In this document: positions 1 through 64,000 of the stretch, piece by piece
Layout: the number at the start of each line of letters is the position of its first letter
Position numbering within the stretch: position 1 is the stretch's first letter
Sequence record: NC_023693.1
Source of the DNA: Escherichia phage phi92
Strand: one strand, 5' to 3'
DNA length: 64,000 nt
The notes under the pieces: generated by a model
Databases searched by the model: none
Told to the model about the DNA's origin: nothing
The model's input: only the letters and a program-made list of their open reading frames with translations
Position numbers and translations under genes: made by a program

Positions 1-342
1 GTTGCGTCTTCTGGTACGCGAGATGATATCATTGATATGTTCGCTCGTTTTACAGGAACAGAAAAAGAAACGATCAATACATACGTTGGATTAAATAAAA
101 CATTCGACGTATTCTTTTATAATTTGTGTCTACAATCCGATCAGGCAGTAGCACAGTTACTTAACGTTTTCCCGATCCTAAGTAGTTATCGCTTAGGTGC
201 GAAAGCGGGTGCAGCCTTTGGTTTCACTTCCTATTATGCCACAACTCCACCTCATGGTATAGGTGGTTTAGGTTCTCTTTACACAGAGGCTGAAGGAGAT
301 GATACAGGGCGAATGACTATGCTGATAGCTCAAATAGAATAA
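1..342 (+). CDS. C-terminal part of a protein whose start lies upstream of the window (probable virion/tail-module protein)
   Basis: Frame is open from position 1 to the stop at 340-342; lies directly upstream of tail-fibre genes; no motif recognised. Confidence 0.35.
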   Translation, partial: VASSGTRDDIIDMFARFTGTEKETINTYVGLNKTFDVFFYNLCLQSDQAVAQLLNVFPILSSYRLGAKAGAAFGFTSYYATTPPHGIGGLGSLYTEAEGDDTGRMTMLIAQIE

Positions 343-355
343 GGAGTTACTCTTA

Positions 356-1336
356 ATGGCAAAGCCACAATACTACCCTGACTGGGCGACACAAACAGTA
401 ACCCTCCCAGGAACGGGAAACACAAACAAGATTAGACCAAAAGAAACCATCCGTAATGTTGGTATGGACTTTGGTCAGATTATGACTTGTGAAGAAATGA
501 ACTGGATCTTAAACAATATTGGGTCTTGGATTCGCTATATGCAAGATGAATTCTTCCCAACATTGCCTACTACATATCTTCCTATAGTCGGTACTAAAAT
601 TACAATGGCAGGTGATGCTACAGGTGAAGTTACATGGAATGGTAATGCTGCTGTAACATTATCTATTCAAGTAGTAGATAACAGCCATAATCACTTATCA
701 GCTAACATTACAGACGCAACATCAAACCAAGTTGTAGGGAATGTCCTTGTTAAGCGTGATAATGGTGGTGCTATCTATGCAGGTGATATTTACACTTGTG
801 GTACAGGTGCTACAGATCCTGCAACATTATTCTTTAGAAACTACAACGGACAAACAGTAGGTAATATGTCCTCTGAACCAGGTGCAGGTGGTCAACTCTA
901 TATTTATAGAATAAACCCATCAACTGGAGGAACATCTTGTGCAGTCCGTTTATATGATGCAGGTTATGTTTTAATAGACAATCCTCGTTCTAATTCTGGT
1001 CAAGATACTGGTAATGGTAATGCTCTTGTAAGATTAGATTATCTTAACTCAAGACTAAACTCATTGCAAAGTACACTGCAAAATAATATTAACAACGTTA
1101 ATAGCAACTTGCAAGGCCAAATTAATAACATTAACAATAGAGTTTCTTCTGTTGTGTCTTCTATCCGTCTAGGTACACGTATTAAAGCTGGTGTGTCTGA
1201 GTCTCGTTTCTATGCTGGTCACGTGATCACAGGTTGGGGTTTTGGTGACAAGAAAGAACTTCGTGGTGCTTGGTATTGGTCTGCTCCGCTACAATATTAC
1301 ATTAATGGTAGGTGGATAACAGTAACCAACGTTTAG
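356..1336 (+). CDS. tail fibre protein
   Basis: RBS aaggag upstream; N/Q/S-rich heptad segment NSRLNSLQSTLQNNINNVNSNLQGQINNINNR typical of fibre coiled coils; followed by a Tfa-like chaperone gene. Confidence 0.55.
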   Translation: MAKPQYYPDWATQTVTLPGTGNTNKIRPKETIRNVGMDFGQIMTCEEMNWILNNIGSWIRYMQDEFFPTLPTTYLPIVGTKITMAGDATGEVTWNGNAAVTLSIQVVDNSHNHLSANITDATSNQVVGNVLVKRDNGGAIYAGDIYTCGTGATDPATLFFRNYNGQTVGNMSSEPGAGGQLYIYRINPSTGGTSCAVRLYDAGYVLIDNPRSNSGQDTGNGNALVRLDYLNSRLNSLQSTLQNNINNVNSNLQGQINNINNRVSSVVSSIRLGTRIKAGVSESRFYAGHVITGWGFGDKKELRGAWYWSAPLQYYINGRWITVTNV

Positions 1337-1348
1337 TAAGGAGAACAC

Positions 1349-1900
1349 ATGAAAAAAGATGTTATTTACACTGGCTTTGAACTATATCAACCAGAATTGA
1401 CAGAAGAAAATGTCATCTATCTTTCAATAGGTGCTGGTTTTCTTAAAGATAAAGATGGTAATGATTGGTACGAAATTCAGAAATATTTATCCAAAAATTA
1501 CCCTGATGCCTATTTCTTAACTCTAGATCACAACAATGTAGTTGTTGCAGCTACGAAAGATGTTTCTACATATTTTCCCGCTGGTCTTACTGTTCTTGTA
1601 ACATACAATGTTCCAGATAAAATAGAAGAAGAAAGCAACCTAGGGTCGTGGAGATATGACAATGGTAAGTTTATTTCTCATAATGGGTTTGCAATAGAAG
1701 ATGCCAACCTTAAGATGGAAAAAGAATTAACTTGGGCCACAAATCAAATATCTGCAATTCAAGATTTAGAGGAATTACAAGGTTTATCTGAAGAACAAAA
1801 AGATTGGTTAGGAAAAGTTAAACTATATCGTGCAACACTGATTCAAATTAACGTTGAAGATGCACCTAATATAACTTGGCCTACAAGACCTAAGAAATAG
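1349..1900 (+). CDS. tail fibre assembly chaperone (Tfa-like)
   Basis: C-terminus WLGKVKLYRATLIQINVEDAPNITWPTRP resembles the conserved tail-fibre-assembly C-terminal signature; RBS aaggag. Confidence 0.5.
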   Translation: MKKDVIYTGFELYQPELTEENVIYLSIGAGFLKDKDGNDWYEIQKYLSKNYPDAYFLTLDHNNVVVAATKDVSTYFPAGLTVLVTYNVPDKIEEESNLGSWRYDNGKFISHNGFAIEDANLKMEKELTWATNQISAIQDLEELQGLSEEQKDWLGKVKLYRATLIQINVEDAPNITWPTRPKK

Positions 1901-1909
1901 GGGTAATGT

Positions 1910-2251
1910 ATGGAGCTAACAGAAGTATGGGATATCGCTAAAGAGGCGATTATCCCTCTTATTGGTGTAATCTGGGTGGTCTTCAAACAGAAGATAGATG
2001 ATATAGCAAGTGATTTGGATAAAATGGAAGACAAATACCGCGAACTAGAAAAGAAGTTGGTGTTTGTTGAATCCACTTATGCTACCAAAGCAGAACTTGC
2101 TCAAATGCTTAACCAGATCAACTCTACATTAATGGCAAATAATACTGCCTTAGAACAGAAGATTGAAAAAATAATGGATTTAAAAAATGCTCCTGTTCAA
2201 TTAATGCTAGAGGAGATTACGAAGCGCACACAAAGTAAGGACAAAAATTAA
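1910..2251 (+). CDS. small membrane-anchored coiled-coil protein, function unknown
   Basis: 113 aa ORF; hydrophobic segment IIPLIGVIWVVF then charged helical region. Confidence 0.35.
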   Translation: MELTEVWDIAKEAIIPLIGVIWVVFKQKIDDIASDLDKMEDKYRELEKKLVFVESTYATKAELAQMLNQINSTLMANNTALEQKIEKIMDLKNAPVQLMLEEITKRTQSKDKN

Positions 2252-4665
2252 TGGCGAATTTTCCAACATATCCTGCTACGACACTAGAACAAGGTGTTGA
2301 TCTGGTTATATTCTCGTCTAACCAGATGCATGATGTTATTAATGGGGATGCTACAGCAACTGTAGAAACCGAAACAGGTTTAATACCTACACTGCGTAAA
2401 GCACTTGTTGATAACTTCTTCTTTAAGAGTCCTGTTGCTTGGTCAGCAGGATCAACTGAAACTGTATTTAACCAGTTACGTTATTTTGAAAACGGTATCT
2501 TGAGTGGGTACTATTATGCCCCATCTGCCACTACTGCGAACCCTGTACCTATGCAGGGCACACCTGTAGGGGACAGTAACTGGACTCTGTACGCTCTTAA
2601 AACTGAACAGTTAGCTTCAGATGTGTATCCTTGGTATTTTAAAGGTGCTACAGGATATGAAACAGAAATCAGTCCTCCTTATATCTTTGATAATGCTATT
2701 GTCACCATTAACGGTGTAATTCAGATTCAAGGTGAAGCATTTACTATCAAAGATAGTAAAATTATTCTGGCAGAACCATTAGGTTTAGATCCGTCTACTG
2801 GTCTACCTAACAAATTGTTTGCTTTTATTGGTAAAACAACAGCCTCTACTTCTTACGTAGAGAAAAACCTTTTGTCATCTACCACTGGTGCAGCAATGGT
2901 TGGTCTTCCATCTGGAGGCAACCTGTTACAAGCTCAATACTTTGTAACGCCTGAGCAGTTTGGTGCAATTGGTGATGGAGTTACCGATGATACTCAAGCA
3001 ATTTTAAAAACTATTACTTTCGCTAACACGAATAACATTCAAGTACGTGCAGATAAGAATTATAGATTCACAAGCTCAATTGCTATGTCTGGTGTTCGTT
3101 GGTATGGTGGTACATTCACTGGTAACGGTGGAACAATGATTTCTACTGTGTCCTGTTGGATGGAAAACGTTCGCTTTGAAAAATGTTATGTTAAGATGTT
3201 AGGTGGTGATTGCCGATTCTATCGTAATATCTTCTCCAACGCAACATCTACAGCAGCATTCTTAATGCAAGCAATGACAAGTGAAGGTACGTTGGACTTC
3301 AGTTACAACGAAATGTATGGTTGTAAATATGCGATCCTGCAACAAGGTACTGGAGAAGTAATGACCTATGGGCGTTACTCTAACAACTATATTCACGATA
3401 TCAAAGGTGATGCTATTGAACTTAACGTAGTTCAAAAACACTACACTGAAGGTTTGATTATCGAGAATAACCACATTGCTAACGTAGATGCTTCTGGACA
3501 AGGTGCAAACTGGGGTATTGGTATTGGTGTAGCAGGTAGTGGCCCATATGGTGTTGATGTTCCTGATTCACAATATGTACGTAACTTCAGTATCGTTGGG
3601 AATAGGGTTTACAATTGCCGTCAATGTCTACACGTTGAAATGGGTAAAAACTTCACGATACGTGATAATGAAGTTTATCCTAACACAGCAGTTTCAACAG
3701 GTACAGGTTTAACTACTTGTGGTGTTGCATTATACGGATGCCAAGATTTTGAAGTTGATGGTTTAACTGGTTATCTGCTTAATGATCCATCTGTTTCAAC
3801 ACGCATGGTCTTTATTGACTGGGGTGTTAACAATGGTAGATATGCGGGGCCACCAATTAACTTTACAATTAAGAATTTGGATATTCCAGAATCTTCAATT
3901 GAGATTGCAACATCTGGATCAGATGCCTGGGAAAACTCTACAATTGTTAGTAATATCAATTGTAATGTTTTTAAATGGCGTGGGCTACCATCTAGCTCTA
4001 CCTTTAATAATATTCGTTGCCGTAGTATTGACTTTATTGGTCAACACGGAAGCGGAGAAGGAAGTGGTGGCGGTTTCTATACTCGCAGCCAATTCACGTA
4101 TATGAAGTGGGTAGGATGTACAGCACTTAGCGGAGATGAAACAACAGTTTCTTTTGCTAAAATCTACACTGATCGTTGCGATCAGGTTGGAAATAACTTT
4201 GGTGTTCCAACTGCTGTTGATGGTACAGGTCATCGTGGGCCAGTTTTAACTACTATTTCTGAACAATATTTTACAGCTTATGATGAATTCCCAGGTGGGC
4301 GTGAATTCCCTACTGGAACAGTTATTCATTGTGCAAGCGGTAAAAAACATGTTGTTACAGTAGGTGGTGCTTTCTTTAGTGACAACGAGAAAATAAAAGC
4401 AACTGTTACAGGTCAAACCTATCTACAGTCTAATGCTTTAAACTGGGCTAGTAATGGCTACGCTAAAGCAGCAGGTACTAAGATTGTTATTCCAGGTGCA
4501 GGTGCAAATGGCGGCGATCTTGTGACAACTATAGCACGTGCTACATACGTGACAAATAGTTTGTACACAATAGATATTGCAGATCCAATTGTAACACCTA
4601 CAGCAGAGAATACACAAATTAAAGCTCTGAATCCTGTTACTTTTGTTACTGTCAATAATGCTTAA
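2251..4665 (+). CDS. tailspike / depolymerase with pectate-lyase-like beta-helix
   Basis: 804 aa; motif FGAIGDGVTDDTQAI typical of pectate-lyase-fold tailspikes; repetitive G/N/T/V-rich beta-strand segments. Confidence 0.65.
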   Translation: MANFPTYPATTLEQGVDLVIFSSNQMHDVINGDATATVETETGLIPTLRKALVDNFFFKSPVAWSAGSTETVFNQLRYFENGILSGYYYAPSATTANPVPMQGTPVGDSNWTLYALKTEQLASDVYPWYFKGATGYETEISPPYIFDNAIVTINGVIQIQGEAFTIKDSKIILAEPLGLDPSTGLPNKLFAFIGKTTASTSYVEKNLLSSTTGAAMVGLPSGGNLLQAQYFVTPEQFGAIGDGVTDDTQAILKTITFANTNNIQVRADKNYRFTSSIAMSGVRWYGGTFTGNGGTMISTVSCWMENVRFEKCYVKMLGGDCRFYRNIFSNATSTAAFLMQAMTSEGTLDFSYNEMYGCKYAILQQGTGEVMTYGRYSNNYIHDIKGDAIELNVVQKHYTEGLIIENNHIANVDASGQGANWGIGIGVAGSGPYGVDVPDSQYVRNFSIVGNRVYNCRQCLHVEMGKNFTIRDNEVYPNTAVSTGTGLTTCGVALYGCQDFEVDGLTGYLLNDPSVSTRMVFIDWGVNNGRYAGPPINFTIKNLDIPESSIEIATSGSDAWENSTIVSNINCNVFKWRGLPSSSTFNNIRCRSIDFIGQHGSGEGSGGGFYTRSQFTYMKWVGCTALSGDETTVSFAKIYTDRCDQVGNNFGVPTAVDGTGHRGPVLTTISEQYFTAYDEFPGGREFPTGTVIHCASGKKHVVTVGGAFFSDNEKIKATVTGQTYLQSNALNWASNGYAKAAGTKIVIPGAGANGGDLVTTIARATYVTNSLYTIDIADPIVTPTAENTQIKALNPVTFVTVNNA

Positions 4666-4672
4666 TTAAAAA

Positions 4673-4690
4673 GGGGCGAAAGCCCCTTTA
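4673..4690 (+). terminator. rho-independent terminator hairpin
   Basis: GGGGC-GAAA-GCCCC followed by TTTA, immediately after tailspike stop. Confidence 0.5.
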
Positions 4691-4706
4691 TAAAAGGAGT
4701 AGTAAA

Positions 4707-6668
4707 GTGATTTTAACACGTCCAAATAGTGCCATTGCAGACATGGTAGAGTCTCGCTATAGAAAGCGTAGAAGTTTTGCAAGTGGTTTTACCTTAAGAG
4801 ATGCTCGTGAAGCATTGCTCTTTGAAACTGACGGTAACTACTATCAGTGGAAAGGTTCTCTACCTAAAGTTGTACCTGCTAACTCTACTCCTACATCTAC
4901 TGGAGGGATTTCAGATACAGCTTGGAAAAATGTGGGTAATGCAGATGACATTGCTCAAATAGAATCAGAATTAGATGCTATTGAAGCTGAAATTGAAGAT
5001 CTTAGAGAATCCATCCCAGAAGCTGGTAAATCAGCTTACCAAATTGCCGTAGACAATGGTTTCCAAGGTACTGAGACACAGTGGTTGGCTTCTTTAAAAG
5101 GTGATCCAGGTGCTCCATTAAAGCTACTAGGGACGCTATCTAATACCAACCAATTACCTACAACTGGAAACAATGCAGGGGATGCATGGATTGTAGGCGA
5201 GAATATGTATGCTTGGGATGGTACTGCTTGGAGAAAAGTAAACTCACAGGGGCCAGAAGGTAAATCTGCTTATGAAGTATGGCTTGCAGCAGGAAACGAA
5301 GGTACAGAACTAGATTATCTTGCCGCAATTAAAGGTGATAAAGGGGAGCCTGGCCCAGAGGGGCCACAAGGTGTGCCAGGTAATAATGCTAATGGTTTTG
5401 ATTACCAAGGCGCAGCTAATTCCGTTTCAGATCTTCCTTCTGCATCTCCTGGAAACACATCTCAAGCATGGAGTATTGGTACATATCTATACGTGTCAAA
5501 CGGTGTAGAATGGATCAATATGGGCGCTATAGTGGGGCCAAAAGGAGATAAAGGCGACAAAGGAGATAAGGGTAACACTGGTGATTCAGCTTATCAAGTC
5601 TGGTTAAATGCTGGTAACGTTGGTACTATTGACGAATATATTGCCTCTCTGAAAGGAGAAAAAGGTGATAAGGGAGACAAGGGTGATCAAGGTGCACAGG
5701 GTATACAAGGCTTGACGGGGCCAACTGGTGCAGGGTTGACCATTATTGACATTCTGACTAGCACTTCTGAACTACCACAAACTGGAGAAGATGGTGATGG
5801 TTATCTGATCAATAATGAACTTTGGGTCTGGTTGCAAGGAGCCACAGAGTGGACAAATGTTGGTCGTTTAGCTGGTACTCCAATCACTGCAAAAGGATAC
5901 GTTGCGTCTGCAAGTGCACTTCCTCCTACAGCCAATTACGGTGATGCTTATCTGACGGAAGATACAGGTCATCTTTACATTTACACCTATGATGAACAAA
6001 CTCAAACTGCTGAATATGTAGATATGGGTAGTTTGAAAGGTGATAAGGGTGAAAAAGGTGACGCTGGTACTAACGGTACAGACGGTGCAACTTGGATTGT
6101 TAAAACAACAGATCCAATCTCTAGTGATGGTAAACAAGGTGATTATGCCTTTAATATCTCCACTGGCGAGGTGTTCTTAAAAACATCTGCAACTATCTGG
6201 ACTTCTCAAGGTACACTACCTAGTATCACAGATGCACCTAGTGATGGTAAGACTTATGCTCGTAAAGATGGAGCATGGGAAGAACTCACTAATTCTGTAG
6301 ATGGTCAAGATATAGTTCCAACAAAAGTAACAACTAATTTTATAGAGGTTACAGCATATACTAACAATTCTGTTACAGGGGACTGGACACCTCCAGGAAC
6401 ACATAACATGAATGTGTTGAATCTTACTGGTAACTCTACTATAAAAGCATGGCCTGGTGTCGAAGATAGCACAAAACCTAAACCATTCTCTGCAATAGTT
6501 TATCTTATCCAAGATGCCACTGGAGGTCGTACTGTTACTTTAGATCCATCTTACAAAGTAATTGGTTCCAGTGATATTAATACAGATCCTAACGGAGTAA
6601 CAATACTACAACTAACATATTGTGGTGTTGGCGATTACGTGGATGCTATTGTTGCTAAACGCACATAA
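4707..6668 (+). CDS. tail fibre with collagen-like G-X-Y repeats
   Basis: 653 aa; runs GDKGEPGPEGPQGVPG and GPKGDKGDKGDKGNTGD and GEKGDKGDKGDQGAQGIQGLTGPTG; RBS aaggag. Confidence 0.6.
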   Translation: MILTRPNSAIADMVESRYRKRRSFASGFTLRDAREALLFETDGNYYQWKGSLPKVVPANSTPTSTGGISDTAWKNVGNADDIAQIESELDAIEAEIEDLRESIPEAGKSAYQIAVDNGFQGTETQWLASLKGDPGAPLKLLGTLSNTNQLPTTGNNAGDAWIVGENMYAWDGTAWRKVNSQGPEGKSAYEVWLAAGNEGTELDYLAAIKGDKGEPGPEGPQGVPGNNANGFDYQGAANSVSDLPSASPGNTSQAWSIGTYLYVSNGVEWINMGAIVGPKGDKGDKGDKGNTGDSAYQVWLNAGNVGTIDEYIASLKGEKGDKGDKGDQGAQGIQGLTGPTGAGLTIIDILTSTSELPQTGEDGDGYLINNELWVWLQGATEWTNVGRLAGTPITAKGYVASASALPPTANYGDAYLTEDTGHLYIYTYDEQTQTAEYVDMGSLKGDKGEKGDAGTNGTDGATWIVKTTDPISSDGKQGDYAFNISTGEVFLKTSATIWTSQGTLPSITDAPSDGKTYARKDGAWEELTNSVDGQDIVPTKVTTNFIEVTAYTNNSVTGDWTPPGTHNMNVLNLTGNSTIKAWPGVEDSTKPKPFSAIVYLIQDATGGRTVTLDPSYKVIGSSDINTDPNGVTILQLTYCGVGDYVDAIVAKRT

Positions 6669-6672
6669 TCAA

Positions 6673-6697
6673 AGCCCCTTCGGGGGCTTATTATTTA
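6673..6697 (+). terminator. rho-independent terminator hairpin
   Basis: AAGCCCC-TTCG-GGGGCTT followed by a T-rich run after the fibre gene. Confidence 0.5.
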
Positions 6698-6707
6698 AGG
6701 AGATTAA

Positions 6708-7316
6708 ATGTATCCTATTCCTTTATTTATGTCAACAACATCAGCTTCAGTAGTAACAGCTACATCTATAACTACTTCCTCTATTGGTATTGCAATAGTT
6801 GGTGGTAAAAAACAACTGACATACACAGTTACACCGGAAGATGGTGCATTATTTGATATAGCTTTTTCATCTTCAGATAATACCAAAATGGTTATAGATA
6901 ATAGTGGTATGATGGAGTTTGTTGCCGAAGGTGGTTTTGATGCAATAATGACAGCTAAAAATAATTTAGGTGCTGTCTTAACTGATCAATCTGGTGGCTA
7001 TGCTTCAGAATTAAGTGTGTACACTGAAAGTCTATCGGCTATGGATGTAGGCACTACTCAACAGTTGGTTGCTACAATCAGTCCAGAAGGTGCTAAAGAC
7101 CTTCCAGATATGGTAATTACATACACCACAACAGATCCAGAAGTAGCTACTGTAAGCCCTACAGGGTTAATAACTGCTCTTAAAGATGGCGGTTGCCGTA
7201 TAGGTTGTACTGCAACGTATCAAGGAACAGTTGTGGCCTCTGATAGGTCTTATTTAGGTGTTAATGCTATTCCTGTTATTTCTAATGTAACAGCCGTATC
7301 TTTAATAACTCAATAG
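6708..7316 (+). CDS. Ig-like (Big_2-type) domain protein
   Basis: 202 aa; T/S/V-rich beta-sandwich-like sequence with ...VATVSPTGLITALKDGGCRIGCTATYQG resembling bacterial Ig-like group 2 domains. Confidence 0.45.
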   Translation: MYPIPLFMSTTSASVVTATSITTSSIGIAIVGGKKQLTYTVTPEDGALFDIAFSSSDNTKMVIDNSGMMEFVAEGGFDAIMTAKNNLGAVLTDQSGGYASELSVYTESLSAMDVGTTQQLVATISPEGAKDLPDMVITYTTTDPEVATVSPTGLITALKDGGCRIGCTATYQGTVVASDRSYLGVNAIPVISNVTAVSLITQ

Positions 7317-8370
7317 CTACAGATGATTCGTTCATTAAAGAAGTTATTGTCTTTGCTGGACAAGATAACGTAAATGCACACTTTACAGAACTATCTGGTG
7401 CAAATAAAGCAGCAATGAGTAGCACAACAGCCCGTAATGCATATGCTACGCAACGTGGTTTAGCAAATGCTGAAGTTCTTCCGTGTTAAATACAGCTTCT
7501 GGATCATCAGCAGCAGATAAATATGCTGACGATAAAGCTGGAACAGGTACACCAGATAACTACTGGTATGATCTGGATAACACAGCAGATGGGCCATGCT
7601 TAACTAACTTTATCACTAAAGTCACACCTTATGCAAGTAAGGTTAAAGCAATTATTTGGGGACAAGGTGAAAATGATGCTGTATCAGCATCTTCGACTGT
7701 TGCAGGTAGGTACAGTAACACTACACGTTACCATGATGCTACGATAGCTATCTTTGATAAGATGCGTACAATAGTTCCTGCTTCTCAAGCAAAAATTGTT
7801 TGGCAGATCCTAGGACGTTCTTATTTATATGGTGTAGAAGTTAATGGTGTGGATTGGCAGAAGTACAGAAATGTACAAAGAACCATCTCTACAGCACGTG
7901 ATGATGTTATCATTGGTTCTTGGGTAGATGGTGCTGAACGTTACAGTGGTTATGTTTATGAAGAAGGTATTGATGGTCGTATCCATTATATTTCTTCTGT
8001 ATACCAAACAGCAGCTACAAAACTTGCTAAATCAGCAGCAGACGGTACAGATTTAACATCAACGTCACCTGTTTGGGTTGATATGTCTGTTCCAACAGGA
8101 GGAGCCGCTGTAAGACAAGCTAACCAAGATGTAATTATCTCTTGGGAACCAGCAGGATATACTAAACATTACTTCCGAAATGTAAACGTCCTCACAGCAG
8201 CAATTCTTACAGAACAAACCCTGGATACTAACACTTACACATTTACTTATGCAGATCAGGTTGAACAATATGGATTTGCAGCAGGTACAACAGTGTTTGA
8301 TGTTGCACACTATGATGCTGATAATGACGTGTTATCACCTCTTGTCAGATTTACAGTCAATGTTACATAA
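7286..8370 (+). pseudogene. SGNH/SASA-type carbohydrate esterase, reading frame interrupted
   Basis: N-terminal block FIKEVIVFAGQDNVNAHF is in one frame (about 7286-7489, no ATG start); remainder with IIWGQGENDA continues in another frame from GTG 7483 to 8370. Confidence 0.45.
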
Positions 8371-8377
8371 ACAAAAA

Positions 8378-8402
8378 GGAGCCATTAGGCTCCTTTTCTT
8401 TT
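8378..8402. terminator. bidirectional terminator hairpin at convergent strand switch
   Basis: GGAGCC-ATTA-GGCTCC flanked by A-run and T-run; + strand genes end at 8370, - strand genes end at 8406. Confidence 0.5.
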
Positions 8403-8405
8403 ATC

Positions 8406-8837
8406 TTAATCAGTGAAAATTACGCTTACATCTTCTTTAGAGAAGAGTTTATGATCTTCACCTTTTGTCTCAAGAGTTTCATACAGATTAAGAAGTTCTG
8501 AAACGTCTTTCTCTACCAGTTTCTTCAATGTTGCAATTTTCTGTTTGCGACTCTTAATACGTTCAGCTACAACCTTACGCTGGTATCCGGCAGTACGATA
8601 ACCTGAGAAAGTTACACCAGTGAGACTTGCAGTTACAGGATCGTAGTGACGTTCAATCTGAAATTTATTAAAAGGTACAGCGTCATCACGAATAATCTTA
8701 CCGCCATTACTTACTTGACGAAGACCAGTAACTTGCTCCAGTCGTGCCATAGAAATCTTTGGAGACAGACCAGAGTCTAGGTTCATACCATTGTTAATCA
8801 GTGCTTTCAGGGTGATTTTGCTGTTCAGTGTACTCAT
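8406..8837 (-). CDS. hypothetical protein
   Basis: 143 aa ORF; strong RBS ggagga upstream of the start; start overlaps the methyltransferase 3' end by 44 nt. Confidence 0.4.
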   Translation of the reverse strand: MSTLNSKITLKALINNGMNLDSGLSPKISMARLEQVTGLRQVSNGGKIIRDDAVPFNKFQIERHYDPVTASLTGVTFSGYRTAGYQRKVVAERIKSRKQKIATLKKLVEKDVSELLNLYETLETKGEDHKLFSKEDVSVIFTD

Positions 8838-9525
8838 TTAGTCGTTCCTCCGCTTGCTTAAAAATATTTACATCGGCTTCACAGCCAAAGTATTCTCTAC
8901 CTGTTAAAAGTGCCGCAACTTGTGTTGTTGCACTTCCAGAGAAGAAGTCTAAGACTACATCTCCTTCGTTGGTGTGTATATTAATAAGGTCACAAAACAA
9001 AGTCAAGTGTTTTTGTGTTGGATGAAAACGATCTGCTCCTTGATAGATAGGATACTCAAACACACCCTTATGGTAGGAAGCATTGAAGGTTGGCTTCGAA
9101 CCTTTAACACAAACAATAGCCATCTCTTTAGCGTTACTAAGATAGTTAACACCACTGTTGATGGGTACAGGGTTTGTTTTAATCCATTCAATAGTACGGA
9201 ACATACGAAAACCAAGCGGTTCAAGGATTTCACGTAGCTCCTGGATCTTCCAGATATCATACCAAACTATGCAAGTACCACCTTTTCTAAGCACCCTGTA
9301 GGCTTCTTTGAATACTTCTTTAAAGTAAGGAATATCTACAACATCCCAATCACCAAAGTTGTAAGATACACGGAATCTATCCGTATCTTTTCCAGTCGGC
9401 TCTCCAGATTGAAAATTTGTGTCACGAGAAATAGCATATGGTGGGTCAGTAAGAATCAAATCTACACTATTGCTTTCGAGGGTTTGCAGGTAGTTTAATG
9501 CGGTGTTGTTTACAAATTCGCTCAT
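8794..9525 (-). CDS. DNA methyltransferase (N6-adenine or N4-cytosine, DPPY type)
   Basis: Motif IV LILTDPPYA precedes motif I VVLDFFSGSATT; RBS aaggag; no restriction endonuclease gene recognised nearby. Confidence 0.7.
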   Translation of the reverse strand: MSEFVNNTALNYLQTLESNSVDLILTDPPYAISRDTNFQSGEPTGKDTDRFRVSYNFGDWDVVDIPYFKEVFKEAYRVLRKGGTCIVWYDIWKIQELREILEPLGFRMFRTIEWIKTNPVPINSGVNYLSNAKEMAIVCVKGSKPTFNASYHKGVFEYPIYQGADRFHPTQKHLTLFCDLINIHTNEGDVVLDFFSGSATTQVAALLTGREYFGCEADVNIFKQAEERLNEYTEQQNHPESTD

Positions 9526-9545
9526 TATATCTCCTTCAAAGAAAA

Positions 9546-9565
9546 GGAGCCGTTAGGCTCCTTAT
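9546..9565 (-). terminator. terminator hairpin
   Basis: GGAGCC-GTTA-GGCTCC with T-rich tail on the - strand, just downstream of the SSB-like gene. Confidence 0.45.
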
Positions 9566-9585
9566 ATTCACACAATACTTAACTA

Positions 9586-10533
9586 TTAGAAACAGTGCAG
9601 GAAGTTTCGACCATACTGCAAACCAATAGGAGCAAATGGGATATCATCATCGAAATCTTGAACAACAGGTTCTGATTCTTTCGGTGCTGGCTCTTTCTTC
9701 TCTACTTTTTTAGTTTCTTTCTTAACTTCTTGTACTGAGGTAGACATTCCACGGATAGCAGCAGCTACTTTATCAGACAAAGCAAGAACTTCACGAGCAG
9801 CTTCAATAATCTCTTCTGCCGTTACAGTTTTACCTGTATGATCACGACAAGCGTTAAGAATTGCGTGTCCAACTGAAGCACCAAGATCATAGTCAGTCGC
9901 AGCAGCGCCACGATCTTTAGCAATTTCTGCTTTCAGAGTAACAGTTGCAGATTGTACCACACCAGCCAAGTCGAAAGCATCACCTTTCACACCAGCACGT
10001 AGAAGCTCCAGAGCGCCGTTTACAGCGTGTCCTGTTTCAATCCCTACGGTATCACGTTTTTTGTAGTTAGGCTTGCTACCTTCGTTATTAGATGGCTTAT
10101 TTCCACCTTTTGAAGAAGATTGTGCTTGCTGAACACCTTCTGTTGAAAGAACAGTGATTTTACCTTTAGAGGAGTTGTAGTATGTTTTGCCATTCCATTC
10201 GGAAGGTTTAACATCTATAGTTACTTCTACACCTTTTTCGATAGTAATCCACTTATCACCATCTTTAACTTGCAGGTTTTCATGTTCTGGGTGCAGTTTA
10301 ACTTCACCTAGGCTAACCCAAACACCTTTATCATCAGCACCAGCACCTTTCTCTTTAATAAGCAGAGATGCTTTGTGAGTTGATTCAATTTTCTTATCTG
10401 GCTGACCTGCAACCTTAATATAAGAGACTTTCATTTCATCAAACTTATCCAGTTTGACATATTCAACGATACCTTCAGCCCAGAATGCTTCTTTTTTAGT
10501 ACGACGGTCGATTTCAGAATTAATTACTGGCAT
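9586..10533 (-). CDS. ssDNA-binding-like protein with SSB C-terminal-tip motif
   Basis: 315 aa; RBS gaggag; contains DFDDDIPF, identical to the acidic tip of bacterial SSB, near the C-terminus; Gly/Ser-rich linker before it. Confidence 0.45.
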   Translation of the reverse strand: MPVINSEIDRRTKKEAFWAEGIVEYVKLDKFDEMKVSYIKVAGQPDKKIESTHKASLLIKEKGAGADDKGVWVSLGEVKLHPEHENLQVKDGDKWITIEKGVEVTIDVKPSEWNGKTYYNSSKGKITVLSTEGVQQAQSSSKGGNKPSNNEGSKPNYKKRDTVGIETGHAVNGALELLRAGVKGDAFDLAGVVQSATVTLKAEIAKDRGAAATDYDLGASVGHAILNACRDHTGKTVTAEEIIEAAREVLALSDKVAAAIRGMSTSVQEVKKETKKVEKKEPAPKESEPVVQDFDDDIPFAPIGLQYGRNFLHCF

Positions 10534-10549
10534 AAATTCTCCTCTATAA

Positions 10550-10948
10550 TTACATTACTTTAACACAAAACTCTCGTAAAAGAGTAGCGTCAGTTTCTTC
10601 CAACAGGTATTTACCAAGACCAATACCAAATCCTATTTCACCACTTTCGAAATGGAGGATTTGTATCTTTTCTCCACCAAGGTTAATTACTTTTGCTTTT
10701 CCAGGATTATCCAAAACATCTCGTATTGTATCCTGTAGTAGCATTAGTTCACGTTTTGTGATAGTGGTTTCAGATATCTCTTTGTTTTCTACTCTCACTG
10801 TTAAACGGTTGTATCCACCAAAGAGACATAGTATTTGAATAAAAAAGGTATTATCTTGAGGTTCAACATCTTTTTTAGTTAGCTCAAGACGATTAGTTTC
10901 TCTACTGTAGAACGTCTCGACTAAGATTTTAGAACGATTATCTGTCAT
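10550..10948 (-). CDS. hypothetical protein
   Basis: 132 aa ORF with RBS gagga. Confidence 0.4.
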   Translation of the reverse strand: MTDNRSKILVETFYSRETNRLELTKKDVEPQDNTFFIQILCLFGGYNRLTVRVENKEISETTITKRELMLLQDTIRDVLDNPGKAKVINLGGEKIQILHFESGEIGFGIGLGKYLLEETDATLLREFCVKVM

Positions 10949-10991
10949 TCAAGTCCTCATAATAACACATAATTACAATGTTTGTCAACAC

Positions 10992-11585
10992 TTAAATTTT
11001 AAATTCTTCATTGTTAAATGAATCCAGTGTACGTACTTCTGGTTCTTTGGGAATGAAAACGTCTTTTACAAAGCGGAACATAGGGAAACGTTCTGCCATT
11101 TTACGGACGTGTGCTTCTTTACCTGTGTATCGGTGATTAATAGTGCAAATATTAGTTTTCAATGCAAATTCAAAATCTGGATGATATACATAATTTTGAC
11201 CATCCCAGTAACACAAGCAAATAGCTACATCAAAGTTCCATACGATTTCACTGCGTACACCTTCTTCCATGATCATAAAGTTAAACTTAAGATCTTTATA
11301 GTATGCTTCAAATACCCATTTCAAATGTGGTAGTTCGGCATAAGTGTGTTCTGTTTGCTTAGTAAGTTGTTTAACATTACGTGCACCAACACCCAACATC
11401 AAAAATTTCTCTACTAATACGAGTGTATTGTGGTTAGGCATACGCAAGTAAATATCAATATCTTGCGCAGGTTTCTCTAATCGCCAATCACGTACAGCGC
11501 CGCCAGCTACAATTGCAAACGGATCTACCAGTTGGCACATACGTAATACTTCTAAAGCTCGTACTTTTTGATCTTCAATATTCAT
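10992..11585 (-). CDS. nucleotidyltransferase (Pol-beta superfamily, CCA-adding-enzyme-like head)
   Basis: Motif IVAGGAVRDWRL...DIDIY matches the GGxVRD...DxD nucleotidyltransferase signature; RBS aggag. Confidence 0.45.
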   Translation of the reverse strand: MNIEDQKVRALEVLRMCQLVDPFAIVAGGAVRDWRLEKPAQDIDIYLRMPNHNTLVLVEKFLMLGVGARNVKQLTKQTEHTYAELPHLKWVFEAYYKDLKFNFMIMEEGVRSEIVWNFDVAICLCYWDGQNYVYHPDFEFALKTNICTINHRYTGKEAHVRKMAERFPMFRFVKDVFIPKEPEVRTLDSFNNEEFKI

Positions 11586-11722
11586 ATTTTCTCCTATCTC
11601 TTATGGTCTTTGCGTTATTCTAGATGTTCAAACATCTAATTATGAAATGGTTTAAAAGTGCGGAACAACCTTGGCAATAACAGATTGTTCCACATAAAAA
11701 CTCCTTTAAAATCAAAGAGTTG

Positions 11723-14700
11723 TCAGTGACAAGTTGACCATGAACTACCAACATCGTAACCAGCAGTGAGAGGTACATTAAGATTGTAATACTCACCAGC
11801 TTTATTAACAGCGATAGATGCTAATTCTCCAGCACGACTGTAGGCTGTAAACCAACCACCTTTCGGAGATTCATGTACGTTAGCCCAAATCTTGCCAGTA
11901 CGTTTCTCTTCCTCTTCTTTCCAGGCATTAACTTTATCCAAACATTCTTTATCAATTTTCTTTTGTTCCTCTGGATCATCAACTTGAGTCCAACCTAAAG
12001 ATTCTTTAGAGAACCATTTAAAATGCACCAGATCACGAGTTACTTCAAGCTGTGCTTCATCGTGATATGCAATCATTTGTTGAACGAATGACTTATTTTT
12101 CCAGTCATCAACAAAAAAGTCAACAGCTAATCCTTCTTCTTCGATAAGATCGTCGTAGATAACCATTGCTCTTTTTGCACAAATAACACCACCACTCTGG
12201 AACAGAGAGTTAAGTATTGCGTGTGCAGATCGTGTAGGTACTTTCCTACCATCAATACCAAGAATGTATTTCTTACCTGTTTTAACCCAAAAATCATGCA
12301 GACGTTCTTTAAGAAGCGCAAGAGGTTTTGCAGCTTCCCAGAAAGCATCGTATACAAGCTGTCCTGTATACATATCACTACCTATAGTTTTTGCTACTTT
12401 TGCAGCTTGAGCACCATAAGTAATACCATACTTAACAGATTTAGCAGGGCTTCGTTCAAACTTACGACCAATAGTGTCAGAAATACGTCGAGCCATCATT
12501 GTATGAACATCATTAGGTTTTTCCAATAATAGAGCATTACAATATTCGTGTGGTTCCTGCTCGTACCGCCAACAATTCCCTGTAATCGTGATGCAGTCTT
12601 TCTGACGCATAACCCATGTACCGAGTTCTGTTTGTGGACACCAAACATCTTCTACACCCCATTCTTCAATAGTCAGACTTTGAACAGGGATGTGAGAGCG
12701 GTTAGCCAACGTTGCCACTTTTACTTTCTGGTCTTTCGTATTGAAGGCTACAGAAATATTACCCCCATGAACCAGGTATGAGGCAGTTAAGGCTGCTTCA
12801 AAAAGTTCTCCTGGGTTCTGCGCCCAGCGCCAAACAGGTTTTTGTTTATGTTTGTGCCAGTAACCATCCGCAATCAAAAAACCTTCCAAGAAAGCCACAC
12901 GCTCGGCATGAGACATATTAACTACACGTTCTACCCACGGAACATCCCATTTACCTTGTTGAACAGAAGTTAAACTATTTACTTGATCTTGTTCCATGTT
13001 AAATGGAGCATTACAAATAATGTTATCTCCTGTGCAAAGCTCGGCAGTTGTTCTGACTTTAGGCACATAAGTATTCCCTGTACTACGAGTATTAACATAC
13101 CAACGGTGATCTGCTGTTGCACGATAAGTATGGGATTTTCCTTTAATCTCAAACGTCTTACTATTTTTATAGAAGACCTTACCTTTTACTTTAGTCCATT
13201 CTTTAAGTCCTGTTTCTGGGTTATATCCTAAGATTTCATCCCCTTCTTGTAGATCGTGATAACCAACCCAACCTTTACGGGTTAGTGCTTGTGCATCCAT
13301 AGGTACACAGTAGTGTGATTCTATTTTTGCCTCAAGAGAATCAAAGTCATAACCAATTTGGAAGTATTTTGGAACTTCTACACCAAATAAGTTACGCATT
13401 TCATATCCGTACAGAGATGTTACACGTGGGATATTTGCTACTAACCTATGTTTCATACGAGACGTAGCTGCATCACACGTTGCAGCAGGAGTTGGTATAC
13501 GACCATCAGCCCTTACTGCTGCCAGATAACCTTTATCGTAATCCTCTTCATCTTCTTCCCAATCAGCACCACCTCCTAGAATAGAGTTCCTACGGTGTTT
13601 ATACGTAAGATACTGCACAATCTGCGTAGCATAAGGAAACTTTTCACCTAGTGCTTCCAAGTTAGGACAAATATCTTTCTCTTGCCCTTTTGTAAAGGAA
13701 GGGTTAGTAAGCACTTTAACACCACGACCTTTAGCTTTAGCAATACGATCTCTTAGTTTCCATTCCAAAGTTTCTGGTGTGCACTCCAGATGATCACATC
13801 TGTCCTGGCAGAAGTTAGATGCCAATGTTTGATCAACATAGTCACGAATAGCTTTCTCCATTTGTGCTTCATCTTTCTTAATCTTAGTGCCAGATTTAAG
13901 AGTGATATCTTTATCTTTATATTCAGATGGACTCCAACCTAAACCAACTAACCAGTTTTTAATATGTGTCGTGTCGTCTAAAGTAGCAGGTACTGTAGGA
14001 TCACAAATAGGTTCTTCTGCTGGAATAGGTAGTTTAAACTCTTTACCTAAAGCAAATAACCACCAACCATCTTCTTTTTGTACAAGTTCACCAGAATGTT
14101 TCTCTGCAAACTTTATCATGTTACTTGAAGGTTCACCATTCTTTTTAAACTGTAGTTTAGGTGGAATGAATGATTTCAAATAACCTTTAGTAGCAGGTTT
14201 AGGAGGTAGCACAGGTTCTGCCTCTAAACGACATGCTTCCATTCGAGCATCCAGATCACGAATATTATCTTCTGCTTGTTTCATATTGAAAGCAAAGCCA
14301 CGGTGCTCTTGACGTGTAATAATATCCGCTACACGTTGTTCTAAGTTAAATGGTTCAGACCACTTATTATAATCACCCCACTCTTCCATCAAATAACGGA
14401 ACACTGCGGTGTTAGCTTTGTTATCGTAAATACAGTAATACAGCATATCTGCTGCAAATGTTTTAAATCTTTCAGTTTCAGGGATATTTTTTCTAAAATC
14501 AATTTTAACATCCCCTCCAGCTTTCTTAGATAACTCTGCCAGACTATGACCACCGAAGCGATCAGGGTTTAGTGTCTTACTTAAGATCATAGTATCACAA
14601 ATTTCAATGTTACTATTACCCCAAGTATTGTACTTAATACTGTAGTTGAGTTTAAAAAATAATTTAATTGCCAGTAAGTCAAAGTTAATGATGTTATGTC

Positions 14701-15037
14701 CAACTACTTTGGTAATTTTATAGTTTGAATTACCTTTAAATTTACCTGTTCCATTTACAAAATCAGGAAAATCTTTAAGAGGGAAATGGGTATATTCTAA
14801 ATGCTCATATTCCTCCAGTCGGTATTCATACTTTCCGTCAGTCTCAACATACGGACGACCATCGAAAAGATATTTATCACCATCATGGAAAGCAATAATC
14901 TCTCCAGTATCATGACTTTCGCACACAATACAGTGCATTGCAAAACTATCTTTTAAACGATATGGACTTGCCAAGTAATCTACACTTTCGTCATTAAGCA
15001 AGTTGTTACTTTCAATGTCGAAAGTAAAAGCTCCCAT
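11723..15037 (-). CDS. family A DNA polymerase with 3'-5' exonuclease domain, interrupted by an intein
   Basis: Exo I FDIES; motif A DFDSLEAKI; motif B RSPAKSVKYGITYG; motif C YHDEAQLEV; in-frame insertion between motifs A and B. Confidence 0.8.
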   Translation of the reverse strand: MGAFTFDIESNNLLNDESVDYLASPYRLKDSFAMHCIVCESHDTGEIIAFHDGDKYLFDGRPYVETDGKYEYRLEEYEHLEYTHFPLKDFPDFVNGTGKFKGNSNYKITKVVGHNIINFDLLAIKLFFKLNYSIKYNTWGNSNIEICDTMILSKTLNPDRFGGHSLAELSKKAGGDVKIDFRKNIPETERFKTFAADMLYYCIYDNKANTAVFRYLMEEWGDYNKWSEPFNLEQRVADIITRQEHRGFAFNMKQAEDNIRDLDARMEACRLEAEPVLPPKPATKGYLKSFIPPKLQFKKNGEPSSNMIKFAEKHSGELVQKEDGWWLFALGKEFKLPIPAEEPICDPTVPATLDDTTHIKNWLVGLGWSPSEYKDKDITLKSGTKIKKDEAQMEKAIRDYVDQTLASNFCQDRCDHLECTPETLEWKLRDRIAKAKGRGVKVLTNPSFTKGQEKDICPNLEALGEKFPYATQIVQYLTYKHRRNSILGGGADWEEDEEDYDKGYLAAVRADGRIPTPAATCDAATSRMKHRLVANIPRVTSLYGYEMRNLFGVEVPKYFQIGYDFDSLEAKIESHYCVPMDAQALTRKGWVGYHDLQEGDEILGYNPETGLKEWTKVKGKVFYKNSKTFEIKGKSHTYRATADHRWYVNTRSTGNTYVPKVRTTAELCTGDNIICNAPFNMEQDQVNSLTSVQQGKWDVPWVERVVNMSHAERVAFLEGFLIADGYWHKHKQKPVWRWAQNPGELFEAALTASYLVHGGNISVAFNTKDQKVKVATLANRSHIPVQSLTIEEWGVEDVWCPQTELGTWVMRQKDCITITGNCWRYEQEPHEYCNALLLEKPNDVHTMMARRISDTIGRKFERSPAKSVKYGITYGAQAAKVAKTIGSDMYTGQLVYDAFWEAAKPLALLKERLHDFWVKTGKKYILGIDGRKVPTRSAHAILNSLFQSGGVICAKRAMVIYDDLIEEEGLAVDFFVDDWKNKSFVQQMIAYHDEAQLEVTRDLVHFKWFSKESLGWTQVDDPEEQKKIDKECLDKVNAWKEEEEKRTGKIWANVHESPKGGWFTAYSRAGELASIAVNKAGEYYNLNVPLTAGYDVGSSWSTCH
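12575..13309 (-). other. intein inside the DNA polymerase gene (boundaries approximate)
   Basis: Starts CVPMDAQALTRKGW after motif A, contains TADH block and LAGLIDADG-like FLEGFLIADGYW, ends ...ITITGN before CWRY; extein then resumes with NDVHT as in T7 polymerase GDIHT. Confidence 0.5.
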
Positions 15038-15107
15038 TCTCCCTCCTTAAAATATTTCTAAAGTCTTAATTTGTTAATACTGTACCACAAATTAATTGTT
15101 TTGTAAA

Positions 15108-15125
15108 GGGGCTTTCGCCCCTTCT
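15108..15125 (-). terminator. terminator-like hairpin
   Basis: GGGGC-TTTC-GCCCC between the polymerase start and the upstream gene end. Confidence 0.35.
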
Positions 15126-15127
15126 TG

Positions 15128-15522
15128 TTATTTATTGTCAGCACTTAGTTGTACTTTAATAAGGCAATTAGGGACACCATTGGTATTTCTCAAGCCTACA
15201 CGTTCAATTTTAACAGTGCCTGTCAAACCATTAAAAGTGGAAACAATGTTATTAATGTTTTCATCCTTACTAGTGATATCAAGAATAACTTTATCACTGA
15301 CATTTTTCAACATACGATCTACAAGCTCTCCCACAAAACCACTGGTAGTTTGAATGAGAAGGTATAGACAACCATCCTCAAACCACAAATGTTCACCATA
15401 AGCATAACCGTATGGTTCTAATTCTGATCCGTCTTGAAATTTAAACTTAGCAATAGTTTTCGTATAATCATACGCTAAAGCAGAAGGGCATACCCCATAG
15501 AGGATGTTTTCGTTGTCTTTCA
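15128..15522 (-). CDS. hypothetical protein
   Basis: Start moved to the internal ATG (MKDNENILYG) with RBS aaggag, avoiding overlap with the primase-helicase gene. Confidence 0.45.
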
Positions 15523-15533
15523 TATTTTTCTCC

Positions 15534-17306
15534 TTAATAAGAACCAGCAGAAATATTTTCTGGGTTACTTGTGTATTGATCGTAATCGTGAAGTGTAGCT
15601 GTTTTAATCTCATAGAAGAAACTACCTGCTGCACCAGTCTCTGAGAACTCACGGTTCTTTAGAATGTAGCAATATGTGCGGTTACGTTCCATAGGATCTT
15701 CAGCTTGTTTATCACGCTCCAGCGCAATTGTGATACCAGCACCTTTAGCAAGGAAGCTACTACCCATTGCATCATCTTCTACAATATGTTCATTACTATT
15801 GTTAGAAGACTTTTTAACGTGTGAAATTACAACAATGGTTATTGCATACTCTTTCATAATGCGTTTGAGCCACGTCGCAAGTTCCTCTTGTTGTGACACG
15901 TCCATACCAGAAAGCAAATCAGAATAAGGGTCGATAACAAGAATGGTTACTCCGAAATAAATAATCATTTCCAGAACCTTCTCTTTAATCACATCTACGT
16001 TAGCTCCACGATCATCACAAACATAGAAACGTGGTGTTCCATCTTCTCGTTCGTAAAAATCACGAATCTTTTCCTCATTATCTTTTAAAATCTTTTCCTT
16101 CTCTTCTTTCGTTTTACGGTGAAGAGGGATATGCAAGAATGAAGACAGTAAGTTACGAGAATACTTCTTATACGTTGCCTCCAAAGATAAAATACCAAGA
16201 GTATGTTCTGGATGTGCAAGAATAATGTGCTTCGTAATCTCGTTAACCAACAGTGTCTTACCGATACTTGTTTTTGCAAGTATAACAGTAATTTCTTCTT
16301 CTACCAAGCCTCCACCTAACATATTTGAAGCAACACGCATGAATGGAGGAAGGGTGATCATTTTAGCTTCCAGGCATTCCAAGGCTGCTTCATACAGTAC
16401 GTTAGAAGCGTAAACACCAGCAGGTGTGTACAGTTTAGCTTTGAAAAAGCGATCAATAAAATGATCAATTTTTCCTTCTACTAGCGCCTGGTTAGGATCT
16501 TTAACATCCGTTAGTTCCATCACGTAAACTTTATTACGTGGTAAGATTTTAACACATTTCTCAACTGCTGCACGTCCAGCTTCATCATTATCCATACATA
16601 GAACAATCTTTTTAAATTGATCTAAGAATTTATAACGATGTTGAAGCTGCTTATGCAGAGATGTTTCGCCACAAGTACCAGATACTACAGCAGGAACAGG
16701 ATATTTACCACCCTTGTTATAATCTTTTAGCATCTGTGTTGCAGCCAGCATATCGTGTTCACCACCAACGATTAGAATAGTACCGCTGTGGTTACGATAT
16801 TTAAACTCCCCAAAAAGATCACAATCCTTTCCTGTTTCACCGATAGGATGTGAGAAATCTTTTGGATCGATACGTTGTTTATACCCAGCAATATTGTAAT
16901 CTTTAGTTGTAGGGTACAGTGTTGAAATTACTTCGCCAGTAGCTTCATCGTACATATAACGTACACCGAAAGGCTTAGAGATATCTTCACGAATACCTCG
17001 ATAACCTTTTGGATTAGTTCCAGTGCTGGCTTTTAGTTTATCATGTACTTCTGGATTAAACTCACTACCCAAGATATCCTCCTCTTCAATTTCTTCGCCG
17101 TGTGCATTTAACCATTTTTGATCAGGGATAGTAAAGCCACAAGAAAAACAATGTGCGCCTCGATGGTCTTCATCGGCATCTAAGCCATATACCATCAAAT
17201 TGTTTTGTGATCGATCACGCCCTCCTTTCATACAACGAGGACACCCAGTATGTCCTTCTTGACTTAGATCAATGTTATACCCATATTTATTTACAACATA
17301 AGACAC
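15534..17306 (-). CDS. DNA primase-helicase (T7 gp4-like)
   Basis: N-terminal zinc ribbon CPRC...CFSCGF; C-terminal DnaB-type helicase with Walker A AKTSIGKT and Walker B VIDPYSDL. Confidence 0.8.
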   Translation of the reverse strand: MSYVVNKYGYNIDLSQEGHTGCPRCMKGGRDRSQNNLMVYGLDADEDHRGAHCFSCGFTIPDQKWLNAHGEEIEEEDILGSEFNPEVHDKLKASTGTNPKGYRGIREDISKPFGVRYMYDEATGEVISTLYPTTKDYNIAGYKQRIDPKDFSHPIGETGKDCDLFGEFKYRNHSGTILIVGGEHDMLAATQMLKDYNKGGKYPVPAVVSGTCGETSLHKQLQHRYKFLDQFKKIVLCMDNDEAGRAAVEKCVKILPRNKVYVMELTDVKDPNQALVEGKIDHFIDRFFKAKLYTPAGVYASNVLYEAALECLEAKMITLPPFMRVASNMLGGGLVEEEITVILAKTSIGKTLLVNEITKHIILAHPEHTLGILSLEATYKKYSRNLLSSFLHIPLHRKTKEEKEKILKDNEEKIRDFYEREDGTPRFYVCDDRGANVDVIKEKVLEMIIYFGVTILVIDPYSDLLSGMDVSQQEELATWLKRIMKEYAITIVVISHVKKSSNNSNEHIVEDDAMGSSFLAKGAGITIALERDKQAEDPMERNRTYCYILKNREFSETGAAGSFFYEIKTATLHDYDQYTSNPENISAGSY

Positions 17307-17318
17307 ATGATTCTCCTA

Positions 17319-17588
17319 CTAAAATGATTCGTTTGTCTCCATAATATATTGCATTTCCAAATCTTCCATATGTTTCTTAAATTGGTAAACAATTTCCGAT
17401 GGGGAAATATCTATATCAAAAAGTTCTTTTGTACCAGAATAAAATCTAATACCATCAACAATAAGACCACCATAATAATCCCAATCACTTTCTCGTGAGA
17501 AAGGATTAGGTTCTTCATAATAGTAATCTACTTCAACAATAATAGGTTCTTTATTATCTTGTTTATACTCAAAATCAAAAGTGTTCAT
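17319..17588 (-). CDS. hypothetical protein
   Basis: 89 aa ORF in operon context. Confidence 0.35.
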   Translation of the reverse strand: MNTFDFEYKQDNKEPIIVEVDYYYEEPNPFSRESDWDYYGGLIVDGIRFYSGTKELFDIDISPSEIVYQFKKHMEDLEMQYIMETNESF

Positions 17589-18532
17589 TATAAATCCTCG
17601 ATAAGCAGTCTGCGGGTTTCATTTAAATCATCAATATTGTAGTTATCTCTTACATACTTAGCAAGAGCCAATCCTTTCTCAATACAAACATCAGGAGATT
17701 CGATTAAGTATTCTACAATATCTTTCCACTCTTTAACTGAATCAGCAAAGAAGATTAGATCTTTAAATTCTTCAGTATAGTAGTTCTCTCGTGGTGAACA
17801 AACGAGTGGCAAACCTTTAGCACCAGCTTCAAGAATTTTTAAATTACTTTTGGCATTATTAAAATGATTATTTACTAATGGAGCTATGGAGATTTGATGA
17901 CCATCGTATGCTTCCATATAACACTCATAAGGACGAATACCTTCATAAACACAACCTGGTTGAATATCTTCTTTAATTTGCAACCATTGAGCACTACTTA
18001 ACTCTTCGTGATCTCTACGAAATCCACATAAAGTTAAATCTTTACCAAAATCAGGAAGAATTGCTAAATCATGTTTATGTGTTTCACTTCCCGCCCAAAC
18101 TAGTGGACTTTTAGAATAACGGTCTTTAGTAAGAACAAACTGTCCTTCATCAAAAGGTAATCCGTTAGGCACAATATGTACATTATCATTGTATTGGCTT
18201 AATTCAACCTTTAATGCCGGAGTTGTTGTGGTTACAAGATCGCTTCTTTCAAGGAACCATTTTAGGTCATCTCGGATTTGATTTTCAAATAGTCCTTCAA
18301 GCATATGCCCTTCAGGAATAATTAAAGAATCATCCAGATCCATTACCAATTTAAACCCAATTTGTTTAAGAGCCAGGAAACCTGGCTTTCCACGTGTTGG
18401 TACTCCATTGAACACAAAAATATTATGCTTAGGATTAATGGTCAGTTTGCGTTTATATGGCAAAATGATTCTATGAAAATCACATACACTATACTTTTCA
18501 TTTCCGCGTGTGTCAAGAATAATATTAGGCAT
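17588..18532 (-). CDS. glycosyltransferase-like protein (paralog 1)
   Basis: 314 aa; clear paralog of the next gene (shared HRIILPY/HRIVMPF, VWAGSETH/IWAGGASH, ILEAGAKGLP); E-x7-E-like C-terminal motif of GT-B enzymes. Confidence 0.5.
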   Translation of the reverse strand: MPNIILDTRGNEKYSVCDFHRIILPYKRKLTINPKHNIFVFNGVPTRGKPGFLALKQIGFKLVMDLDDSLIIPEGHMLEGLFENQIRDDLKWFLERSDLVTTTTPALKVELSQYNDNVHIVPNGLPFDEGQFVLTKDRYSKSPLVWAGSETHKHDLAILPDFGKDLTLCGFRRDHEELSSAQWLQIKEDIQPGCVYEGIRPYECYMEAYDGHQISIAPLVNNHFNNAKSNLKILEAGAKGLPLVCSPRENYYTEEFKDLIFFADSVKEWKDIVEYLIESPDVCIEKGLALAKYVRDNYNIDDLNETRRLLIEDL

Positions 18533-18543
18533 ATAACTCCTTG

Positions 18544-19557
18544 TTAAAGACTTTCAATAACTTGACGACGCAGTTCATTGGCATCTGCAAGATTATAATT
18601 AAGACGAACGTGTTCTGCAAGCATCATACCACGATCTTCTGTGTATCTAGGATTCCTAATTAGCTTGACAACTTCATAGTGCCAAGATGCTTTAGAGTCT
18701 GCATAGATAACAGCCTTTGCATCTACCGGATTGAAGTACGGCAGCACAGGAGAACAGATAATAGGAAGACCCTTTGCACCTGCTTCCAAAATCTTCAAAT
18801 TGCTTTTACAGTTGTTGAAGTCATTATCTACCAGAGGAGCAATTGCAATACTATGACCGTCATACACAGACATATACTCACCTAAATTTTTAATAGCTGG
18901 TTTATACTGTGCATTTGGAATTTTACGTTTTATTTTAACCCACTCCGCAGTAGTTAGATACTGACTATTATTTCCAACAGGTGCAGAAGGATACACTTCA
19001 TACCCTGCAATTGTCAATAGTGTATCATCAAATGTATTAGCTACAAGAGATAAATCAGGCTCATGGCTTGCTCCTCCAGCCCAGATAATAGGTGTGTCAG
19101 AACTACGGTCTTTTGTCAAAGTAAATTGACCTTCGTCGTAAGGTAGTGCGTTTCTAATTACGACAACATTACGATTTAAATGACGAATTTTGTAAGCTAG
19201 GTATTCTGTTGTTACAGTAACAACATCTGCTAACTTAACCATCTCTACAATAGTCTTTGAATGATTAGTAAATACGCCAGCCATATAATGTTCAGGATTA
19301 AGTGAATAAAAGTCATCTAAATCAACAATAATCTTAACACCTTGTGCCTTCAGGCGTTTAACCTCGTCTGCTCCACGAGAATACACTCTATTAAAAACTA
19401 AAACGTCTTTCTTAGGTTTAAATGTATTTCCAGCAAATGGCATTACAATACGATGGTAATCACAACCACTGCCTAACTTATTATCACACTTAAGTACAGG
19501 AGTATTAGGATTTACCATATTTTTGAGCCTCCTCATAAGAGATAAAAGTTTTACCAT
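18544..19557 (-). CDS. glycosyltransferase-like protein (paralog 2)
   Basis: 337 aa; paralog of 17588-18532. Confidence 0.5.
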   Translation of the reverse strand: MVKLLSLMRRLKNMVNPNTPVLKCDNKLGSGCDYHRIVMPFAGNTFKPKKDVLVFNRVYSRGADEVKRLKAQGVKIIVDLDDFYSLNPEHYMAGVFTNHSKTIVEMVKLADVVTVTTEYLAYKIRHLNRNVVVIRNALPYDEGQFTLTKDRSSDTPIIWAGGASHEPDLSLVANTFDDTLLTIAGYEVYPSAPVGNNSQYLTTAEWVKIKRKIPNAQYKPAIKNLGEYMSVYDGHSIAIAPLVDNDFNNCKSNLKILEAGAKGLPIICSPVLPYFNPVDAKAVIYADSKASWHYEVVKLIRNPRYTEDRGMMLAEHVRLNYNLADANELRRQVIESL

Positions 19558-20191
19558 TGCGAAGATCCTCCAGAGATTGTTTATATTGTTCCCAGTTTAC
19601 ACCAATCCCCTGTTCTTTCTCTTCTTTTGACAGATTCGCAAAAGGTAAAGGATTGTCTCCAAACACATCATCAGGATGGATAAACGCCATAATTCGAATA
19701 GGACATGGCACGCCTTGAATACCTCGGTTCAAACCTGCCAGTGGAACGCGATGAATCCACTCTGCATCTTCATATCCATAACCGTGGGTGTATGAGCGGA
19801 AATAGCCAGCTTTCTCAATAACTGCACGGGAATACATACCAAACTGGCACATACCTAGTTCCCAAATAACCACTTCCCCTTCAATACCTTTTACTTTATC
19901 TTTAAAGTATTCAGGCATACCAAAGAAATCCCAACCATTTTCCTTCGCCTGTTTTACAAAATATGTTTCCCAACCTGGAACAACAGGATAACAATCATCA
20001 TCAAAAATAAACCAGTAGTCATACCCTTCATCATAAAACTTTTTCATCAGTTCATTACGGGCATATGCAACACCTTTTCGTTCACGATCATACTGTACAA
20101 CAAAAGTAGCATTAGGATCAGTTACAAGATAATCTTTAAGAGGACGCTTACCTACAGTAATAACACCAACACCAATTTTTGTATTTTCCAA
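19505..20191 (-). CDS. GT-A-like glycosyltransferase
   Basis: 228 aa; DxD-type acidic motif YWFIFDDDCYP after a Rossmann-like N-terminus. Confidence 0.45.
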   Translation of the reverse strand: MENTKIGVGVITVGKRPLKDYLVTDPNATFVVQYDRERKGVAYARNELMKKFYDEGYDYWFIFDDDCYPVVPGWETYFVKQAKENGWDFFGMPEYFKDKVKGIEGEVVIWELGMCQFGMYSRAVIEKAGYFRSYTHGYGYEDAEWIHRVPLAGLNRGIQGVPCPIRIMAFIHPDDVFGDNPLPFANLSKEEKEQGIGVNWEQYKQSLEDLRNGKTFISYEEAQKYGKS

Positions 20192-20200
20192 AATAACTCC

Positions 20201-20764
20201 TTAAATAATTTTATTCATGTCTTGACAATGTAAAAGGTGTGAAACAGCTTTTCTAGGATCATCATTACCTAAACGGTATGTGTGAAATAAATATAACCCA
20301 CGTAGTAAACCTAGCCTTTTATTGTTAGCGTGCAATGCTTTAGAGAAAATTATATCAAACTGTATTGATCTTTCCTCAAAAGGAATTTCATTCCACAGAC
20401 TCTTACGAAAGAGAAGAAAGAATCCTGCTAAGATAGCATCTGTAGGTACTTCCTCTATTGAGTTTCCCCATTCTAGATGTGCTCTTTTTGCAATCTCAAT
20501 GTGGTGTAATATATTCGGATCTTCACTTCTTTCATTATTAAATAATTGATATGTTGATCCCAATCTGTTACAAGATGCACCAAGAACATCAAAATCAGGA
20601 TTTGAACGGACAATTGATTCCAGCCAAGCAGGTTGTTCTGGAAGAAGAAACATTGTATCAATGTCTCTTAGGCAAATCCAACTATCTTCTGGTAAGACAC
20701 TTATTGTGTCATTGATACCTTTTCCAATATCTCCAGAAAGATAGGGAGTTATGTGAAATATCAT
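20201..20764 (-). CDS. hypothetical protein (possible fourth glycosyltransferase-like gene)
   Basis: 187 aa ORF contiguous with the glycosyltransferase operon; acidic motif ICLRDIDTMF. Confidence 0.35.
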   Translation of the reverse strand: MIFHITPYLSGDIGKGINDTISVLPEDSWICLRDIDTMFLLPEQPAWLESIVRSNPDFDVLGASCNRLGSTYQLFNNERSEDPNILHHIEIAKRAHLEWGNSIEEVPTDAILAGFFLLFRKSLWNEIPFEERSIQFDIIFSKALHANNKRLGLLRGLYLFHTYRLGNDDPRKAVSHLLHCQDMNKII

Positions 20765-20821
20765 ACTCCCTCCGTATTATTACTTTAGCATTTTTAGACT
20801 AAAAAGTCCAAATGGTTTTAC

Positions 20822-21016
20822 CTATTGATTACGTTTTGCGAGTTCCATTTGGATAGCTAAACTGTGATCTCGTGCTTCCATATATTCTTTATATGTTTCA
20901 TTAAGATGATCACGACAAACATCACGCAGTTTAATCAGTTTATCTGTAGGGATACCACTAAGATCATCCCAAGATTTTACAACTTCACCAGTATCATTGA
21001 TCCCAATGGTTTTCAT
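20822..21016 (-). CDS. hypothetical protein
   Basis: 64 aa ORF. Confidence 0.3.
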   Translation of the reverse strand: MKTIGINDTGEVVKSWDDLSGIPTDKLIKLRDVCRDHLNETYKEYMEARDHSLAIQMELAKRNQ

Positions 21017-21272
21017 CTACAACCTCCTTAATTGCTACAGCACAGTTTTTGCAGATACACTGCCCTTTACCTTTAGAAATCTGGATGTAAGGTTCATTTT
21101 CATTTTCGCCCTTACGTGAGTCATATATTACAGAATTGAAGCACACAACGCAAATATTTTTTAAGATTGTATACTTATCAACTTTCTTTTTTGTTTTAAA
21201 GTTAACTTCAATAACATCAGCCATCAGTGTAACACTCCCAGTATGTTGCTTTGTGACATAACCATAGAACAT
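20994..21272 (-). CDS. zinc-ribbon protein
   Basis: 92 aa; paired CVVC...CICKNC cysteine motifs. Confidence 0.4.
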   Translation of the reverse strand: MFYGYVTKQHTGSVTLMADVIEVNFKTKKKVDKYTILKNICVVCFNSVIYDSRKGENENEPYIQISKGKGQCICKNCAVAIKEVVDENHWDQ

Positions 21273-21502
21273 TCAACATTATCGTGACTACGTGAAAAAC
21301 GTTCCCAAACATCTTCATCGACTCGTAAAGCTATACAAGGATAGACGTTATCATTGATCATTTCAATTGAATAAACATCCACATTGTCTTCGTCTTCGAT
21401 GAACATCATTGCAAACTGTTCTAAATGTTTCCTAATGTAATGTACATCCTCTTCTGTAAGACCAATAACAAGATAACTTGCAACGATAACGCCATCTTTC
21501 AT
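21224..21502 (-). CDS. hypothetical protein
   Basis: 92 aa ORF. Confidence 0.35.
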   Translation of the reverse strand: MKDGVIVASYLVIGLTEEDVHYIRKHLEQFAMMFIEDEDNVDVYSIEMINDNVYPCIALRVDEDVWERFSRSHDNVECSMVMSQSNILGVLH

Positions 21503-21512
21503 CTATATCTCC

Positions 21513-22022
21513 TTAGCGATAGAATTGATGTTCTTTGTAGCGGTACACTAGAACCATATCTTTTTCCCAGTGTGCTCTTATTGTAGATTTTTTAAAGTAT
21601 AATGCTCCTTTTGTAATATCTAATGCAATTCGTAATTCTGGAAAATGCGTATCGAGATAAAGTAGACGTTCTGCTATAGCCTTAGCTTCCTTCCACTTAT
21701 CACGTTCCATAACGTTGAATGTCTTTGTGTAAGAGAATTGTCCTTTTTGAAACAAAACTTCTTTTATAGTATCAGGGAAATATGAATCTCTAGCCCTATT
21801 CAATACTACATTACCAACAGCAGACATACCGCGCTTTCCTTGATTACGACTTTCTGCATAGATTGCACAAGCTAATAGATTTTCTTTACTATCACGCTTT
21901 GTACACTTGTGAACTACTTTAGCAGTTTTTACGTTTGCAGCTTCGGCTTGCGCCACAACAGGTGTAAATGTAAAAGCAGTTAAGGATAGTAACGCAATTG
22001 CGACAAAGGTTTTTATTGACAA
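21513..22022 (-). CDS. secreted cell-wall hydrolase (SleB/CwlJ-like)
   Basis: N-terminal signal peptide MSIKTFVAIALLSLTAFTFTPVVAQA; core AIYAESRNQG...VGNVVLNRA resembles the SleB-type hydrolase domain. Confidence 0.5.
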   Translation of the reverse strand: MSIKTFVAIALLSLTAFTFTPVVAQAEAANVKTAKVVHKCTKRDSKENLLACAIYAESRNQGKRGMSAVGNVVLNRARDSYFPDTIKEVLFQKGQFSYTKTFNVMERDKWKEAKAIAERLLYLDTHFPELRIALDITKGALYFKKSTIRAHWEKDMVLVYRYKEHQFYR

Positions 22023-22114
22023 ACTTGCCTCCTATTTTGTTAAACGAACTTTTATTGTAACACAGAAGAGGCTGTTTTGCAAGTGGAGGGGGATTATCCC
22101 CCTCTTACACTCTG

Positions 22115-22717
22115 TTAGATATTGTAAACCTTTGTATGAGTTACTACACCATCTTCTACAAAATCAATACGTTCTTGATCCGTAACTAGTGCAGACAACA
22201 CTTTAAATTTAATTTTTACACGTTCAAAAGCTGGTTGACCATCTTTAAGATAATTATGTTCAGTTGTCACTGTCTTGTTTACAAAATCAATTTTTGCTTT
22301 ACCGTTTTCGCGTAGGTGGAATGTTTTTCCTGCTTTGTACACAATTTCAACATTACCTTCGAGAATAATTCCTTCAAAAAGTTCACCATCTTCTTCATTT
22401 TCTTCACTTTTGAACAGACGACGAAACTCTTCCATATCAAGATAAACAACATCTTCAGGATGACTATCAGTAAGGTATGTCCTACCATCCATTAACCCGA
22501 AATATTGCCAGACTGCAGAATAAACATCACAATTTGATCCTGCGGTTTCCTTTAGTTTAGTTCCACGGATTACTTCATAAACTTCAAAATTAAAACCAGA
22601 CTGCAAAGCATTAAACAGTACATCACTAACTTCTAAAGCATAATCTTCATTGTTGTCAATATCCACAAGAAAATTACCGCTACGAATAAGTTTTTGACCT
22701 ACTAAAGTAATACCCAT
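22115..22717 (-). CDS. hypothetical protein
   Basis: 200 aa ORF. Confidence 0.4.
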   Translation of the reverse strand: MGITLVGQKLIRSGNFLVDIDNNEDYALEVSDVLFNALQSGFNFEVYEVIRGTKLKETAGSNCDVYSAVWQYFGLMDGRTYLTDSHPEDVVYLDMEEFRRLFKSEENEEDGELFEGIILEGNVEIVYKAGKTFHLRENGKAKIDFVNKTVTTEHNYLKDGQPAFERVKIKFKVLSALVTDQERIDFVEDGVVTHTKVYNI

Positions 22718-22742
22718 TGTTTTCTCCTCTTCTATTTAAAAT

Positions 22743-22758
22743 ATGCGCCCCGAAGGGC
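22743..22758 (-). terminator. terminator-like hairpin
   Basis: GCGCCC-CGAA-GGGCGC immediately downstream of the TerD-like gene. Confidence 0.35.
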
Positions 22759-22769
22759 GCTATGATTTA

Positions 22770-23366
22770 TTACTCGAACCAATCGTCGCCAGCGCCAAAC
22801 GCTTTAACTACATCGTAAATATCAAGCCCAGCTTTACCCACACCATACGCTTTCAGTTTCCATTCGCTATCTTCTCGCACCAGGGAGGCAACGTGGCAAA
22901 TGGTGTTACCTGCAAGTTCTGGAGCCAAGAAGTCAAAGTCCAGCAGTTCAACATTACGTTCATCATCGAAGATTTTAAGGAAACCTTCGGTAGCGTGACC
23001 AAGGCGTTTCTTACCCGTTTCGTCATCAATAGTAATTACGAATGCAATTTCCTGTGCTTCAGCAGAGATATTATCCAGTGTAACATCAATCTGCTCCATT
23101 TGTCCTACACCGTCACGAACATCTTCACCTGCAAAAGTAGAACGTTCAGGATCAAATTTCTGTGCGTAGCATACCAGGTGGCGAGGAGACAACAGTTCCG
23201 GCAGACCAGATGCATTGTGTCGGCAAATCAGAGCACTAACATCCAGATCCAGTTTTTCGTTAGATTTCCAAGAGAATTCCAGACGAATGCGTTTCAGTGC
23301 TGGTGCGATCTTTTTCAGGGAAACTTTTTCGCTAGAACCTTTTTTCAGGGAAATTTTCTGAGTCAT
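22770..23366 (-). CDS. TerD-domain stress-response protein
   Basis: 198 aa; N-terminus ISLKKGSSEKVSLKK and overall pattern typical of the TerD family. Confidence 0.65.
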   Translation of the reverse strand: MTQKISLKKGSSEKVSLKKIAPALKRIRLEFSWKSNEKLDLDVSALICRHNASGLPELLSPRHLVCYAQKFDPERSTFAGEDVRDGVGQMEQIDVTLDNISAEAQEIAFVITIDDETGKKRLGHATEGFLKIFDDERNVELLDFDFLAPELAGNTICHVASLVREDSEWKLKAYGVGKAGLDIYDVVKAFGAGDDWFE

Positions 23367-23438
23367 AATTTATTATCTCCTTTGTTGTTAATTTACGTTG
23401 TCTATTTTACTAATCTTTTCTACAAAGTCAAGCGTTTT

Positions 23439-24233
23439 TTACGCTTTTGCTCCGAATTTTTTAACCCACTCACCAAACTCTTCGGATAACAGTTTATCGT
23501 AAAGTTCTTCGTCAGACAAGGACAAATCTGCAATACCGATAAAATCAACATTATCGTATTCTTTTGCCAAGTCTTTCAGGAATTTAAAGTTTGCATTACC
23601 TACACCAACCATAAACCAGTAAACAGGAGTGTTGCGGTGTTTGTTCAGCAAACTACGTACTGCTGAAGTATCCATGTTCTCCCCGTCAGTTTGGAAGAAA
23701 ATCATTGCAGGAGTACGATCAACTTGTGCATCAGTATCTACAACCTGTTCTACAACAGTACGTGTAACTTCTACACGTTCTTTTTTACCAGTTAGTTTAG
23801 CAAGGAAACCCTTAGCCGGAACTTCTTCATACTCAACGACTTCGCGTGTAATATTTTTCATAGGTACACTACCGAAGTATGTATCATAGATCTCTTGCAT
23901 TACTGGGGCATAAGCTGTACCACCATTGATGCAAACATTAGACATACAAGAGCCGACATAATCATCATATACATCAGCCGTTGCGGGAGGCAGTTCAAAA
24001 GAAGAACTATTGAAAGCCCACATGTCAATCTGTGCATTATCATCAAATTTCATACCAAACGGCAGCAGCTTACCTACAAAATCACTAACAGTGCCATCAC
24101 GATACAGCTCACACATACTACCCGAAATATCTAAGGCGCTACCGACACGAAGAACAACATCGTTAATCTTTTTCTTACGCAGAGATACGGTAAGAGTTTC
24201 TTGACGTTTTTTAAGACTGATTTTATTGGACAT
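23439..24233 (-). CDS. vWA-domain protein with TerD-like N-terminus
   Basis: ISLKKRQETLTVSLRKK N-terminus; MIDAS-like DISGSM, GGTAY and FFQTDGENMD blocks of a von Willebrand A domain. Confidence 0.55.
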   Translation of the reverse strand: MSNKISLKKRQETLTVSLRKKKINDVVLRVGSALDISGSMCELYRDGTVSDFVGKLLPFGMKFDDNAQIDMWAFNSSSFELPPATADVYDDYVGSCMSNVCINGGTAYAPVMQEIYDTYFGSVPMKNITREVVEYEEVPAKGFLAKLTGKKERVEVTRTVVEQVVDTDAQVDRTPAMIFFQTDGENMDTSAVRSLLNKHRNTPVYWFMVGVGNANFKFLKDLAKEYDNVDFIGIADLSLSDEELYDKLLSEEFGEWVKKFGAKA

Positions 24234-24234
24234 A

Positions 24235-24504
24235 TTATTTCTCCTTTCTGAGTGTAATGTTAGTAACTTCTAAATCCACTTCTACCATTTCTGTATCATA
24301 TGAAATACAGCTAAGTTGACCTCTTTGTGAACCGTTCAGACACATTGCTTGGTTTGTATTAACCTTAATAAACACTAAGTTTCTGAACGTATCTAAACCA
24401 GCATCTTGATAGGCAACATAATATACAAATGTATCACCTGCGTCAAGTTCTCCAAAACATTTAGGTTCATCTGATTCGTCGTCTTTGATATTAAATTTAA
24501 GCAC
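24235..24504 (-). CDS. hypothetical protein
   Basis: 89 aa ORF. Confidence 0.35.
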   Translation of the reverse strand: MLKFNIKDDESDEPKCFGELDAGDTFVYYVAYQDAGLDTFRNLVFIKVNTNQAMCLNGSQRGQLSCISYDTEMVEVDLEVTNITLRKEK

Positions 24505-25060
24505 TATCTTCTCCTTTACCTACTTTCAAGCCTAAATAGAAAGCCTCTCTAGTGATTTTTTGCAACTCGTTTAAAGAGATAGTTACAACTAAATCATCTT
24601 CAATTTCTAGTTTTGAGTCTTCTTCTGTCTCAATGCAAGTATTATGCACTTTGTGGTAAGGATTGTCAACACGTTTAAATTTATTATTTTCAGTGCTGAA
24701 GAAGCAATCTGGATCTTCTTCCCCATCACCCCAACCCTGGTTAGGATCTTCTTCAGATCTTTCTGTTGGGATCTCACCTGTAAAGTGTTCTTCTAATACC
24801 AGAGCAATCCCATCTCCAAGATCGGAAGAGAACATCAAATTACAAACTTCTTCCCAAGGCATAGACCACTTAAATCTTTTACGATTGCCATGTTTATCTT
24901 CTTCGTTAGAGAAAACACTACCATAGCTATCATAATTCCCATACATCTCTTCGACAACCTTACCACCTTTCAAAAGAAATAGGTAGCAAGGAGAGCCATC
25001 GAAAGAGGTAGAGAGAGCAGCATTACCAGACTCTTTGCACAAGAAACTAAAACACCCCAT
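24497..25060 (-). CDS. hypothetical protein
   Basis: 187 aa ORF. Confidence 0.4.
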   Translation of the reverse strand: MGCFSFLCKESGNAALSTSFDGSPCYLFLLKGGKVVEEMYGNYDSYGSVFSNEEDKHGNRKRFKWSMPWEEVCNLMFSSDLGDGIALVLEEHFTGEIPTERSEEDPNQGWGDGEEDPDCFFSTENNKFKRVDNPYHKVHNTCIETEEDSKLEIEDDLVVTISLNELQKITREAFYLGLKVGKGEDSA

Positions 25061-25260
25061 TATACACCAGCCTTAAGATCAATTAAAGCCAAAGTTGTTT
25101 CAGAGTGTGTTTGCTCGTCTACAGGCGCAGTCATATGATAATACAAAAAATCTTCGGCATCATACCAATCTGATTCTTGACCTTGTTTCCAACCATCAAT
25201 GAAAGCATCTTCCATAATGGTTTGCAATTCTTCACGAGTTAAGTGAATATCTTTACTCAT
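25060..25260 (-). CDS. hypothetical protein
   Basis: 66 aa acidic ORF. Confidence 0.35.
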   Translation of the reverse strand: MSKDIHLTREELQTIMEDAFIDGWKQGQESDWYDAEDFLYYHMTAPVDEQTHSETTLALIDLKAGV

Positions 25261-25493
25261 TACACATTCTCCTCTTTTACCAATTCCATCGTTGAATTGT
25301 CAAAACCATCTTTAGAAGAATAGGTATAGACAGAACGTAGTTCTCGCAGGACAGTGAATACATTAGGATCATCTAACCAAGCATCCTGGAGGAGAACATA
25401 ACGATCTTCATTGTCATACTGAACAGCAATCATAGAACCAGACAGTTTGTAAATTTTAATATTCATAATATATTTCTCCTTAAAGTAGACCAC
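25260..25493 (-). CDS. hypothetical protein
   Basis: 77 aa ORF. Confidence 0.35.
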   Translation of the reverse strand: MVYFKEKYIMNIKIYKLSGSMIAVQYDNEDRYVLLQDAWLDDPNVFTVLRELRSVYTYSSKDGFDNSTMELVKEENV

Positions 25494-26583
25494 GTTTAAC
25501 AGTTTGAATCATACCATCTTCAAGAGATTGCACTTCTTGAATGTAATCAATACGGGCAGCACGGGCTTCAGTGTTGATTCGGTTAGTTTCTTCCAACATT
25601 TTAACTAAGTTTTCTTGATCACGACGTAATGTTTCAATATCCAATACTTGACGATTAGCAAGTTGTGTAGCTTCAATTTGGTTTTGTGCAGCCAGATCAC
25701 TACCCATTGCAATAGCAGCATTAAATTCATTCAGTACATTGTTCTGTGTATCGGCTGCTTTCTTCTGGCGTAGACTTTCAATATACATAGAAAAGTTTGC
25801 AGAGTAAGCAGGGATAACATTATTCACAATATTACGGGCTGATCGCATCAAACTTGCAGATACTTTCTGCATACTTTGTACACGTGGCCCCATCTGAACA
25901 CACAGTAAGCGTAAGGCTTTCAGGTCTGCAATACGAATTTCAAGCAGATCCATAGTATCACGAGTACGCTGACGCTCTTCTACGTCATTTTCAGGCAGTG
26001 TATTAAGGCGAATTTCTTCTTTTTCATAAGTAGCTGTTAGAAGCTCTATATCTCTGTTTAAGCTAAGAGCATATTTTGCAATAGCCTCTTCTAAACGTTG
26101 CAGATATCGTAAAGAATCTTCTTCTTTTTTCAAGTCTGTTTGGAGTGTCTTTACCAAACCTTCAATACGGTTATTAATGGTGTCAAATTCTCCAAACAAA
26201 TCTTCTTTCATACCTAAAACTTTTTTAACTAGTTTACCTAAACCTTTAGATTGTTTAATAGAGTTAGGATCAAGTTGCTTTGCTTGCTTAATAAGTGCAG
26301 TTAAACGTTCACTCATTTCATCTCCCTGAGATGAACGCTGGTGTTTAAGCACTTCAGCATTAAGGTTACGAAGAGTAAGTCCTGCATCAGCACCAACCTG
26401 TTCAATCTCTTCACGCGACATTGGAGGCAGCATTTGTACAGGTCGTGCAACAGCAGGGGCATATACAGGGCTTGCATCCATAGCACTTGGAGCAAACAAA
26501 GACTTACTTTTTTCTGTTGTTGCCGTGAATACACTCATTTCAGACGGTTTGCTTTTTACGGCACTGATAAAAGGACTGGACAT
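25480..26583 (-). CDS. TelA-like (toxic anion resistance family) protein
   Basis: 367 aa, long helical coiled-coil-like sequence resembling the TelA/KlaA family. Confidence 0.55.
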   Translation of the reverse strand: MSSPFISAVKSKPSEMSVFTATTEKSKSLFAPSAMDASPVYAPAVARPVQMLPPMSREEIEQVGADAGLTLRNLNAEVLKHQRSSQGDEMSERLTALIKQAKQLDPNSIKQSKGLGKLVKKVLGMKEDLFGEFDTINNRIEGLVKTLQTDLKKEEDSLRYLQRLEEAIAKYALSLNRDIELLTATYEKEEIRLNTLPENDVEERQRTRDTMDLLEIRIADLKALRLLCVQMGPRVQSMQKVSASLMRSARNIVNNVIPAYSANFSMYIESLRQKKAADTQNNVLNEFNAAIAMGSDLAAQNQIEATQLANRQVLDIETLRRDQENLVKMLEETNRINTEARAARIDYIQEVQSLEDGMIQTVKRGLL

Positions 26584-26651
26584 TCAATTTCCTCCATATT
26601 CTTTAGTAAATGGTGATACCTCTGTACCACCATCATAACACAAATTAAGTA

Positions 26652-27521
26652 TTAAACAAACATATCTAAATAATTTGTAGTAATAAATGCTCCATCTGCT
26701 TCCAGATTAACATAACCAGTAGCATTAGTGGTTAAGAAATCCAGATCGAAGGACTCTTTAACACCCCGTACCTCAACACGAGAGATATCGAATACAGGTA
26801 GTGTAACAGCCTCTTCGTGCAATACCGTACCTTTGTAGGTTGCCTTAATGATAAACTTGATATTACCTGTTCCAGCATCATATAAAACACTTTCAAACCC
26901 TTTGAGAGTATATTTATCACCAGAGGTGAAGTGCAAAGTTGCTTTGTTTACAGTACGGTTCTTACGAGGAGTTCCTTTCACACGTTTATGATCACTACGT
27001 CTTTTGCATTTAGGAATGAATACAAACGATACACTCTCAAGAAAGGTATCAACATCAAGGATTTTAATATCCTCTGTTGCAGCAAATTTTGAAGTAGTTG
27101 CATCAAAATGCTTTTCCCTGCGATCATACATAAAGATATCAAACCGATCTTCTAAATCAAACCGATCTTCTAAATCAAACAAATTATGCAGTTTAATTTC
27201 AGAATGCTTGCACATTGCAGCAACCTTAAACTCTTCAAAACGTGGGTGTTCTACAAGTTCTTCAAGTTTTACACCAAAGACAGTATATTGTTTCGAAGTT
27301 TTTTCTGGTGTTGGCATTACAGAAGCATAATCACCGATTGCGCTCTTAAAGCAAAATTGTTCTTGACCTGTATTTTTACCAACGAATTTACAGTATTCGT
27401 CATCGTGCATACTTTCCTGGGTAGTACCAACAAACTCAAAACCATCTTTATTCTTCTCAAGGATTTCTTGATTAAAGATCCAACCTTCCAGGCGATATAC
27501 TTTACCAACTTCTAGTTTCAT
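26652..27521 (-). CDS. hypothetical protein
   Basis: 289 aa ORF; contains an exact 18-bp in-frame tandem duplication (EDRFDL twice). Confidence 0.4.
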   Translation of the reverse strand: MKLEVGKVYRLEGWIFNQEILEKNKDGFEFVGTTQESMHDDEYCKFVGKNTGQEQFCFKSAIGDYASVMPTPEKTSKQYTVFGVKLEELVEHPRFEEFKVAAMCKHSEIKLHNLFDLEDRFDLEDRFDIFMYDRREKHFDATTSKFAATEDIKILDVDTFLESVSFVFIPKCKRRSDHKRVKGTPRKNRTVNKATLHFTSGDKYTLKGFESVLYDAGTGNIKFIIKATYKGTVLHEEAVTLPVFDISRVEVRGVKESFDLDFLTTNATGYVNLEADGAFITTNYLDMFV

Positions 27522-27556
27522 CTGTTTCTCCTTCTTATTTAATCTGTATTAAATTA

Positions 27557-28162
27557 TTAACGACGACGTGAGCTACTAAAACTACGTTTCGACGAAGAAT
27601 AACTTTTCGAAGACTTACTATAAGAGCTAATAGGGCTTGAGTAAGACTTACGAGCAGAGTAATCACTATTCACTTTCGTTGTTGATGGGCGTGAATACGT
27701 TTGTACACTTTGCTGCTTAATTGTGTTTTGTTTAGTGGTTGTATATGTATTTCCTTGTTTATCATAAAAACTATGCTTTTGTGTTGTATATGCTTTACTG
27801 TTAGTTGTAGGAGCAGCGTTGTTATTAATAATTGTTGTGTTGCTACCACCATCTCTATAACCGCCACCGCCACTATTACCACTCAACATATGACCAAGAA
27901 GCATACCTGTAGCAAACTCACCTACACCAGAAGAACCACTGCCGCCTCCTTGCACAACAACTGTTGAAGGTTGTGCAGGTGCTGCTTGAACAACTTGAGG
28001 TGCAGGCTGATTTACATATTGTTCATCTACCATCTGATTTGGTGTTTGTTGGTAACGTTGATTTTGTACATTTTCAGAATCATCACAACCTACCAGCAAT
28101 GCACTACCTAAAACAACTGCAACAATAAAAGATTTAATGTTTTTCATTTGTAACCCTCTCAT
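27557..28162 (-). CDS. lipoprotein with low-complexity Q/S/T/Y-rich region
   Basis: Signal peptide with lipobox LLVGC; G-rich and S/Y/K-rich low-complexity C-terminus. Confidence 0.45.
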   Translation of the reverse strand: MRGLQMKNIKSFIVAVVLGSALLVGCDDSENVQNQRYQQTPNQMVDEQYVNQPAPQVVQAAPAQPSTVVVQGGGSGSSGVGEFATGMLLGHMLSGNSGGGGYRDGGSNTTIINNNAAPTTNSKAYTTQKHSFYDKQGNTYTTTKQNTIKQQSVQTYSRPSTTKVNSDYSARKSYSSPISSYSKSSKSYSSSKRSFSSSRRR

Positions 28163-28340
28163 TTAAAGTCTCAACACAATTTTTAAAATCCCTAGAGAAA
28201 CAATACATCTGTTCTCCGTTCCTGTTGATAGTAATTGTATGGTTATCAATATATGTTGTCAAGATAAAAATCAAACAAAACAACCCTAGAGCAAAACAAA
28301 TATTTTCAAACAGAATCCAAAGAACACGTAAAACCACCAT
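28134..28340 (-). CDS. small membrane protein
   Basis: 68 aa, hydrophobic segment; overlaps start of downstream gene. Confidence 0.3.
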   Translation of the reverse strand: MVVLRVLWILFENICFALGLFCLIFILTTYIDNHTITINRNGEQMYCFSRDFKNCVETLNERVTNEKH

Positions 28341-28379
28341 CAGATCACCTCAACAAAGCCCCCGAAGGGGCTTAATGAA

Positions 28380-29357
28380 TTAAGCAACAGTCTGGTCTTC
28401 TTTTTCAGGGAAGATTAAACTTGCAACAACACCCAACCCAAGAGTACCTAACACAATATACATACTGATCGTCGGATCAATGTGTGCTGGCAGGAAACTG
28501 GCTTTTGCGTGCAGAGTTTCTGCAAACGGGTGATACATCAGTTTTACACCCACAAACACCAGGACTACGATAACTGCTTTCTCCAGATGAACCAAATATT
28601 TCAGTGCAACACTAAGGACAAAGAACAGAGCACGTAGACCTAAGATTGCACAGAGCATCGAAGAGAACACTAGCAGAGGTTCTTGTGTCACTGCAATCAC
28701 TGCTGGAACAGAGTCTACTGCAAAGATTACGTCAACCATTTCCATTACAAACACACAAACCAGAGCCGGAGTTGCTACACGAACACCATTTTTGATTGTG
28801 AAGAACTTCTCACCATCCATCTGATCAGATACAGGGAACAGCTTACGAACAATGCGAGTAGCCCAGTGTTTAGAGTAATCAACTTCTGCATCATTATCTC
28901 CAGCGAATACCATTTTAGCCGCACAGAAAAGGATGACAGCACCGAAGAAGATATTAACATACCAGCCCAAACTCAACAAGTAAGTACCTACTGCTACAAA
29001 CACACCTCGGAAGACAATCGCACCTGCAATACCCCAAAGTAGAATCTTGTGCTGCAAGTGTGTGCTTTTAATACCAAAACTTGCGAATACTGCTACAAAT
29101 ACTACTAAGTTATCTACAGAAAGAGATTTCTCCAACACATACCCACTCAAGAACAAGCTCGCAAAATCAGCACCGTGTTGGAAGTATACAAAACCATAGT
29201 AGGCTAATGATACCCCAATCCAGAAAATTGACCAGCCAATTGCAGATTTAAATGAAATTTCTTTGTTTTCTCTGTGTCCAAAGAAATCAATACAAATCGA
29301 CAAGACTAAAATACCCACTAAAACAACCACATCAATAATTGGGAAACCCAGTTGCAT
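28380..29357 (-). CDS. TerC-family integral membrane protein
   Basis: 325 aa with multiple hydrophobic helices and conserved acidic residues in helices, as in TerC. Confidence 0.6.
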   Translation of the reverse strand: MQLGFPIIDVVVLVGILVLSICIDFFGHRENKEISFKSAIGWSIFWIGVSLAYYGFVYFQHGADFASLFLSGYVLEKSLSVDNLVVFVAVFASFGIKSTHLQHKILLWGIAGAIVFRGVFVAVGTYLLSLGWYVNIFFGAVILFCAAKMVFAGDNDAEVDYSKHWATRIVRKLFPVSDQMDGEKFFTIKNGVRVATPALVCVFVMEMVDVIFAVDSVPAVIAVTQEPLLVFSSMLCAILGLRALFFVLSVALKYLVHLEKAVIVVLVFVGVKLMYHPFAETLHAKASFLPAHIDPTISMYIVLGTLGLGVVASLIFPEKEDQTVA

Positions 29358-29375
29358 TCTTTTCTCCTCTTTAAT

Positions 29376-29396
29376 GCGGAGGACAATCCTCCGCTC
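29376..29396 (-). promoter_or_regulatory. hairpin in leader of TerC-like gene
   Basis: GCGGAGG-ACAAT-CCTCCGC located between the - strand RBS and the upstream gene. Confidence 0.3.
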
Positions 29397-29434
29397 TATG
29401 TCGTATACTATAAACTGTTTTTAAAGAAAGTCAA

Positions 29435-29683
29435 CTAGTTCAGTTCTGTAATTTTAAGTTTATCTTCTTTGTTAATGATAGGGAAAGCTACAGCATCACC
29501 TACATCATCAATAAAGCAAATAGCAAGACCACCTTCCACTTTGCTAACCTGACCATTAAAGGCGTGATACGGGGCAGGAACAATATCTCCATCTTCAAGG
29601 AGAATAGCCTCATAAACCTTACCAATAGTACAATCACGAGTGTTTTTAAATTTTTCAAGCACTTCAACATTTACTTTACGCAT
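29435..29683 (-). CDS. hypothetical protein
   Basis: 82 aa ORF. Confidence 0.35.
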   Translation of the reverse strand: MRKVNVEVLEKFKNTRDCTIGKVYEAILLEDGDIVPAPYHAFNGQVSKVEGGLAICFIDDVGDAVAFPIINKEDKLKITELN

Positions 29684-29697
29684 ATAAAGATCCTCTC

Positions 29698-29904
29698 TTA
29701 TTTGTTAGATTGAAAGATACCACGAAGTACCGCAAGAATGAACGTCACACAGACTACACTCCAAAACGTTACAGGAACATGATGCCAGTCTAAACCGATA
29801 ATGTCAATCATATAGTTGTATGCTAAAAGCAGTAGCCAACTAGGGATTAACACAATCAAGAACACAACAATAAAACAACCTAATACTGCTAAAACACCTG
29901 CCAT
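29698..29904 (-). CDS. small membrane protein
   Basis: 68 aa with two hydrophobic helices. Confidence 0.35.
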   Translation of the reverse strand: MAGVLAVLGCFIVVFLIVLIPSWLLLLAYNYMIDIIGLDWHHVPVTFWSVVCVTFILAVLRGIFQSNK

Positions 29905-29913
29905 ACTTTCTCC

Positions 29914-30630
29914 TTATTTCAGTTTGTAAACAATTACATTTAAACCTTTGTTCACTAGAGTTTCTTCGATCATAAGTTTTACAATATTCCAAGAACCTCC
30001 AGCCAAACCACAACCAAGCATTGGTAAACCTACAATTTTACCGCCTGAAGATACAACATCGTCTCCCATACTATCTAACGCATTGTAGATAGCTTCATAA
30101 TTCAGGTCACGCTTACCTTCCTCACGACGACTATAACCATATTGTCCATATAAATTATAAATTGTCAAATTGTTTTCTGTATACTTAGTAAACGTACCTA
30201 ATTTTTTATAATCACCACGTTTAGTGGCACAATCTGCTTTAAACGCACCAGGCCACTTGCTTTTAATTTTTGGTGCAATACCACTACCCATAGTGCAAAA
30301 ACAGTTACAGCAGTGTGCTATAGCGTCTATATCGCCTCTCTCGGCTGCTGCTAAAAGATCACCGTATACCTCAATGATACCTGCTGGATAACTTGTTACA
30401 ATTTCATCTTCCCAGTACATTTGCTCTACACCACCGATCAGTGCAAAGTTTTGTGTAATGCGATCATCAATATAATTAAGACCTGAAACATACACAGCAT
30501 ATTCATCCTGTGCTGTAATACCTTGTACACGAATTCTTAAGACACCATCTTTATCTGTTGCTACACGCCCAAAATCTTTTTCTGTAATATTGGTGATAGG
30601 ATCTCCGAAAGTCGTCACTTTATTAGACAT
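29914..30630 (-). CDS. macro-domain (ADP-ribose binding/hydrolase) protein
   Basis: GDIDAIAHCCNCFCTMGSGIAPKI and GLPMLGCGLAGGSW match macro-domain signature blocks; start set to ATG (MSNKV) with RBS aaagggga, 2 nt after the upstream stop. Confidence 0.5.
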   Translation of the reverse strand: MSNKVTTFGDPITNITEKDFGRVATDKDGVLRIRVQGITAQDEYAVYVSGLNYIDDRITQNFALIGGVEQMYWEDEIVTSYPAGIIEVYGDLLAAAERGDIDAIAHCCNCFCTMGSGIAPKIKSKWPGAFKADCATKRGDYKKLGTFTKYTENNLTIYNLYGQYGYSRREEGKRDLNYEAIYNALDSMGDDVVSSGGKIVGLPMLGCGLAGGSWNIVKLMIEETLVNKGLNVIVYKLK

Positions 30631-31480
30631 AATAATCCCCTTTAACATTAGATTTGTTGATAATGTTGCTTTCAAAAAATTGACGCAGGAAATCAAAGTT
30701 CTCTTTGTATTTTTCAATATTATTGTAACCTTCTGCAAGGCAACCAAAGAACAGTTGTTCTACATAATACAAAGGAAGTTGTGAAAGTGCAATTTTAAAA
30801 TCAACTTCGCTTTGACTCATTAGATACTTAATAGGACGAACCAAACATTTAGCATCAGTTTCTTGCTTAATCATTTTAATAAAAGCTGCCAGGTTATTGA
30901 TATAGTTGAAGTTAAGTGCAGCTTCGGTGTTGGCTTCTGTACCTTCATACTTTGCAAAGTACAGGAAAAACGTATCGTTTTCAACACCTTCTTTGTCTAA
31001 AATTTCAATAAGTTTTTCTTCGTGTGTACCTGTAATATTAACATCATCAATGAAAATCAGATTTTTATCGCCCCAAAAATCACGATTGATAGAGAAAGTA
31101 TCACCATCGATCAAAGCCTTACGATCTTCTTTGCTAAGAAATCCATAATCATTGATATAGCTCACTTTACGATGAACGATATCCCACTCTACTGCTTTAC
31201 CTCCTTTGATAGAGATTAGGTAGTTGAGGTGATCTACAAAATGTTCAGATAACACTGTAGCTGCATTTTTAACATAGTTATATGGAGATGGAATAACAAC
31301 AAAACTTTCATTTACCAGTCGTTCTTCATATTTAGAAAAGAAACTTTCAGCCAGAATGCGTCCCATTCTTTTTGCTGCCTGGTTGCTGCCAAACTTTAGT
31401 TTGGAATAATCTGCAATGTTAAATTTTGCTTCCTTCAGGTTAGTAAAAGTATTAGCAAAATGTTGAATTTGATTACGCAT
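30623..31480 (-). CDS. phosphoribosyltransferase-fold protein
   Basis: PRPP-binding-type motif NLIFIDDVNITGTHEE. Confidence 0.5.
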   Translation of the reverse strand: MRNQIQHFANTFTNLKEAKFNIADYSKLKFGSNQAAKRMGRILAESFFSKYEERLVNESFVVIPSPYNYVKNAATVLSEHFVDHLNYLISIKGGKAVEWDIVHRKVSYINDYGFLSKEDRKALIDGDTFSINRDFWGDKNLIFIDDVNITGTHEEKLIEILDKEGVENDTFFLYFAKYEGTEANTEAALNFNYINNLAAFIKMIKQETDAKCLVRPIKYLMSQSEVDFKIALSQLPLYYVEQLFFGCLAEGYNNIEKYKENFDFLRQFFESNIINKSNVKGDYYV

Positions 31481-32129
31481 TAATAAGTTCCTCTTTTTTA
31501 AGTTTAGCCAACAAGTCTTCTGGATTAATAATATGACAGAACTTCATCCCTATGTCAACAGCTTTTCCATCATAAATCAAACTATCTCCAACGTGTAAAA
31601 TCTCCTCTGGTGCGAGATCAAACGTTACCATTTCATCAAAAGAGAGTTTAAAAAACCTAGGATCTGGTTTACACAAGCAAAACTCATCAGAAAAATGCAT
31701 AAAGTCAAATGGTAATTTTGTCAAGCCAGAATATACAGCTAAGAAACTACCAGGTACAAAATTAGTATTGCTCTTAATACTCAAAGAGTAGGTTGAACTT
31801 AGCTCTTCCAACTTCTTGCAAAGTTCAGGATTCAAGGTTGGAGGATGTTTTATAAACATTGCTAAACAGTCTCTTTTTAACCCATCCACTTTATCAAGAT
31901 CAATGTTCAAACGAGTAGAAAGTGTTACCCAAGCATCCTTAGACGTTCCACAAATGCCTTTTTCTGCTTTTAAATCCAAGAGAGTTTTTACCTCTTTATA
32001 TACGGTAGCTGCTTCTACCTCAGAACAAGAGGCATACTCGGCAATAACCTTGTTGCGCTCTTCTGCATACAAAGGGTTAGCAGTAATAAGAGTATTCCAT
32101 ACATCAAAAGAAATATGCTTAACAGTCAT
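31473..32129 (-). CDS. HAD-superfamily hydrolase-like protein
   Basis: Motif I-like FDVWNTL (second Asp replaced), motif II SIKSNT, motif IV GDSLIYDGK; start set to ATG (MTVKHISF) after RBS ggagga. Confidence 0.5.
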   Translation of the reverse strand: MTVKHISFDVWNTLITANPLYAEERNKVIAEYASCSEVEAATVYKEVKTLLDLKAEKGICGTSKDAWVTLSTRLNIDLDKVDGLKRDCLAMFIKHPPTLNPELCKKLEELSSTYSLSIKSNTNFVPGSFLAVYSGLTKLPFDFMHFSDEFCLCKPDPRFFKLSFDEMVTFDLAPEEILHVGDSLIYDGKAVDIGMKFCHIINPEDLLAKLKKEELINA

Positions 32130-32131
32130 TT

Positions 32132-32287
32132 TTAATCCTCCGTCCAAAAGAATATCATCTGCTTAATTTTATTGATTTCTTGATGTAGTAACTTTCCAGC
32201 ATGTGATTGATCTTTAATATTGACAGCAAGAATTTCAAGTTCCGTTAGTTTTTCTTGGATAGCTTTATATTCATCATCTGTAAGCAT
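32132..32287 (-). CDS. small hypothetical protein (51 aa)
   Basis: ATG with RBS aagggga; in-frame stop overlaps RBS of the HAD gene; below track size cut-off. Confidence 0.35.
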   Translation of the reverse strand: MLTDDEYKAIQEKLTELEILAVNIKDQSHAGKLLHQEINKIKQMIFFWTED

Positions 32288-32298
32288 TTTCTTCCCCT

Positions 32299-32502
32299 TT
32301 AGAATGGTAATCTTTGTATGTCACTTATCCCCACACCAAGAAGTCTAGCAATATCCTTATCTAAAAGCAACTCTTTTTGTTCTAAAATGTTAATCAGATC
32401 TCCTAATACTTCTTTAATGTCACGATCATTTTTAGCAACGTGACCACCTGCCGTATCAACTTTATCTTTAAAAACAAAGTAATGATCCATAATACCCTCC
32501 AT
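32299..32502 (-). CDS. hypothetical protein
   Basis: 67 aa ORF. Confidence 0.35.
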   Translation of the reverse strand: MEGIMDHYFVFKDKVDTAGGHVAKNDRDIKEVLGDLINILEQKELLLDKDIARLLGVGISDIQRLPF

Positions 32503-32509
32503 ATAAATA

Positions 32510-32528
32510 AAGGAGGCTTTCGCCTCCT
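32510..32528 (-). terminator. terminator hairpin
   Basis: GGAGGC-TTTC-GCCTCC with flanking A/T runs, downstream of the ATPase gene. Confidence 0.45.
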
Positions 32529-32536
32529 TTTATCAC

Positions 32537-33697
32537 TTAGTAAGAACGAGCACCAAACACATACTCTGTGTAGTTTTTACGTTCTTTGTTTTTAATAACA
32601 ACTTCAATGTTGTTGCCTTTATCATCGGTGAACACAAAGTGATAACCGTCACCACCCATTGTACGGATGTGTTTTTCATCATACGTCAGCAAGATACGGT
32701 CTACACCCCAGTAGTAGTCACCTTCTTCATCTTTGTCTTCTACTGTAACGACCCCTTCCATTTCAGGAAGATGTTCTTCTCCTAGCTTATGGTCTACAGC
32801 TACAACATAACGATTACCGCTAAACAAACCCTGTGCTGTCATACCGTCAATATCGGTATCTGCCGAAACATCTCCTGTACGATCTACACCGTTGACTTTC
32901 AGAAGTTTAACTTCTTTTGCAGCATAGCGGTGTTCAGTAATACTGATACCCATTAATGCAAGTGCATCAGAGAATTTGTCATTAGGGTAACGGTTAAGTT
33001 CTTCTACTAATGACTGAACAATATCAAAGTTCAAGTCCACGGAAAGATTATAAAGCGTTTCAAAATCTGGTAAAAAGGCTTTGTTCTCCAGATTTTTAGC
33101 CAGATAGTCATCCATAGTAGCTTTAGGTAGTTTCTTATAGCTAAAGCTGTAGAAAATACGGCTAGGACGATTACGCAAAAATTCTGATACATAACCATCG
33201 TTTTTAGTCAATACAAACAGCTTGTCGTAGCCACCTACACCATCCAGCAGGGTAAGCAAGCCATCCTGTGCATCTTTTTCAGCATACAGTTTATCAAATT
33301 CATCGATCATAATCATCACAGGTTGTGTGATTTTAGACATAAAATTGATAAAGCCTTCGCCATTAAAAGCACTACCGATAGGAATAGTAGGAATACCCAT
33401 TTCACGAAGAGCAGAAGACAGCATTTTAGCTTGCAAAGTTTTACCGCTACCCTTCGTACCCTCAAGGAGAACACCTGTGTTTTTACCTTTGCGGCTAAGG
33501 AACGTCTTGATAATACGTTCTGATTTATCATCAGTATCACCGTATGTTACTGAAGGGACTTCCATATCGTTTTTAGGATACAGGAAGAACTCACCACTTT
33601 GAGTAACACCTACACCAAAAGTTCCTGCTGGAATTTCTTCAATATCTGTACCAGACTTCTGACGCAGGAAGATTTGATTGCCGAATACTGTAAACAT
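32537..33697 (-). CDS. P-loop ATPase (paralog of 48994-50121)
   Basis: Walker A GTKGSGKT, Walker B IMIDEFDKL; long collinear similarity to the + strand ATPase. Confidence 0.5.
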   Translation of the reverse strand: MFTVFGNQIFLRQKSGTDIEEIPAGTFGVGVTQSGEFFLYPKNDMEVPSVTYGDTDDKSERIIKTFLSRKGKNTGVLLEGTKGSGKTLQAKMLSSALREMGIPTIPIGSAFNGEGFINFMSKITQPVMIMIDEFDKLYAEKDAQDGLLTLLDGVGGYDKLFVLTKNDGYVSEFLRNRPSRIFYSFSYKKLPKATMDDYLAKNLENKAFLPDFETLYNLSVDLNFDIVQSLVEELNRYPNDKFSDALALMGISITEHRYAAKEVKLLKVNGVDRTGDVSADTDIDGMTAQGLFSGNRYVVAVDHKLGEEHLPEMEGVVTVEDKDEEGDYYWGVDRILLTYDEKHIRTMGGDGYHFVFTDDKGNNIEVVIKNKERKNYTEYVFGARSY

Positions 33698-33717
33698 AGT
33701 TTTCTCCTCTATTTAAT

Positions 33718-34188
33718 TTAGTCAGATTCCCAAATGTTGTCTTTCTTAATCCACATTCGTTGATTATCTGAACCTCTATAACGTTTCGTTGTTGGTTGAT
33801 TCATATCATACTTACCATCTATCACTATGTCAACCAGTTTTTTAATTTTTTCTGGAATTTCCTCAAAAAGATATCCTGTATATAAGACAATATCTTTTTT
33901 GTTTCCAAAACAATCTCTTACCTTCTCAAGAACATACTCTACAGTGTCAATGTTCTCTTTGTCAAGAGGTTCACCACCTAAAACTGTTAATCCTTTAATG
34001 AAAGGTCGAGATAAATCTTTCAAGATAAGATCTAATGTTTCAGTAGTGAACTCTTGTCCGTAGTTATACGACCAGGCTTTCTGGTTAAAGCAGCCACGGC
34101 AACCGTGGCTACAACCGCTCACCCACAAAGAGCATCTTACACCGTCACCGTTGAGCATGTCAACAGGTTCATATCCGGCGTAATTCAA
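33718..34188 (-). CDS. nrdG: anaerobic ribonucleotide reductase activating protein (radical SAM)
   Basis: CSHGCRGC radical-SAM cysteine cluster near N-terminus; 156 aa; adjacent to nrdD. Confidence 0.75.
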   Translation of the reverse strand: MNYAGYEPVDMLNGDGVRCSLWVSGCSHGCRGCFNQKAWSYNYGQEFTTETLDLILKDLSRPFIKGLTVLGGEPLDKENIDTVEYVLEKVRDCFGNKKDIVLYTGYLFEEIPEKIKKLVDIVIDGKYDMNQPTTKRYRGSDNQRMWIKKDNIWESD

Positions 34189-35164
34189 AAATGTTTCTCC
34201 CTTTCTAGTACCTCTTGCATTTTACCTTTATTATAAGGGCGAGAGTTAGGGGCAGAAAGGTATCCTGACACTCTTCTGATCACAGATATGGATTCTTCTT
34301 CATGATTACCGCAACTTGGACACTCGAAGCCTTTAGCCGTTGCTTTAAATTCACCATGAAAACCACATTTGAAACACTGATCTACAGGTTGGTTCACGCC
34401 AAAATAAGGAATTTTATTGTAGGCATAATCTACAAGAGTTTCCAGTGCTTGCAAGTTATTTTTAAGGTTTGGTGTTTCTACATAACCTATGTTCCCACCA
34501 TTACTAATTTGTGCAAAACCTTCCTCATAATCCCACTTTTGGAACGGGGTAGTGTGCATCCATACAGGTTGATGGAAAGAGTTTGTCAAGTAGTCACGAT
34601 CAATAGAACCAGGATAGCGATCATTTAACGCTTTGGCAAATTTATAGCACAAGGATTCTGCTGGTGTTCCATACAAACTAAAAGCTAAACCAGAACGTTC
34701 TTTAAATGTGCCACAGATATCCTTCATATATTGAAGGATGTTTTTACCCATTGCTTTTGGATTGGTGTTACCTGGGTATAAAATCTCCATAGCTTCTGCT
34801 AAACCTACATAACCGATACTAATAGAGGCATAACCACCTTCGAATAGTTTACCAATCTCTTCATTAGCTTCTAATCGAGCTAAAGCCCCTTCCATAAACA
34901 ATGTAGGGTTTTGAGATGCTTTGGTATGTCTAATACGGTTAACACGTAGCATATGTGCCTTATACGCCATCTCCATATGTTGTTCCAACAGTTCAGTAAA
35001 TAAGATGCCCTTTTCACGGGACTCTGCTGCAATGATAGGTAAGTTTAAAGAAACTACGCCTAAGTTGAAACGACCATCATATTTTTCACCTTGCTCTGTT
35101 GCATAGTATGACAAGAAACTTCTACACATTATGTTCAAAGTGGCTCGCAAGGCCACTCCCGCAC
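34185..35164 (-). CDS. nrdD: anaerobic ribonucleoside-triphosphate reductase, exon 2
   Basis: Glycyl-radical region RRVSGYL and C-terminal CFKCG...CPSCG zinc site; frame open upstream of the track start into the intron. Confidence 0.7.
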
Positions 35165-35398
35165 CATTACGTGCTGCTGCATGTCACCATGCAGATCAGA
35201 CTATATCTTCATGCTTAAAGCATGTCTACCATTTGGGGTGTCATAGGCTTACACCCTACGCTGCTACATTCATCACAGCTAGTCGTTAGGCATTTCGTAA
35301 CAGTACCCCCTTCTTCTGTGTTGGGAGTTCTGTTACGTTTAGCACGGGATTGTCTCGTTGAGAGTTCCCCCGTTTAGGCAGATTTTACATGAGCAGTT
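35165..35398 (-). ncRNA. group I intron (T4 td/nrdD-like), ORF-less; splice sites approximate
   Basis: About 235 nt interrupt nrdD; - strand reads ...TCTGCCTAAACGGGGGAACTCTCAACGAGACAATCCCGTGCTAAAC... closely resembling the conserved core of the T4 td intron as recalled from memory. Confidence 0.6.
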
Positions 35399-36263
35399 AT
35401 AGTTTACCCATGCTTGTGACGCGACCATCTGAAGATCCTGTAACTTCTTTGTTTAAAGGTACAGAGATAAAATCAGGATAAATGCGTTCAGCACAACACT
35501 CCATTGCCAGTTGCTTCAAATCATAGTTTGGATCGCCAGCTTTCATGTTAACACCATCTTCCAAGAAGAAGATAACTTTAGGAAACACAGGAGTTACCCT
35601 ATCTTTTCCTAATCCTTGTTTGTGCACCATTAGGTAGTTTTTAGTGATCATTCTACCAAAAGCAGAGGTATCCAAACCTAAACTAATTGTTATAAAAGGT
35701 GACTGACCATTTACACTCATTAGAGTGTTCACCTGGTAGATTAAAGTTTGCATTGCATCATAGACCTGTTTATCTACCATACGCATAGCAATATCATAAT
35801 CGCCAACATCGGCATATATTTTATTAAAACTTGCTTTAACGTATTGACTAAGCCCAGTATCAACATGTGCACAAGTTTGTCCACCATATTGGCTAGAAGC
35901 TACTGCTTGAATAATTTGAGTTAGGACAGTAGTCGCTACACCGATAGATTTTGGTTTTTCAATATGTGCATTACCAATACGGAAACCGTTCTCAAGCATA
36001 TCTTGGTAATTTACCAGGCAACAATTAGTTAAAGGTGAGAGTAAATAATCTAAATCGTGAATGTGACCATACCCACTTTTATGCCATTCTGCCAGATCTT
36101 CCGGTAAAATATGGGTCATTGCCATGTGCTTGCTTAGGATACCTGCTAGTAAATCTCGGTGAGTATTAACAATCATTGCAGGTTTGTTTGCATTTTCACG
36201 AGTAAATTCTTCGGATGTTTGTTCGAGGAATCCGATTACATCCTCATATAGTTTTTGGGTCAT
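35399..36263 (-). CDS. nrdD: anaerobic ribonucleoside-triphosphate reductase, exon 1
   Basis: 288 aa N-terminal portion ending a few codons into the intron; contiguous in function with exon 2. Confidence 0.7.
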
Positions 36264-36284
36264 TAATCCTCCGTGGAAAATAAA

Positions 36285-36301
36285 AGCCAGCTTAATGCTG
36301 G
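36285..36301 (-). terminator. terminator hairpin
   Basis: GCCAGC-TTAAT-GCTGGC with T-run on the - strand. Confidence 0.4.
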
Positions 36302-36352
36302 CTTTAGGGTGGATCTTTATTTTAAATCTTTTTCGTAAGATTGTCCTTGATC

Positions 36353-37303
36353 TTAGTCAAGGTTTTTGGTAATACGTGTACAACCGTCAGAAGTCAAACC
36401 GTCAAATTGAGTTTCCCAAGTGCCATGAATATTTCGGAACAATGTTGTTACACCTTTTGGTTCATTAATAATGATTGCCATAACAAGTTTAGGATCGATA
36501 ACAGACATAATCTTTTCCTCAATACCCTCTGTAATAACATTATTGCGCACAATATTAATTGCATCTTCTTGTACAGTAAGAACACTTACGTTCTTAAGAG
36601 TATATACCTGCTGTGTAGTGTAAATGATACGAACATAACTTACAGAACGAGTAGGCACAGGTTTACGCGGTCGGCGAAAACGTGGTTTTGGTGAAGATTC
36701 AGTCTTACTTTCATTTTTTGAATAATACTCCTCAAACAGTTTAGTAAATGTTTTTACATCAACTACAAACCGATCTTTCCGATATGGAGAATTCTTATGT
36801 GCACCATTAATACCACTGTTTTCATCGAAGAAAGTAATGTTTTCTTCAGTTGAATACATTAGATAATGATCTGCATTTTTCCAATGTGGTTGTGGACAAC
36901 GAGGATTACAAACGGAAAGCAGATAACTAATATCTTCTTCCGTGGCATCAGTATCCAGGAAACACGTATTATGCACAGTCAGTTGTACTTTTTCAGCCAT
37001 ATCTTTTTCTTTATCCTCTTTAGCAAGATATTCAGTACGAATAATCTCCAGAAAATTTTCAGGTGTTACTTCCATAAATGTATATTCAGGATGAAGTTCC
37101 ATATATTCAAATCCACAACCATCTAATTGCTGTAGAAAGTTAGGGTAGAAGAACAAATCATTAACACTGTGAATCAGATCATTGATTTCTGCTTCAGTTG
37201 TGTAACCAAAACTCTTGTGAATTGCTTCGTTAAGAATATGCAGGATACCCATCTCTTCTGCTGCTTTTTTAACTTCCAGTTTATTAGCGTAAAATGCAAT
37301 CAT
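36353..37303 (-). CDS. hypothetical protein
   Basis: 316 aa ORF. Confidence 0.4.
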   Translation of the reverse strand: MIAFYANKLEVKKAAEEMGILHILNEAIHKSFGYTTEAEINDLIHSVNDLFFYPNFLQQLDGCGFEYMELHPEYTFMEVTPENFLEIIRTEYLAKEDKEKDMAEKVQLTVHNTCFLDTDATEEDISYLLSVCNPRCPQPHWKNADHYLMYSTEENITFFDENSGINGAHKNSPYRKDRFVVDVKTFTKLFEEYYSKNESKTESSPKPRFRRPRKPVPTRSVSYVRIIYTTQQVYTLKNVSVLTVQEDAINIVRNNVITEGIEEKIMSVIDPKLVMAIIINEPKGVTTLFRNIHGTWETQFDGLTSDGCTRITKNLD

Positions 37304-37320
37304 TATGTTCTCCTTCTAAA

Positions 37321-37755
37321 TTAGTTTAAAATTTCTTTTGCAATGGTAGAAGCAAGTTTTCCATCATATTGGTTCGGATACTCTGCTTTAAGGTGTTTCA
37401 TCATATCTGGCATTTTCTTGCCTGTCAAGGCAAATTCTTCGGCAATAGCTCGAAGATCATCTTCAGATAGCATTTCTGGTAAATATTTTTCCAGGGTGGT
37501 GATATCACGCATAGCTCGCTCACATTTGCTAATGGAGGCATTAACTTTCTTAAGCGAGTCTAGTTCCTCTTTAGCGTGTGCAATACCAATCTTAACAATG
37601 TTAATCATAATATCATCTTCTGATTTATTCAGATTTGCCTTTTGAGTACGAGCAAGGTCAAACTCACCAATAATATTAGTTAACAAAGCAAAAGCACCCT
37701 TATCGGTTGTACGTGCTAAGATACGATCTGCTTTCATTTGTGTCACAATAGACAT
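37321..37755 (-). CDS. GatB/YqeY-domain protein
   Basis: C-terminal ...LKAEYPNQYDGKLASTIAKEIL typical of the GatB/YqeY helical domain. Confidence 0.45.
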   Translation of the reverse strand: MSIVTQMKADRILARTTDKGAFALLTNIIGEFDLARTQKANLNKSEDDIMINIVKIGIAHAKEELDSLKKVNASISKCERAMRDITTLEKYLPEMLSEDDLRAIAEEFALTGKKMPDMMKHLKAEYPNQYDGKLASTIAKEILN

Positions 37756-37767
37756 TCTATTCTCCTC

Positions 37768-38340
37768 TTATTTGCTAATGATTTGAATCTTATTTACAAC
37801 ACGGTTTATTGCCAGTGAAGCCCTAGGCTCCGCAATACCTGTTGCATAGATATAAGGATGACCTTTTGGAGACTCCCTCATACCGAATGAACCTAATTCT
37901 AAACCATATTCATCCTCTACGTCAACCCCAATATTAGTGGGTACTAAATATGTTTTAACTCCATAATAAGTAGAGAAGAAACAGCGCATAGAGTTAGCAT
38001 ACTCTTCAATTGTAGCATCAGGGTAGAACTCAATCAACTCCAATTTCAAGAAAATATTAAAATGGGTATCATCTAAATTTTCTTCTGTGCGGTAACATGG
38101 TGTTAGTGCCATATACGGATTACCTGCTGCAAATTCAAAACCATCCTTCTCCATTTGCAGGAAAGATTGTTCTGCACTAGCTACATAGTATTTACCGTTA
38201 GGATGCCCTAATGGGCGATCCTCTTTATTTTCTGGTAGTGTATACGCCAGTATATCAGCATCCACGAGATATGGAACTTCTAACATTTGTGCAAATCGAC
38301 CATAGTAATCAATAGCTTGAGCTATTACTGCAACATTCAT
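37768..38340 (-). CDS. hypothetical protein
   Basis: 190 aa ORF. Confidence 0.4.
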   Translation of the reverse strand: MNVAVIAQAIDYYGRFAQMLEVPYLVDADILAYTLPENKEDRPLGHPNGKYYVASAEQSFLQMEKDGFEFAAGNPYMALTPCYRTEENLDDTHFNIFLKLELIEFYPDATIEEYANSMRCFFSTYYGVKTYLVPTNIGVDVEDEYGLELGSFGMRESPKGHPYIYATGIAEPRASLAINRVVNKIQIISK

Positions 38341-38588
38341 GATCGACCTCCATTGCGGAATGCACGTTTAGTAATGTTTGACATAGTGATCAAATCTTGA
38401 AGCGTCATACCAGGAAAATGCTGTTCAAGAACACCTTCAACAGCGCCTACAATATCTGATAACTCAATAAGTTGCATCAGCTTGCAATCTTGATCAATAG
38501 CATCTTGAAGTTCATAAAGCTCTTCTTGAATCTTAGCAATAGAACCGTATTTCTCTTTGCTAATCTCCTTCAAATGATACCCTGCCAC
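38337..38588 (-). CDS. MazG-like nucleotide pyrophosphohydrolase (all-alpha NTP-PPase) candidate
   Basis: 83 aa; acidic helical motifs IQEELYELQDA and ELSDIVGAVEGVLE. Confidence 0.35.
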   Translation of the reverse strand: MAGYHLKEISKEKYGSIAKIQEELYELQDAIDQDCKLMQLIELSDIVGAVEGVLEQHFPGMTLQDLITMSNITKRAFRNGGRS

Positions 38589-38598
38589 TTTAACCCCC

Positions 38599-41373
38599 TT
38601 AGTTTACCAGTTTATTTATATCGGGTAAAAGATTTATTTCACCTAAAAAATCACCTTCACCTTCCTCTAACCAACTCTCATATGCTTGTGCATGATTATA
38701 GTTACCATCAAAAGAATCTGCAACAAATTTTTCTACAGTTTTTCGAGATGTGCCAGCGCCAAATACACCAAGTTTAATACCATTGATCGGTAAAGTGGTG
38801 CTTGTTGGTACTTTCTCTGTTGCAACACGGTTGATATCTATAATCTCCTGTACGGTTGTGTTCCATTGTAAGCATTTAACACAACGGGTATGCGCTACAT
38901 ACAGTAGGTTTCGCTCTGCCTCTTCCAGTCCTACCCATTCACCAGTCTTTTTATCATAGTTGGAAGGAAAATCATTAGCAACAATAACCTGATCCCACTC
39001 CAAACCTTTAGACTTGTGTGCTGTAGTCAGTGTGACTTTTGCTGTAGGAGAATTTCTATGCGTTCTAAGTGTATGTGCTATAGTGTTCGCCTTACCAGAA
39101 ACTACGATGTTTAACAAGCGTTTAGCATCTGGATCAGCCTCTGCACACTCAACAAATTCATTCCAATCTGCGTAAGGTAATACAGTTTCATGTTTTACTT
39201 TCTCAATATCTCCTCTCCGAAGAGCATTAACACTATCTACCATAGAGATAAAATCCCTGGTATCTACGTTAATAATAATTTCTTCCCCATTTGCAATACG
39301 ATCCATTGCCTCCATAAGCAAGGTTAAATTCTTGCGAAAGATGATAGTGTAAGGTTTTGTATAGTCTACAACATCTGATTTGTAGCTACCTACTACAGTA
39401 TCAAAGCCTTTACCAACCAAAGGATGACGCAAAGGTTCTTTATCGCTTAAAATCATATTGGCAATGTTTGCCACTTTGGGGCCAAAACGGAAGCAAGCAG
39501 TTAATGGAAGCTCTGCCCCATACTTAGCTGTTTCAATCATCATATTAGAGCTACCTCTAAATTGATAAATGCAGTTGTGGCTAAGAATTTCATTGCCAAA
39601 GAAGTTAGCAGTATCCTCTACTTCAATATCATAATAGATACCCTCACTATCTACAATGTCCACAATCTCTTCTGCCGTTACAGTATCACCATCTTTTACC
39701 AACACAGACATGCCTTTAAACAAACCCGCTGCCGGAATTAAGTTATATTTGGCAGTGTCTACAGAGGACATGCATTCTTTTAAAGATGCAAACGGAACTA
39801 TTTCAAGGATCTTTTGTGCAAAACTCAATGCTTCACGATAAGAATTGAAATACTTACGTACACGGTAACGACCTTCCAATTTAGCAACACTTACGCTTAC
39901 ACCTGCTTTAATGAGTGAAGCATAGATCGGCATTTCACTTTCTGTCCACTCAAAACTGACTTGTGTTCCTTTACAACCTTGTGCTCGCAAAGTCACTGTT
40001 AACATTTTTCTTTCATCTACTGCACAATTGATGCTGTGCCAATGTGGATAAGCAAAATGATAGTCTTTATCCTCTAAAAGTTTAAAACCATTCTGTCCGA
40101 ATTGTTCAAAGATGTTATTGATCCTTTCTTGATTAATGCCGCGTGAACTTGCTTCAAATACACAAGTAGGAATGCCATATTGTAAACTGTATGCCATTTC
40201 TTTTTCCATAGCAGCTTCGCGATTTTCAACAATGTCCAACACCCATAATTTCTGTGCTTTTTCAGAACGTGTACGTTGCCCCAGTTTAGAAAAACCTTCT
40301 TTATCATCGAATTTGTTAGTGATCCCTACTCGGAAACCTAAATCTTTCCTCCACATTAGGTATACCACCATCTGGTCATCTTTCAGAACATAGGATGAAG
40401 CCCAAATACGATGGTTATGTGTCATATCTAAAGTTTTACCTGTAGCAGTAATAATATTCCTACCTTTTGTACGTGTAGATAAAGTTTTATTTGTTACTTT
40501 TCTAAATGTAACTTTACCATTAGAATAAGACTCTACCTTATCACCGATTTGCAGGTCTTTCATTGTAACCTGACCATTCTCGGTGTTAAGTACCGTGTTT
40601 TCCGACACACATTGGAATTCATCGCCCACTACCACAATTTGTTTTGCAGATTTAGCATTTCGCAGAATAGACAAGAATGCAGGGTTAACATCCTGGAATT
40701 CATCACCAAAAATAATATCATAACCAAGATCAGCACCAGACAATTCAAACAATTTTACATAGGTGTCATGCGTCATCAAAGTATCTGTATTAGGATCAAT
40801 GCGCTCTCGCCACAATTGTTTTGCATACTTAACTACTTCTGTAATTAGTTTGTGTTCGTTAATACCTTTTCTTTTAATATCTGCAAGATGTACACTAGGA
40901 AAATGTTTACGGCTGATAAAAGGATCATCCGAAAATTCAAACTTACCTACGGTTTGCTTGATCATTAAACCGATCATAGCACGAGTTAAAAGTGTTTTCC
41001 CTCGTTTATCAATAAGATTATTAATCTTAAATTTCTTTGCTATCTCGCTACCTGTACCTGCAACGTTAACATACTGTCCTTCTGGTCGTGACAGTTTTGC
41101 ACGTAAACGATGATCCAGGAATTGATAGCAAATAGAATGCAATGTACGGCATTCTACATTTAGTGGCATCTTACGTCGTGCTTCTTCTGCCATGCTTTTA
41201 TTGAAAGCTAAGTAAAGAATGCGATCTTCTGTACTGTTAGCCAGCAAATAAAGTGTTGACGTTTTGCCTGATCCAGATTTAGCTTGGATAGTTAAAAAGC
41301 GATGGTCTGGAAAAGCCTCCTTAATAGCTGTTTGCTCTTCTGTTGGAGTGAAGCTCAAATCTTTCTTAGCCAT
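38599..41373 (-). CDS. UvrD/Rep-like SF1 DNA helicase interrupted by an intein
   Basis: Walker A AKSGSGKT, motif II GDEFQDVN, motif III split as VVGDEFQ / CIYQFRGSS; start set to ATG (MAKKDL) with RBS agagagg. Confidence 0.75.
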   Translation of the reverse strand: MAKKDLSFTPTEEQTAIKEAFPDHRFLTIQAKSGSGKTSTLYLLANSTEDRILYLAFNKSMAEEARRKMPLNVECRTLHSICYQFLDHRLRAKLSRPEGQYVNVAGTGSEIAKKFKINNLIDKRGKTLLTRAMIGLMIKQTVGKFEFSDDPFISRKHFPSVHLADIKRKGINEHKLITEVVKYAKQLWRERIDPNTDTLMTHDTYVKLFELSGADLGYDIIFGDEFQDVNPAFLSILRNAKSAKQIVVVGDEFQCVSENTVLNTENGQVTMKDLQIGDKVESYSNGKVTFRKVTNKTLSTRTKGRNIITATGKTLDMTHNHRIWASSYVLKDDQMVVYLMWRKDLGFRVGITNKFDDKEGFSKLGQRTRSEKAQKLWVLDIVENREAAMEKEMAYSLQYGIPTCVFEASSRGINQERINNIFEQFGQNGFKLLEDKDYHFAYPHWHSINCAVDERKMLTVTLRAQGCKGTQVSFEWTESEMPIYASLIKAGVSVSVAKLEGRYRVRKYFNSYREALSFAQKILEIVPFASLKECMSSVDTAKYNLIPAAGLFKGMSVLVKDGDTVTAEEIVDIVDSEGIYYDIEVEDTANFFGNEILSHNCIYQFRGSSNMMIETAKYGAELPLTACFRFGPKVANIANMILSDKEPLRHPLVGKGFDTVVGSYKSDVVDYTKPYTIIFRKNLTLLMEAMDRIANGEEIIINVDTRDFISMVDSVNALRRGDIEKVKHETVLPYADWNEFVECAEADPDAKRLLNIVVSGKANTIAHTLRTHRNSPTAKVTLTTAHKSKGLEWDQVIVANDFPSNYDKKTGEWVGLEEAERNLLYVAHTRCVKCLQWNTTVQEIIDINRVATEKVPTSTTLPINGIKLGVFGAGTSRKTVEKFVADSFDGNYNHAQAYESWLEEGEGDFLGEINLLPDINKLVN
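39574..40611 (-). other. intein (about 346 aa) inside helicase motif III
   Basis: Begins CVSENTVLNTENGQVT right after GDEFQ, ends ...NEILSHN directly before CIYQFRG. Confidence 0.6.
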
Positions 41374-41374
41374 T

Positions 41375-41851
41375 TCAACCTCTCTTAATTTGTTTAACAA
41401 GCATAGGAACAAAATCTCGTTTTAAAATTTGTTCAATAATATGATCAGGTAGCTGTTGGAAATTATAATTAAAAGCTACTGTCTCACCTTTAGGTGTTTC
41501 TACCCGCACATATAACATGTTACGAAGTTTATCCACTTGTGCTGTATATTCTAAACCATGTAATTGATGTATTGCAAACATCAAATCGTCAGTTTCAGTT
41601 TGGAATCTATCACTTCCTTGCATCAAGGACAAGGTAAAAGGTAGATTTTCCCTAAGAGCCACCTTCTTAGGCACTAGTGAAGGGAAATACTCCCCAATAA
41701 CTTCCTGTGTAAGCTGAATACACTCTTTTTCAAGCTGGTTTTGTTCCTTGAGTTCACAAACACTTTTTTGTAAAGTGTTAACCTCTTTTTGCAAAGCTGC
41801 TAGTTGAGCACTTAACTTTCTTTTTTGATTACGACCAAAACGTTTAGACAT
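41375..41851 (-). CDS. hypothetical protein
   Basis: 158 aa ORF, N-terminal coiled coil. Confidence 0.4.
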   Translation of the reverse strand: MSKRFGRNQKRKLSAQLAALQKEVNTLQKSVCELKEQNQLEKECIQLTQEVIGEYFPSLVPKKVALRENLPFTLSLMQGSDRFQTETDDLMFAIHQLHGLEYTAQVDKLRNMLYVRVETPKGETVAFNYNFQQLPDHIIEQILKRDFVPMLVKQIKRG

Positions 41852-41859
41852 ATTTCCCC

Positions 41860-42375
41860 CTAGTAAAACCCCTTAACAATTTGTATTAACTCGGCACAAC
41901 GGTTGACCAACTTTTCCTCATACAATACACGTTGTGGCATATGTTGTATAATATACTCCATTTGCTCATGCCATGTCCACTTTTCTTTTTTGTCTGGGAT
42001 AACATCACTAGCACGAGAATTATCTTTTAATGTTTGTATAATCCAATTGCTTGGAAAGTGCTCTCCACCTTTCTTAAATGGTTTATAGTGGCCTAGAGTA
42101 AATTGAGAATCCCCTGTTAGAGCACCCAATTTATTTAGATGGATAATCAAACTACGAAACACGTAGTATTCATAGATGTTATCCACCGTATAGCAAGCAT
42201 AATATTTCAAGATGCCCTTATCTCGCGGATACTTACCAACATCCAGATTGCACCAGTTGACATTTTCTGGATCATAGTGGTGTTCCTTAAGCCATATTTC
42301 TCTTTCATCAAAGTCTGGATATATTACCGCCCTGCTTACAGAGTCAACAAGTGGAGATTGAGCATCAAAAAACAT
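41860..42375 (-). CDS. hypothetical protein
   Basis: 171 aa ORF. Confidence 0.4.
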   Translation of the reverse strand: MFFDAQSPLVDSVSRAVIYPDFDEREIWLKEHHYDPENVNWCNLDVGKYPRDKGILKYYACYTVDNIYEYYVFRSLIIHLNKLGALTGDSQFTLGHYKPFKKGGEHFPSNWIIQTLKDNSRASDVIPDKKEKWTWHEQMEYIIQHMPQRVLYEEKLVNRCAELIQIVKGFY

Positions 42376-42397
42376 TATATTTTTCCTTATTGGTTTA

Positions 42398-42763
42398 TTA
42401 AACGTTTTCTAAATCTTTTAAGGCATTACCCAACGTTAGAACAATAACATCGTTTGCTGCCTCTTCCCCATTGATATTGGTGAAATTTGGTGTGACAAAA
42501 GTAACCATATAAAACTCGTCCACCTGGAAGACAGCAATAACACCATCCATCTTAACATCTTGACGAAAGGAAAAACCAATCATCTTCTCTTGCAAAGGCA
42601 TATCCCCTTCCTTCATTACTGCCAGGGAGTCTTCAGGAATGTTATATTTATCTGCTCCGATGTAGATGTATGTAATGTTATCTTTATCGTGATGATACAG
42701 GGTTGCTTTTTCCATATCTAAACCTGACAGATCAAATACGTTAATTTCTTGTATAGTCTTCAT
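42398..42763 (-). CDS. hypothetical protein
   Basis: Start set to internal ATG (MKTIQEINVF) preceded by RBS gggagga. Confidence 0.4.
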   Translation of the reverse strand: MKTIQEINVFDLSGLDMEKATLYHHDKDNITYIYIGADKYNIPEDSLAVMKEGDMPLQEKMIGFSFRQDVKMDGVIAVFQVDEFYMVTFVTPNFTNINGEEAANDVIVLTLGNALKDLENV

Positions 42764-43127
42764 AAATATCCTCCCAAATCCAATAATCATCTGTGTAAGT
42801 AGGATGCCTTTTATCCCACTCTGTTCTAGCCCAAGCAACCGCTGCTACCAACACATCACCATGACAAGGTTGAGGTGCGCAGAAGCAAACTAAGTCTTTC
42901 CCTTCTAATTCTAACAAATCCTCAAGAGTGATTTTACCACAACGAATTTGCTCCCACAACCACTCTTTATATCTTTGTATAGTTGATCCTCGTGGTTCAT
43001 CATCCTTTAACTTAAAAGGATTTGCAAACTTTGAGGCTTTTAACCCCATATGAGGCATAGCTCTGCCAATGTACACTGCACCTTCAGGTATTACTTTACC
43101 TAAGTGGTAAAAATTTAATACTTTCAT
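42741..43127 (-). CDS. DUF4326-like protein
   Basis: Start set to MKVLNFYHL; conserved KDLVCFCAPQPCHGDVL block. Confidence 0.4.
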   Translation of the reverse strand: MKVLNFYHLGKVIPEGAVYIGRAMPHMGLKASKFANPFKLKDDEPRGSTIQRYKEWLWEQIRCGKITLEDLLELEGKDLVCFCAPQPCHGDVLVAAVAWARTEWDKRHPTYTDDYWIWEDIYEDYTRN

Positions 43128-43128
43128 A

Positions 43129-43479
43129 TTAACCCAAACACATCTGTGCAATCAAGCCTTGTATAAATTTATTAGCTTCTTTACTGTCGTAGTCAGTCTC
43201 TTCTGGATATCCATCTTCATCGTACACAACTGTACCTTCAATATACCCTGCCTCAATTAAGGCGCGGATCATATCAAATTGCCAGCATGAATTACCAAAT
43301 GGACGTTTACCATTAAAACACTCTTCTTCTCTCCATAACGTAGAGAGTAGTTGTCGGAAATATTCCCGTACAGTGACAGTACCAAGATCTGAATCCTCAA
43401 ACATAACATCCAAGGCATCAGGATTGCTTTTCTCTACATAAGGAATATATTTAACACCATTAATAGTTACATCAAGCAT
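43129..43479 (-). CDS. hypothetical protein
   Basis: 116 aa ORF. Confidence 0.4.
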   Translation of the reverse strand: MLDVTINGVKYIPYVEKSNPDALDVMFEDSDLGTVTVREYFRQLLSTLWREEECFNGKRPFGNSCWQFDMIRALIEAGYIEGTVVYDEDGYPEETDYDSKEANKFIQGLIAQMCLG

Positions 43480-43842
43480 TTATTTCTCCTTATCATCATA
43501 TTCTAGGAACATATCTGCACGATATGCTTTACGCTCTTCAAACTTAGCAGGATCTACAACAATAAGCAATACAAGGTTAACATCTAAATACTTCTTAACA
43601 AATAGAAATAAATCTTTTCCACAGTTAAAACCTACACCAGTATAGGCATCCCCATATTGATCTACTGATTTAATCTTCTTACTAACCGTACATTCTATGC
43701 TATTCTTTTCTTCTTGGTATAAGGCTTTTCCACCCCAATATGTAAAGAATTTAGTACCGTCAGCACCAAGTTTAAAACCTTCTGTTGCATGTCCAGCAAA
43801 TGAAAGTAAACATAACCAAGTGATCATCAGGTACTTTAGCAT
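43480..43842 (-). CDS. secreted protein
   Basis: Start set to MLKYLMITWLCLLSFAGHA (signal peptide) with RBS gggtgg. Confidence 0.4.
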   Translation of the reverse strand: MLKYLMITWLCLLSFAGHATEGFKLGADGTKFFTYWGGKALYQEEKNSIECTVSKKIKSVDQYGDAYTGVGFNCGKDLFLFVKKYLDVNLVLLIVVDPAKFEERKAYRADMFLEYDDKEK

Positions 43843-43843
43843 T

Positions 43844-44326
43844 TTAACCACCCAATTGCAAATGTTTAGAAAGAACAATATCCCACTGATCACCACAACC
43901 GTTATCTATGCGGAACATAATGTACGTATCATCTTCTTCTACGACATACCGTACCTCATAGGAATTACAACAGCCTTCCCAATTTTTAACGGCTTCTGGT
44001 GTATGATGTGTAAGAATTTCATTACCATCATATGACCAAAACAAAGGGGTAAGGTTTTCGAACGTCAGTGAAGTAGGGTTTACTTCATCTTTAACTGCTT
44101 CCTCATATTCTTTGTGTGTTTGTACTGCTTTAGTTAGTGTACTCATGTTTATCTCCTTTTCTCCTTCTTGACTACGGAGGATAGCGAACTCTCTAAACTC
44201 CACCTCACGCCATGTTTTTAGGTAGTGCTTTATAATTTGATCAACATCTGCCTGTTCAACATTACTTTTCAAGCAATAGTAATCATGGTCTTCGCCCATT
44301 CTACCCCATATGCTATACATTGTCAT
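43844..44326 (-). CDS. hypothetical protein
   Basis: 160 aa ORF. Confidence 0.4.
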   Translation of the reverse strand: MTMYSIWGRMGEDHDYYCLKSNVEQADVDQIIKHYLKTWREVEFREFAILRSQEGEKEINMSTLTKAVQTHKEYEEAVKDEVNPTSLTFENLTPLFWSYDGNEILTHHTPEAVKNWEGCCNSYEVRYVVEEDDTYIMFRIDNGCGDQWDIVLSKHLQLGG

Positions 44327-44594
44327 CTGATTGATCCTTTACATTGTTCTTGGCATACACAGGAATAACATCATTGTGATCTTTATTACTTTCATCTGTT
44401 AAAGCCCAAAACAATTTACCTGCTGGATGTTTAAAGATGTAAGCAATAGGTTCCTCTTCCTGTGCTTCTTTACTACGGATGCCATCCCGCCAGGCAAGCC
44501 AAGTGTAGATCATCATCTCTTGACGTTCTTCTTCATTAGGCCACAGATGTGGTAGAAAGTTTTTATCAAACCATTGCTTAAACTCTTCAGTCAT
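44313..44594 (-). CDS. hypothetical protein
   Basis: 93 aa ORF. Confidence 0.35.
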   Translation of the reverse strand: MTEEFKQWFDKNFLPHLWPNEEERQEMMIYTWLAWRDGIRSKEAQEEEPIAYIFKHPAGKLFWALTDESNKDHNDVIPVYAKNNVKDQSDDNV

Positions 44595-44604
44595 AATCTA
44601 CTCC

Positions 44605-44769
44605 TTAGCGTACAAAATTAACTTCTGCTTCTTTCAGCTTTGACACTTCTACATAACCACCATGATCATCTTTAATCCATTCTTTTCCTTTACGGATGAT
44701 AACAGGGTAGGTAGAGTGAGTAAGTTTAGGTACAGATCTTTTTGTTTTAGTGATAGAAATATTTTGCAT
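44605..44769 (-). CDS. small hypothetical protein (54 aa)
   Basis: ATG preceded by RBS aaggag; basic peptide MQNISITKTKRSVPK...; below track size cut-off. Confidence 0.4.
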   Translation of the reverse strand: MQNISITKTKRSVPKLTHSTYPVIIRKGKEWIKDDHGGYVEVSKLKEAEVNFVR

Positions 44770-44888
44770 AGTAATCTCCTTAGTAAATTTTACATAGAGT
44801 CTAGATTATTTAGTAGATAGAGTCAATAACTAATTACTGTTAGATCTGTATTTTGTCTTCCATACACGATGGTAAACTTCAACAGGTT

Positions 44889-45095
44889 CTAACTTCCAAT
44901 GTTCAGGACTAGTTCAGGACAATATCTACAAAAGAGAAATAGATAGATAACTAAGACAGGTATTAAATAGTAAAATGGTATACGCTCATAACCATACTTA
45001 CGAGATAACATGTAGACATATAGATAGGGTATAACAATTAATCCTATAACTATAAGTAAGAAGAGAAGTATAAACTTTAGTGTAGTAATATCCAT
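44889..45095 (-). CDS. small membrane protein
   Basis: 68 aa with two hydrophobic helices. Confidence 0.35.
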   Translation of the reverse strand: MDITTLKFILLFLLIVIGLIVIPYLYVYMLSRKYGYERIPFYYLIPVLVIYLFLFCRYCPELVLNIGS

Positions 45096-45259
45096 AGCAT
45101 TCTCCTATACAGTAATATACTCTGTTCCTGCCCCTCCATGAGTGACAGGAACAATATCTATAGAGAATACTAACTCGCTTCGCTCGTCACCTTTCAGGTT
45201 TAGGGTAGCATGTTTTTCTGAAAAAGTCAATACTCTCCACAAAACTTTACAAAATACTT

Positions 45260-45532
45260 TTACATAGGTACAACAGAGTCTGTTTTGAAGTCGTACATAT
45301 GATTTACACCTGTGATTTTTGACATAGAGATTGCACGTTTAGCACCTGCAATTACCTGGTCTGTCTTCTTAATCTCTTCACGGAACTTACGTACAGTTAA
45401 AGAGAAGAAACGATGATCCATCCATTGACGATTCACACGATCACGCTTGAAGTGACGGAAATCTTCAATCTGTTTATTGCGCAATCGGCGCAGTACATGT
45501 AATAGTTGATAGTAAGGGTGTTTATTTTTCAT
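45260..45532 (-). CDS. hypothetical protein
   Basis: 90 aa basic ORF. Confidence 0.35.
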   Translation of the reverse strand: MKNKHPYYQLLHVLRRLRNKQIEDFRHFKRDRVNRQWMDHRFFSLTVRKFREEIKKTDQVIAGAKRAISMSKITGVNHMYDFKTDSVVPM

Positions 45533-45535
45533 AAT

Positions 45536-45964
45536 TTATTCTCCAAATCGAAAATCGTCAATATCATCAAACCATACACAATGGCGAGTCCTTTCTTTTT
45601 CTGTTGCAGACATTGTTTCAACAGCTTTAGGACTAAGCACAACAGGAATGTAACGAACAGGTCGTTCATAATAGTAGCCATACTTTTCTGTATTAGCTGC
45701 CTCAAAGACTTTACGGCGTTCTTCAAGATCTTCTATGGTGAATCCTACCATATAACCATCATATTTGCTACCCCATCCTTCCTCACTTTCAACAATTGGA
45801 GTATAAAAGCCGTTACGCGTCTCTGGCGCTGGTTTTTCTTGAGTCTGAAGGCAAGCCTCCCATCCTGCTTTAAAGACGTTATAGAGCGATTTACGCACGT
45901 TATGAGTGCCGCTTTCACTTGCTGGATAGAGTTCATTAAATTTGTCTTGAATTTGTTGTGTCAT
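45536..45964 (-). CDS. hypothetical protein
   Basis: 142 aa ORF. Confidence 0.4.
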   Translation of the reverse strand: MTQQIQDKFNELYPASESGTHNVRKSLYNVFKAGWEACLQTQEKPAPETRNGFYTPIVESEEGWGSKYDGYMVGFTIEDLEERRKVFEAANTEKYGYYYERPVRYIPVVLSPKAVETMSATEKERTRHCVWFDDIDDFRFGE

Positions 45965-46107
45965 ACTCGCCCCTTAGTGATTATTTGACCAGCTAAACAA
46001 ATAGCTTGTAGTACAGTAAAGAAGTAGCCTAATTTTACACTACCTAGTACCCAGAATGCAATGTTTGCAAACAAACAAAAAGTAATATTAAGTTTAAAGA
46101 ATAACAT

Positions 46108-46308
46108 TTAATCCCCTTCATATTTAGGTAAAGGCATATATGCCACAATAGGAGGGTAATCAAAGTGAAAATGATGGTTCACCACAATAATCTTACCAGA
46201 CATACTTTTATGCACTTCACAATACCCTTTTTCACCATCTTCCATTACCACCACATACTCACCTAGTGGAATATCGTATGGATCTTCTACTTTTACCCAT
46301 CCTGTCAT
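46108..46308 (-). CDS. hypothetical protein
   Basis: 66 aa ORF. Confidence 0.35.
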   Translation of the reverse strand: MTGWVKVEDPYDIPLGEYVVVMEDGEKGYCEVHKSMSGKIIVVNHHFHFDYPPIVAYMPLPKYEGD

Positions 46309-46472
46309 TTTGTAAACTCCTCATAGTAAGGTAAAGCCTTGATCAGTTGTTCTGAAGTGCCATTTTGCACCCACGTAACACCATTGTCAACAGAAACATA
46401 CCCTTTTTTGTCAATAAATTTACGCAGACAGCCAGTGAACTTATTTTTGTAGATAACCATGTTTACTCCTTG

Positions 46473-46829
46473 TTACATCCACAGATTATGGAAATACTTA
46501 GCAAACAAAATGCGACCTTCTAAACGATCTTGCCGCTGTTTTTCATTAACTTCTTCTGGTGGAGTTGAATCCTTAAAAGAGGACTCCATTTTTTCAAGAA
46601 TTTCTAGCCAGTGTTCTGCTGCTCGTTCTTCCATATAAGGTAGATAGTCACCTTTAGCGTGTGGGTACATCCGACGAAGTAACCCACTAGGAATTTTAAC
46701 ATTGTTTGTGGCTATCACTTTTGCACGATATGCAGAAAGTGCATTGTAAATCAGTTTACTTAGTGTCACATCTAGATCAAGAAGATCACTCTCTTCAAAT
46801 TGAATTTCATCGTGTACAATTTTCATCAT
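46473..46829 (-). CDS. hypothetical protein
   Basis: 118 aa ORF. Confidence 0.4.
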   Translation of the reverse strand: MMKIVHDEIQFEESDLLDLDVTLSKLIYNALSAYRAKVIATNNVKIPSGLLRRMYPHAKGDYLPYMEERAAEHWLEILEKMESSFKDSTPPEEVNEKQRQDRLEGRILFAKYFHNLWM

Positions 46830-47110
46830 GCCTTCTCCCGATCTGCGTCTAATTTCAACAAGAAAGCTGTATACTCTTCCGAGCCTTGGTGTAAAAACAT
46901 GCGATAAGAGCTTACCAGTTTCTTCGTTGTTGTATAACGTTCCATTTCCCCAACAACACCCCCACCCAGTGTGTAGAGCACAACACCCTCAAACCCAACA
47001 TGAGTTACTACTTCAACCAAATCTGTGTTATCTCAATGGTAGTTAGGTGACACAATAAGATCGCCAACTGCCAGTTTAATGTTTGCTGCTTCGTCTTGTG
47101 AATAGTACAT
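46826..47110 (-). CDS. hypothetical protein interrupted by an in-frame TGA (readthrough, recoding or pseudogene)
   Basis: ATG at 47110 with strong RBS gaggag; 25 codons, TGA at 47033-47035, then 94 further in-frame codons with no RBS of their own. Confidence 0.4.
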
Positions 47111-47122
47111 TTTGTTCTCCTC

Positions 47123-47413
47123 TCACATTAAGACACGTTTTGTATCAATGGGGGCATTGTCGAACATGTTTATCACTTTGTCAAGTTTGTGTATTAACTC
47201 GTTCGTAATGTTCCACTCTTTGTATGATCTCCATTGTTTCTTATTCTCACCTACCTGGTGTAAAACTTTGATTGGTGCATTCAAACGTACATTGCGTTCT
47301 TTGTCCTCTTCAAAAGAGGCTAACCATTTTTCGTTATGCCCATGAACAGCAATAATAATGCCAAAACCATCAAAAGTTTCTGTAATATTCTTAGTTGCTA
47401 GTGTGATGTTCAT
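47123..47413 (-). CDS. hypothetical protein
   Basis: 96 aa ORF with RBS agagg; first gene of the - strand block. Confidence 0.4.
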   Translation of the reverse strand: MNITLATKNITETFDGFGIIIAVHGHNEKWLASFEEDKERNVRLNAPIKVLHQVGENKKQWRSYKEWNITNELIHKLDKVINMFDNAPIDTKRVLM

Positions 47414-47473
47414 ATCTAACCTCTTTTGTTACGATGCACACAGAGTACCAGAAATTAATTTCAGATCAAGTAT

Positions 47474-47502
47474 TGACATACTGTTTTATTGTGCTAATCT
47501 TA
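47474..47502 (+). promoter_or_regulatory. sigma70-like promoter in divergent intergenic region
   Basis: TTGACA at 47474-47479 followed by AT-rich -10 candidates; region 47414-47522 separates divergent gene blocks. Confidence 0.35.
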
Positions 47503-47522
47503 ATGCATACACAAATGAGAGG

Positions 47523-48084
47523 AGATAAACGAATGCAAAACATCGATCTTACTTGGATAGAAGCCAAAGAAGCAATGTTAAAAGGCAAACGCGTTAAACA
47601 TAAATACTTTTGCGAAGGAGAATGGTTTGAAATGCGTAACCGATCCCTTGTAGATGAAAAAGGGAATGACATGGGACAATGGTTCAAAAATGAAATTTGG
47701 CAGGGGACAGGTTGGTCTATAGTTGAAGAGCAGCCTAGCCCAAGCGCACTGTTTAGCCCTATTATGTATCGCGTTATCGGTGCTTTAGTTGTTGATCACG
47801 GGATTGCAGTGGAAAAAGAATGCTGGGAAGAGGTATCTTTTTTCAACCTGGCTTCTTATGCAAAAAGCCATATGCACTTGTTTGAAGAAGGGGATGAATT
47901 TGTTCTTCGTATGCGATATGGCAAAGAATTCAGATTACCACTTGATAACGATGTAGACACTGTTGTAAAATGGTTAGCAGAGCATTACGCTTACGATGCA
48001 ATTTGTGGTCGCAGCTTCGGCAACGAACGCTGGGACATGATTTGTGAAAAATATGATTTTGAGCCGGAGTACGGAGTTTTATAA
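47523..48084 (+). CDS. hypothetical protein (DUF2829-like N-terminus)
   Basis: Start set to ATG (MQNIDLTWIEAKEAMLKGKRV) with RBS gaggag. Confidence 0.4.
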
Positions 48085-48335
48085 TGTTAAGTATCAAACC
48101 TAAAATGATAACAGAAGACGAAGCAGACTTTATTTTCAAATGTGGACGTGTATGGAGAGAATTCACAAAAGGAAATGAAGTGGTTGTTGTTGTCGAACAC
48201 AAGATATCTATCCAGGATCTGTTTGGACAATATGTTGATGTTATTAAATTAGGTATTGACAAGGGTTTAGTTGAGGTGTTAACATTAGATCAAGTTGAAG
48301 CAGAGCACCTCGATAAAGTAGTGGTTGAATTTTAA
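48084..48335 (+). CDS. hypothetical protein
   Basis: 83 aa ORF; start overlaps previous stop (taATG). Confidence 0.4.
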   Translation: MLSIKPKMITEDEADFIFKCGRVWREFTKGNEVVVVVEHKISIQDLFGQYVDVIKLGIDKGLVEVLTLDQVEAEHLDKVVVEF

Positions 48336-48355
48336 AATACAGACGGGAGAAAGGT

Positions 48356-48529
48356 ATGAGTTTCTTTGTTACAGTATTTATGGCTATCTGGATTGTAGTC
48401 TCACTCGTTCTTTTCCTGGTGGGTTGTCTGGAAGAGATTAAGAAAGCGGTTATTTGCGGTTTCTTTGGCTTTATTATCTCTCCTGCCTGGATGTGGTTCT
48501 TCATTATGATTGGTTTCCTTAAAAGGTAA
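48356..48529 (+). CDS. small membrane protein (57 aa)
   Basis: RBS gggaga; two hydrophobic helices MSFFVTVFMAIWIVVSLVLFLVG...; below track size cut-off. Confidence 0.4.
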   Translation: MSFFVTVFMAIWIVVSLVLFLVGCLEEIKKAVICGFFGFIISPAWMWFFIMIGFLKR

Positions 48530-48543
48530 GTGAGGAATAAAGA

Positions 48544-48981
48544 ATGAGTAAAACAAACGCAATCGCAGATAAAGCAACTGATGTACTTCTGAACATGGTT
48601 AACGTCACTATTCAAACAATGAGTGATGTTGTAGAGTTTGGAAAACAACAAATTCCAGAAGTAATCCATCAATTATTAGTGTGGAAAGCAGTATCCGCAG
48701 GTTTATGGCAACTTTTTAGTATTTGCTTTATGTTTATTACTTTTATTGCTGTGCGGAACATCGTAAAAGCAATTAAAGATAAAGAATGCCTGTGGTCACG
48801 AGATCGCTATGGTGAAGTATCTGCTTTACCTATTGTTGGTCTTGTTGTCTGTGCTTTCTTTTTCTTTTTAGGATTTGTTATTTTCTTTTCGAATTTTGAT
48901 TGGCTAAAAATCATTATTGCACCAAAAGTGTATCTGATTGAATTTGCTGCTGATTTAATTCGTTCATCTCAACAAAGATAA
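48544..48981 (+). CDS. membrane protein
   Basis: 145 aa with three hydrophobic segments; RBS gaggaa. Confidence 0.4.
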   Translation: MSKTNAIADKATDVLLNMVNVTIQTMSDVVEFGKQQIPEVIHQLLVWKAVSAGLWQLFSICFMFITFIAVRNIVKAIKDKECLWSRDRYGEVSALPIVGLVVCAFFFFLGFVIFFSNFDWLKIIIAPKVYLIEFAADLIRSSQQR

Positions 48982-48993
48982 AAAGGGGTTAAA

Positions 48994-50121
48994 ATGAAAT
49001 ACACGATTTATGGTGATATTGTAAGTGTAAATAAAGATATGGGCGTGGAATCTAACTATCTTCCACCTGGATTCTATACTGTTAGTCGTGATCCCCTTGG
49101 CAATTATTTTTTAAGCCGTGGTAATCTAACAGGTGTACCGGATGTTCTGTATGGTGAAACAGAAAAACGAGCAAATCACGTTATTCGTACATTCCATCGC
49201 CGGAGTGCACAAGGTAAAAATACAGGCTTGCTTCTGACAGGAACTAAGGGCAGTGGTAAAACTATGTTAGCCAAGCTCATTAGTCGTGACCTTGTAGAAG
49301 AAGGTATTCCAACTATTATGGTTACTCAAGCCTACAGTGATGCTAATTTCATTGAACTTATTAGCAAGATCACCGACAAAGCAGTAATTATTTTTGACGA
49401 ATTTGATAAAGTATACGAGAAGAAACAAGATCAAGAAGCACTTCTCACTTTGTTAGACGGTACTGGTAGTGGTAATAAACTGTTTATTTTGACTAAAAAC
49501 AGTGGTTTTATCTCGGAATTCTTTTTAAATCGTCCTAGTCGTGTGTTTTATAATTTTAATTATGATAAAATCTCACTAGAAACCATGATTGACTATTTAG
49601 ATAAAAACCTGGATAACAAAGCACACTTTGATAATTTCCAAAGACTTTGGGATGTAAGTTTAGAGTTGTCCTTTGATGTGATCCAAGGTATAGTAGAAGA
49701 ACTTAATTTCTACCCTGATTTATCCTTTAAAGAATGCATCTCTATGATGGGTGTTTCTTTAGGTGGTGGTAATAAATGGGATATCAGCAGCGTTGTTATT
49801 AATGGAAAACTTCAGAAAGTTAGCTGGGTATCTAGTTGGCATAACTTTACACCTGCAATCTTTTTAGGTGGCTCGTGCACACTAGACGTGTACTTGTCAT
49901 CTCCAAGTGATGCAGATTCTAAAGAAGCCCTTGCTAATAGCTCTTACGTGGTTTTTGATGATGAAGGCGATGCTCGAATTCCATTGAACGCAACAAAAAT
50001 GAAAGCAGATCTTATTACAGGCGGTAAAATCGTTGTGTTTAGTGATGATCCAGAAGATTCTTTCCGTATTGTTCTGGAACCAACTATCACCAATGGTGCA
50101 ACTTTGGCAAGCGTGTTTTAA
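48994..50121 (+). CDS. P-loop ATPase (paralog of 32537-33697)
   Basis: Walker A GTKGSGKT, Walker B IIFDEFDKV; collinear similarity to the - strand ATPase over most of its length. Confidence 0.5.
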   Translation: MKYTIYGDIVSVNKDMGVESNYLPPGFYTVSRDPLGNYFLSRGNLTGVPDVLYGETEKRANHVIRTFHRRSAQGKNTGLLLTGTKGSGKTMLAKLISRDLVEEGIPTIMVTQAYSDANFIELISKITDKAVIIFDEFDKVYEKKQDQEALLTLLDGTGSGNKLFILTKNSGFISEFFLNRPSRVFYNFNYDKISLETMIDYLDKNLDNKAHFDNFQRLWDVSLELSFDVIQGIVEELNFYPDLSFKECISMMGVSLGGGNKWDISSVVINGKLQKVSWVSSWHNFTPAIFLGGSCTLDVYLSSPSDADSKEALANSSYVVFDDEGDARIPLNATKMKADLITGGKIVVFSDDPEDSFRIVLEPTITNGATLASVF

Positions 50122-50135
50122 GTAAGCCAGCAAAT

Positions 50136-50160
50136 AAAAACCCGCTTCGGCGGGTTTTCT
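50136..50160 (+). terminator. rho-independent terminator
   Basis: AAAAACCCGC-TTCG-GCGGGTTTTCT. Confidence 0.55.
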
Positions 50161-50195
50161 TGCATTAATGCCAGATTTAATAAGAGGAGTAGTAG

Positions 50196-51386
50196 ATGGC
50201 AGCACCAAAATCATGGGAACAATATAAAGAAGAGTGTCAACCAATAGCAGAGAGTAAGCAAATCCAAATCTTAGGATGGACGGGAGAATGGAAAGGGAAC
50301 AAGACTAAACTTAAGCTATCTTGCTCTGATCATGGAGAGTGGAACACCACGAACATTAATGATTTTAAGAATGGACGTGGTTGTCCGGCATGTACAAGTA
50401 ATAAGTCGTTAACATGGGAAACAGAATTGCCGATCTTAGAAGAGATAGCACAGAAGAAGGGGTATCAAGTGTTAGGGTACGTTGGAGAATGGAAAGGGGT
50501 TAATACAAAACTTGATTTGTTGTGTCATTGTGGGAATAGATGGCAAAGTACAATTATTAAGACATTTAAACGTGTAAATGGTTGTCCACAGTGTAGAATA
50601 GAGAAGGTAAAGCAAGCCAGTACGAAGTCAGATGATGAAAGGATCGCCTCTTTCCTTGCTAAGCGGGATTATCCAGAAGGAACTATCTTTAAACGATCTG
50701 ATCGGACTACCTTGCAAGGTCGTGCAGTTTATTGGTTTGTGTATTGCCCTATCTGTGCACAAGATGAAATAACGAAAGCTGGGTTATGTAGTGGATGGTT
50801 TGAAAGTACAGCAGGGGATTTGCAAAAAGGGACTGCCGCTTGTCGTTGTAGTAAGTCCCCTAAATACACAGACGATCAGAATACATTCCGTGCAATGAAG
50901 GTATGCGAGGATAACGGTTATCAGTTTGTTGGTTGGGTTGATAAGGTAGGAACACAGTCTAAGTTTAAATATCTGTGTCCAGAACACGGGGTACAAATTA
51001 TAACATTGGGTAGTATGGTTAGGGGTCATGGATGCCCTGAATGTGCTGGTAATAGTCAACAGCAATTATATATTAACATTGTTAAAGATAATGATATTAC
51101 CGTTGCTCTTAAGTTTGGCATAGCTAAAGATAGCGACAGGCGATTAAACAGTCAAAATAGCCGTAATCTGTTTTTTATGGAGCGTATTTGTTTATATGAT
51201 TTTAGTACAGTGAAACAATGTAAGGCTACTGAAAGAGCTATAAAGAAAAAATTAAAAACTGGTATTTTAACGGCAAGAGAGTTGAAAGACGGTTATACAG
51301 AAACAGTAAGTGTTTCTGATTTGGAAAATCTTCAAAAAATTATTACACAATATGGTGGCAAATTGGTATATAGTAAGGAGGTGTAA
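50196..51386 (+). CDS. zinc-ribbon repeat protein with C-terminal T5orf172 (GIY-YIG-like) domain
   Basis: Repeated units GW.GEWKG..TKL.L.C..HG.W...GCP.C; C-terminal LYINIVK...ALKFGIAKDSDRRLNSQN. Confidence 0.5.
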   Translation: MAAPKSWEQYKEECQPIAESKQIQILGWTGEWKGNKTKLKLSCSDHGEWNTTNINDFKNGRGCPACTSNKSLTWETELPILEEIAQKKGYQVLGYVGEWKGVNTKLDLLCHCGNRWQSTIIKTFKRVNGCPQCRIEKVKQASTKSDDERIASFLAKRDYPEGTIFKRSDRTTLQGRAVYWFVYCPICAQDEITKAGLCSGWFESTAGDLQKGTAACRCSKSPKYTDDQNTFRAMKVCEDNGYQFVGWVDKVGTQSKFKYLCPEHGVQIITLGSMVRGHGCPECAGNSQQQLYINIVKDNDITVALKFGIAKDSDRRLNSQNSRNLFFMERICLYDFSTVKQCKATERAIKKKLKTGILTARELKDGYTETVSVSDLENLQKIITQYGGKLVYSKEV

Positions 51387-51938
51387 ATGCGGATTACTGA
51401 TAAGTATGTGTTCTTCTTCTCGGCAAAAGATGAATTTAGCAACTGGTATCTATCATCTTTTATTGAACCTTTAGCACCCAAGTATAATAACTCTATTACA
51501 AGTTCTGTTGAATTTACTTGTGTGGAACAATATATGATGTGGAGAAAAGCATGTTTGTTTTATGATTACAATATTGCATCTTCTATTTTAATCGGAGATC
51601 TCAGATATACAGGAGAAAAAGAACAAGCATATTATAAGCGACTAGGTAGATTAGTTAAAGATTATGATGAAGACACCTGGACTTCTTTACGGGAGAAGAT
51701 TGTCAAACGTGGTTTGTATCTTAAATACACACAAAATGAAGATCTCAAAAATAAACTTATCGCTTACGCAGATAAGGAGTTCGTAGAGGCAAGCCCCTAT
51801 GATTCTATTTATGGTATCAAAATGGGGATGTGGGATCGGGACGTGGAAAATAAGGATTGTTGGAAAGGACAAAATCTTTTAGGAAAATGGCATACAGACC
51901 TTGCTGTTTATCTAAAAACACAATCTGATATTTCCTGA
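51387..51938 (+). CDS. NADAR (YbiA-like) domain protein
   Basis: FFFSAKDEFSNWYLSSF, EQYMMWRKA and EASPYDSIYGIKMG blocks match NADAR signature positions; RBS aaggagg. Confidence 0.5.
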   Translation: MRITDKYVFFFSAKDEFSNWYLSSFIEPLAPKYNNSITSSVEFTCVEQYMMWRKACLFYDYNIASSILIGDLRYTGEKEQAYYKRLGRLVKDYDEDTWTSLREKIVKRGLYLKYTQNEDLKNKLIAYADKEFVEASPYDSIYGIKMGMWDRDVENKDCWKGQNLLGKWHTDLAVYLKTQSDIS

Positions 51939-52154
51939 TATTTTGAAAATTTTTATTTTTATAAAAAGGGGTGTGGGTTTCATGTACGGAAATTCACCCT
52001 CTGCACAGTATACCCAGAGTAAGTATTATTCTATACTCTGTTAATAAAGTATTTAATTTGTTTGTTGGACTATGGTATCTGGTTTTTAAAAGACACATTA
52101 TCTCTTAACTACTATTTATAACAGAACAGTAAAATCATTTTTATAAAAAGGACA

Positions 52155-52355
52155 AAATTATTTAAAGTTTTTACTAGATTTTTGGCTACAAATTTTGAAA
52201 ATGAAAAGTTCAAGTTTGGTCAAAATTATTTAAAGTTTTTGTACGTATTTCTATCCAGATTTTGAAAATGAAAACTTCAATTTTTTAAAAATTCCCCAGT
52301 TTATTTAAAGTTTTTTTGCCTTTTTCCGTAGAAAAATCAAAAATGAAAAGTTCAA
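52155..52355. repeat. three tandem imperfect direct repeats (iterons, about 70-75 bp)
   Basis: Each unit contains TTATTTAAAGTTTTT ... TTTGAAAATGAAAA(G/C)TTCAA. Confidence 0.6.
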
Positions 52356-52378
52356 TTTCGTGTTTTTATGGGTGTGCG

Positions 52379-52500
52379 GATGATAATCATTCTCATTTGT
52401 AAATGAGAATCATTATCATTTAATTATGTAAGTGATAATCATTCTCACTAAGAGAATGAGAATCATTAGCAAATGAGAATTTTTCTCATTTAGAGAATAA
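52379..52500. promoter_or_regulatory. cluster of palindromic operator-like sites (Fur-box-like)
   Basis: GATAATCATTCTCATTTGTAAATGAGAATCATTATC near-perfect 36-bp palindrome, plus GATAATCATTCTCA...GAATGAGAATCATTAGC and AAATGAGAATTTTTCTCATTT. Confidence 0.45.
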
Positions 52501-52753
52501 CGCGCAGGGGTGGTGTTTGTCTCGCGCTCCCGTGTCCCCTCGCCATACAATAAGAATAGCATAACCAACAACAAAAGCAAGCGATTATTTTTATCTTTAC
52601 ATTTCTTTACAAATTTATTTTAGACGAGCTACCGGCGATCAACCTTCCAACCAGTAGTGCCCTGGTATGTTAGCCCCGCCTTTACGCCGTGGGGGTGGCG
52701 CTTCCTCTTCTGTATGTAAAACAGTATAAGCCCGATCCCTGGGCTTGTCAAGA

Positions 52754-53020
52754 TTATTTTTTGTTTTCTTGCCAGGATAGGACACCTAACCAAAAATACA
52801 TGTCGCCCCGCGCCCCTGGTGGGATCTTGCTTTCCCCGCCGCCACTGCAAGCCCATAGATAACCATTTGCGAACGTATCAAAATGATCTATCTCTTCCAC
52901 CTTATGATCGCCCAGGTTGAGAACGGTTTCAACCTTTAAGCCCGTTGCGCTTGCTACCTGGTGCACCGTGCCGCCTTGCCAGCCCAATGAGTGCATGAGG
53001 TGTGAAGTAGTATTTGTCAT
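52754..53020 (-). CDS. hypothetical ORF in GC-rich island (uncertain)
   Basis: 88 aa ORF with weak RBS; local GC content visibly higher than the surrounding phage DNA. Confidence 0.25.
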   Translation of the reverse strand: MTNTTSHLMHSLGWQGGTVHQVASATGLKVETVLNLGDHKVEEIDHFDTFANGYLWACSGGGESKIPPGARGDMYFWLGVLSWQENKK

Positions 53021-53131
53021 GGTATCGCCCTTTCTTTGATGTGCGCCCTGGTTGGCGCGGTAGAAAGATAATAGCCCTTTCCTTTATAGATAGCAAGCAA
53101 AAAAGAAATGAAAAAAGATTAAAAAAAGGGG

Positions 53132-53160
53132 TTGACGTTCCTCACCTGGTAGCGTATTAT
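53132..53160 (+). promoter_or_regulatory. sigma70-like promoter
   Basis: TTGACG, 17-bp spacer, TATTAT. Confidence 0.4.
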
Positions 53161-53287
53161 TCATCTTGTCGAGGGGGGCGAGGCACAACGACAATAAACA
53201 AAAGGAGGGCGCAATGCAGGACGGGCAAAGGTGAGGATCTCCACAATCCACCGTCACAATAACATTACTTATAAAAGGTTGATAACG

Positions 53288-53392
53288 ATGATCAAGAAAG
53301 AAAACAGCTTGACGGTTGGAACGATTAACGCTATTTTGTTAGCCGTTCCAGTGTGGATCACTGTAGCAATTGTTGTTTCAATCATTCTATAA
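53288..53392 (+). CDS. small membrane peptide (34 aa)
   Basis: MIKKENSLTVGTINAILLAVPVWITVAIVVSIIL; below track size cut-off. Confidence 0.35.
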   Translation: MIKKENSLTVGTINAILLAVPVWITVAIVVSIIL

Positions 53393-53402
53393 GGCGTACA
53401 CT

Positions 53403-53684
53403 ATGAGCAAGGTAATTAATCATAAAGAGTTAAGCCCTACCCTTTCAATGAGTGAATGTACCGATGGTTTTTGGCTGTATGATGATACGCGCGGCATGAA
53501 TTTAGCCATGCGTGAAAAAACAGAAGAGGCGGCGTATATTAAAGCCCTGGAATACTACCAACGACGACTACAGGAAGTAGAAAGTAATTATAAAAGCCTG
53601 AAATCAAAGGTTGATCATTTTGTCGGTCAAGTAGTGGAAGAGGAAGAAGATCACTATTGCGAACGGTGCGGATCATATAGCTGA
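53403..53684 (+). CDS. hypothetical early protein
   Basis: Start set to ATG (MSKVINHK); track ORF starts upstream in the same frame. Confidence 0.4.
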   Translation: MSKVINHKELSPTLSMSECTDGFWLYDDTRGMNLAMREKTEEAAYIKALEYYQRRLQEVESNYKSLKSKVDHFVGQVVEEEEDHYCERCGSYS

Positions 53685-53693
53685 AAAAGATTG

Positions 53694-53750
53694 TTGACAA
53701 CGTTTGAAAAAGTAGTAATATGTATCACATAGGGCGGCAATAGTGCCGCT
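53694..53750 (+). promoter_or_regulatory. early promoter + conserved leader hairpin (cassette 1)
   Basis: TTGACA, 16 bp, TAATAT, then GGCGGCA-ATAG-TGCCGCT hairpin. Confidence 0.55.
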
Positions 53751-53773
53751 CATAACAGAAGAGAGAAATAATC

Positions 53774-54046
53774 ATGGCATCATATAGCGCATCAATGATC
53801 GTAATGGGTATCACTGGTAAACCTATGTGCGGTGGCGGATCTTTCGCTAATATTAATATTGATGGGCGTTTATCCCTGGATGCAGCGATCACCGTGGCAC
53901 GGGAAACATTTAAAAAAGAATGTAATTTCAATAAGCAAGATTATTTAGGTTTCGCTATTGAAAAAACCGCGCGCTTTGTGGATTATAAAAGCCCGAAAAT
54001 GATCGACACTACACTAAAAGCGCAAGATGTAGCGTTTTTGCTTTAA
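53774..54046 (+). CDS. hypothetical early protein
   Basis: 90 aa ORF downstream of cassette 1. Confidence 0.45.
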   Translation: MASYSASMIVMGITGKPMCGGGSFANINIDGRLSLDAAITVARETFKKECNFNKQDYLGFAIEKTARFVDYKSPKMIDTTLKAQDVAFLL

Positions 54047-54049
54047 GGT

Positions 54050-54109
54050 TTGACACTGAAAAATAATTGGGTAATATATACCACATAAGGCGGGAAATGG
54101 TTTCCCGCC
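54050..54109 (+). promoter_or_regulatory. early promoter + leader hairpin (cassette 2)
   Basis: TTGACA, 16 bp, TAATAT, then GGCGGGAAA-TGG-TTTCCCGCC. Confidence 0.55.
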
Positions 54110-54134
54110 AGGCCATCAAAGAAAGGGTAACACA

Positions 54135-54497
54135 ATGAGCAAGCAAATCAATACTATCATGTTAAACCTGGTATCTTTCCGCGACGACGTGAAAAATCTT
54201 TCGCGTGAAGCAGTGGATGCACGGATCGAAAGCTATCGCACGCAGATCGCAACATTGCCGCTAAAATGTGATCAACATGCCGCTAATATGATGCTTAATG
54301 CTATGCTTAAAAAGATGATTCAGTGTGATCTTACCCTGGCTTATGAATATGCTGGCGATCTCTTTGTAACGTATAATAAGCCCGTTCCAGGTATGAGCAC
54401 CACGGAAGAATTGCATGCCTTAAATCTGCGACAAGATGCATGGGATAACATGCGCCGTGTTATGGTATGGGTAGAAAGCGGTAAAATTTACGAATAA
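54135..54497 (+). CDS. hypothetical early protein
   Basis: 120 aa ORF, RBS aagaaaggg. Confidence 0.45.
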   Translation: MSKQINTIMLNLVSFRDDVKNLSREAVDARIESYRTQIATLPLKCDQHAANMMLNAMLKKMIQCDLTLAYEYAGDLFVTYNKPVPGMSTTEELHALNLRQDAWDNMRRVMVWVESGKIYE

Positions 54498-54503
54498 AAA
54501 CGG

Positions 54504-54557
54504 TTGACATTGCACTAAAACCTGATAAGCTATCTTAAAGCGGGAATTGTTCCCGCT
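54504..54557 (+). promoter_or_regulatory. early promoter + leader hairpin (cassette 3)
   Basis: TTGACA, 16 bp, TAAGCT, then AGCGGGAA-TTG-TTCCCGCT. Confidence 0.5.
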
Positions 54558-54575
54558 TACATAGGATAAAACTTT

Positions 54576-54722
54576 ATGAAACAATATGTAATGAGTATTC
54601 ACACCAAAAACGGCGCTACTGTTACGACTCCGGCACGGTTTGCACTTGTAAACCGTTGCAAGAGACTAAAACGAGAGTTAAAAAATAACCGTGCAACGGG
54701 CTTTAAACGCTGGGGAGGATAA
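54576..54722 (+). CDS. small basic protein (48 aa)
   Basis: MKQYVMSIHTKNGATVTTPARFALVNRCKRLKRELKNNRATGFKRWGG; its end provides RBS ggagga for the next gene. Confidence 0.4.
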   Translation: MKQYVMSIHTKNGATVTTPARFALVNRCKRLKRELKNNRATGFKRWGG

Positions 54723-54724
54723 TC

Positions 54725-54985
54725 TTGTTTTTTCTAAAAGTTTTTGATAATGTGATCGCTTTTGAACATGCTACAACGTTCAACCTGGCGAGATACGCTA
54801 TCAGGTTTAAAGATAATGTTTATCCCCGTGCTGGCGGCGGTTACACTATTTTTAATCATCGTAATGCGCAACTAACAGATATAACGAATCCAGATCCTGG
54901 AGTGTATCGCATAGGCTGGCTACCGTCAAAAGACGCTGCAAGCATGTTTAAGGTGTGTAAACTACTAACAGAAGAGGCGAACTAG
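54725..54985 (+). CDS. hypothetical early protein (TTG start)
   Basis: 86 aa; TTG start 5 nt after RBS GGAGGA; translationally coupled to the preceding small ORF. Confidence 0.4.
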   Translation: MFFLKVFDNVIAFEHATTFNLARYAIRFKDNVYPRAGGGYTIFNHRNAQLTDITNPDPGVYRIGWLPSKDAASMFKVCKLLTEEAN

Positions 54986-54986
54986 C

Positions 54987-55541
54987 ATGGGGCGTGAATA
55001 TGTGATCCAGTCCTGGGTAAAGCATGATGCTAATGATCCGCGCATAATACCAGACGACATGATCGATCACATGGTAGGGTATAGCGGGGAGCAGATAGGA
55101 AATCGAGCGGCAAAGAGCAACGGCAACACCAGGACGCGATCCGTTCGCCCTGGATGGCTGGCGAATGGTAACGCTGACATTGCAAGCGCCGCAGATCCAA
55201 GCGATGATGCTAAAAATAATCCCTTATACAGCATTGATCCGGCTTTTAAGGTGTTAGAAGAGTATCCCGCTAAATTAGCCGCACTAGATAAGGCATACGA
55301 AGAAAAGCGCATGGCATGGACTGTATACAACACCGCTAAAATGGTGCTAGATGCAAAATTGATTAAAGCCCAGGAGAAGATCAATAAACTTGTTACCATA
55401 GCGCAAGAGGAAGACCAGGACGACCAGGAGGAAGAGGAAGAAATCATGCCTAACCTGGAAGAGGAAGAGATCCAGCCATACATGCCGACGGAAGAGGAAA
55501 AAAGACAAGCCTTAAAAAATTACGAAAATTGTATTGTGTAA
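54987..55541 (+). CDS. hypothetical protein with strongly acidic C-terminus
   Basis: 184 aa ending QEEDQDDQEEEEEIMPNLEEEEIQPYMPTEEE. Confidence 0.45.
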   Translation: MGREYVIQSWVKHDANDPRIIPDDMIDHMVGYSGEQIGNRAAKSNGNTRTRSVRPGWLANGNADIASAADPSDDAKNNPLYSIDPAFKVLEEYPAKLAALDKAYEEKRMAWTVYNTAKMVLDAKLIKAQEKINKLVTIAQEEDQDDQEEEEEIMPNLEEEEIQPYMPTEEEKRQALKNYENCIV

Positions 55542-55544
55542 GGC

Positions 55545-55600
55545 TTGACATATGCAAACAAGCCCCGTAATATATACCACATAGAGCGGGGCAACGCCTC
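55545..55600 (+). promoter_or_regulatory. early promoter + weaker leader hairpin (cassette 4)
   Basis: TTGACA, 17 bp, TAATAT, then GGGGC-AAC-GCCTC. Confidence 0.45.
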
Positions 55601-55621
55601 AAAGGTGAAATAAAAAATCAC

Positions 55622-55649
55622 TTGACACCTGAAATCAGTAAGCTATAAT
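55622..55649 (+). promoter_or_regulatory. consensus sigma70 promoter (no hairpin)
   Basis: TTGACA, 16-bp spacer, TATAAT (perfect consensus), tandem to cassette 4. Confidence 0.55.
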
Positions 55650-55686
55650 GCTTATATAAATTAAAGCGTTACTAAGGAATAAAATC

Positions 55687-56052
55687 ATGGCTAAAAATAT
55701 CAATGTTTCTGCTTATGCTACCCTGGCTAACACTGCTAAAATTGAACTATCCAGCATTGAAGCGGTACATATTAGCGCCCGTCGCTGGTTTCAAAAGTCT
55801 TATGGTAATACTTATTTCTCTTTGATGGTTGACGTTGAGATCGGCGGTAAACTGATTGAAGTCGTTAACGTTCCGTTTCAATATGGTTATGGTGATCATT
55901 TTGATACCGTCGCCCTGGAAGAGTTTAGCAAGGTTATCAACCTGGAAGGTAAAGACTTTTCAAATTATGCTTACCTTTCCCGTTTTTGCCGTGACAATGG
56001 GATCGCTGTATACAGTCATGCAAGCGATGTTAAACGTAAAAAAGATTTATAA
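55687..56052 (+). CDS. hypothetical early protein
   Basis: 121 aa ORF, RBS aaggaa. Confidence 0.45.
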   Translation: MAKNINVSAYATLANTAKIELSSIEAVHISARRWFQKSYGNTYFSLMVDVEIGGKLIEVVNVPFQYGYGDHFDTVALEEFSKVINLEGKDFSNYAYLSRFCRDNGIAVYSHASDVKRKKDL

Positions 56053-56058
56053 AAAGCA

Positions 56059-56116
56059 TTGACAGCACGAATAAAAAGCATATAATACTTATATCGAGAG
56101 CGGGAATAGTTCCCGC
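56059..56116 (+). promoter_or_regulatory. early promoter + leader hairpin (cassette 5)
   Basis: TTGACA, 16 bp, TATAAT, then GCGGGAA-TAG-TTCCCGC. Confidence 0.55.
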
Positions 56117-56140
56117 CTCACTGAAAAAGAGATTAACATC

Positions 56141-56380
56141 ATGGCTAAATCTAAAATGTACAACGGTCACAAAAATAAAACTCATTGGAATGTAAGCCTT
56201 TGGATCAACAACGATGAAGGTTTTTATAATCTTGCGCGTGAATTTATCGCAGCTAACACCAATAAGAATGACGCAGCGCGGGATATGATGTTATTTCTTG
56301 AAAGTATGGATCAAGATAAAACGCCAGACGGTTACAAGTTCAGTAAAACTGCAATCCGTGCCGCTATGGTAGGAATGTAA
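56141..56380 (+). CDS. hypothetical early protein
   Basis: 79 aa ORF. Confidence 0.45.
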   Translation: MAKSKMYNGHKNKTHWNVSLWINNDEGFYNLAREFIAANTNKNDAARDMMLFLESMDQDKTPDGYKFSKTAIRAAMVGM

Positions 56381-56389
56381 TAAAATAGC

Positions 56390-56449
56390 TTGACACTGTT
56401 TTTTATTCTGGTATAGTTTATCACATAGGGCGGGAAATGGTTTCCCGCC
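56390..56449 (+). promoter_or_regulatory. early promoter + leader hairpin (cassette 6)
   Basis: TTGACA, 16 bp, TATAGT, then GGCGGGAAA-TGG-TTTCCCGCC. Confidence 0.55.
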
Positions 56450-56471
56450 AAATCAAAGAAAGGTTATAATT

Positions 56472-56699
56472 ATGGCTATCGTTATTGTTCGCGTATCCGG
56501 TACGGTTGGAAGCTCCCAGGTAGTAGCAGTTATCACAGAGAAGAAAGGGGATGATCTTCACTCTTCCTTGAATAGCTGGGCGGTCGCTAATTTTGGTCAG
56601 TGGTCGAGCGTCGAGTATATCGAATCCTACCAGGTGCCGACGATTAGCCTAACCGATCTAAATGTTGATCGCTTGTTGTGCCTGGATGCATTAAACTAA
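56472..56699 (+). CDS. hypothetical early protein
   Basis: 75 aa ORF. Confidence 0.45.
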   Translation: MAIVIVRVSGTVGSSQVVAVITEKKGDDLHSSLNSWAVANFGQWSSVEYIESYQVPTISLTDLNVDRLLCLDALN

Positions 56700-56707
56700 A
56701 AATAATC

Positions 56708-56764
56708 TTGACAAGATAACTAAAATTAGTAAAATGTAATTCATAGGGCGGCAATAGTGCCGCT
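56708..56764 (+). promoter_or_regulatory. early promoter + leader hairpin (cassette 7)
   Basis: TTGACA, 16 bp, TAAAAT, then GGCGGCA-ATAG-TGCCGCT. Confidence 0.55.
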
Positions 56765-56785
56765 CATAGTGAGAGAGATTATCAA

Positions 56786-57001
56786 ATGGCTAATATCCGC
56801 ACACTGTTAAAAAATGCAAAGCAGGTTTTATTTTCTGATCACGATCATTTCAATAAAGACATTACAGGCGTGAAAAATCTTAAAGATGTAAAGGATGTAA
56901 TAGGTATTCGCGGATCTTTACGTAAAGGTGACATATACGGTAACAAGGTGCAATATAAACTGTCAAAAGATTATGATTTTACTTTGACATTTATTTCATA
57001 A
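56786..57001 (+). CDS. hypothetical early protein
   Basis: 71 aa ORF. Confidence 0.45.
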   Translation: MANIRTLLKNAKQVLFSDHDHFNKDITGVKNLKDVKDVIGIRGSLRKGDIYGNKVQYKLSKDYDFTLTFIS

Positions 57002-57007
57002 AACCGC

Positions 57008-57068
57008 TTGCAATACTGCAAAAATAAAGTAAACTGTATTCATCAAGGCGGTGGAATAGCCCACCGCC
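57008..57068 (+). promoter_or_regulatory. early promoter + leader hairpin (cassette 8)
   Basis: TTGCAA, 16 bp, TAAACT, then GGCGGTGG-AATAGC-CCACCGCC. Confidence 0.5.
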
Positions 57069-57092
57069 TAACAAAGAGAAGAGGAAAACATC

Positions 57093-57263
57093 ATGATCAC
57101 TTTCGCTACCCGTGAAGCCGCTCGCAACGTTGCACGTAAAGTTAATGCCGCCAACCTGGGCGCTACGCTTAAAGCCCCGGTAAAAGATGAATCAGGTAAA
57201 TGGATCTTTCCTGGTCTGCGTCACGCTGATAAGCTGGGAACATTAACGTTAAAAAACAAATAA
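57093..57263 (+). CDS. small hypothetical protein (56 aa)
   Basis: MITFATREAARNVARKVNAANLGATLKAPVKDESGKWIFPGLRHADKLGTLTLKNK; RBS gaggaa; below track size cut-off. Confidence 0.4.
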   Translation: MITFATREAARNVARKVNAANLGATLKAPVKDESGKWIFPGLRHADKLGTLTLKNK

Positions 57264-57270
57264 TATCCGT

Positions 57271-57329
57271 TTGACAGTAGCATCATTTAGAAGTAAAGTA
57301 ACAACAACGGCGGGGAATGGTTTCCCGCC
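57271..57329 (+). promoter_or_regulatory. early promoter + leader hairpin (cassette 9)
   Basis: TTGACA, 17 bp, TAAAGT, then GGCGGGGAA-TGG-TTTCCCGCC (one G-T position). Confidence 0.55.
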
Positions 57330-57349
57330 AACAATAAAGAGATAAGATT

Positions 57350-57709
57350 ATGAAATCAGTAAAAGCAATTAAAACTTACATTGTGTCGGCTATTTCTTTT
57401 GAAGGTACTACAACAGAAAAAGAAAAGATCACCGAACTGATGCGCCGTTTTAAGTCTGAATACTGGTATCAATCTAATCGTGATCGTTATAATAACAACA
57501 TGGTACAAGCTGTTAAAAGCTGGTTACAAGGTTTACCGTCAGAAATAAATATTGCTTTTAATTATAACGAGATCGATCACTTATTAATCGAATGGAAGTG
57601 TATAAAAGAAACAAGCAAAGAAACAACCGTTACCCGTGAGCGGGAAAATTATTGGTTATATATTGCAAGCATGATCGTAACTTTGGCAAAATATCATAAA
57701 GTAGCGTAA
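57350..57709 (+). CDS. hypothetical early protein
   Basis: 119 aa ORF. Confidence 0.45.
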   Translation: MKSVKAIKTYIVSAISFEGTTTEKEKITELMRRFKSEYWYQSNRDRYNNNMVQAVKSWLQGLPSEINIAFNYNEIDHLLIEWKCIKETSKETTVTRERENYWLYIASMIVTLAKYHKVA

Positions 57710-57723
57710 TCGAGAGGAAAAAC

Positions 57724-57861
57724 ATGAACGCATCACAGCAGATCGAAAAATTCAACCGCAGCAAGGCGCGTAAAGATTGGAACGAAGAGATCACCAAAAA
57801 AGGCGACAAGCGGAACAAAACAAAAAGAGATCGCAGCACAAAAAGATACTGGAACGAATAA
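57724..57861 (+). CDS. small basic protein (45 aa)
   Basis: RBS gagagga; MNASQQIEKFNRSKARKDWNEEITKKGDKRNKTKRDRSTKRYWNE. Confidence 0.35.
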   Translation: MNASQQIEKFNRSKARKDWNEEITKKGDKRNKTKRDRSTKRYWNE

Positions 57862-57867
57862 CAAAAA

Positions 57868-57890
57868 GGGCGCAATAAGCGCCCTTTTAG
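57868..57890 (+). terminator. rho-independent terminator
   Basis: GGGCGC-AATAA-GCGCCC followed by TTTT. Confidence 0.55.
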
Positions 57891-57978
57891 CTTATATAGG
57901 GGCTTGTTACCCATAGGCAATGGTAACGCCAGGGCAAGCCTATAAATCAACGTTAGACGGCTTTACAGGAGCTTTAAA

Positions 57979-58161
57979 ATGAGATTAGAAGAAATAAGCA
58001 AGGCACTAGCCCAGGGGCAAAGGTTATGCGCCAGATATCGTGATCAATATGGCTTCATAACTAGCGGCGTGATCCTGGGGATTGAAGGCAATAAGATTTT
58101 TATTGACACGTTGAAAAACGTTGTATATAGTGACAATATAATCTCAATAAAACATATATGA
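57979..58161 (+). CDS. hypothetical protein
   Basis: 60 aa ORF, RBS aggag. Confidence 0.4.
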   Translation: MRLEEISKALAQGQRLCARYRDQYGFITSGVILGIEGNKIFIDTLKNVVYSDNIISIKHI

Positions 58162-58169
58162 GGCAAGAA

Positions 58170-58571
58170 ATGAAAAAATTATTGATCGCTGGTTTAATCT
58201 CTTTTGGTATGGTTGGAACATCTAGCGCGGCGATATCCTCCACAGTAGCAGAATTAAGCGCCGTTGATGCAATGGAAAACGTCATGCTTATTAATAATGC
58301 GATCCCCGATGAAATCATGGAGGATTCACACATGATCGCTTATGGTGCTGTTACACAACTAACGGCAAAAATAGATAAATCTATTGTTAATGGCTTAAAT
58401 GAAGATGTACCATGTGAAATTATTACCAGTGTGCTGACTACTCAAAATTTTACACCGTGGTTAAAAAGTATTCAAAAAGTACACAGTACAGCCGCAGATC
58501 GTAGCAATGAAAAACTAGTGTCAGCACTTGCAACGTATACCCTAGCAAAATGCACTGAAATAAAAGATTGA
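58170..58571 (+). CDS. secreted/periplasmic protein
   Basis: Start set to MKKLLIAGLISFGMVGTSSAA (signal peptide) with RBS gagg. Confidence 0.45.
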   Translation: MKKLLIAGLISFGMVGTSSAAISSTVAELSAVDAMENVMLINNAIPDEIMEDSHMIAYGAVTQLTAKIDKSIVNGLNEDVPCEIITSVLTTQNFTPWLKSIQKVHSTAADRSNEKLVSALATYTLAKCTEIKD

Positions 58572-58596
58572 CAGCATAGAAAGCACGTTATAAGAT
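58568..58596 (+). promoter_or_regulatory. sigma70-like promoter (no hairpin)
   Basis: TTGACA, 17 bp, TAAGAT. Confidence 0.4.
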
Positions 58597-58618
58597 ACAC
58601 ACAACAAAGGAGAACTAC

Positions 58619-58921
58619 ATGAACGGCATAGCTAAAACGTTTTTTCTTTTTTCTGGTGTAAATGATCCATCAATAAAAGTCGATAGTGTAAAAGAAAACA
58701 ATACTATCACCGCTAAATTGTTTCAAGATGAAACAAATAACGTGCTAATCATTAATCTTAAAGAAATAACGAAAGGTTATTATACTATTGCTTACCATGC
58801 AATCTATCATGCTGGTACTAGTGAGGAAGTGCAAACAAGCAACAACGAAAGCGCGGCGCTACCTGGTGATCTGGTGCTGGGCGTTATCAGTTTAATTGTC
58901 AATGATTTTTTTAAGGAGTAA
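58619..58921 (+). CDS. hypothetical protein
   Basis: 100 aa ORF, RBS aaggag. Confidence 0.45.
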   Translation: MNGIAKTFFLFSGVNDPSIKVDSVKENNTITAKLFQDETNNVLIINLKEITKGYYTIAYHAIYHAGTSEEVQTSNNESAALPGDLVLGVISLIVNDFFKE

Positions 58922-58925
58922 AACC

Positions 58926-59021
58926 ATGCCCTATTTACATTTATTTTTCGGGATCTTATTGTCAGGATCTTTTTTCTTCTGTATACTTGTTTCTATTGTA
59001 AACCACGTTTTAAGACATTAA
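58926..59021 (+). CDS. small membrane peptide (31 aa)
   Basis: MPYLHLFFGILLSGSFFFCILVSIVNHVLRH; RBS aaggag. Confidence 0.35.
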   Translation: MPYLHLFFGILLSGSFFFCILVSIVNHVLRH

Positions 59022-59030
59022 GGAAACAGC

Positions 59031-59150
59031 ATGAAAATTATTCCCGTACAATATAGCGTAATAAATCCAGCATACGAGGAAGGAAGGAAAACAAGCATGG
59101 TTTTATGTTATATTGCTACTATAACCATGTTGTTATATATTGTGTTTTAA
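59031..59150 (+). CDS. small membrane peptide (39 aa)
   Basis: MKIIPVQYSVINPAYEEGRKTSMVLCYIATITMLLYIVF; RBS taaggaa. Confidence 0.35.
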   Translation: MKIIPVQYSVINPAYEEGRKTSMVLCYIATITMLLYIVF

Positions 59151-59179
59151 TAGGTTTTATAGTTGTACGCTTTAAAGGC

Positions 59180-59207
59180 TTGACAATTTTTTGTTATGCT
59201 TTAAAAT
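59180..59207 (+). promoter_or_regulatory. sigma70-like promoter (no hairpin)
   Basis: TTGACA, 16 bp, TAAAAT. Confidence 0.45.
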
Positions 59208-59250
59208 ATATCTTGAAAACGGCAAAGGCCGCAAACAAAAGGGTAAAATT

Positions 59251-59574
59251 ATGAAATCTGTGATCGGTGTTTATTTGGATAACTCTGATTTTTTCTATCA
59301 TCGCGCGCGTTTACTTGATGCTATTGAAATGATAGAATCAGGCTTTAAAGAGTATCGCCTTGCACATGATGACCTGGAAGCATTACAGGGCAATAGTGTT
59401 TTTACATTGCAAGCGAAAGCACTATGCAAAAGCCGGATCGACATTGCGAGCAAAAAGATAGAACGCGGCATGTCCTGGTTGCGCACCGCAGAAATCAACA
59501 TGGGGCAATGGTACGGCGAAAACTTAGAAAATAAACATGCTTTTGTCAATGTAGAAAATATTGAAGATTATTGA
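59251..59574 (+). CDS. hypothetical early protein
   Basis: Start set to ATG (MKSVIGVY) with RBS aaaaggg. Confidence 0.45.
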   Translation: MKSVIGVYLDNSDFFYHRARLLDAIEMIESGFKEYRLAHDDLEALQGNSVFTLQAKALCKSRIDIASKKIERGMSWLRTAEINMGQWYGENLENKHAFVNVENIEDY

Positions 59575-59636
59575 TTGACAGCACACTGAACTGGTAGTAT
59601 ATTGTATCTCATAGAGCGGGGAAATGGTTTCCCCGC
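59575..59636 (+). promoter_or_regulatory. early promoter + leader hairpin (cassette 10)
   Basis: TTGACA, 17 bp, TATATT, then GCGGGGAAA-TGG-TTTCCCCGC. Confidence 0.55.
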
Positions 59637-59656
59637 CTTAAAAGAAGAGATAAGCT

Positions 59657-59941
59657 ATGAAGATCACAAAAGCACTTTCCAACTATGCAGCACGTCGCGG
59701 CTTATGTTTAACCGTTGAAAACCTGGGGAAAGAAGATTTTTTGTGCTTTTGGGAGCTTGAGAATGATAATGAGTGGATCTTCTCTTATTCTATCTGCGAA
59801 GATCAAAACGGTTGTTTATTAACCTGGCGCGGTAATATCTATCTACCGGAAGAAATCAAAGAAGAATTGCCAGGCACGATCATGACTGAGAAACAGCTTA
59901 AGGAAGTGATTAATTTTGTAGGGCAAAACATTAAAAAATAA
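59657..59941 (+). CDS. hypothetical early protein
   Basis: 94 aa ORF. Confidence 0.45.
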   Translation: MKITKALSNYAARRGLCLTVENLGKEDFLCFWELENDNEWIFSYSICEDQNGCLLTWRGNIYLPEEIKEELPGTIMTEKQLKEVINFVGQNIKK

Positions 59942-59942
59942 T

Positions 59943-60000
59943 TTGACACTAGGCAAACAACGTAGTAAAGTTTATCACATAGGGCGGCAATAGTGCCGCT
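59943..60000 (+). promoter_or_regulatory. early promoter + leader hairpin (cassette 11)
   Basis: TTGACA, 17 bp, TAAAGT, then GGCGGCA-ATAG-TGCCGCT. Confidence 0.55.
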
Positions 60001-60022
60001 CACAACTAAAAGAGAAATCAGC

Positions 60023-60217
60023 ATGGCGCTTAAAAAACTAACAAGCAATACTCGTTGGGATGAAATCGACGGGGAAGTATACATTTTCGCCCGTAAACCA
60101 GGTGATCAAAAATGGTCAAAGGCTTTTACTTGCCACCCTGCAACAATAGACCTGATAAAAAGGGAAGGTCTACGTGAAGCAGTAGCGAGAAGTTTACTGA
60201 TCCCTTATAAAAAATAG
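60023..60217 (+). CDS. hypothetical early protein
   Basis: Start set to ATG (MALKKLTSN). Confidence 0.45.
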   Translation: MALKKLTSNTRWDEIDGEVYIFARKPGDQKWSKAFTCHPATIDLIKREGLREAVARSLLIPYKK

Positions 60218-60218
60218 T

Positions 60219-60279
60219 TTGACAATATGCTGTTATCTGGTAAAGTGTACGACATAGGGCGGGGCAATAAGGCAACGCC
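60219..60279 (+). promoter_or_regulatory. early promoter + degenerate leader hairpin (cassette 12)
   Basis: TTGACA, 16 bp, TAAAGT, then GGCGGGGCAATAAGGCAACGCC with only a short GGCG/CGCC stem. Confidence 0.4.
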
Positions 60280-60301
60280 ACACATCAGAAAGGGAAAGAT
60301 T

Positions 60302-60538
60302 ATGACTATAGCAACAGTATTAACCGCCGTTAAAACCGCAGAATCATCCGGCTTGCATGTTGAGATTATAGATCAACCAGGTGGCGATCTCCTTGTCCAG
60401 GTTTACCCGCCGAAAGTAGGGGATGATTATTATTGGTGCTATTCTGATACGTTCGAACAAGTAGACACGAAAGCGATCACGGCTTTTATTTTAAAAGCTA
60501 TTGAAGAAAATAACTTTCATTATAACATCAATCAATAA
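60302..60538 (+). CDS. hypothetical early protein
   Basis: Start set to ATG (MTIATVLTAV) with RBS aagggaaag. Confidence 0.45.
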   Translation: MTIATVLTAVKTAESSGLHVEIIDQPGGDLLVQVYPPKVGDDYYWCYSDTFEQVDTKAITAFILKAIEENNFHYNINQ

Positions 60539-60558
60539 ACCATAAGCGGGGTAGCATC

Positions 60559-60663
60559 ATGTTAGAGAAAATTTTCACGGTTGTAATAGTGGGCCTGGCG
60601 TTATCGGTTGGATTGGTTGCAACTATGGCTAACATGATCCTATCTTCCCACGGTATCGGCTAA
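60559..60663 (+). CDS. small membrane peptide (34 aa)
   Basis: MLEKIFTVVIVGLALSVGLVATMANMILSSHGIG. Confidence 0.3.
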   Translation: MLEKIFTVVIVGLALSVGLVATMANMILSSHGIG

Positions 60664-60677
60664 AAGAGAAACACAAC

Positions 60678-61064
60678 ATGAAAACAGAAATCATTATTGA
60701 AATCATCAACGGTTATAAAGAAGCCTTTATTTTTGCCGAACCAGCGACGGATCACAATGGGGAATATATTGAGAATCTAGACGATTATGATTTTTCTCCT
60801 AGCGCCCTGAAACGTATTACCAGCGATGTGACCGCCTTTTGTAGTGCCAATGTTGCCGCTATCTCTGAGGCAATGAGCGACGGCGCTACAGCAAACCAGA
60901 TCGGGAATGATTTACATTTCACCCGTAACGGTCACGGCGTAGGCTTTTGGGATCGCCCTGAAATATACACTACTAACACCGCCAACCGCCTAACAAATGC
61001 AGCTAAATTAATGCCATCGGTGCATGCTTACATTGGTGAAGATAATTTGATTTATATTGAATAA
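60678..61064 (+). CDS. hypothetical early protein
   Basis: 128 aa ORF. Confidence 0.45.
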   Translation: MKTEIIIEIINGYKEAFIFAEPATDHNGEYIENLDDYDFSPSALKRITSDVTAFCSANVAAISEAMSDGATANQIGNDLHFTRNGHGVGFWDRPEIYTTNTANRLTNAAKLMPSVHAYIGEDNLIYIE

Positions 61065-61070
61065 AAAGTA

Positions 61071-61129
61071 TTGACACCGATCCCCAATATGGTACTATTT
61101 ACCACGTAGGCGGGAAGTGGTTTCCCGCT
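61071..61129 (+). promoter_or_regulatory. early promoter + leader hairpin (cassette 13)
   Basis: TTGACA, 16 bp, TACTAT, then GGCGGGAAG-TGG-TTTCCCGCT (two G-T positions). Confidence 0.55.
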
Positions 61130-61186
61130 AAATGAGAGATTATCATTATGTTCGATATCAGCCTGGACAAATAAGAGATTCCCATA

Positions 61187-61732
61187 ATGAACGCCTTGAT
61201 CGACAAAAAAACCTTTCTTAATAACGCCTACGTTAATGAACTACTTTCATCCGGTCGCTGGGTTAGCCACGGATCTGACCTTCAAACATGGCTAGATGAG
61301 TGCGACGAGGTTCCCGCCGCCTTTTCAGGTAAAAATTTGCAGCAGGTTATAAATGATACTGAATTTTTAAACTTCTTCCGTGAGTGGTTAAGCTGCCGCT
61401 TTGATTTTGCTATGAAATATCTGATCCAAGACATTAACCAACACACGGTTATTCGGCGGGCGGTATACCTAACCCCGGCACAAAAGGCCGAAATATTGCC
61501 CGGTTCTTTTGTTAATGTTGGTAAATATTGGACAGTATCCAGGACTGTGGAGCCATACGGGGCCACCTACACAAAGGATCGGGAGATAGTAACAATCACC
61601 ACAGAGTTAGACCTTAATTCAATCGACCTTATTCAGACGATGATCTCTCGCATGGACTATATTAATGGAGATTATGAAATGGAGATACAAACAAAGGAAA
61701 ACTTACCTGTAAAAATTCTCGCTATAGAATAG
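61187..61732 (+). CDS. hypothetical early protein
   Basis: 181 aa ORF. Confidence 0.45.
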   Translation: MNALIDKKTFLNNAYVNELLSSGRWVSHGSDLQTWLDECDEVPAAFSGKNLQQVINDTEFLNFFREWLSCRFDFAMKYLIQDINQHTVIRRAVYLTPAQKAEILPGSFVNVGKYWTVSRTVEPYGATYTKDREIVTITTELDLNSIDLIQTMISRMDYINGDYEMEIQTKENLPVKILAIE

Positions 61733-61755
61733 CCCGCTGCCCGGCGGGTTTTCTT
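61732..61755 (+). terminator. rho-independent terminator
   Basis: GCCCGC...GCGGG stem followed by TTTTCTT. Confidence 0.5.
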
Positions 61756-61788
61756 ACAGTTTTTTACAATTCTACCTATTGACACCGG

Positions 61789-61839
61789 ATCGCCCTTATA
61801 CTAAGATGTATCACGTAAGGCGGGAAGTGGTTTCCCGCC
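61789..61839 (+). promoter_or_regulatory. early promoter + leader hairpin (cassette 14)
   Basis: TTGACA, 17 bp, TAAGAT, then GGCGGGAAG-TGG-TTTCCCGCC. Confidence 0.55.
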
Positions 61840-61857
61840 AGATATAGGAGTCATATC

Positions 61858-62088
61858 ATGATCGAACAAATTAAACGCGCTGAGGCTATTAACGGTAATG
61901 TGATCTATTTTGTCAACAATAACGAAAAAGGCGTACCATATGCGGCGGTAATAGTACAGCCTGACGGCGATTATTGGTTTACTGTATACGGATCTTATTC
62001 TTTTGGGCGTCCAGTACATGATAAAATTTTGGAAGTAGCTAATCCCACTGGGAAGAATATCACAGTAGAAAAATTCTATGAAAAATAA
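61858..62088 (+). CDS. hypothetical early protein
   Basis: 76 aa ORF, RBS aggag. Confidence 0.45.
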   Translation: MIEQIKRAEAINGNVIYFVNNNEKGVPYAAVIVQPDGDYWFTVYGSYSFGRPVHDKILEVANPTGKNITVEKFYEK

Positions 62089-62163
62089 CTTGCTTTATAG
62101 CCTCTGTTAATTTATAGTTATCGTGTAGGGCAAACAATTTTAAACGGTAAACGAGGAATCTCC

Positions 62164-62547
62164 ATGAGCAATATCATCAACCTGGCGGCGACTGTAAACG
62201 GTAAAGATTTTAACGGCGCTGTAGATCGTGATCCTATGTGGTGCTTATCAGTGTTTAAAGGCGATCTGGTTGAAGTTAGAACAACCGAAGGGTATAGCGA
62301 TGATTATAAATGTGAGATTCATTTGCACAACTGGTACACGGGTAAAACTTATGCGCTGAATCATGCGTTTATCGGGAAAATTGAATATCGCGAGATGATC
62401 GACGAGGAAACCGGGCAAGATTTTAGCGACTATGTTTATATTCGTTCAGAAACATTAGCCGAACGTTTGATCGAGAAAATGAAAGCAAAAAATAAAATTA
62501 ATTTAACTCATTGGATTGATATAACAAACGATCCAGCTTATCAGTAA
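62164..62547 (+). CDS. hypothetical early protein
   Basis: 127 aa ORF, RBS gagga. Confidence 0.45.
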   Translation: MSNIINLAATVNGKDFNGAVDRDPMWCLSVFKGDLVEVRTTEGYSDDYKCEIHLHNWYTGKTYALNHAFIGKIEYREMIDEETGQDFSDYVYIRSETLAERLIEKMKAKNKINLTHWIDITNDPAYQ

Positions 62548-62563
62548 ATAACATTTCATACCA

Positions 62564-62589
62564 GGGCGCTTATTGCGCCCTTTCTTTTT
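62564..62589 (+). terminator. rho-independent terminator closing the early array
   Basis: GGGCGC-TTATT-GCGCCC followed by TTTCTTTTT. Confidence 0.6.
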
Positions 62590-62803
62590 ACCTAAATAAA
62601 GATGATAGCTTTTACCTATCAAAAACGTTCACCGAAAAAAGTGAATAGATCGCGGTATCGAGCTAATCAAGGAGCAGATGAACAACCATACCATGAAGAT
62701 CATAAGGCGCTTACAACGTGTTTTAGACCGCTTATTTTTAATTTCTCAATGTAACTATCGGGCAAAAACAGCCTTTTTCTTGTCTTTCCTCTTAAATGAT
62801 AAT

Positions 62804-63948
62804 CATTCTTATTTATAGCTGATTATTTATGCAATAAACTGCATAATGCAATAATGATAATCATTCTTAACTTAAGACCATCTAACCTATAAAATAATAA
62901 GCTATCTAACTAAATTAAACCTAATTATCTCACTTTTATTTATAACTTACTGTTATTATCTCATTGATAACATTGTATTAAACAACAATAACTAATATAA
63001 ATCATTACTAAGCTAACTATAATCTATCTAACCCTTAAAACTACAATTATAATCTATCAAATTGTTGCACAAAGTAACTATTAAATTGTTAGTAACATTA
63101 CTAAATAATTTACATCCTACTTATTTATGATCTAATCTTTACCTCCCTATCTATTACCTAAATAACCATTTCATGTAGTAATCATTTCATACAATAACTA
63201 TAACAAGAAATATAATTCGCAAGCGTATCATTAGCAGCCTATGCCGGACACATAGGCGGCTAATAATAACGCAACTACACACCCCACATAATAACCATCA
63301 CCGATAGTTATTATTTGTGCTTATGTAGCTTGCAACAATTGCAAGCGCAACAATATACGAGAGTATATTGTATTCCCTTACATTGTTGCGGTGCGTTATT
63401 ATTAGCTAATGTTTAGAACATTGGCTATAATATAAGCTAAATAATAAGCTATGCAATAATAAACATGGTGAATAATGACATTGATGATCATAATGCGCCA
63501 CCCTCCAGGGGGCGCTATGTGTACACAAAGAAATCTTTCTTGTCAAGAAAAATATCATCACTATTGCGCAAAATTATTTACATCTGAATAGATGATTTTT
63601 CATACTATTGCCCCCATAATTATCTTTATTTGTTACCCCTAAATATCCTATTTGTTGAGCCTACTTTCTTAAAAGCGCAATAAATCAGAATTATCTTGAT
63701 TTTTAGTCGGTTTTATAGTATAGAAAATATGTAAATGATAATCATTATCAGCTATCTTCCACGGGTGGCACTATTTCACGCCAGATCATTTCATTTGACA
63801 AGGTGTATATAGATGTTTAGACTTGCCAAGCCATTGATTTACTTAGAATTTATCTGTTTTGTTGTGAGTAGTACCTTTCTTGCTCAGAAAATAATCAAAA
63901 GTCTTATAAGTCATTGAATGATAATGCAAATGATAATTATTCTCATTG
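62804..63948. promoter_or_regulatory. non-coding AT-rich region with four Fur-box-like sites and short repeats
   Basis: AAATGATAATCATTCTTA at 62804 and 62852, AAATGATAATCATTATC at 63733, AATGATAATGCAAATGATAATTATTCTCATTG at 63916; recurring (A)TCTATCTAAC motifs; no ORF of 60 aa or more. Confidence 0.4.
63259..63406. repeat. nested inverted-repeat structure
   Basis: Exact 14-bp inverted repeat GCTAATAATAACGC / GCGTTATTATTAGC enclosing palindrome GCTTGCAA-CAA-TTGCAAGC and inverted repeat CGCAACAAT...ATTGTTGCG. Confidence 0.5.
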
Positions 63949-64000
63949 ATATTTGAGGGGGACGGTCGGCAGAAATCGGGGGGCGCTGAAAATCGCGTTA

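What the first reader, a model, noticed from the sequence alone, without database searches (positions are those of the whole stretch)
32537..33697. Two diverged copies of the same P-loop ATPase on opposite strands, 15 kb apart
The - strand ATPase (32537-33697, next to nrdG) and the + strand ATPase (48994-50121) share Walker A GTKGSGKT, Walker B (I/M)IDEFDK and collinear blocks such as LLTLLDG, LTKN.G..SEF..NRPSR.FY and IVEELN.YP across nearly their whole length. They diverge at the C-terminus. Retained paralogs in opposite transcription units suggest sub-functionalised roles, for example early versus middle expression.
Basis: seen in the sequence. Interest (0 to 1): 0.55.

Follow-up and report, generated by a model that had tools for sequence, protein, structure and literature searches.

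The report
Two old AAA ATPase paralogs, phi92-like phage
A phi92-like E. coli phage carries two intact, long-diverged copies of a phage-specific AAA+ ATPase of unknown function that share a conserved motor but have very different tail domains; both genes are already annotated as "ATPase" in about 50 published relatives, so the finding is real but fairly ordinary.

Summary
ORFs 32537-33697(-) and 48994-50121(+) encode proteins of 386 and 375 aa. They are 47% identical over the first ~254 residues (BLASTP E=2e-81). The C-terminal ~125 aa are about 15% identical but still align collinearly at profile level.

The window is a Justusliebigvirus (phi92-like) phage. Copy 2 is Phi92_gp221. Both genes are annotated "ATPase" in public genomes, and both match PHROG 2376 over their full length.

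Each protein has three parts: a small N-terminal beta domain, an AAA core, and an acidic, lineage-restricted beta-rich C-domain. The core has Walker A/B, sensor-1 Asn and a classical-AAA-type RPxR motif, but short pore loops. The nearest structures are Bcs1, NSF-D2 and p97.

Both genes are under strong purifying selection, and each is followed by a stable terminator hairpin. The split is old: third codon positions are near saturation, and single-copy phage lineages branch between the two copies. Copy 2 is the positional ortholog of the single Phapecoctavirus gene. Copy 1 sits in the replication and nucleotide-metabolism module.

Sub-functionalisation is plausible, more likely through the C-domain than through timing alone, but expression timing and function are untested. 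Interest is low to moderate.

The parts
32537..33697 (-). Copy 1: AAA+ ATPase, 386 aa, the last gene of the nrdD-nrdG-ATPase unit. It lies between nrdG and the Phi92_gp189 homolog.
   Evidence: ORF; PF00004 27.2 bits against a cut-off of 21.2; PHROG 2376 E=4e-104, aa 1-376; annotated 'ATPase' in Nernie, PD06 and PATM; AF2 model with pLDDT 83.
33536..33697 (-). Copy 1 N-terminal beta domain (aa 1-54), five strands.
   Evidence: DSSP on the AF2 model; no significant Pfam hit; G6, P23, G25, L39, P48, Y52 and G53 are conserved family-wide.
32939..33535 (-). Copy 1 AAA core plus four-helix lid (aa 55-253). Walker A lies at 33437-33460, Walker B at 33290-33313, and sensor-1 N166 through R177-P178-x-R180 at 33158-33202.
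32540..32938 (-). Copy 1 C-terminal beta-rich acidic domain (aa 254-386, net charge -10). This is the fast-evolving part.
   Evidence: 45-50% identity among copy 1 orthologs, against 86-89% for the rest of the protein. 15 of the 22 differences between the window and phage Nernie in a 2.5-kb stretch fall in 32550-32918. No Pfam or PDB sequence match. Charge.
33703..33708 (-). Shine-Dalgarno sequence GAGGAG, 5 nt upstream of the copy 1 ATG.
   Evidence: Read directly from the sequence.
32509..32530 (-). Terminator-like hairpin plus U-rich tail, 6 nt after the copy 1 stop codon.
   Evidence: Scan; fold -16.7 kcal/mol, z=-4.7; annotated as a terminator in phage PATM.
36283..36305 (-). Terminator-like hairpin just upstream of nrdD. 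It marks the 5' boundary of the nrdD-nrdG-copy 1 block.
   Evidence: Scan; fold -14 kcal/mol, z=-5.4; PATM TERM_011.
33718..34188 (-). nrdG (anaerobic RNR activase), the upstream neighbour of copy 1.
   Evidence: ORF with a CxxxCxxC motif; annotation in relatives. The adjacency is not conserved in Klebsiella phage FKP3.
48994..50121 (+). Copy 2: AAA+ ATPase, 375 aa, equal to Phi92_gp221. It is the last gene of a short + strand operon that starts at the divergent intergenic region near 47.4-47.5 kb.
   Evidence: ORF; PF00004 38.9 bits; PHROG 2376 E=7e-108, aa 1-367; note 'Phi92_gp221' in the PD06 record; AF2 model with pLDDT 84.
48994..49158 (+). Copy 2 N-terminal beta domain (aa 1-55).
   Evidence: DSSP on the model; no Pfam hit.
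49159..49761 (+). Copy 2 AAA core plus lid (aa 56-256). Walker A lies at 49240-49263, Walker B at 49387-49410, and sensor-1 N169 through R180-P181-x-R183 at 49498-49542.
49762..50118 (+). Copy 2 C-terminal beta-rich acidic domain (aa 257-375, net charge -6).
   Evidence: 51-60% identity among copy 2 orthologs, against 80-84% for the rest of the protein. A profile of this domain finds only this ATPase lineage among 1.84 billion representatives.
50136..50162 (+). Intrinsic terminator (AAAAACCCGC-TTCG-GCGGGTTTTC) starting 15 nt after the copy 2 stop codon.
   Evidence: Sequence; fold -17.8 kcal/mol, z=-5.2; PATM TERM_012.

Best explanation
Shown: the two genes are full-length, intact, ancient paralogs of a phage-restricted AAA+ ATPase family (PHROG 2376).

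Each protein has three parts:
- A small N-terminal beta domain.
- An AAA core with all catalytic elements: Walker A, Walker B, a sensor-1 Asn and a classical-AAA-type RPxR arginine motif. Both pore-loop regions are short.
- An acidic beta-rich C-terminal domain, found by sequence only in this phage lineage, that evolves several times faster than the motor.

Copy 2 (Phi92_gp221) occupies the ancestral locus shared with Phapecoctavirus. Copy 1 sits in the helicase, nucleotide-metabolism and replication block, at a position also kept in a distant metagenomic relative.

Inferred: each protein forms an ATP-driven oligomeric ring that remodels, assembles or disassembles a protein partner. It probably does not thread its substrate the way ClpX does, and more likely works as Bcs1 or NSF do. 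The conserved N-domain and motor would provide the same chemistry in both copies. The divergent C-domain would set the partner, so the paralogs are sub-functionalised mainly by target and secondarily by the operon that expresses them. The substrates are unknown.
For: Paralogy: BLASTP E=2e-81. Both proteins match PHROG 2376 end to end. The C-domains are linked by hhalign and by a collinear alignment.

Catalytic competence of both copies: 26 invariant columns, including G/G/G/K (Walker A), D/E (Walker B), the sensor-1 N and R-P-x-R, are kept in both.

Clade:
- PF00004 is the only Pfam family that copy 1 matches above its cut-off, and the strongest match for both copies; copy 2 also just clears the cut-offs of nSTAND3, RNA_helicase and AAA_5.
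- The family profile against PDB returns only Cdc48/p97, NSF, VAT, Rix7, AFG2, Pex1 and Msp1, at E down to 1e-11, with NRPSRI aligned on LRPGRL.

Short pore loops: the beta2-alpha2 linker is 6 residues in the models. HMMER places 5- to 13-residue insertions in p97 at both pore-loop regions.

A protein rather than a DNA partner: every domain is acidic (full-length pI 4.9; C-domain net charge -6 to -19 across the family).

Selection: window against Nernie, PD06 and PATM. Copy 2 has 13-20 synonymous and 0 nonsynonymous changes in the N+AAA part. Copy 1 has 0-1 nonsynonymous changes there. Copy 1's C-domain has dN/dS of about 0.07-0.2.

C-domain as the variable module: identity among copy 1 orthologs is 86-89% in the N+AAA part against 45-50% in the C-domain; for copy 2 orthologs the figures are 80-84% against 51-60%. 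There is a local divergence island exactly over copy 1's C-domain coding segment.

Age of the split: third-position identity is 38.7% and there are no long tracts of high nucleotide identity between the two genes. In NJ bootstraps the copy 1 lineage has 100% support, the copy 2 plus Phapecoctavirus lineage 99%, and copy 1 and copy 2 are never exclusive sisters (0/100).

Synteny.

Separate transcription units, each with its own terminator.
Against: - No experiment or paper addresses this family.
- Short pore loops also fit switch-type or loader-type AAA+ proteins.
- Oligomeric state, ATPase activity, partners and expression timing were not testable with these tools.
- No conserved neighbouring gene was found that could name a partner.
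- In several distant phages the homolog sits in a replication module, which fits the rival explanation.
Confidence: 0.5

Rival explanations
1. Both proteins are DNA-replication accessory switches: helicase-loader, clamp-loader or initiator-helper type AAA+ proteins. Copy 1 would serve the phage replisome and copy 2 a second DNA transaction.
For: - There are weak sub-threshold matches to Hda (E=4e-7), DnaC-type PRK08116 (2e-6), IstB and DnaI, and to the PHROG 'clamp loader' (1e-8) and 'DnaC-like helicase loader' (1e-6) families for copy 2.
- The beta2-alpha2 and post-Walker-B loops are short, as in the clamp-loader clade.
- Homologs lie between primase and exonuclease in a crAss-like phage.
- Homologs lie after DnaB, primase, RNase H and RecJ in a Staphylococcus Sextaecvirus.
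- A homolog lies next to the helicase and DNA polymerase in an N4-like Acinetobacter phage.
- Copy 1 lies in the block that holds the helicase, nrd genes, primase-helicase and PolA.
Against: - All those matches are far below the curated cut-offs (for example 29.8 bits against 194.8) and cover mainly the Walker A region.
- The beta2-alpha2 linker is only 6 residues, which leaves no room for an initiator-specific insertion, and the C-terminal domain is beta-rich rather than a helical collar.
- The arginine motif is RPxR, as in classical AAA proteins, not SRC.
- The whole protein is acidic with no basic domain.
- Copy 2, the Phapecoctavirus ortholog and the homologs in GAP32, 7-11-like phages, Lactococcus phages and Bacillus phages sit among small early-type genes or tRNAs, not replication genes.
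Confidence: 0.25
2. The two paralogs co-assemble into one hetero-oligomeric ring, as Pex1/Pex6, RuvBL1/2 or Rpt1-6 do. They would then be two subunits of a single machine rather than two machines.
For: - The two copies co-occur in essentially all Justusliebigvirus genomes.
- Both keep every catalytic residue.
- The N-domain and motor are collinear, with only a single 2-aa indel between them.
Against: - Phapecoctavirus carries only one copy in every listed record, so a homo-oligomer suffices there. The P0041-type contig showed only one copy among the listed hits, but only 21 kb of it was read.
- The genes are in separate, oppositely oriented transcription units with their own terminators, which does not favour stoichiometric co-expression.
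- The motors are only 47% identical.
Confidence: 0.1
3. One copy is a redundant or decaying duplicate with no function of its own.
For: Nothing beyond the bare fact of duplication and the faster-evolving C-domain of copy 1.
Against: - Both ORFs are full length in every genome examined.
- Each has a good Shine-Dalgarno sequence.
- dN/dS is about 0 to 0.2, with 13-20 synonymous against 0-1 nonsynonymous changes in the motor.
- The pair has persisted long enough for third codon positions to approach saturation, and it also persists in the Klebsiella-infecting relatives, whose copy 1 is only 70-75% identical.
Confidence: 0.02

Closest known systems
PHROG 2376 'ATPase' (phage AAA ATPases such as Phi92_gp221, phAPEC8 'putative ATPase', GAP32_367 and Salmonella phage 7-11 ATPase)
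   Same: Both copies match the profile end to end (E=1e-104 and 1e-108). Proteins 98-100% identical are already deposited and annotated 'ATPase'. BFVD shows that the same three-domain fold in jumbo, 7-11-like, Agrobacterium and Lactobacillus phages aligns over the full length.
   Different: Nothing differs structurally; these proteins are members of the family. The family itself has no known function. Some records call it 'ATPase or Zn metalloprotease' or 'FtsH-like protease', which is unsupported: there is no protease domain and no HExxH motif.
Classical AAA clade (Pfam PF00004: p97/Cdc48, NSF, FtsH, proteasomal Rpt, Vps4/spastin)
   Same: Walker A and B, a sensor-1 Asn, and a second region of homology with R-P-x-R that aligns on RPGR. 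PF00004 scores above the gathering threshold. The family profile hits p97/Cdc48 at E=1e-11.
   Different: Pore loop 1 has no aromatic-hydrophobic-Gly motif, and both pore-loop regions are 5-13 residues shorter. The protein has a single AAA module with unrelated N- and C-terminal beta domains.
Bcs1 (mitochondrial AAA translocase of folded Rieske protein) and NSF D2
   Different: There is no transmembrane segment and no Bcs1_N domain. Only the ~205-250-residue AAA core aligns. Sequence identity is 17-20%. A heptameric or hexameric state is untested.
Switch-type and loader-type AAA+ proteins (RFC/gamma clamp loaders, DnaC/IstB, Hda, Cdc6/Orc)
   Different: All matches are far below family cut-offs. 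The arginine motif is RPxR rather than SRC. No initiator-specific motif, helical collar or DNA-binding domain is present. The protein is acidic overall.
Paralogous AAA pairs with a shared motor and divergent accessory domains (Pex1/Pex6, Rpt1-6, RuvBL1/RuvBL2)
   Same: Ancient duplicates that keep the motor while their accessory domains diverge.
   Different: Those pairs form obligate hetero-rings. Here related phages manage with one copy, and the genes are in separate operons.

Membership tests
AAA+ / classical AAA (PF00004) | Walker A GxxGxGK[ST] | tested here: met
   GTKGSGKT at aa 80-87 (copy 1) and 83-90 (copy 2). G, G, G and K are invariant in 82 sequences.
AAA+ / classical AAA (PF00004) | Walker B hhhhDE | tested here: met
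   IMIDEF and IIFDEF. D132/E133 and D135/E136 are invariant.
AAA+ / classical AAA (PF00004) | Sensor-1 polar residue at the end of beta4, and a second region of homology with arginine fingers (RPGR-like) | tested here: met
   LTKN with N166/N169 invariant. NRPSR with R177, P178 and R180 (copy 2: R180, P181, R183) invariant. HMMER aligns this stretch on p97 LRPGRL.
AAA+ / classical AAA (PF00004) | Pfam score above the curated gathering threshold | tested here: met
   27.2 and 38.9 bits against a cut-off of 21.2.
AAA+ / classical AAA (PF00004) | Pore loop 1 aromatic-hydrophobic-Gly motif. This is typical of substrate-threading members but not universal in the clade. | tested here: not met
   The beta2-alpha2 linker is 6 residues (GSAFNG in copy 1, TQAYSD in copy 2) in the AF2 models. 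p97 carries extra residues at both pore-loop regions in the profile alignment. A single aromatic residue (F110/Y113) remains.
AAA+ / classical AAA (PF00004) | Ring oligomer with ATP hydrolysis at subunit interfaces | not testable with these tools
   No multimer prediction or biochemistry was available. Only the trans-acting arginines are seen.
PHROG 2376 phage ATPase | Full-length match to the family profile | tested here: met
   E=4.1e-104 (aa 1-376 on profile positions 2-359 of 363) and E=6.6e-108 (aa 1-367 on positions 1-357 of 363).
Bcs1 family | N-terminal membrane anchor plus the Bcs1-specific domain preceding the AAA module | tested here: not met
   No Bcs1_N hit in Pfam. Foldseek alignments are no longer against full-length Bcs1 than against the isolated AAA domain. 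The N-terminal sequence has no hydrophobic segment.
Clamp loader (RFC / gamma-tau / gp44) | SRC arginine-finger motif, a helical C-terminal collar domain and a family-level profile score | tested here: not met
   The motif is RPSR, not SRC. The C-domain is beta-rich. NCBIfam RFC and DnaX scores are 12-13 bits against cut-offs of 250-303.
DnaC / IstB / DnaI helicase-loader clade | Initiator-specific helical insertion after beta2, and a family-level profile score | tested here: not met
   The beta2-alpha2 linker is only 6 residues. Scores are 20-27 bits against cut-offs of 189-232.
FtsH-like ATP-dependent Zn metalloprotease (an annotation carried by some relatives) | C-terminal M41 peptidase domain with HExxH | tested here: not met
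   No peptidase hit in Pfam on the whole proteins or on the C-domains. Neither sequence contains an HExxH motif (read directly).
Known anti-phage defence ATPases (PADLOC) | Significant match to a defence-system model | tested here: not met
   The best hits are mad8 (E about 1e-3, 16-17 bits), SspF and IetA. All are marginal and limited to the P-loop.

The most novel reading that the evidence does not exclude
The acidic, rapidly evolving C-terminal domain, which also appears to be exchanged by recombination, is a target-recognition module locked in an arms race. The two paralogs would be ATP-driven remodelers that each dismantle or sequester a different host factor, such as a DNA-binding defence or nucleoid protein. 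One would be deployed from the early small-gene operon and the other from the replication module. The wider family, found in crAss-like, N4-like, Herelleviridae, jumbo and phi92-like phages, would then be a widespread and unrecognised class of phage counter-defence or host-takeover motors.
Probability: 0.1. Interest if true: 0.7.

Novelty: new member of a known kind. Interest (0 to 1): 0.28.

Why it matters
The pair itself is not surprising. Both genes are already deposited and labelled 'ATPase' in about 50 phi92-like genomes, and AAA+ paralogs are common.

What has some value is the picture of the family. It is a phage-only, three-domain AAA ATPase that is conserved across very different virulent phages and has no known function.

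The two copies in one genome act as a natural experiment. They have the same motor and different C-domains, both are under purifying selection, and they sit in different operons. That makes domain-swap and single or double knockout experiments straightforward.

If the C-domain turns out to choose the target, the family could explain a conserved but unassigned step in infection by large lytic phages, including phages used for therapy against E. coli and Klebsiella.

Tried and rejected
- Fold search against AFDB50: the library was unavailable.
- Identity of the C-domain: a profile against PDB gave only marginal hits to cNMP-binding domains of PKA-R (E=0.09-0.9). Pfam found nothing on the isolated N- and C-domains. 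The C-domain profile against 1.84 billion representatives returned only this ATPase lineage, plus a few giant repetitive proteins that I regard as spurious.
- PADLOC and NCBIfam: only sub-threshold P-loop matches.
- Conserved neighbour or partner gene: the upstream genes in the window, ZCKP1, the P0041-type phage, Deep Blue, GAP32 and pSal-SNUABM-01 are unrelated. Only the downstream CapR/T5orf172 gene is shared with Phapecoctavirus, which shows synteny rather than a partner.
- Promoter evidence for timing: the sigma-70 scan found 63 sites against 64 expected by chance, so no promoter class is claimed.
- Recent gene conversion between the copies: none. The longest similar tract is 146 nt at 72% identity.
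- Foreign origin of one copy judged from base composition: GC is 39.4% and 37.0% against 37.8% for the window, so this is not informative.
- Literature: no functional, transcriptomic or essentiality data for this family or phage genus. The HIDEN-SEQ study covers a Vequintavirinae phage, not this group.
- Weak PDB sequence hits of the lid and linker region (aa 201-291) to the influenza NS1 effector domain (E about 1e-3): I judged these to be chance.
- Ancient duplication with differential loss versus lateral acquisition of copy 1 from a P0041-like relative: bootstrapped NJ could not separate the two (G1+G3 support 79%). No maximum-likelihood tree software was available.
Full report
**1. Observation**

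The two ORFs are real and lie at the stated coordinates. Copy 1 is 32537-33697 (-), 386 aa. Copy 2 is 48994-50121 (+), 375 aa.

BLASTP aligns aa 2-253 of copy 1 with aa 3-256 of copy 2 at 47% identity and 70% positives, with one 2-aa gap, E=2e-81.

Walker B is IMIDEFDK in copy 1 and IIFDEFDK in copy 2. The lid motif is LVEELNRYP in copy 1 and IVEELNFYP in copy 2.

The last 119-133 residues are only about 15% identical, but they are still homologous:
- They align collinearly. Shared landmarks are VNG near the start, an acidic D/E-rich turn, the stretch G-x-H/K-h-V-F, and the final strand h-E/R-h-V-h.
- hhalign of the two ortholog groups gives 75% probability, E=2.6e-5 over 109 columns.
- Both groups reach 96% probability against an intermediate group, P0041-46.
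- Both proteins match PHROG 2376 over their whole length.

**2. Which genome this is**

The window is 98-99% identical in nucleotide sequence to Escherichia phages Nernie, VEcB, alia and others of the genus Justusliebigvirus (phi92-like, Stephanstirmvirinae).

In those records both genes are annotated 'ATPase', or in some 'putative ATPase or Zn metalloprotease' or 'FtsH-like protease'. Copy 1 lies between nrdG and the Phi92_gp189 homolog.

**3. Anatomy**

AlphaFold2 models built from alignments of 82 and 78 sequences have mean pLDDT of 83 and 84. They show three parts:
- a five-strand N-terminal beta domain (aa 1 to about 45);
- an AAA alpha/beta core with a four-helix lid (aa about 55-250);
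- a beta-rich C-terminal domain (aa about 260-375).

Twenty-six columns are invariant across the family and are kept in both copies. They include the Walker A G/G/G/K, the Walker B D/E, the sensor-1 Asn, and R-P-x-R.

PF00004 is the strongest Pfam match for both copies, and the only family that copy 1 matches above its cut-off. A profile of the family finds Cdc48/p97, NSF, VAT, Rix7, AFG2, Pex1 and Msp1 in the PDB at E down to 1e-11, with NRPSRI aligned on p97 LRPGRL.

BFVD gives full-length matches (TM 0.6-0.8) only to other phage ATPases of unknown function.

The beta2-alpha2 linker, where pore loop 1 sits in threading AAA proteins, is 6 residues long and lacks the aromatic-hydrophobic-Gly motif. 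The segment after Walker B (pore loop 2) is also short.

All three domains are acidic. Full-length pI is 4.9, and the C-domain net charge is -6 to -19 across family groups.

The N- and C-domains have no significant Pfam or PDB sequence relatives. A profile of the C-domain found only this ATPase lineage among 1.84 billion representative proteins. There is no peptidase domain and no HExxH motif, so the 'Zn metalloprotease' and 'FtsH-like' labels are unfounded.

**4. Evolution**

tblastn against about 50,700 phage records finds two places per record in 64 records. These are essentially the E. coli Justusliebigvirus records (53 and 54 records with a match of at least 95% identity to copy 1 and copy 2), their Klebsiella-infecting relatives such as FKP3, and at least one unrelated case, Lactobacillus phage SAC12B. 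Every Phapecoctavirus record listed has a single copy, 64.5% identical to copy 2 and 43% identical to copy 1.

That single Phapecoctavirus gene shares its downstream CapR/T5orf172 neighbour with copy 2, so copy 2 is the positional ortholog.

The copy 1 locus runs UvrD-like helicase, YqeY-like gene, further genes, ATPase, further genes, then TerC/TelA. A metagenomic phage whose ATPase is only 57% identical to copy 1 keeps this arrangement. The adjacency to nrdG is not conserved in Klebsiella phage FKP3.

In a bootstrapped NJ tree of the N+AAA region:
- the ~150-kb-phage clade has 99% support;
- the copy 1 lineage has 100% support;
- the copy 2 plus Phapecoctavirus lineage has 99% support;
- copy 1 and copy 2 are never exclusive sisters (0/100);
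- the P0041-46 group, which appears to be single-copy, joins copy 1 in 79% of replicates.

Third codon positions are 38.7% identical, there are no long tracts of high nucleotide identity between the two genes, and both have the GC content of the rest of the window.

The split is therefore old. Either an ancient duplication was followed by differential loss, or copy 1 came laterally from a related phage. I could not decide between these.

**5. Selection**

I compared the window with Nernie, PD06 and PATM.
- Copy 2 has 13-20 synonymous and 0 nonsynonymous differences in the N+AAA part, and 0-1 nonsynonymous differences in the C-domain.
- Copy 1 has 0-1 nonsynonymous differences in the N+AAA part, and dN/dS of about 0.07-0.2 in the C-domain.

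Both genes are therefore functional.

Over longer distances the C-domain evolves several times faster than the motor in both lineages. Identity is 45-50% against 86-89% for copy 1 orthologs, and 51-60% against 80-84% for copy 2 orthologs.

Between the window and Nernie, 15 of the 22 differences in a 2.5-kb stretch fall in 32550-32918, which is the segment coding for the copy 1 C-domain. This suggests recombinational exchange of that module. It rests on a single genome pair.

**6. Expression context**

Both genes have good Shine-Dalgarno sequences. Each is followed within 6-15 nt by a stable hairpin with a U-rich tail (-16.7 and -17.8 kcal/mol, z about -5). The PATM annotators also marked these as terminators.

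Copy 1 is the last gene of a block made up of nrdD (interrupted by an intron), nrdG and the ATPase. Hairpins at 36305-36283 and 32530-32509 bound the block, which lies inside the long leftward replication and nucleotide-metabolism cluster.

Copy 2 is the last gene of a short rightward operon of small genes. The operon starts at the divergent intergenic region near 47.4-47.5 kb and includes a 145-aa protein with three predicted membrane helices.

This arrangement is compatible with different temporal classes but does not prove them. The promoter scan was at chance level, and I found no transcriptome for this phage group.

**7. Function**

No paper or database assigns a function.

My preferred reading is an oligomeric ATP-driven protein remodeler or assembly factor that does not thread its substrate in the canonical way. 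The shared N-domain and motor would do the work, and the acidic, fast-evolving C-domain would choose the partner. The paralogs would then differ mainly in target. I put this at about 0.5, with the sequence, structure and evolution parts shown and the mechanism inferred.

The main rival, at about 0.25, is a replication-accessory switch or loader.
- For it: weak matches to Hda, DnaC, IstB and RFC, and the replication-module context of homologs in crAss-like, Sextaecvirus and N4-like phages.
- Against it: the RPxR motif, the absence of initiator or collar features, the overall acidity, and the early-gene or tRNA context of many other homologs.

A hetero-ring made of both paralogs (about 0.1) is disfavoured because relatives carry a single copy and the genes are in separate operons. 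A decaying duplicate is excluded by the selection data.

**8. Verdict**

The genes are uncharacterised members of a known superfamily and of a catalogued phage family, and they are already present and annotated in public genomes. The paralogy is real and old but not remarkable. The conserved-motor, variable-C-domain architecture and the wide phage distribution of the family make it a reasonable but not urgent experimental target.

Noticed in passing
window 35177-35451 (-), between the nrdD ORF halves 34185-35156 and 35397-36263: The anaerobic ribonucleotide reductase gene nrdD is interrupted by a group I intron (Rfam RF00028, 70.6 bits against a gathering score of 50, E=8e-18, full model). Phages Nernie and PATM have an uninterrupted 1800-nt nrdD, whereas PD06 is split like the window. 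From memory, this resembles the T4 nrdD intron.
   Followed up: partly
window 11723-15037 (-), aa 577-821 of the family A DNA polymerase: The PolA ORF is 1104 aa against 859 aa in phage Nernie. The extra 245 aa begin with Cys (CVPMD...) and end ...ITGN, followed by Cys. These are typical intein boundaries, although Pfam did not flag an intein.
   Followed up: partly
window 38599-41412 (-): The UvrD-like helicase ORF is 937 aa against about 578 aa in Nernie and PATM. It carries Hint/intein splicing-domain matches at aa about 267-613 (sub-threshold individually: PF14890 32.5 bits against a cut-off of 35.8). PD06 has a similarly long version. Together with the nrdD intron and the PolA insert, that makes three self-splicing elements in this window.
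   Followed up: partly
window 51387-51938 (+): A NADAR-domain protein (PF08719, E=3e-36) lies two genes downstream of copy 2. From memory, NADAR proteins reverse DarT-type ADP-ribosylation of DNA, so this is a possible counter-defence gene.
   Followed up: no
window 50196-51386 (+): The gene immediately downstream of copy 2 has four CapR-homology repeats and a T5orf172 (GIY-YIG-like) domain, and relatives annotate it 'endonuclease'. It is conserved next to the single ATPase gene of Phapecoctavirus at 41% identity.
   Followed up: partly
window 29914-32147 (-): Downstream of copy 1 there is a run of a HAD-like hydrolase, a ComF-like PRTase_3 protein (E=6e-41) and a Macro-domain protein. TelA- and TerC-type genes lie further on in relatives. 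From memory, this resembles the Ter-linked PRTase/HAD 'nucleoside-like metabolite' gene sets described by comparative genomics.
   Followed up: no
GenBank MG065639, MG065645, MG065656, MG065689 (hits H4-H7, H105): Four records named 'Campylobacter phage' with host C. jejuni are 98.8% identical to this E. coli Justusliebigvirus region and carry both ATPase copies. The host or name assignment looks doubtful.
   Followed up: no
window 32550-32918 (-) against L001 (phage Nernie): There is a sharp local island of divergence. 15 of the 22 differences in 2.5 kb lie exactly in the segment coding for the copy 1 C-domain, while the rest of the gene is identical apart from one site. This suggests a recombination patch. 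Only one genome pair was examined at this resolution.
   Followed up: partly
C-domain alignment A3 (window 32540-32938 - and 49762-50118 +): The only PDB sequences that the C-domain profile touches are cAMP-binding domains of protein kinase A regulatory subunits. Several chains are hit at E=0.09-0.9 over profile positions about 59-111. This is not significant and could not be checked by a domain-only fold search.
   Followed up: no
window 48544-48981 (+): The gene immediately upstream of copy 2 encodes a 145-aa protein with three predicted hydrophobic helices. It has no Pfam match, and the genes upstream of the ATPase in the other phages examined are unrelated to it.
   Followed up: partly

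What the first reader, a model, noticed from the sequence alone, without database searches (positions are those of the whole stretch)
35165..35398. nrdD is split by a compact, ORF-less group I intron resembling the T4 td/nrdD intron core
The N-terminal (35399-36263) and C-terminal (34185-35164) parts of the anaerobic ribonucleotide reductase are separated by about 235 nt with stops in the exon-1 frame. The - strand insert contains TCTGCCTAAACGGGGGAACTCTCAACGAGACAATCCCGTGCTAAAC and a distal GATATAGTCTGATCTGCATGGTGACATGCAG segment, which closely resemble what I recall of the conserved catalytic core of T4 group I introns. Splicing after a U in exon 1 and at a G before GTGCGGGAG would restore the reading frame. 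This indicates intron mobility between T4-like and this otherwise non-T4-like phage.
Basis: partly seen in the sequence, partly recalled or inferred. Interest (0 to 1): 0.55.

Follow-up and report, generated by a model that had tools for sequence, protein, structure and literature searches.

The report
Endonuclease-less group I intron in nrdD

Summary
The window is a Justusliebigvirus (phi92-like) phage. Its nrdD (- strand) carries a group I intron at 35405..35127 (279 nt), not 35398..35165. Rfam RF00028 scores it 70.6 bits (cut-off 50). A 99%-identical intron-less relative (phage Paula) lacks exactly these 279 nt. Removing them gives an 1800-nt ORF one residue different from Paula's NrdD. Ten same-site introns support P1-P9.2 by covariation: 92.6% of cells paired and 31 pairs with compensatory changes. 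The intron lies between Gly286 and Cys287, which align with T4 Gly289 and Cys290.

Close relatives show three states: no intron, intron plus an I-HmuI-like HNH endonuclease ORF in the P6 loop, and ORF-less. The window's copy is a 490-bp deletion derivative. A second ORF-less type has different endpoints, so it arose independently.

The same intron, at the same codon and followed by the same recoded block TGTAGAAGTTTC, occurs in Vequintavirus and in the T4-related phage JSE. A Phapecoctavirus shows a 33-38 nt one-sided co-conversion tract. T4's own nrdD intron is a more distant relative (about 70% identity) at a different site.

Verdict: a new member of a known kind, of modest interest. Splicing itself is inferred, not shown.

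The parts
35406..36263 (-). nrdD exon 1 (codons 1-286, ends ...ACA AGC ATG GGT)
   Evidence: ORF list. Boundary from the intron-less Paula allele. The spliced product matches T4 NrdD 1h78 at E 1.4e-164.
35127..35405 (-). Group I intron, 279 nt, IA-type architecture, no ORF
   Evidence: Rfam RF00028 70.6 bits. Exactly these 279 nt are absent from Paula. Covariation on 10 homologs. Fold z-score -4.05.
34185..35126 (-). nrdD exon 2 (starts TGT = Cys287, equivalent to T4 Cys290; includes the RRVSGYL glycyl-radical motif and the stop codon)
35387..35413 (-). P1: the last 8 nt of exon 1 (35413..35406, GCAUGGGU) pair with the internal guide sequence (intron nt 12-19, 35394..35387, GCUCAUGU). There is a U.G wobble at the 5' splice site.
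   Evidence: Unconstrained MFE fold. 93.8% of cells paired, with one compensatory pair.
35398..35402 (-). Candidate P10 guide (intron nt 4-8, CUAUA), which would pair with exon 2 nt 1-5 (UGUAG, 35126..35122)
   Evidence: Read from the sequence. 80% of cells paired but no covariation: inconclusive.
35225..35382 (-). P3 (intron 24-29 with 176-181), enclosing P4/P5 (33-62), P6/P6a/P6b (63-116), the P7 5' strand (122-126), P7.1 (127-146) and P7.2 (150-170)
   Evidence: P3 4/6, P7.1 3/5 and P7.2 5/6 pairs have changes on both sides.
35303..35304 (-). Deletion scar in the P6 loop. Relatives carry 490 nt here that hold a 169-aa I-HmuI-like HNH endonuclease ORF. The deletion endpoints share the trinucleotide CTG.
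35199..35224 (-). P8 (intron 182-196), J8/7 and the P7 3' strand (203-207; GAAGAUAUAGUC, the invariant catalytic-core segment)
   Evidence: P7 is invariant in all 10 sequences
35139..35194 (-). P9 with a GUGA tetraloop (212-229), P9.1 (232-245) and P9.2 (249-267).
   Evidence: 5/6 pairs of P9.2 have changes on both sides
35127..35127 (-). Terminal G of the intron (omega G) at the 3' splice site
   Evidence: Boundary from Paula. The alternative register shifted by one base would give G at -1 and U at omega.
35115..35126 (-). Recoded exon block TGTAGAAGTTTC (Cys-Arg-Ser-Phe). It accompanies the intron in four phage genera; intron-less alleles have TG(C/T) CGN (AG(C/T)/TCC) TT(C/T).
33718..34188 (-). 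nrdG (activase), overlapping the nrdD stop codon; same operon
   Evidence: ORF list. Annotation of Paula and arall.
36283..36305 (-). Terminator-like hairpin of the upstream gene, just before the nrdD ribosome-binding site
   Evidence: Annotated as a terminator in Paula.

Best explanation
[quoted passage not shown] It occupies window 35405..35127 on the - strand and is transcribed as part of the nrdD-nrdG mRNA. The last eight bases of exon 1 pair with the intron's guide sequence (P1), placing a U.G wobble at the 5' splice site. By the standard group I mechanism (inferred here), exogenous guanosine bound in P7 attacks after U35406. The freed exon 1 then attacks after the terminal G35127, possibly aligned by a 5-bp P10. 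This joins ...ATGGGT to TGTAGA... and yields a 599-aa NrdD whose catalytic Cys codon is the first codon of exon 2. The intron was once mobile. Relatives carry an I-HmuI-like HNH homing endonuclease gene in the P6 loop, with its last seven codons lying in the ribozyme core. The window's copy lost that gene by a 490-bp deletion. It is therefore a stranded passenger that can spread only by ordinary recombination or if a co-infecting relative supplies the enzyme. Shown here: sequence and structure membership, exact boundaries, ORF restoration, the deletion origin, and population signatures of homing. Inferred: the catalytic steps, splicing in vivo, and endonuclease activity and specificity.
For: Rfam RF00028 gives 70.6 bits against a cut-off of 50, E 6.6e-16, the only hit in 64 kb. 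Five other compact same-site introns score 51-75 bits, and intron-less Paula gives no hit. Paula is about 99% identical in the flanks and lacks exactly 279 nt. The spliced ORF is 1800 nt, differs from Paula NrdD at 1 aa, and aligns end to end with T4 NrdD, junction at T4 G289|C290. The MFE fold recovers P1, P3-P6b, P7.1, P7.2, P8 and P9 without constraints, with z = -4.05. On 10 same-site introns, 92.6% of cells are paired against 29-46% in slid controls. 31 pairs have changes on both sides against 5-10 in the controls, and 0/500 shuffles reach that. For the deletion origin: arall and nepoznato have an identical intron plus 490 nt holding an HNH_3 + I-HmuI NUMOD-like ORF, which matches PDB 1u3e at E 8e-9. 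The AMO3598-type ORF-less intron keeps the ORF remnant TTATGATTATGAGTT with different endpoints. For mobility: three allelic states occur within one genus. The same site and the same 12-nt exon block occur in Vequintavirus, Krischvirus JSE and Phapecoctavirus. Intron identity exceeds exon identity: 84-90% against 66-74% for JEP1, and 79-81% against 59-68% for JSE. Nepoznato's exon 1 is 180/180 identical to intron-less ESCO5, but exon 2 nt 1-38 are of the window type. Intron-bearing NrdD alleles diverged to 49-67% aa identity keep intact ORFs and the RRVSGYL motif, implying long-term splicing.
Against: No RNA data: splicing of this intron has not been demonstrated in any record or paper I could find. 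P10 is short and shows no covariation. The higher identity of intron than exons could partly reflect structural constraint on the ribozyme rather than transfer. The direction of transfer between phage families cannot be determined. Whether loss of the P6-loop ORF affects folding or splicing rate is unknown.
Confidence: 0.9

Rival explanations
1. The intron has the reader's boundaries (35398..35165, about 234 nt) and splices at the G before GTGCGGGAG, giving an NrdD with 15 extra residues.
For: That junction is also in frame and free of stop codons.
Against: The intron-less allele lacks 279 nt, not 234. T4 NrdD and all intron-less homologs have no insertion before the Cys. The 38 disputed nt form P9.1/P9.2 with compensatory changes. 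All homologs end ...AAUG immediately before the Cys codon.
Confidence: 0.02
2. The insert no longer splices. Either nrdD is expressed as two polypeptides that assemble, as reported for Aeh1 NrdA split by mobE (summarised in PMC3653736 and PMC7344957), or it is a pseudogene.
For: GenBank records annotate two separate CDSs. A GTG at 35156 opens the downstream ORF. Loss of the endonuclease shows the element is decaying.
Against: Every core helix is intact, and the ribozyme is 100% identical to that of the endonuclease-bearing copies. The break would fall in the active-site finger loop, directly at the catalytic Cys. The GTG lies inside P9.1/P9.2. Intron-bearing alleles have kept intact exons and catalytic motifs over deep divergence.
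Confidence: 0.05
3. The ORF-less form is ancestral, and the endonuclease gene later invaded the P6 loop in arall-like phages.
For: Naturally compact same-site introns with a minimal P6a and no ORF remnant exist (L021, L052). So ORF-less ancestors of the family as a whole are plausible.
Against: Endonuclease ORFs only about 50% identical in protein occupy the same loop, with the same overlap into the core, in JSE, JEP1, F97 and arall. The window's ribozyme is 100% identical to arall's on both sides of the indel. The sister ORF-less type retains 15 nt of ORF-specific sequence. The window retains the P6b hairpin and Shine-Dalgarno-like GGGGG that precede the ORF in arall.
Confidence: 0.05

Closest known systems
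Phage JSE (Krischvirus, RB49-like) and Vequintavirus (e.g. JEP1) nrdD introns with an HNH ORF; annotated only as split CDS plus 'homing endonuclease' in GenBank
   Same: Identical insertion point (ATGGGT|...|TGTAGAAGTTTC). Same helices P1-P9.2. 79-90% identity. The ORF sits in the P6 loop and ends YEMPND* inside the core.
   Different: The window's copy lacks the 490-nt ORF segment, and the host genome belongs to a different subfamily (Stephanstirmvirinae). I found no publication describing these introns. Petrov et al. 2010 (PMC2993671) mention a JSE intron only in gene 43.
T4 nrdD (sunY) intron with I-TevII
   Same: Same host gene and the same IA-type architecture, with P7.1/P7.2 and P9.1/P9.2. 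70.5% identity over 78% of the window's intron. Rfam hit of 105 bits.
   Different: T4's intron is inserted inside codon Tyr180, not before Cys290, and T4 is intron-less at this site. T4's ORF is a GIY-YIG enzyme located 3' of P9. T4's intron is about 1 kb (my recollection: 1033 nt).
T4 nrdB intron (defunct I-TevIII) and the Goddard-Burt homing-endonuclease cycle
   Same: An intron whose HNH endonuclease gene has been inactivated by deletion while the ribozyme persists. Empty, ORF-bearing and ORF-less alleles coexist (PMC1865063 abstract; PMC2988022).
   Different: Here the deletion removes almost the entire ORF. It happened at least twice independently, and all three states are sampled within one genus.
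I-HmuI (Bacillus phage SPO1 DNA polymerase intron, PDB 1u3e)
   Same: The relatives' intron ORF aligns with it over its full length (E 8e-9) and has HNH_3 plus NUMOD-like domains. The one-sided co-conversion in exon 2 would fit a cut site downstream of the insertion point.
   Different: Different host gene and intron. The enzyme is absent from the window. Activity and cut site are untested.

Membership tests
Group I intron (Rfam RF00028) | Covariance-model score at or above the curated gathering score | tested here: met
   70.6 bits against 50, E 6.6e-16, full model 1-253
Group I intron (Rfam RF00028) | Conserved core helices P3-P8 including the P3/P7 pseudoknot, supported by compensatory changes | tested here: met
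   P3 4/6, P4 2/6, P7.1 3/5 and P7.2 5/6 pairs have changes on both sides. P7 is invariant (uninformative but intact). Overall 92.6% paired against at most 46% in slid controls.
Group I intron (Rfam RF00028) | P1 formed by the 5' exon and an internal guide sequence, with U.G at the 5' splice site | tested here: met
   GCAUGGGU/GCUCAUGU in the MFE fold. U.G in 8 of 10 homologs and C.A in 2; one compensatory pair.
Group I intron (Rfam RF00028) | Terminal G (omega G) at the 3' splice site, and precise excision that restores the host ORF | tested here: met
   The intron ends ...AUAAUG. The in-silico splice gives 599 aa, 1 aa different from the intron-less Paula NrdD.
Group I intron (Rfam RF00028) | Guanosine-initiated self-splicing of the RNA | not testable with these tools
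   Needs an in-vitro GTP-labelling or splicing assay, or RT-PCR.
Subgroup IA (T4-type) group I introns | Extra hairpins P7.1 and P7.2 between the P7 5' strand and the P3 3' strand | tested here: met
   Intron nt 127-146 and 150-170, both with compensatory changes. The definition of the subgroup is from my knowledge of Michel & Westhof 1990. No subgroup-specific models were run.
Ortholog of the T4 nrdD (sunY) intron | Same insertion site in nrdD | tested here: not met
   The T4 intron lies inside codon Tyr180. T4 reads ATGGGT|TGCCGT without interruption at the Cys290 site.
Ortholog of the T4 nrdD (sunY) intron | GIY-YIG endonuclease I-TevII encoded 3' of the catalytic core | tested here: not met
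   There is no ORF in the window. Relatives carry an HNH ORF in the P6 loop.
Relative of the T4 td intron | Sequence similarity beyond the universally conserved core | tested here: not met
   Only intron nt 172-230 (P3'-P8-J8/7-P7-P9) match td, at 84%.
Mobile (homing) intron | Intron-encoded homing endonuclease gene present | tested here: not met
   No ORF in the intron and no homolog anywhere in the 64-kb window. Present in arall, phiWec187, VEcB, nepoznato, JEP1, JSE and F97.
Mobile (homing) intron | Presence/absence polymorphism at one site, with co-conversion of flanking exon sequence | tested here: met
   Intron-less, ORF-bearing and ORF-less alleles occur with about 99% identical flanks. 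There is a 33-38 nt exon-2 tract in nepoznato.

The most novel reading that the evidence does not exclude
The 12-nt exon block TGTAGAAGTTTC travels with the intron across four phage genera. It may be a functional part of the mobile element rather than a neutral co-conversion scar. It recodes Cys-Arg-Ser so that exon 2 can form a 5/5 P10 with the intron (only 3/5 with the native TGCCG), and it may at the same time destroy the endonuclease's target. The ORF-less intron could then persist because it protects nrdD from cleavage by endonuclease-bearing relatives during co-infection. Together with the three allelic states, this would make the phi92-like phages a tractable natural system for watching the whole homing cycle, including spread between phage families that a 2010 review (PMC2993671) said lacked convincing evidence.
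Probability: 0.35. Interest if true: 0.45.

Novelty: new member of a known kind. Interest (0 to 1): 0.3.

Why it matters
In practical terms, database records of these widely used therapeutic-candidate coliphages annotate nrdD as two genes or as hypothetical proteins. The correct annotation is one 599-aa NrdD made from joined exons: join(36263..35406, 35126..34185) on the - strand. In biological terms, the locus gives a compact natural series: an empty site, an intron with its endonuclease, and two independent endonuclease-less derivatives. It also shows a mapped one-sided co-conversion tract, and the same element at the same codon in three unrelated myovirus lineages. That is direct sequence evidence that phage group I introns cross family boundaries. 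None of this changes what is known about how group I introns work.

Tried and rejected
The intron-less allele and the U(-1)/omega-G rule decided the matter. A register shifted by one base (exon 1 ending in G, intron ending in U) gives the same protein, but it breaks both group I rules.

Rfam at gathering threshold does not detect the ORF-bearing homologs, because the ORF interrupts P6. They had to be delimited by alignment and trimmed by hand.

My first regular expressions for splice sites in the 63 IMG/VR contigs missed most 3' ends, and most of those contigs proved to hold related introns in other genes. Only L021, L041, L052, L024 and L072 were usable.

P10 could not be supported by covariation.

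The phi92 genome paper (PMC3457257) is not in the held library, so I could not check whether it mentions the split gene gp192/gp192A. A search for the role of T4 Cys290 found no held paper, so that role rests on my knowledge of Logan et al. 1999 and Andersson et al. 2001.

The neighbourhood annotation of the closest relative, KKP_3264, is almost entirely 'hypothetical protein' and added nothing.

Exact counts of allelic states are approximate, because BLAST joins pieces across short introns.

Full report
**1. What is in the sequence**

On the - strand, an 866-nt ORF (36263..35397, including its stop codon) and a 972-nt ORF (35156..34185) encode the N- and C-terminal parts of the anaerobic ribonucleotide reductase large subunit NrdD. 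nrdG follows at 34188..33718. A scan of the whole window against Rfam gives a single hit, at the gathering threshold and also at E<=0.1. It is Intron_gpI (RF00028) at 35451..35177 on the - strand: 70.6 bits against a cut-off of 50, E 6.6e-16, covering the full model.

**2. Where the window comes from, and the exact boundaries**

The region is 98-99.6% identical to phages of the genus Justusliebigvirus (phi92-like, Stephanstirmvirinae), for example Serratia phage KKP_3264, Escherichia phages arall and VEcB. Close relatives fall into three classes:
- the same insert;
- the insert plus 490 nt;
- no insert.

Phage Paula has an uninterrupted 1800-nt nrdD. Aligning it with the window shows that the window has exactly 279 extra nucleotides, 35405..35127. 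Exon 1 ends ...AGCATGGGT (35406) and exon 2 starts TGTAGAAGTTTC (35126).

Joining 36263..35406 to 35126..34185 gives 1800 nt and a 599-aa protein with one difference from Paula's NrdD. This protein aligns end to end with T4 NrdD (PDB 1h78, E 1.4e-164). The junction lies between the residues equivalent to T4 Gly289 and Cys290. From my knowledge of the T4 enzyme, Cys290 is the thiyl-radical cysteine at the tip of the active-site finger loop.

A register shifted by one base would also give the right protein, but would put G at -1 and U at the intron's end. Only the 35406|35405 and 35127|35126 assignment gives the canonical U at -1 and terminal G.

**3. RNA structure**

An unconstrained fold of the intron with 12 nt of each exon recovers these elements:
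- P1: exon GCAUGGGU with intron nt 12-19 GCUCAUGU, with a U.G wobble at the splice site.
- P3, P4, P5, and P6/P6a/P6b.
- P7.1 and P7.2.
- P8.
- P9, which has a GUGA tetraloop.

P9.1 and P9.2, read from the sequence and present in the fold of the intron alone, make up the 3' tail. The intron alone folds at -91.4 kcal/mol, z = -4.05 against shuffles. P7 (GACUA/UAGUC) forms the usual pseudoknot with P3. There is no P2. The P7.1/P7.2 pair between P7 and P3' is the mark of subgroup IA, to which the T4 introns belong (my knowledge; no subgroup models were run).

I collected ten introns at the same codon:
- the window;
- AMO3598;
- nepoznato, JEP1, JSE and Vibrio phage F97, with their ORFs trimmed out;
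- four metagenomic viral contigs.

I aligned them and counted pairs for my proposed structure. The results were as follows:
- 92.6% of cells form standard pairs, against 29-46% when the 3' partners are slid by 1-3 columns.
- 31 of 83 pairs show changes on both sides, against 5-10 in the slid controls.
- No shuffle out of 500 reaches the observed values.
- P7 and most of P9 are invariant.
- P10 (exon 2 UGUAG with intron CUAUA) is possible but has no covariation.

The five compact homologs independently pass Rfam's threshold at 51-75 bits.

**4. The intron is an endonuclease-less derivative**

In arall, phiWec187, VEcB, SD2, nepoznato and others, the same intron holds 490 more nucleotides in the P6 loop (769-770 nt in total). 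Both flanks are 100% identical to the window's intron. The extra DNA encodes a 169-aa protein with HNH_3 and I-HmuI NUMOD-like domains. It is homologous over its full length to I-HmuI (PDB 1u3e, E 8e-9). Its last seven codons (CYEMPND*) are made of the P6a 3' strand, J6/7 and P7.

Orthologous ORFs only about 50% identical in protein sit in the same loop, with the same overlap, in JSE and Vibrio phage F97. The ORF-bearing state is therefore old.

The window lacks the ORF between two CTG trinucleotides (35304|35303). A second ORF-less type (AMO3598 and an IMG/VR copy; by length also ECGD1, PD06, PD211 and pEC-M2929-1AR.1) has different endpoints and still carries 15 nt of ORF-specific sequence (TTATGATTATGAGTT). 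The endonuclease gene has therefore been deleted at least twice. No homolog of it exists elsewhere in the window.

**5. Evidence of mobility**

Among the best 28 intron hits, 11 records have the window-type ORF-less intron, 6 the AMO3598 type and 11 the ORF-bearing form. Many equally close relatives are intron-less: Paula, Antha, outra, J-01, ESCO32, ZYD, EmilieFrey, PHB05 and others.

The same intron sits at the same codon in several other lineages:
- Vequintavirus (JEP1 and others);
- the T4-related Krischvirus JSE;
- a Vibrio phage;
- two divergent metagenomic nrdD genes.

Intron identity to the window exceeds exon identity. Against JEP1 it is 84-90% versus 66-74%. Against JSE it is 79-81% versus 59-68%.

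Every enterobacterial intron-bearing allele starts exon 2 with TGTAGAAGTTT. Six intron-less alleles from six genera use CGN for the arginine: TGCCGTAGC, TGTCGTTCC, TGCCGGAGT, TGCCGTAGT, TGTCGAAGC, TGCCGTAGT.

The clearest case is nepoznato, a Phapecoctavirus with the ORF-bearing intron. Its exon 1 is 180/180 identical to the intron-less Phapecoctavirus ESCO5. Exon 2 nt 1-38 are identical to the window's allele, with 10 differences from ESCO5 in the first 33 nt. From nt 39 on it is again ESCO5-type. This is a one-sided co-conversion tract, the classical footprint of endonuclease-driven homing described for T4 (PMC2988022).

**6. Relation to the T4 introns**

T4's nrdD intron is a relative: 70.5% identity over 78% of the query, with an Rfam score of 105 bits. 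It differs in three ways. It interrupts codon Tyr180, it carries the GIY-YIG enzyme I-TevII after P9, and T4 has an uninterrupted ATGGGT|TGCCGT at the Cys290 site. Similarity to td is limited to 59 nt of the universal core.

**7. Function and rivals**

The best explanation (confidence about 0.9) is a splicing-competent group I ribozyme whose removal yields full-length NrdD. The catalytic steps are inferred from the family. Intron-bearing alleles that have diverged to 49-67% protein identity keep intact exons and the glycyl-radical motif RRVSGYL, which argues that these introns splice.

The rivals are each at 0.05 or less, for the reasons given in their entries:
- a non-splicing insert giving two polypeptides or a pseudogene;
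- an ancestral ORF-less state.

**8. Novelty**

Group I introns in phage ribonucleotide reductase genes, endonuclease loss and homing with co-conversion are textbook matters (PMC2988022, PMC3653736). Splicing of HNH-bearing introns has been shown by RT-PCR in the related Certrevirus CB7, for other genes (PMC7344957). I found no paper describing this intron in phi92-like, rV5-like or JSE nrdD. GenBank records annotate split CDSs.

A 2010 review stated that there was no convincing evidence of T-even introns crossing phage clusters (PMC2993671). The distribution found here is such evidence, for a related intron.

I rate this a new member of a known kind, with interest about 0.3.

Noticed in passing
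L024 about 4114-4395 and L072 about 9089-9330 (IMG/VR contigs 3300020047_003967 and 3300013939_000002): Same-site nrdD introns in divergent nrdD genes end exon 1 with C (ATGGGC|), opposite an A of the guide sequence (UACCCAUC). This is a natural C.A in place of the near-universal U.G at the 5' splice site, with compensatory changes elsewhere in P1. Both pass Rfam's threshold (51 and 70.6 bits).
   Followed up: partly
L007 (JEP1) about 407-1287; L021 and L052 upstream of the Cys-site intron: Vequintavirus-type nrdD genes carry a second intron about 95 codons upstream, at T4 numbering Gly190|Gln191. JEP1's copy has an HNH ORF; the copies in L021 and L052 are ORF-less. Together with T4's site inside codon Tyr180, nrdD has at least three distinct intron insertion sites. 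Rfam at gathering threshold did not call the upstream introns.
   Followed up: partly
GenBank MG065639, MG065645, MG065656, MG065689, MG065662 and others ('Campylobacter phage' A150, A145, C3, A110a, A142 ...): These records are 99-100% identical to coliphage Justusliebigvirus/Vequintavirus sequence in this region, so the Campylobacter host label looks doubtful.
   Followed up: no
L011-L073 (63 IMG/VR contigs): The 30-mer spanning J8/7-P7-P9 occurs in 63 viral contigs, mostly in genes other than nrdD. These copies have the same P9.1/P9.2 tail (CAGCNG...GGG...GCGA...CTGAACA...ATG). This points to a large, widely dispersed family of closely related IA introns.
   Followed up: partly
window 35397-35405 (- strand): The exon-1 reading frame runs into the intron and stops at UAA, nt 7-9 of the intron, inside the P1 loop just before the guide sequence. 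All ten homologs have an early in-frame stop. This would keep ribosomes from unwinding the ribozyme core, as has been discussed for T4 td (my recollection).
   Followed up: no
window 35305-35328 (- strand), intron nt 78-101: The P6b hairpin (ACUCCC...GGGGGU) that remains in the ORF-less intron contains the purine-rich GGGGG. In arall this lies 6-10 nt upstream of the endonuclease ATG. The likely ribosome-binding site of the lost gene was therefore sequestered in a hairpin, as is known for other phage homing endonuclease genes.
   Followed up: no
window 1-64000: There is no other Rfam family hit on either strand even at E<=0.1 (no tRNA, riboswitch or second intron). There is also no homolog of the intron endonuclease.
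   Followed up: yes

What the first reader, a model, noticed from the sequence alone, without database searches (positions are those of the whole stretch)
39574..40611. Large intein inserted exactly in helicase motif III of the UvrD-like helicase
The motif III sequence is split as VVGDEFQ / CIYQFRGSS by a 346-residue insert that begins CVSENTVLNT and ends NEILSHN, the canonical intein termini. The insert is large enough to carry a homing endonuclease domain. A second intein in the same replication block (see the polymerase) indicates active invasion by selfish elements.
Basis: partly seen in the sequence, partly recalled or inferred. Interest (0 to 1): 0.5.

Follow-up and report, generated by a model that had tools for sequence, protein, structure and literature searches.

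The report
Mobile intein splitting a phage helicase
A 346-residue self-splicing protein insert (intein) really does sit inside motif III of this E. coli phage's UvrD-like helicase; sister phages already carry that annotation, but its central domain belongs to no described endonuclease family, and the element has recently jumped between phage genera.

Summary

Three things go beyond that annotation.

2. A Phapecoctavirus carries the same intein at 99.6% identity, plus about 273 nt of co-converted C-extein, in an otherwise about 75% identical gene. That is a fresh homing footprint.

3. The intein is under strong purifying selection (dN/dS about 0.05).

Splicing and cleavage were not tested.

The parts
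38599..41373 (-). UvrD/Rep-like SF1 helicase precursor gene (924 aa plus stop). The ORF listing extends to a TTG at 41412, but relatives are annotated from this ATG (MAKKDL).
   Evidence: Pfam UvrD-helicase 45 bits and UvrD_C 42 bits, both above gathering score. PHROG 1967 DNA helicase E 3e-163. Start and length come from annotated relatives.
40612..41373 (-). N-extein, 254 aa. It contains Walker A and motif II (DEFQD at 40690..40704) and ends with the first half of motif III, GDEFQ (40612..40626).
   Evidence: Read from the sequence. The intein-less alleles are colinear.
39574..40611 (-). Intein, 346 aa. Residues present: Cys1; block B T64-x-x-H67; block F D328; H345-N346.
   Evidence: Absent precisely from about 98% identical alleles.
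40396..40611 (-). N-terminal part of the Hint splicing domain (intein residues 1-72).
40042..40380 (-). Central subdomain A (residues 78-190), the candidate nuclease core. It has a beta-beta-alpha-beta-alpha core followed by helices, and carries invariant Y84, M86, G92, R94, G96, R113, W123, A134 and E138.
39754..40041 (-). Central subdomain B (residues 191-286), an alpha/beta module of unknown function, possibly DNA binding. It is the most variable part of the intein, and in Klebsiella phage KP2025 it looks mosaic.
   Evidence: Models. dN/dS 0.1-0.4. In KP2025, dS 0.81 here against 0.14-0.19 in the N-terminal parts.
39574..39753 (-). C-terminal part of the Hint splicing domain (residues 287-346), containing blocks F and G: YDIEVEDTANFFGNEILSHN.
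   Evidence: NCBIfam intein_Cterm. Model. PDB sequence alignments to BIL, DnaX and gp41-1 inteins.
38602..39573 (-). C-extein, 324 aa. It starts with the Cys+1 nucleophile and the second half of motif III (CIYQFRGS, 39550..39573) and contains UvrD_C with motifs V and VI.
   Evidence: Intein-less alleles have Ser at this position.
39523..40638 (-). The intein plus the extein patch that travels with it in Justusliebigvirus, from 27 nt upstream to 50 nt downstream. All 21 fixed differences between 7 intein-plus and 6 intein-minus alleles fall in these flanks.
39301..39573 (-). C-extein stretch of about 273 nt that is 100% identical to Phapecoctavirus DIJ07P2, while the rest of that phage's gene is about 75% identical. 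This is the co-conversion tract of a recent homing event.

Best explanation
The insert is a splicing-competent class-1 intein that is also an active mobile element.

Splicing (inferred from residues and fold). The helicase is translated as a 924-aa precursor. Cys1 attacks the preceding peptide bond. The N-extein is passed to Cys+1. Asn346 cyclises and releases the intein. This rejoins GDEFQ to CIYQFRGS, giving a 578-aa helicase with an intact motif III.

Homing (inferred from population footprints). The central 210 residues, folded between the two halves of the Hint domain, act as a homing endonuclease. In a mixed infection it cuts the intein-less helicase allele at or near the motif III coding sequence. 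Repair from the intein-bearing genome then copies in the intein together with a stretch of flanking extein.

Endonuclease type (hypothesis, about 0.5). The endonuclease is not LAGLIDADG or HNH. It belongs to a large undescribed family found almost only in inteins of UvrD-like helicases. Its core is most likely a diverged GIY-YIG-type nuclease, with Tyr84, Arg94, Arg113 and Glu138 as candidate catalytic residues. Subdomain B would be a DNA-binding module.
For: Intein identity:
- Profile hits.
- C1, T64/H67, D328, H345, N346 and Cys+1 are all present. C1, H67, H345 and N346 are invariant, and D328 nearly so, across 38 family members.
- Precise 1038-nt presence/absence between alleles about 98% identical.

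Splicing works:
- Exteins of intein-plus phages stay under purifying selection, dN/dS 0.02-0.07.
- The intein-plus phages are viable isolates.

Mobility:
- The intein is present in 36 phage records. About 20 relatives with near-identical helicase genes lack it.
- DIJ07P2 (Phapecoctavirus) has the intein at 1034/1038 identity, with a 100% identical 273-nt 3' tract and a 5' junction within 4 nt. The rest of its gene matches intein-less Phapecoctavirus nieznany at 95-100% and the window at about 75%.
- All 21 fixed plus/minus extein differences lie within -27..+50 nt of the site.
- Intein dS is about twice extein dS for the same phage pairs.

Endonuclease function:
- All 36 copies are full length.
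- dN/dS is 0.04-0.08 overall, and subdomain A shows 13 synonymous against 0 nonsynonymous changes.
- The central domain folds confidently on its own, pLDDT 91.
- 1224 clusters at E<=1e-3. Among 136 domain copies with a readable C-terminal junction, taken from the 150 best-scoring proteins, 104 sit at motif III and the rest at other sites in the same proteins. All five of the proteins scanned with Pfam are UvrD-like helicases.
- Free-standing derivatives lie right next to uninterrupted helicase genes.

GIY-YIG link:
- The strand and helix order matches.
- hhalign to UvrC profiles is in register with the GIY, YIG and Glu positions. With a 3-sequence profile the score is 21.1, P 0.0016, and 0 of 100 column shuffles reach it.
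Against: - No splicing or cleavage experiment exists.
- Pfam Intein_splicing (33.6 bits) and NCBIfam intein_Nterm (17.6-20.5 bits) fall just below their curated cut-offs.
- The nuclease assignment is weak. No Pfam, PHROG, NCBIfam or PDB sequence hit was found for any of 38 central domains.
- With a larger, Firmicute-biased UvrC profile the hhalign score fell to 15.4 (P 0.027; 6 of 100 shuffles reach it).
- The second Tyr of the YIG motif is an Arg here.
- The intein-minus Justusliebigvirus alleles differ from the intein-plus flanks at 21 of 78 positions. It is not shown that they are cleavable targets rather than resistant variants.
Confidence: 0.8

Rival explanations
1. The intein is real and mobile, but its central domain is a nuclease of a new fold or family unrelated to GIY-YIG. 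On this reading the weak GIY-YIG resemblances are convergent small alpha/beta topology.
For: - No profile hit to any GIY-YIG family in Pfam for 38 of 38 members.
- The hhalign result is unstable: P 0.0016 against P 0.027.
Against: - The invariant residue set (Tyr on strand 1, Arg-x-Gly on strand 2, an Arg, and a Glu on the helix after strand 3) and the beta-beta-alpha-beta-alpha order fit GIY-YIG. They fit none of the other homing endonuclease catalytic motifs: no LAGLIDADG, HNH, His-Cys, PD-(D/E)xK or EDxHD signature is conserved.
- Several independent GIY-YIG structures recur in two different fold searches.
Confidence: 0.3
2. The intein splices, but its central domain is no longer, or never was, an endonuclease. 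On this reading the patchy distribution comes from ordinary homologous recombination between co-infecting phages, or from a nuclease encoded elsewhere.
For: - No nuclease family is detected by sequence.
- No cleavage data exist.
- Phages of this subfamily recombine readily.
Against: - Purifying selection on the central domain is as strong as on the helicase itself: 13 synonymous and 0 nonsynonymous changes in subdomain A. That is not expected for a passenger.
- All 36 copies are full length.
- The segment transferred into DIJ07P2 is only the intein plus 273 nt on one side, with one junction exactly at the insertion site. No neighbouring gene came with it.
- The domain persists as a free-standing gene beside uninterrupted helicase genes after losing the splicing residues.
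Confidence: 0.12
3. The insert is not a splicing element but a lineage-specific insertion domain that stays in the mature helicase.
For: Splicing has not been observed. Two intein HMMs score just under their curated cut-offs.
Against: - The insertion lies inside motif III, a core helicase motif (established SF1 helicase knowledge).
- Exact 346-codon absence from alleles about 98% identical.
- At least 100 homologous inteins at the same junction, all with Cys, Ser or Thr at +1.
Confidence: 0.02

Closest known systems
The annotated 'intein-containing UvrD / Rep family helicase precursor' of Escherichia phages PaulScherrer (MZ501100), JohannJBalmer (MZ501084) and vB_EcoM_ZYD (PQ110661)
   Same: It is the same element at the same site, 96-98% identical in DNA.
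   Different: Nothing of substance differs. Those records give only the label 'intein'. Their mat_peptide is 1041 nt and wrongly includes the +1 Cys codon. No endonuclease type, mobility evidence or publication text was found: the BASEL paper mentions inteins only in its methods, and a 2024 paper states that no coliphage inteins have been reported.
Canonical bifunctional class-1 inteins with a LAGLIDADG endonuclease (PI-SceI, PI-PfuI, PI-TliVMA)
   Different: Only the roughly 130 Hint residues align. There is no LAGLIDADG motif or fold in the central domain.
GIY-YIG homing endonucleases of phage group I introns and free-standing genes (I-TevI, I-BmoI, Seg proteins) and the T5orf172/MUG113-like branch
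   Same: A small beta-beta-alpha-beta-alpha core with Tyr, Arg and Glu, followed by a separate putative DNA-binding module. It occurs in a phage setting, and the co-conversion is asymmetric. There is weak fold and profile similarity.
   Different: The domain is embedded in-frame in an intein rather than an intron or a free-standing gene. The literature held here says GIY-YIG enzymes are not found in inteins (PMC1564403). A 2025 survey lists only LAGLIDADG, HNH, VSR-like and EndoVII-like intein endonucleases. There is no significant HMM match, and the YIG Tyr is replaced by Arg.
Yeast HO endonuclease (an intein-derived free-standing endonuclease; from general knowledge)
   Same: Relatives P0044 and P0066 keep the Hint-plus-central-domain architecture but lack Cys1 and the terminal His-Asn. 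They are separate genes.
   Different: This applies to metagenomic relatives, not to the window's element, which keeps all its splicing residues.

Membership tests
Intein (class 1, Hint superfamily) | In-frame insertion that is absent, codon-exact, from orthologous alleles | tested here: met
   The helicase is 924 aa with the insert and 578 aa without it, in alleles about 98% identical. The difference is exactly 346 codons.
Intein (class 1, Hint superfamily) | Catalytic residues: Cys/Ser1, block B TxxH, block F Asp, penultimate His, terminal Asn, and Cys/Ser/Thr at +1 | tested here: met
   C1, T64/H67, D328, H345, N346 and Cys+1 are present. Among 79 family members, 75 have Cys1, and +1 is Ser in 60, Cys in 18 and Thr in 1.
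Intein (class 1, Hint superfamily) | Hint fold | tested here: met
Intein (class 1, Hint superfamily) | Curated profile thresholds | tested here: inconclusive
   Pfam Hint 29.7 bits equals its cut-off, and NCBIfam intein_Cterm 20-23 bits exceeds 15.6. Pfam Intein_splicing 33.6 bits is below 35.8, and intein_Nterm 17.6-20.5 bits is below 24.5.
Intein (class 1, Hint superfamily) | Protein splicing demonstrated | not testable with these tools
   Only indirect support: the exteins are under purifying selection in viable intein-plus phages.
UvrD/Rep/PcrA-like SF1 helicase (host protein) | UvrD-helicase and UvrD_C domains, plus motifs I, II and III | tested here: met
   Pfam PF00580 45.2 bits and PF13361 42.3 bits, both above cut-off. 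GSGKT, DEFQD and GDEFQ|CIYQFRGS are read from the sequence.
LAGLIDADG or HNH intein endonuclease | LAGLIDADG or HNH motif, profile or fold in the central domain | tested here: not met
   No Pfam hit at E<=10 for 38 of 38 central domains. LAGLIDADG inteins align only over the Hint residues. No such hit appears for the domain-only model.
GIY-YIG nuclease superfamily | Three-stranded sheet with beta-beta-alpha-beta-alpha order | tested here: met
   Secondary-structure order of the models: strand 81-88, strand 92-98, helix 111-116, strand 121-128, helix 131-145. Sheet geometry was not inspected.
GIY-YIG nuclease superfamily | GIY and YIG motifs 10-11 residues apart, then a conserved Arg and Glu | tested here: inconclusive
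   VY84LM and FR94VG96 lie 12 residues apart. R113 and E138 are invariant. The YIG Tyr is an Arg, and equivalence of the residues is not shown.
GIY-YIG nuclease superfamily | Significant profile or fold match | tested here: inconclusive
Homing (endonuclease-driven) mobile element | Presence/absence polymorphism at one site, co-conversion of flanks, and element phylogeny discordant with the host gene | tested here: met
Homing (endonuclease-driven) mobile element | Site-specific cleavage of the empty allele | not testable with these tools
   Requires an in vitro cleavage assay or phage crosses.

The most novel reading that the evidence does not exclude
The central domain would be the first in-frame GIY-YIG-type homing endonuclease of inteins, or failing that a seventh, new homing-endonuclease family. 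It founds a large lineage (at least 1224 protein clusters, no Pfam model) that specialises on UvrD-like helicases. That lineage has colonised at least five sites in them (motifs II, III and V and two others). It has repeatedly given rise to free-standing, HO-like endonuclease genes parked beside helicase genes whose motif III lacks the +1 nucleophile.
Probability: 0.4. Interest if true: 0.7.

Novelty: new variant of a known kind. Interest (0 to 1): 0.5.

Why it matters
As first stated, the finding is ordinary and already in GenBank: phages carry inteins in replication genes. The endonuclease module is what matters.

- Intein endonucleases are almost all LAGLIDADG, with a few HNH. Reviews and surveys held here say GIY-YIG enzymes do not occur in inteins.
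- A confidently folded, strongly conserved, widely distributed central domain with no family assignment is a well-defined target for biochemistry. It could add a new scaffold for site-specific nucleases.
- This phage group is a ready natural experiment. Intein-plus and intein-minus phages with near-identical helicase genes are available, all growing on E. coli K-12 (the BASEL phages PaulScherrer and JohannJBalmer against EmilieFrey).
- One cross-genus invasion has been caught with its co-conversion tract intact. Homing rate, target range and fitness cost can therefore be measured directly.

Tried and rejected
- Word-indexed protein search with the intein returned only two hits. The exhaustive profile search was needed to see the family.
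- Pfam, NCBIfam, PHROGs and PDB sequence searches of the central domain gave nothing consistent, whether run on the single sequence, on a profile, or on all 38 members. The single weak PHROG hits (25003, 11923) were not reproduced across members and were dropped.
- Fold search of the whole model reports only the Hint domain, so a domain-only model was made.
- The afdb50 library was not available. BFVD was used instead.
- hhalign against single GIY-YIG sequences was not significant. The I-TevI sequence I recalled was afterwards matched to PDB 1mk0/1ln0, and the T. maritima UvrC sequence to 1ycz. The recalled E. coli UvrC only aligned as a homologue of PDB UvrC domains, and the human SLX1 sequence was not checked.
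- A 3-sequence UvrC profile gave P 0.0016. A database search to deepen the UvrC profile returned only close Firmicute relatives and lowered the score. I therefore do not claim GIY-YIG membership.
- Antisense or out-of-frame endonuclease ORFs, as reported for some actinophage inteins, were considered. Only ORFs of 61-85 aa overlap the intein in other frames, and the in-frame domain is the conserved one, so this was rejected.
- Cluster look-up for organism names gave unnamed metagenomic proteins only.
Full report
**1. What is there**

The window is a Justusliebigvirus (Stephanstirmvirinae), a myovirus of E. coli with a genome of about 147 kb. The helicase region is 99.0% identical to OZ035770 and 98-99% identical to many isolates.

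On the minus strand an ORF runs 38599..41412. Annotated relatives start at the ATG at 41373, which gives 924 aa. Pfam finds UvrD-helicase, AAA_19 and UvrD_C above threshold, and PHROG 1967 'DNA helicase' matches at E 3e-163.

Window 39574..40611 (minus strand) translates to 346 residues, CVSENTVLNT...GNEILSHN. These lie between VVVGDEFQ and CIYQFRGSS. Reading the bases confirms that codon TGT (Cys1) occupies 40609..40611, AAC (Asn346) occupies 39574..39576, and TGC (Cys+1) occupies 39571..39573.

DEFQD, 27 codons upstream, is motif II. GDxxQ|(S/C)IYxFRG is SF1A motif III. That assignment rests on established helicase motif knowledge.

**2. It is an intein**

- The insert matches Pfam Intein_splicing (E 4e-8, 33.6 bits, just under the 35.8 cut-off), Hint (29.7 bits, at cut-off) and Hint_2.
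- NCBIfam intein_Cterm scores above its cut-off. intein_Nterm scores below its cut-off.
- An AlphaFold2 model built on 38 family members has pLDDT 93.7 and pTM 0.90.
- All class-1 residues are in place: C1, T64-x-x-H67 (block B), D328 (block F), H345-N346, and Cys+1.

The decisive comparative evidence is that Justusliebigvirus genomes with about 98% identical helicase genes lack exactly 1038 nt. Examples are alia MN850632, EmilieFrey, inny, J-01, EC_OE_11 and PATM. Their helicase is 578 aa and reads VVVGDEYQ-SIYQFRGSQ.

**3. It is already annotated**

GenBank records of PaulScherrer and JohannJBalmer (BASEL collection) and of vB_EcoM_ZYD call the gene 'intein-containing UvrD / Rep family helicase precursor' and carry an 'intein' mat_peptide. 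That feature is 1041 nt and includes the +1 Cys codon, which the intein-less alleles show belongs to the extein.

In the searchable literature I found no description of the element. The BASEL paper mentions inteins in one methods sentence. A 2024 paper on coliphages says that no inteins have been reported in coliphages. 'UvrD intein' as a phrase finds nothing. UvrD is listed among bacterial intein hosts, with 16 cases, in Novikova et al..

**4. The central domain**

Between the Hint halves (residues 1-72 and 287-346) the model shows two subdomains.

- Subdomain A, residues 78-190: strand, strand, helix, strand, helix, then further helices.
- Subdomain B, residues 191-286: alpha/beta.

The domain is not LAGLIDADG or HNH. 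Pfam finds nothing at E<=10 for any of 38 members. PHROGs gives nothing consistent. A profile search of PDB sequences finds nothing. LAGLIDADG-bearing inteins align to the model only over their Hint residues.

It is nevertheless a real and large family. A three-sequence profile searched against 1.84 billion representative proteins finds 1224 at E<=1e-3, 508 at E<=1e-10 and 94 at E<=1e-30. Nearly all are embedded in proteins of 800-2500 aa.

Among 136 domain copies with a recognisable ...HN|C/S/T junction, 104 sit at ...GDxxQ|C...HN|(S/C)IYxFRGA, which is the same motif III site. The others sit at motif II (VDE|C...HN|CQDLN), at motif V (HN|STKGAEW) and at two further sites. All five proteins I scanned are UvrD-like helicases with Hint flanks, and some carry three such inteins.

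Seventy-nine complete motif III inteins have a median length of 342 aa.

Invariant central residues across 38 members are Y84, M86, G92, R94, G96, R113, W123, A134 and E138.

**5. Is it a GIY-YIG nuclease?**

For:
- The strand and helix order matches.
- The motif pattern 'VYLM...FRVG(I/V)T...R...E' resembles GIY-(10-11)-YIG...R...E, with Arg in place of the second Tyr. From memory, the T5orf172/MUG113 branch has Lys or Arg at this position; this was not checked here.
- GIY-YIG homing endonucleases recur in the BFVD Foldseek list at E 0.02-0.08.
- hhalign of subdomain A against a three-sequence UvrC profile aligns 66 columns in register: VYLM with GVYxM, RVG with YVG, and EAL..E with EALxLE. 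The score is 21.1 and P is 0.0016. Column-shuffled controls give 10.0 +/- 2.1, and 0 of 100 reach the observed score.

Against:
- No GIY-YIG HMM matches.
- With a 123-sequence but narrow UvrC profile the score falls to 15.4 (P 0.027), and 6 of 100 shuffles reach it.

I therefore treat 'GIY-YIG-like' as the leading hypothesis, at about 0.5, and not as established membership.

None of the other homing-endonuclease catalytic signatures is conserved in the alignment. The literature held here states that GIY-YIG enzymes have not been found in inteins (PMC1564403). A 2025 survey of intein endonuclease types lists LAGLIDADG, HNH, VSR-like and EndoVII-like only.

**6. Evidence that the element is mobile now**

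(a) *Distribution.* The intein DNA is in 36 phage records, all with the full 1038 nt, at 89.7-99.6% identity. About 20 records with 95-99% identical helicase genes lack it, as do 64 more distant Phapecoctavirus-like records. Phage alia (MN850632) lacks it, while genomes named Justusliebigvirus alia (OZ035770, OZ035799) have it.

(b) *Cross-genus transfer.* Phapecoctavirus DIJ07P2 carries the intein at 1034/1038 identity to the window. Its N-extein is 74% identical to the window. Its gene otherwise matches intein-less Phapecoctavirus nieznany at 95-100%. The first approximately 273 nt of its C-extein are 100% identical to the window. The 5' junction lies within 4 nt of the insertion site. This is a one-sided co-conversion tract.

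(c) *Fixed flank differences.* Among 7 intein-plus and 6 intein-minus Justusliebigvirus alleles there are 21 fixed extein differences, and all lie between -27 and +50 nt of the site. The intein-plus flank (F..Q|C...SSNMMIETAK) is also shared by KP2025 and DIJ07P2.

(d) *Selection.* Intein dN/dS is 0.04-0.08. Subdomain A shows 13 synonymous and 0 nonsynonymous differences against JohannJBalmer, SD2 and KKP_3264. The exteins give 0.02-0.07. Intein dS is about twice extein dS for the same phage pairs.

Purifying selection on an endonuclease that the host does not need is expected only if homing continues.

**7. Mechanism**

Shown:
- Anatomy, fold and catalytic residues.
- Exact empty sites.
- Co-conversion footprints.
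- Selection.

Inferred:
- The precursor splices by the class-1 pathway to restore motif III.
- The released or precursor-borne central domain cuts the empty allele near the motif III codons during mixed infection.
- Recombinational repair copies in the intein with more 3' than 5' flank.

Unknown:
- The cleavage position.
- Whether the present intein-minus Justusliebigvirus alleles are sensitive or resistant.
- The role of subdomain B. It is the most variable part and looks exchanged in KP2025 (dS 0.81 against 0.14-0.19 in the N-terminal parts).

**8.

The polymerase gene (11723..15037, minus strand) carries a 245-codon insert, about 12575..13309. It reads CVPMD...TITGN followed by Cys and contains a LIADGY motif. 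PaulScherrer annotates it as an intein.

Relatives 98-99% identical lack exactly 735 nt there. Phages muut and arall have the helicase intein but not the polymerase insert, so the two elements assort independently.

No Pfam or NCBIfam Hint model detects it. I did not go further with this insert.

**9. Verdict**

As an intein in a phage helicase it is an already annotated, ordinary kind of element. The added value is an undescribed, widespread endonuclease-position domain, possibly GIY-YIG-like, together with unusually clean evidence of ongoing homing. Interest is 0.5.

Noticed in passing
window 12575..13309 (-), inside the PolA ORF 11723..15037: A 245-codon insert (CVPMD...TITGN followed by Cys, with a LIADGY motif) is annotated as an intein in phage PaulScherrer. 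Relatives 98-99% identical lack it by exactly 735 nt. It assorts independently of the helicase intein: muut and arall have one but not the other. No Pfam or NCBIfam Hint profile detects it, and it ends in Gly-Asn rather than His-Asn.
   Followed up: partly
L017 3340..4392 and L018 1943..2929 (metagenomic contigs), with upstream genes L017 1877..3328 and L018 425..1894: Free-standing relatives of the intein (P0044, P0066 and, by sequence, P0055, P0061, P0064, P0068) start with Met. They lack Cys1 and the terminal His-Asn. P0044 and P0066 lie immediately downstream of uninterrupted UvrD-like helicase genes whose motif III reads GDxxQAIY, with Ala at +1 and so no splicing nucleophile. They look like intein-derived stand-alone endonuclease genes, comparable to yeast HO.
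   Followed up: partly
P0003 (2433 aa), P0004, P0006-P0010, P0067 (metagenomic proteins): Giant UvrD-like helicases carry two or three inteins of this same family at different motifs (II, III, V and others). The lineage has therefore switched sites repeatedly within one host protein family. A BFVD hit suggests the domain also occurs in a phage adenine methyltransferase.
   Followed up: partly
L007 (Klebsiella phage KP2025), intein residues 191-286: Subdomain B of the KP2025 intein is far more diverged from the window (dS 0.81, dN 0.21) than the N-terminal Hint part and subdomain A (dS 0.14-0.19). This suggests modular exchange of the putative DNA-binding module.
   Followed up: no
L001 3973..5013 and L006 1101..2141 (GenBank mat_peptide 'intein'): The deposited intein features of PaulScherrer and JohannJBalmer are 1041 nt and include the +1 Cys codon. 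That codon belongs to the C-extein, as the 578-aa intein-less alleles show.
   Followed up: yes
Records MG065639, MG065645, MG065656, MG065689 ('Campylobacter phage' A150, A145, C3, A110a): These UNVERIFIED records, labelled as Campylobacter jejuni phages, are 97-98% identical to E. coli Justusliebigvirus across the helicase and intein, so the host label looks doubtful. A110a also has a different, longer insert in the polymerase gene: its match spans 3549 nt against 3315 nt in the window.
   Followed up: no
window 36353..38588 (-), downstream of the helicase: The small genes next to the helicase are annotated in relatives as putative tRNA-synthetase-like proteins (aspartyl/glutamyl, histidyl or seryl, depending on the record). 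A TelA-like gene lies at 25480..26583. None of these moved with the intein.
   Followed up: no
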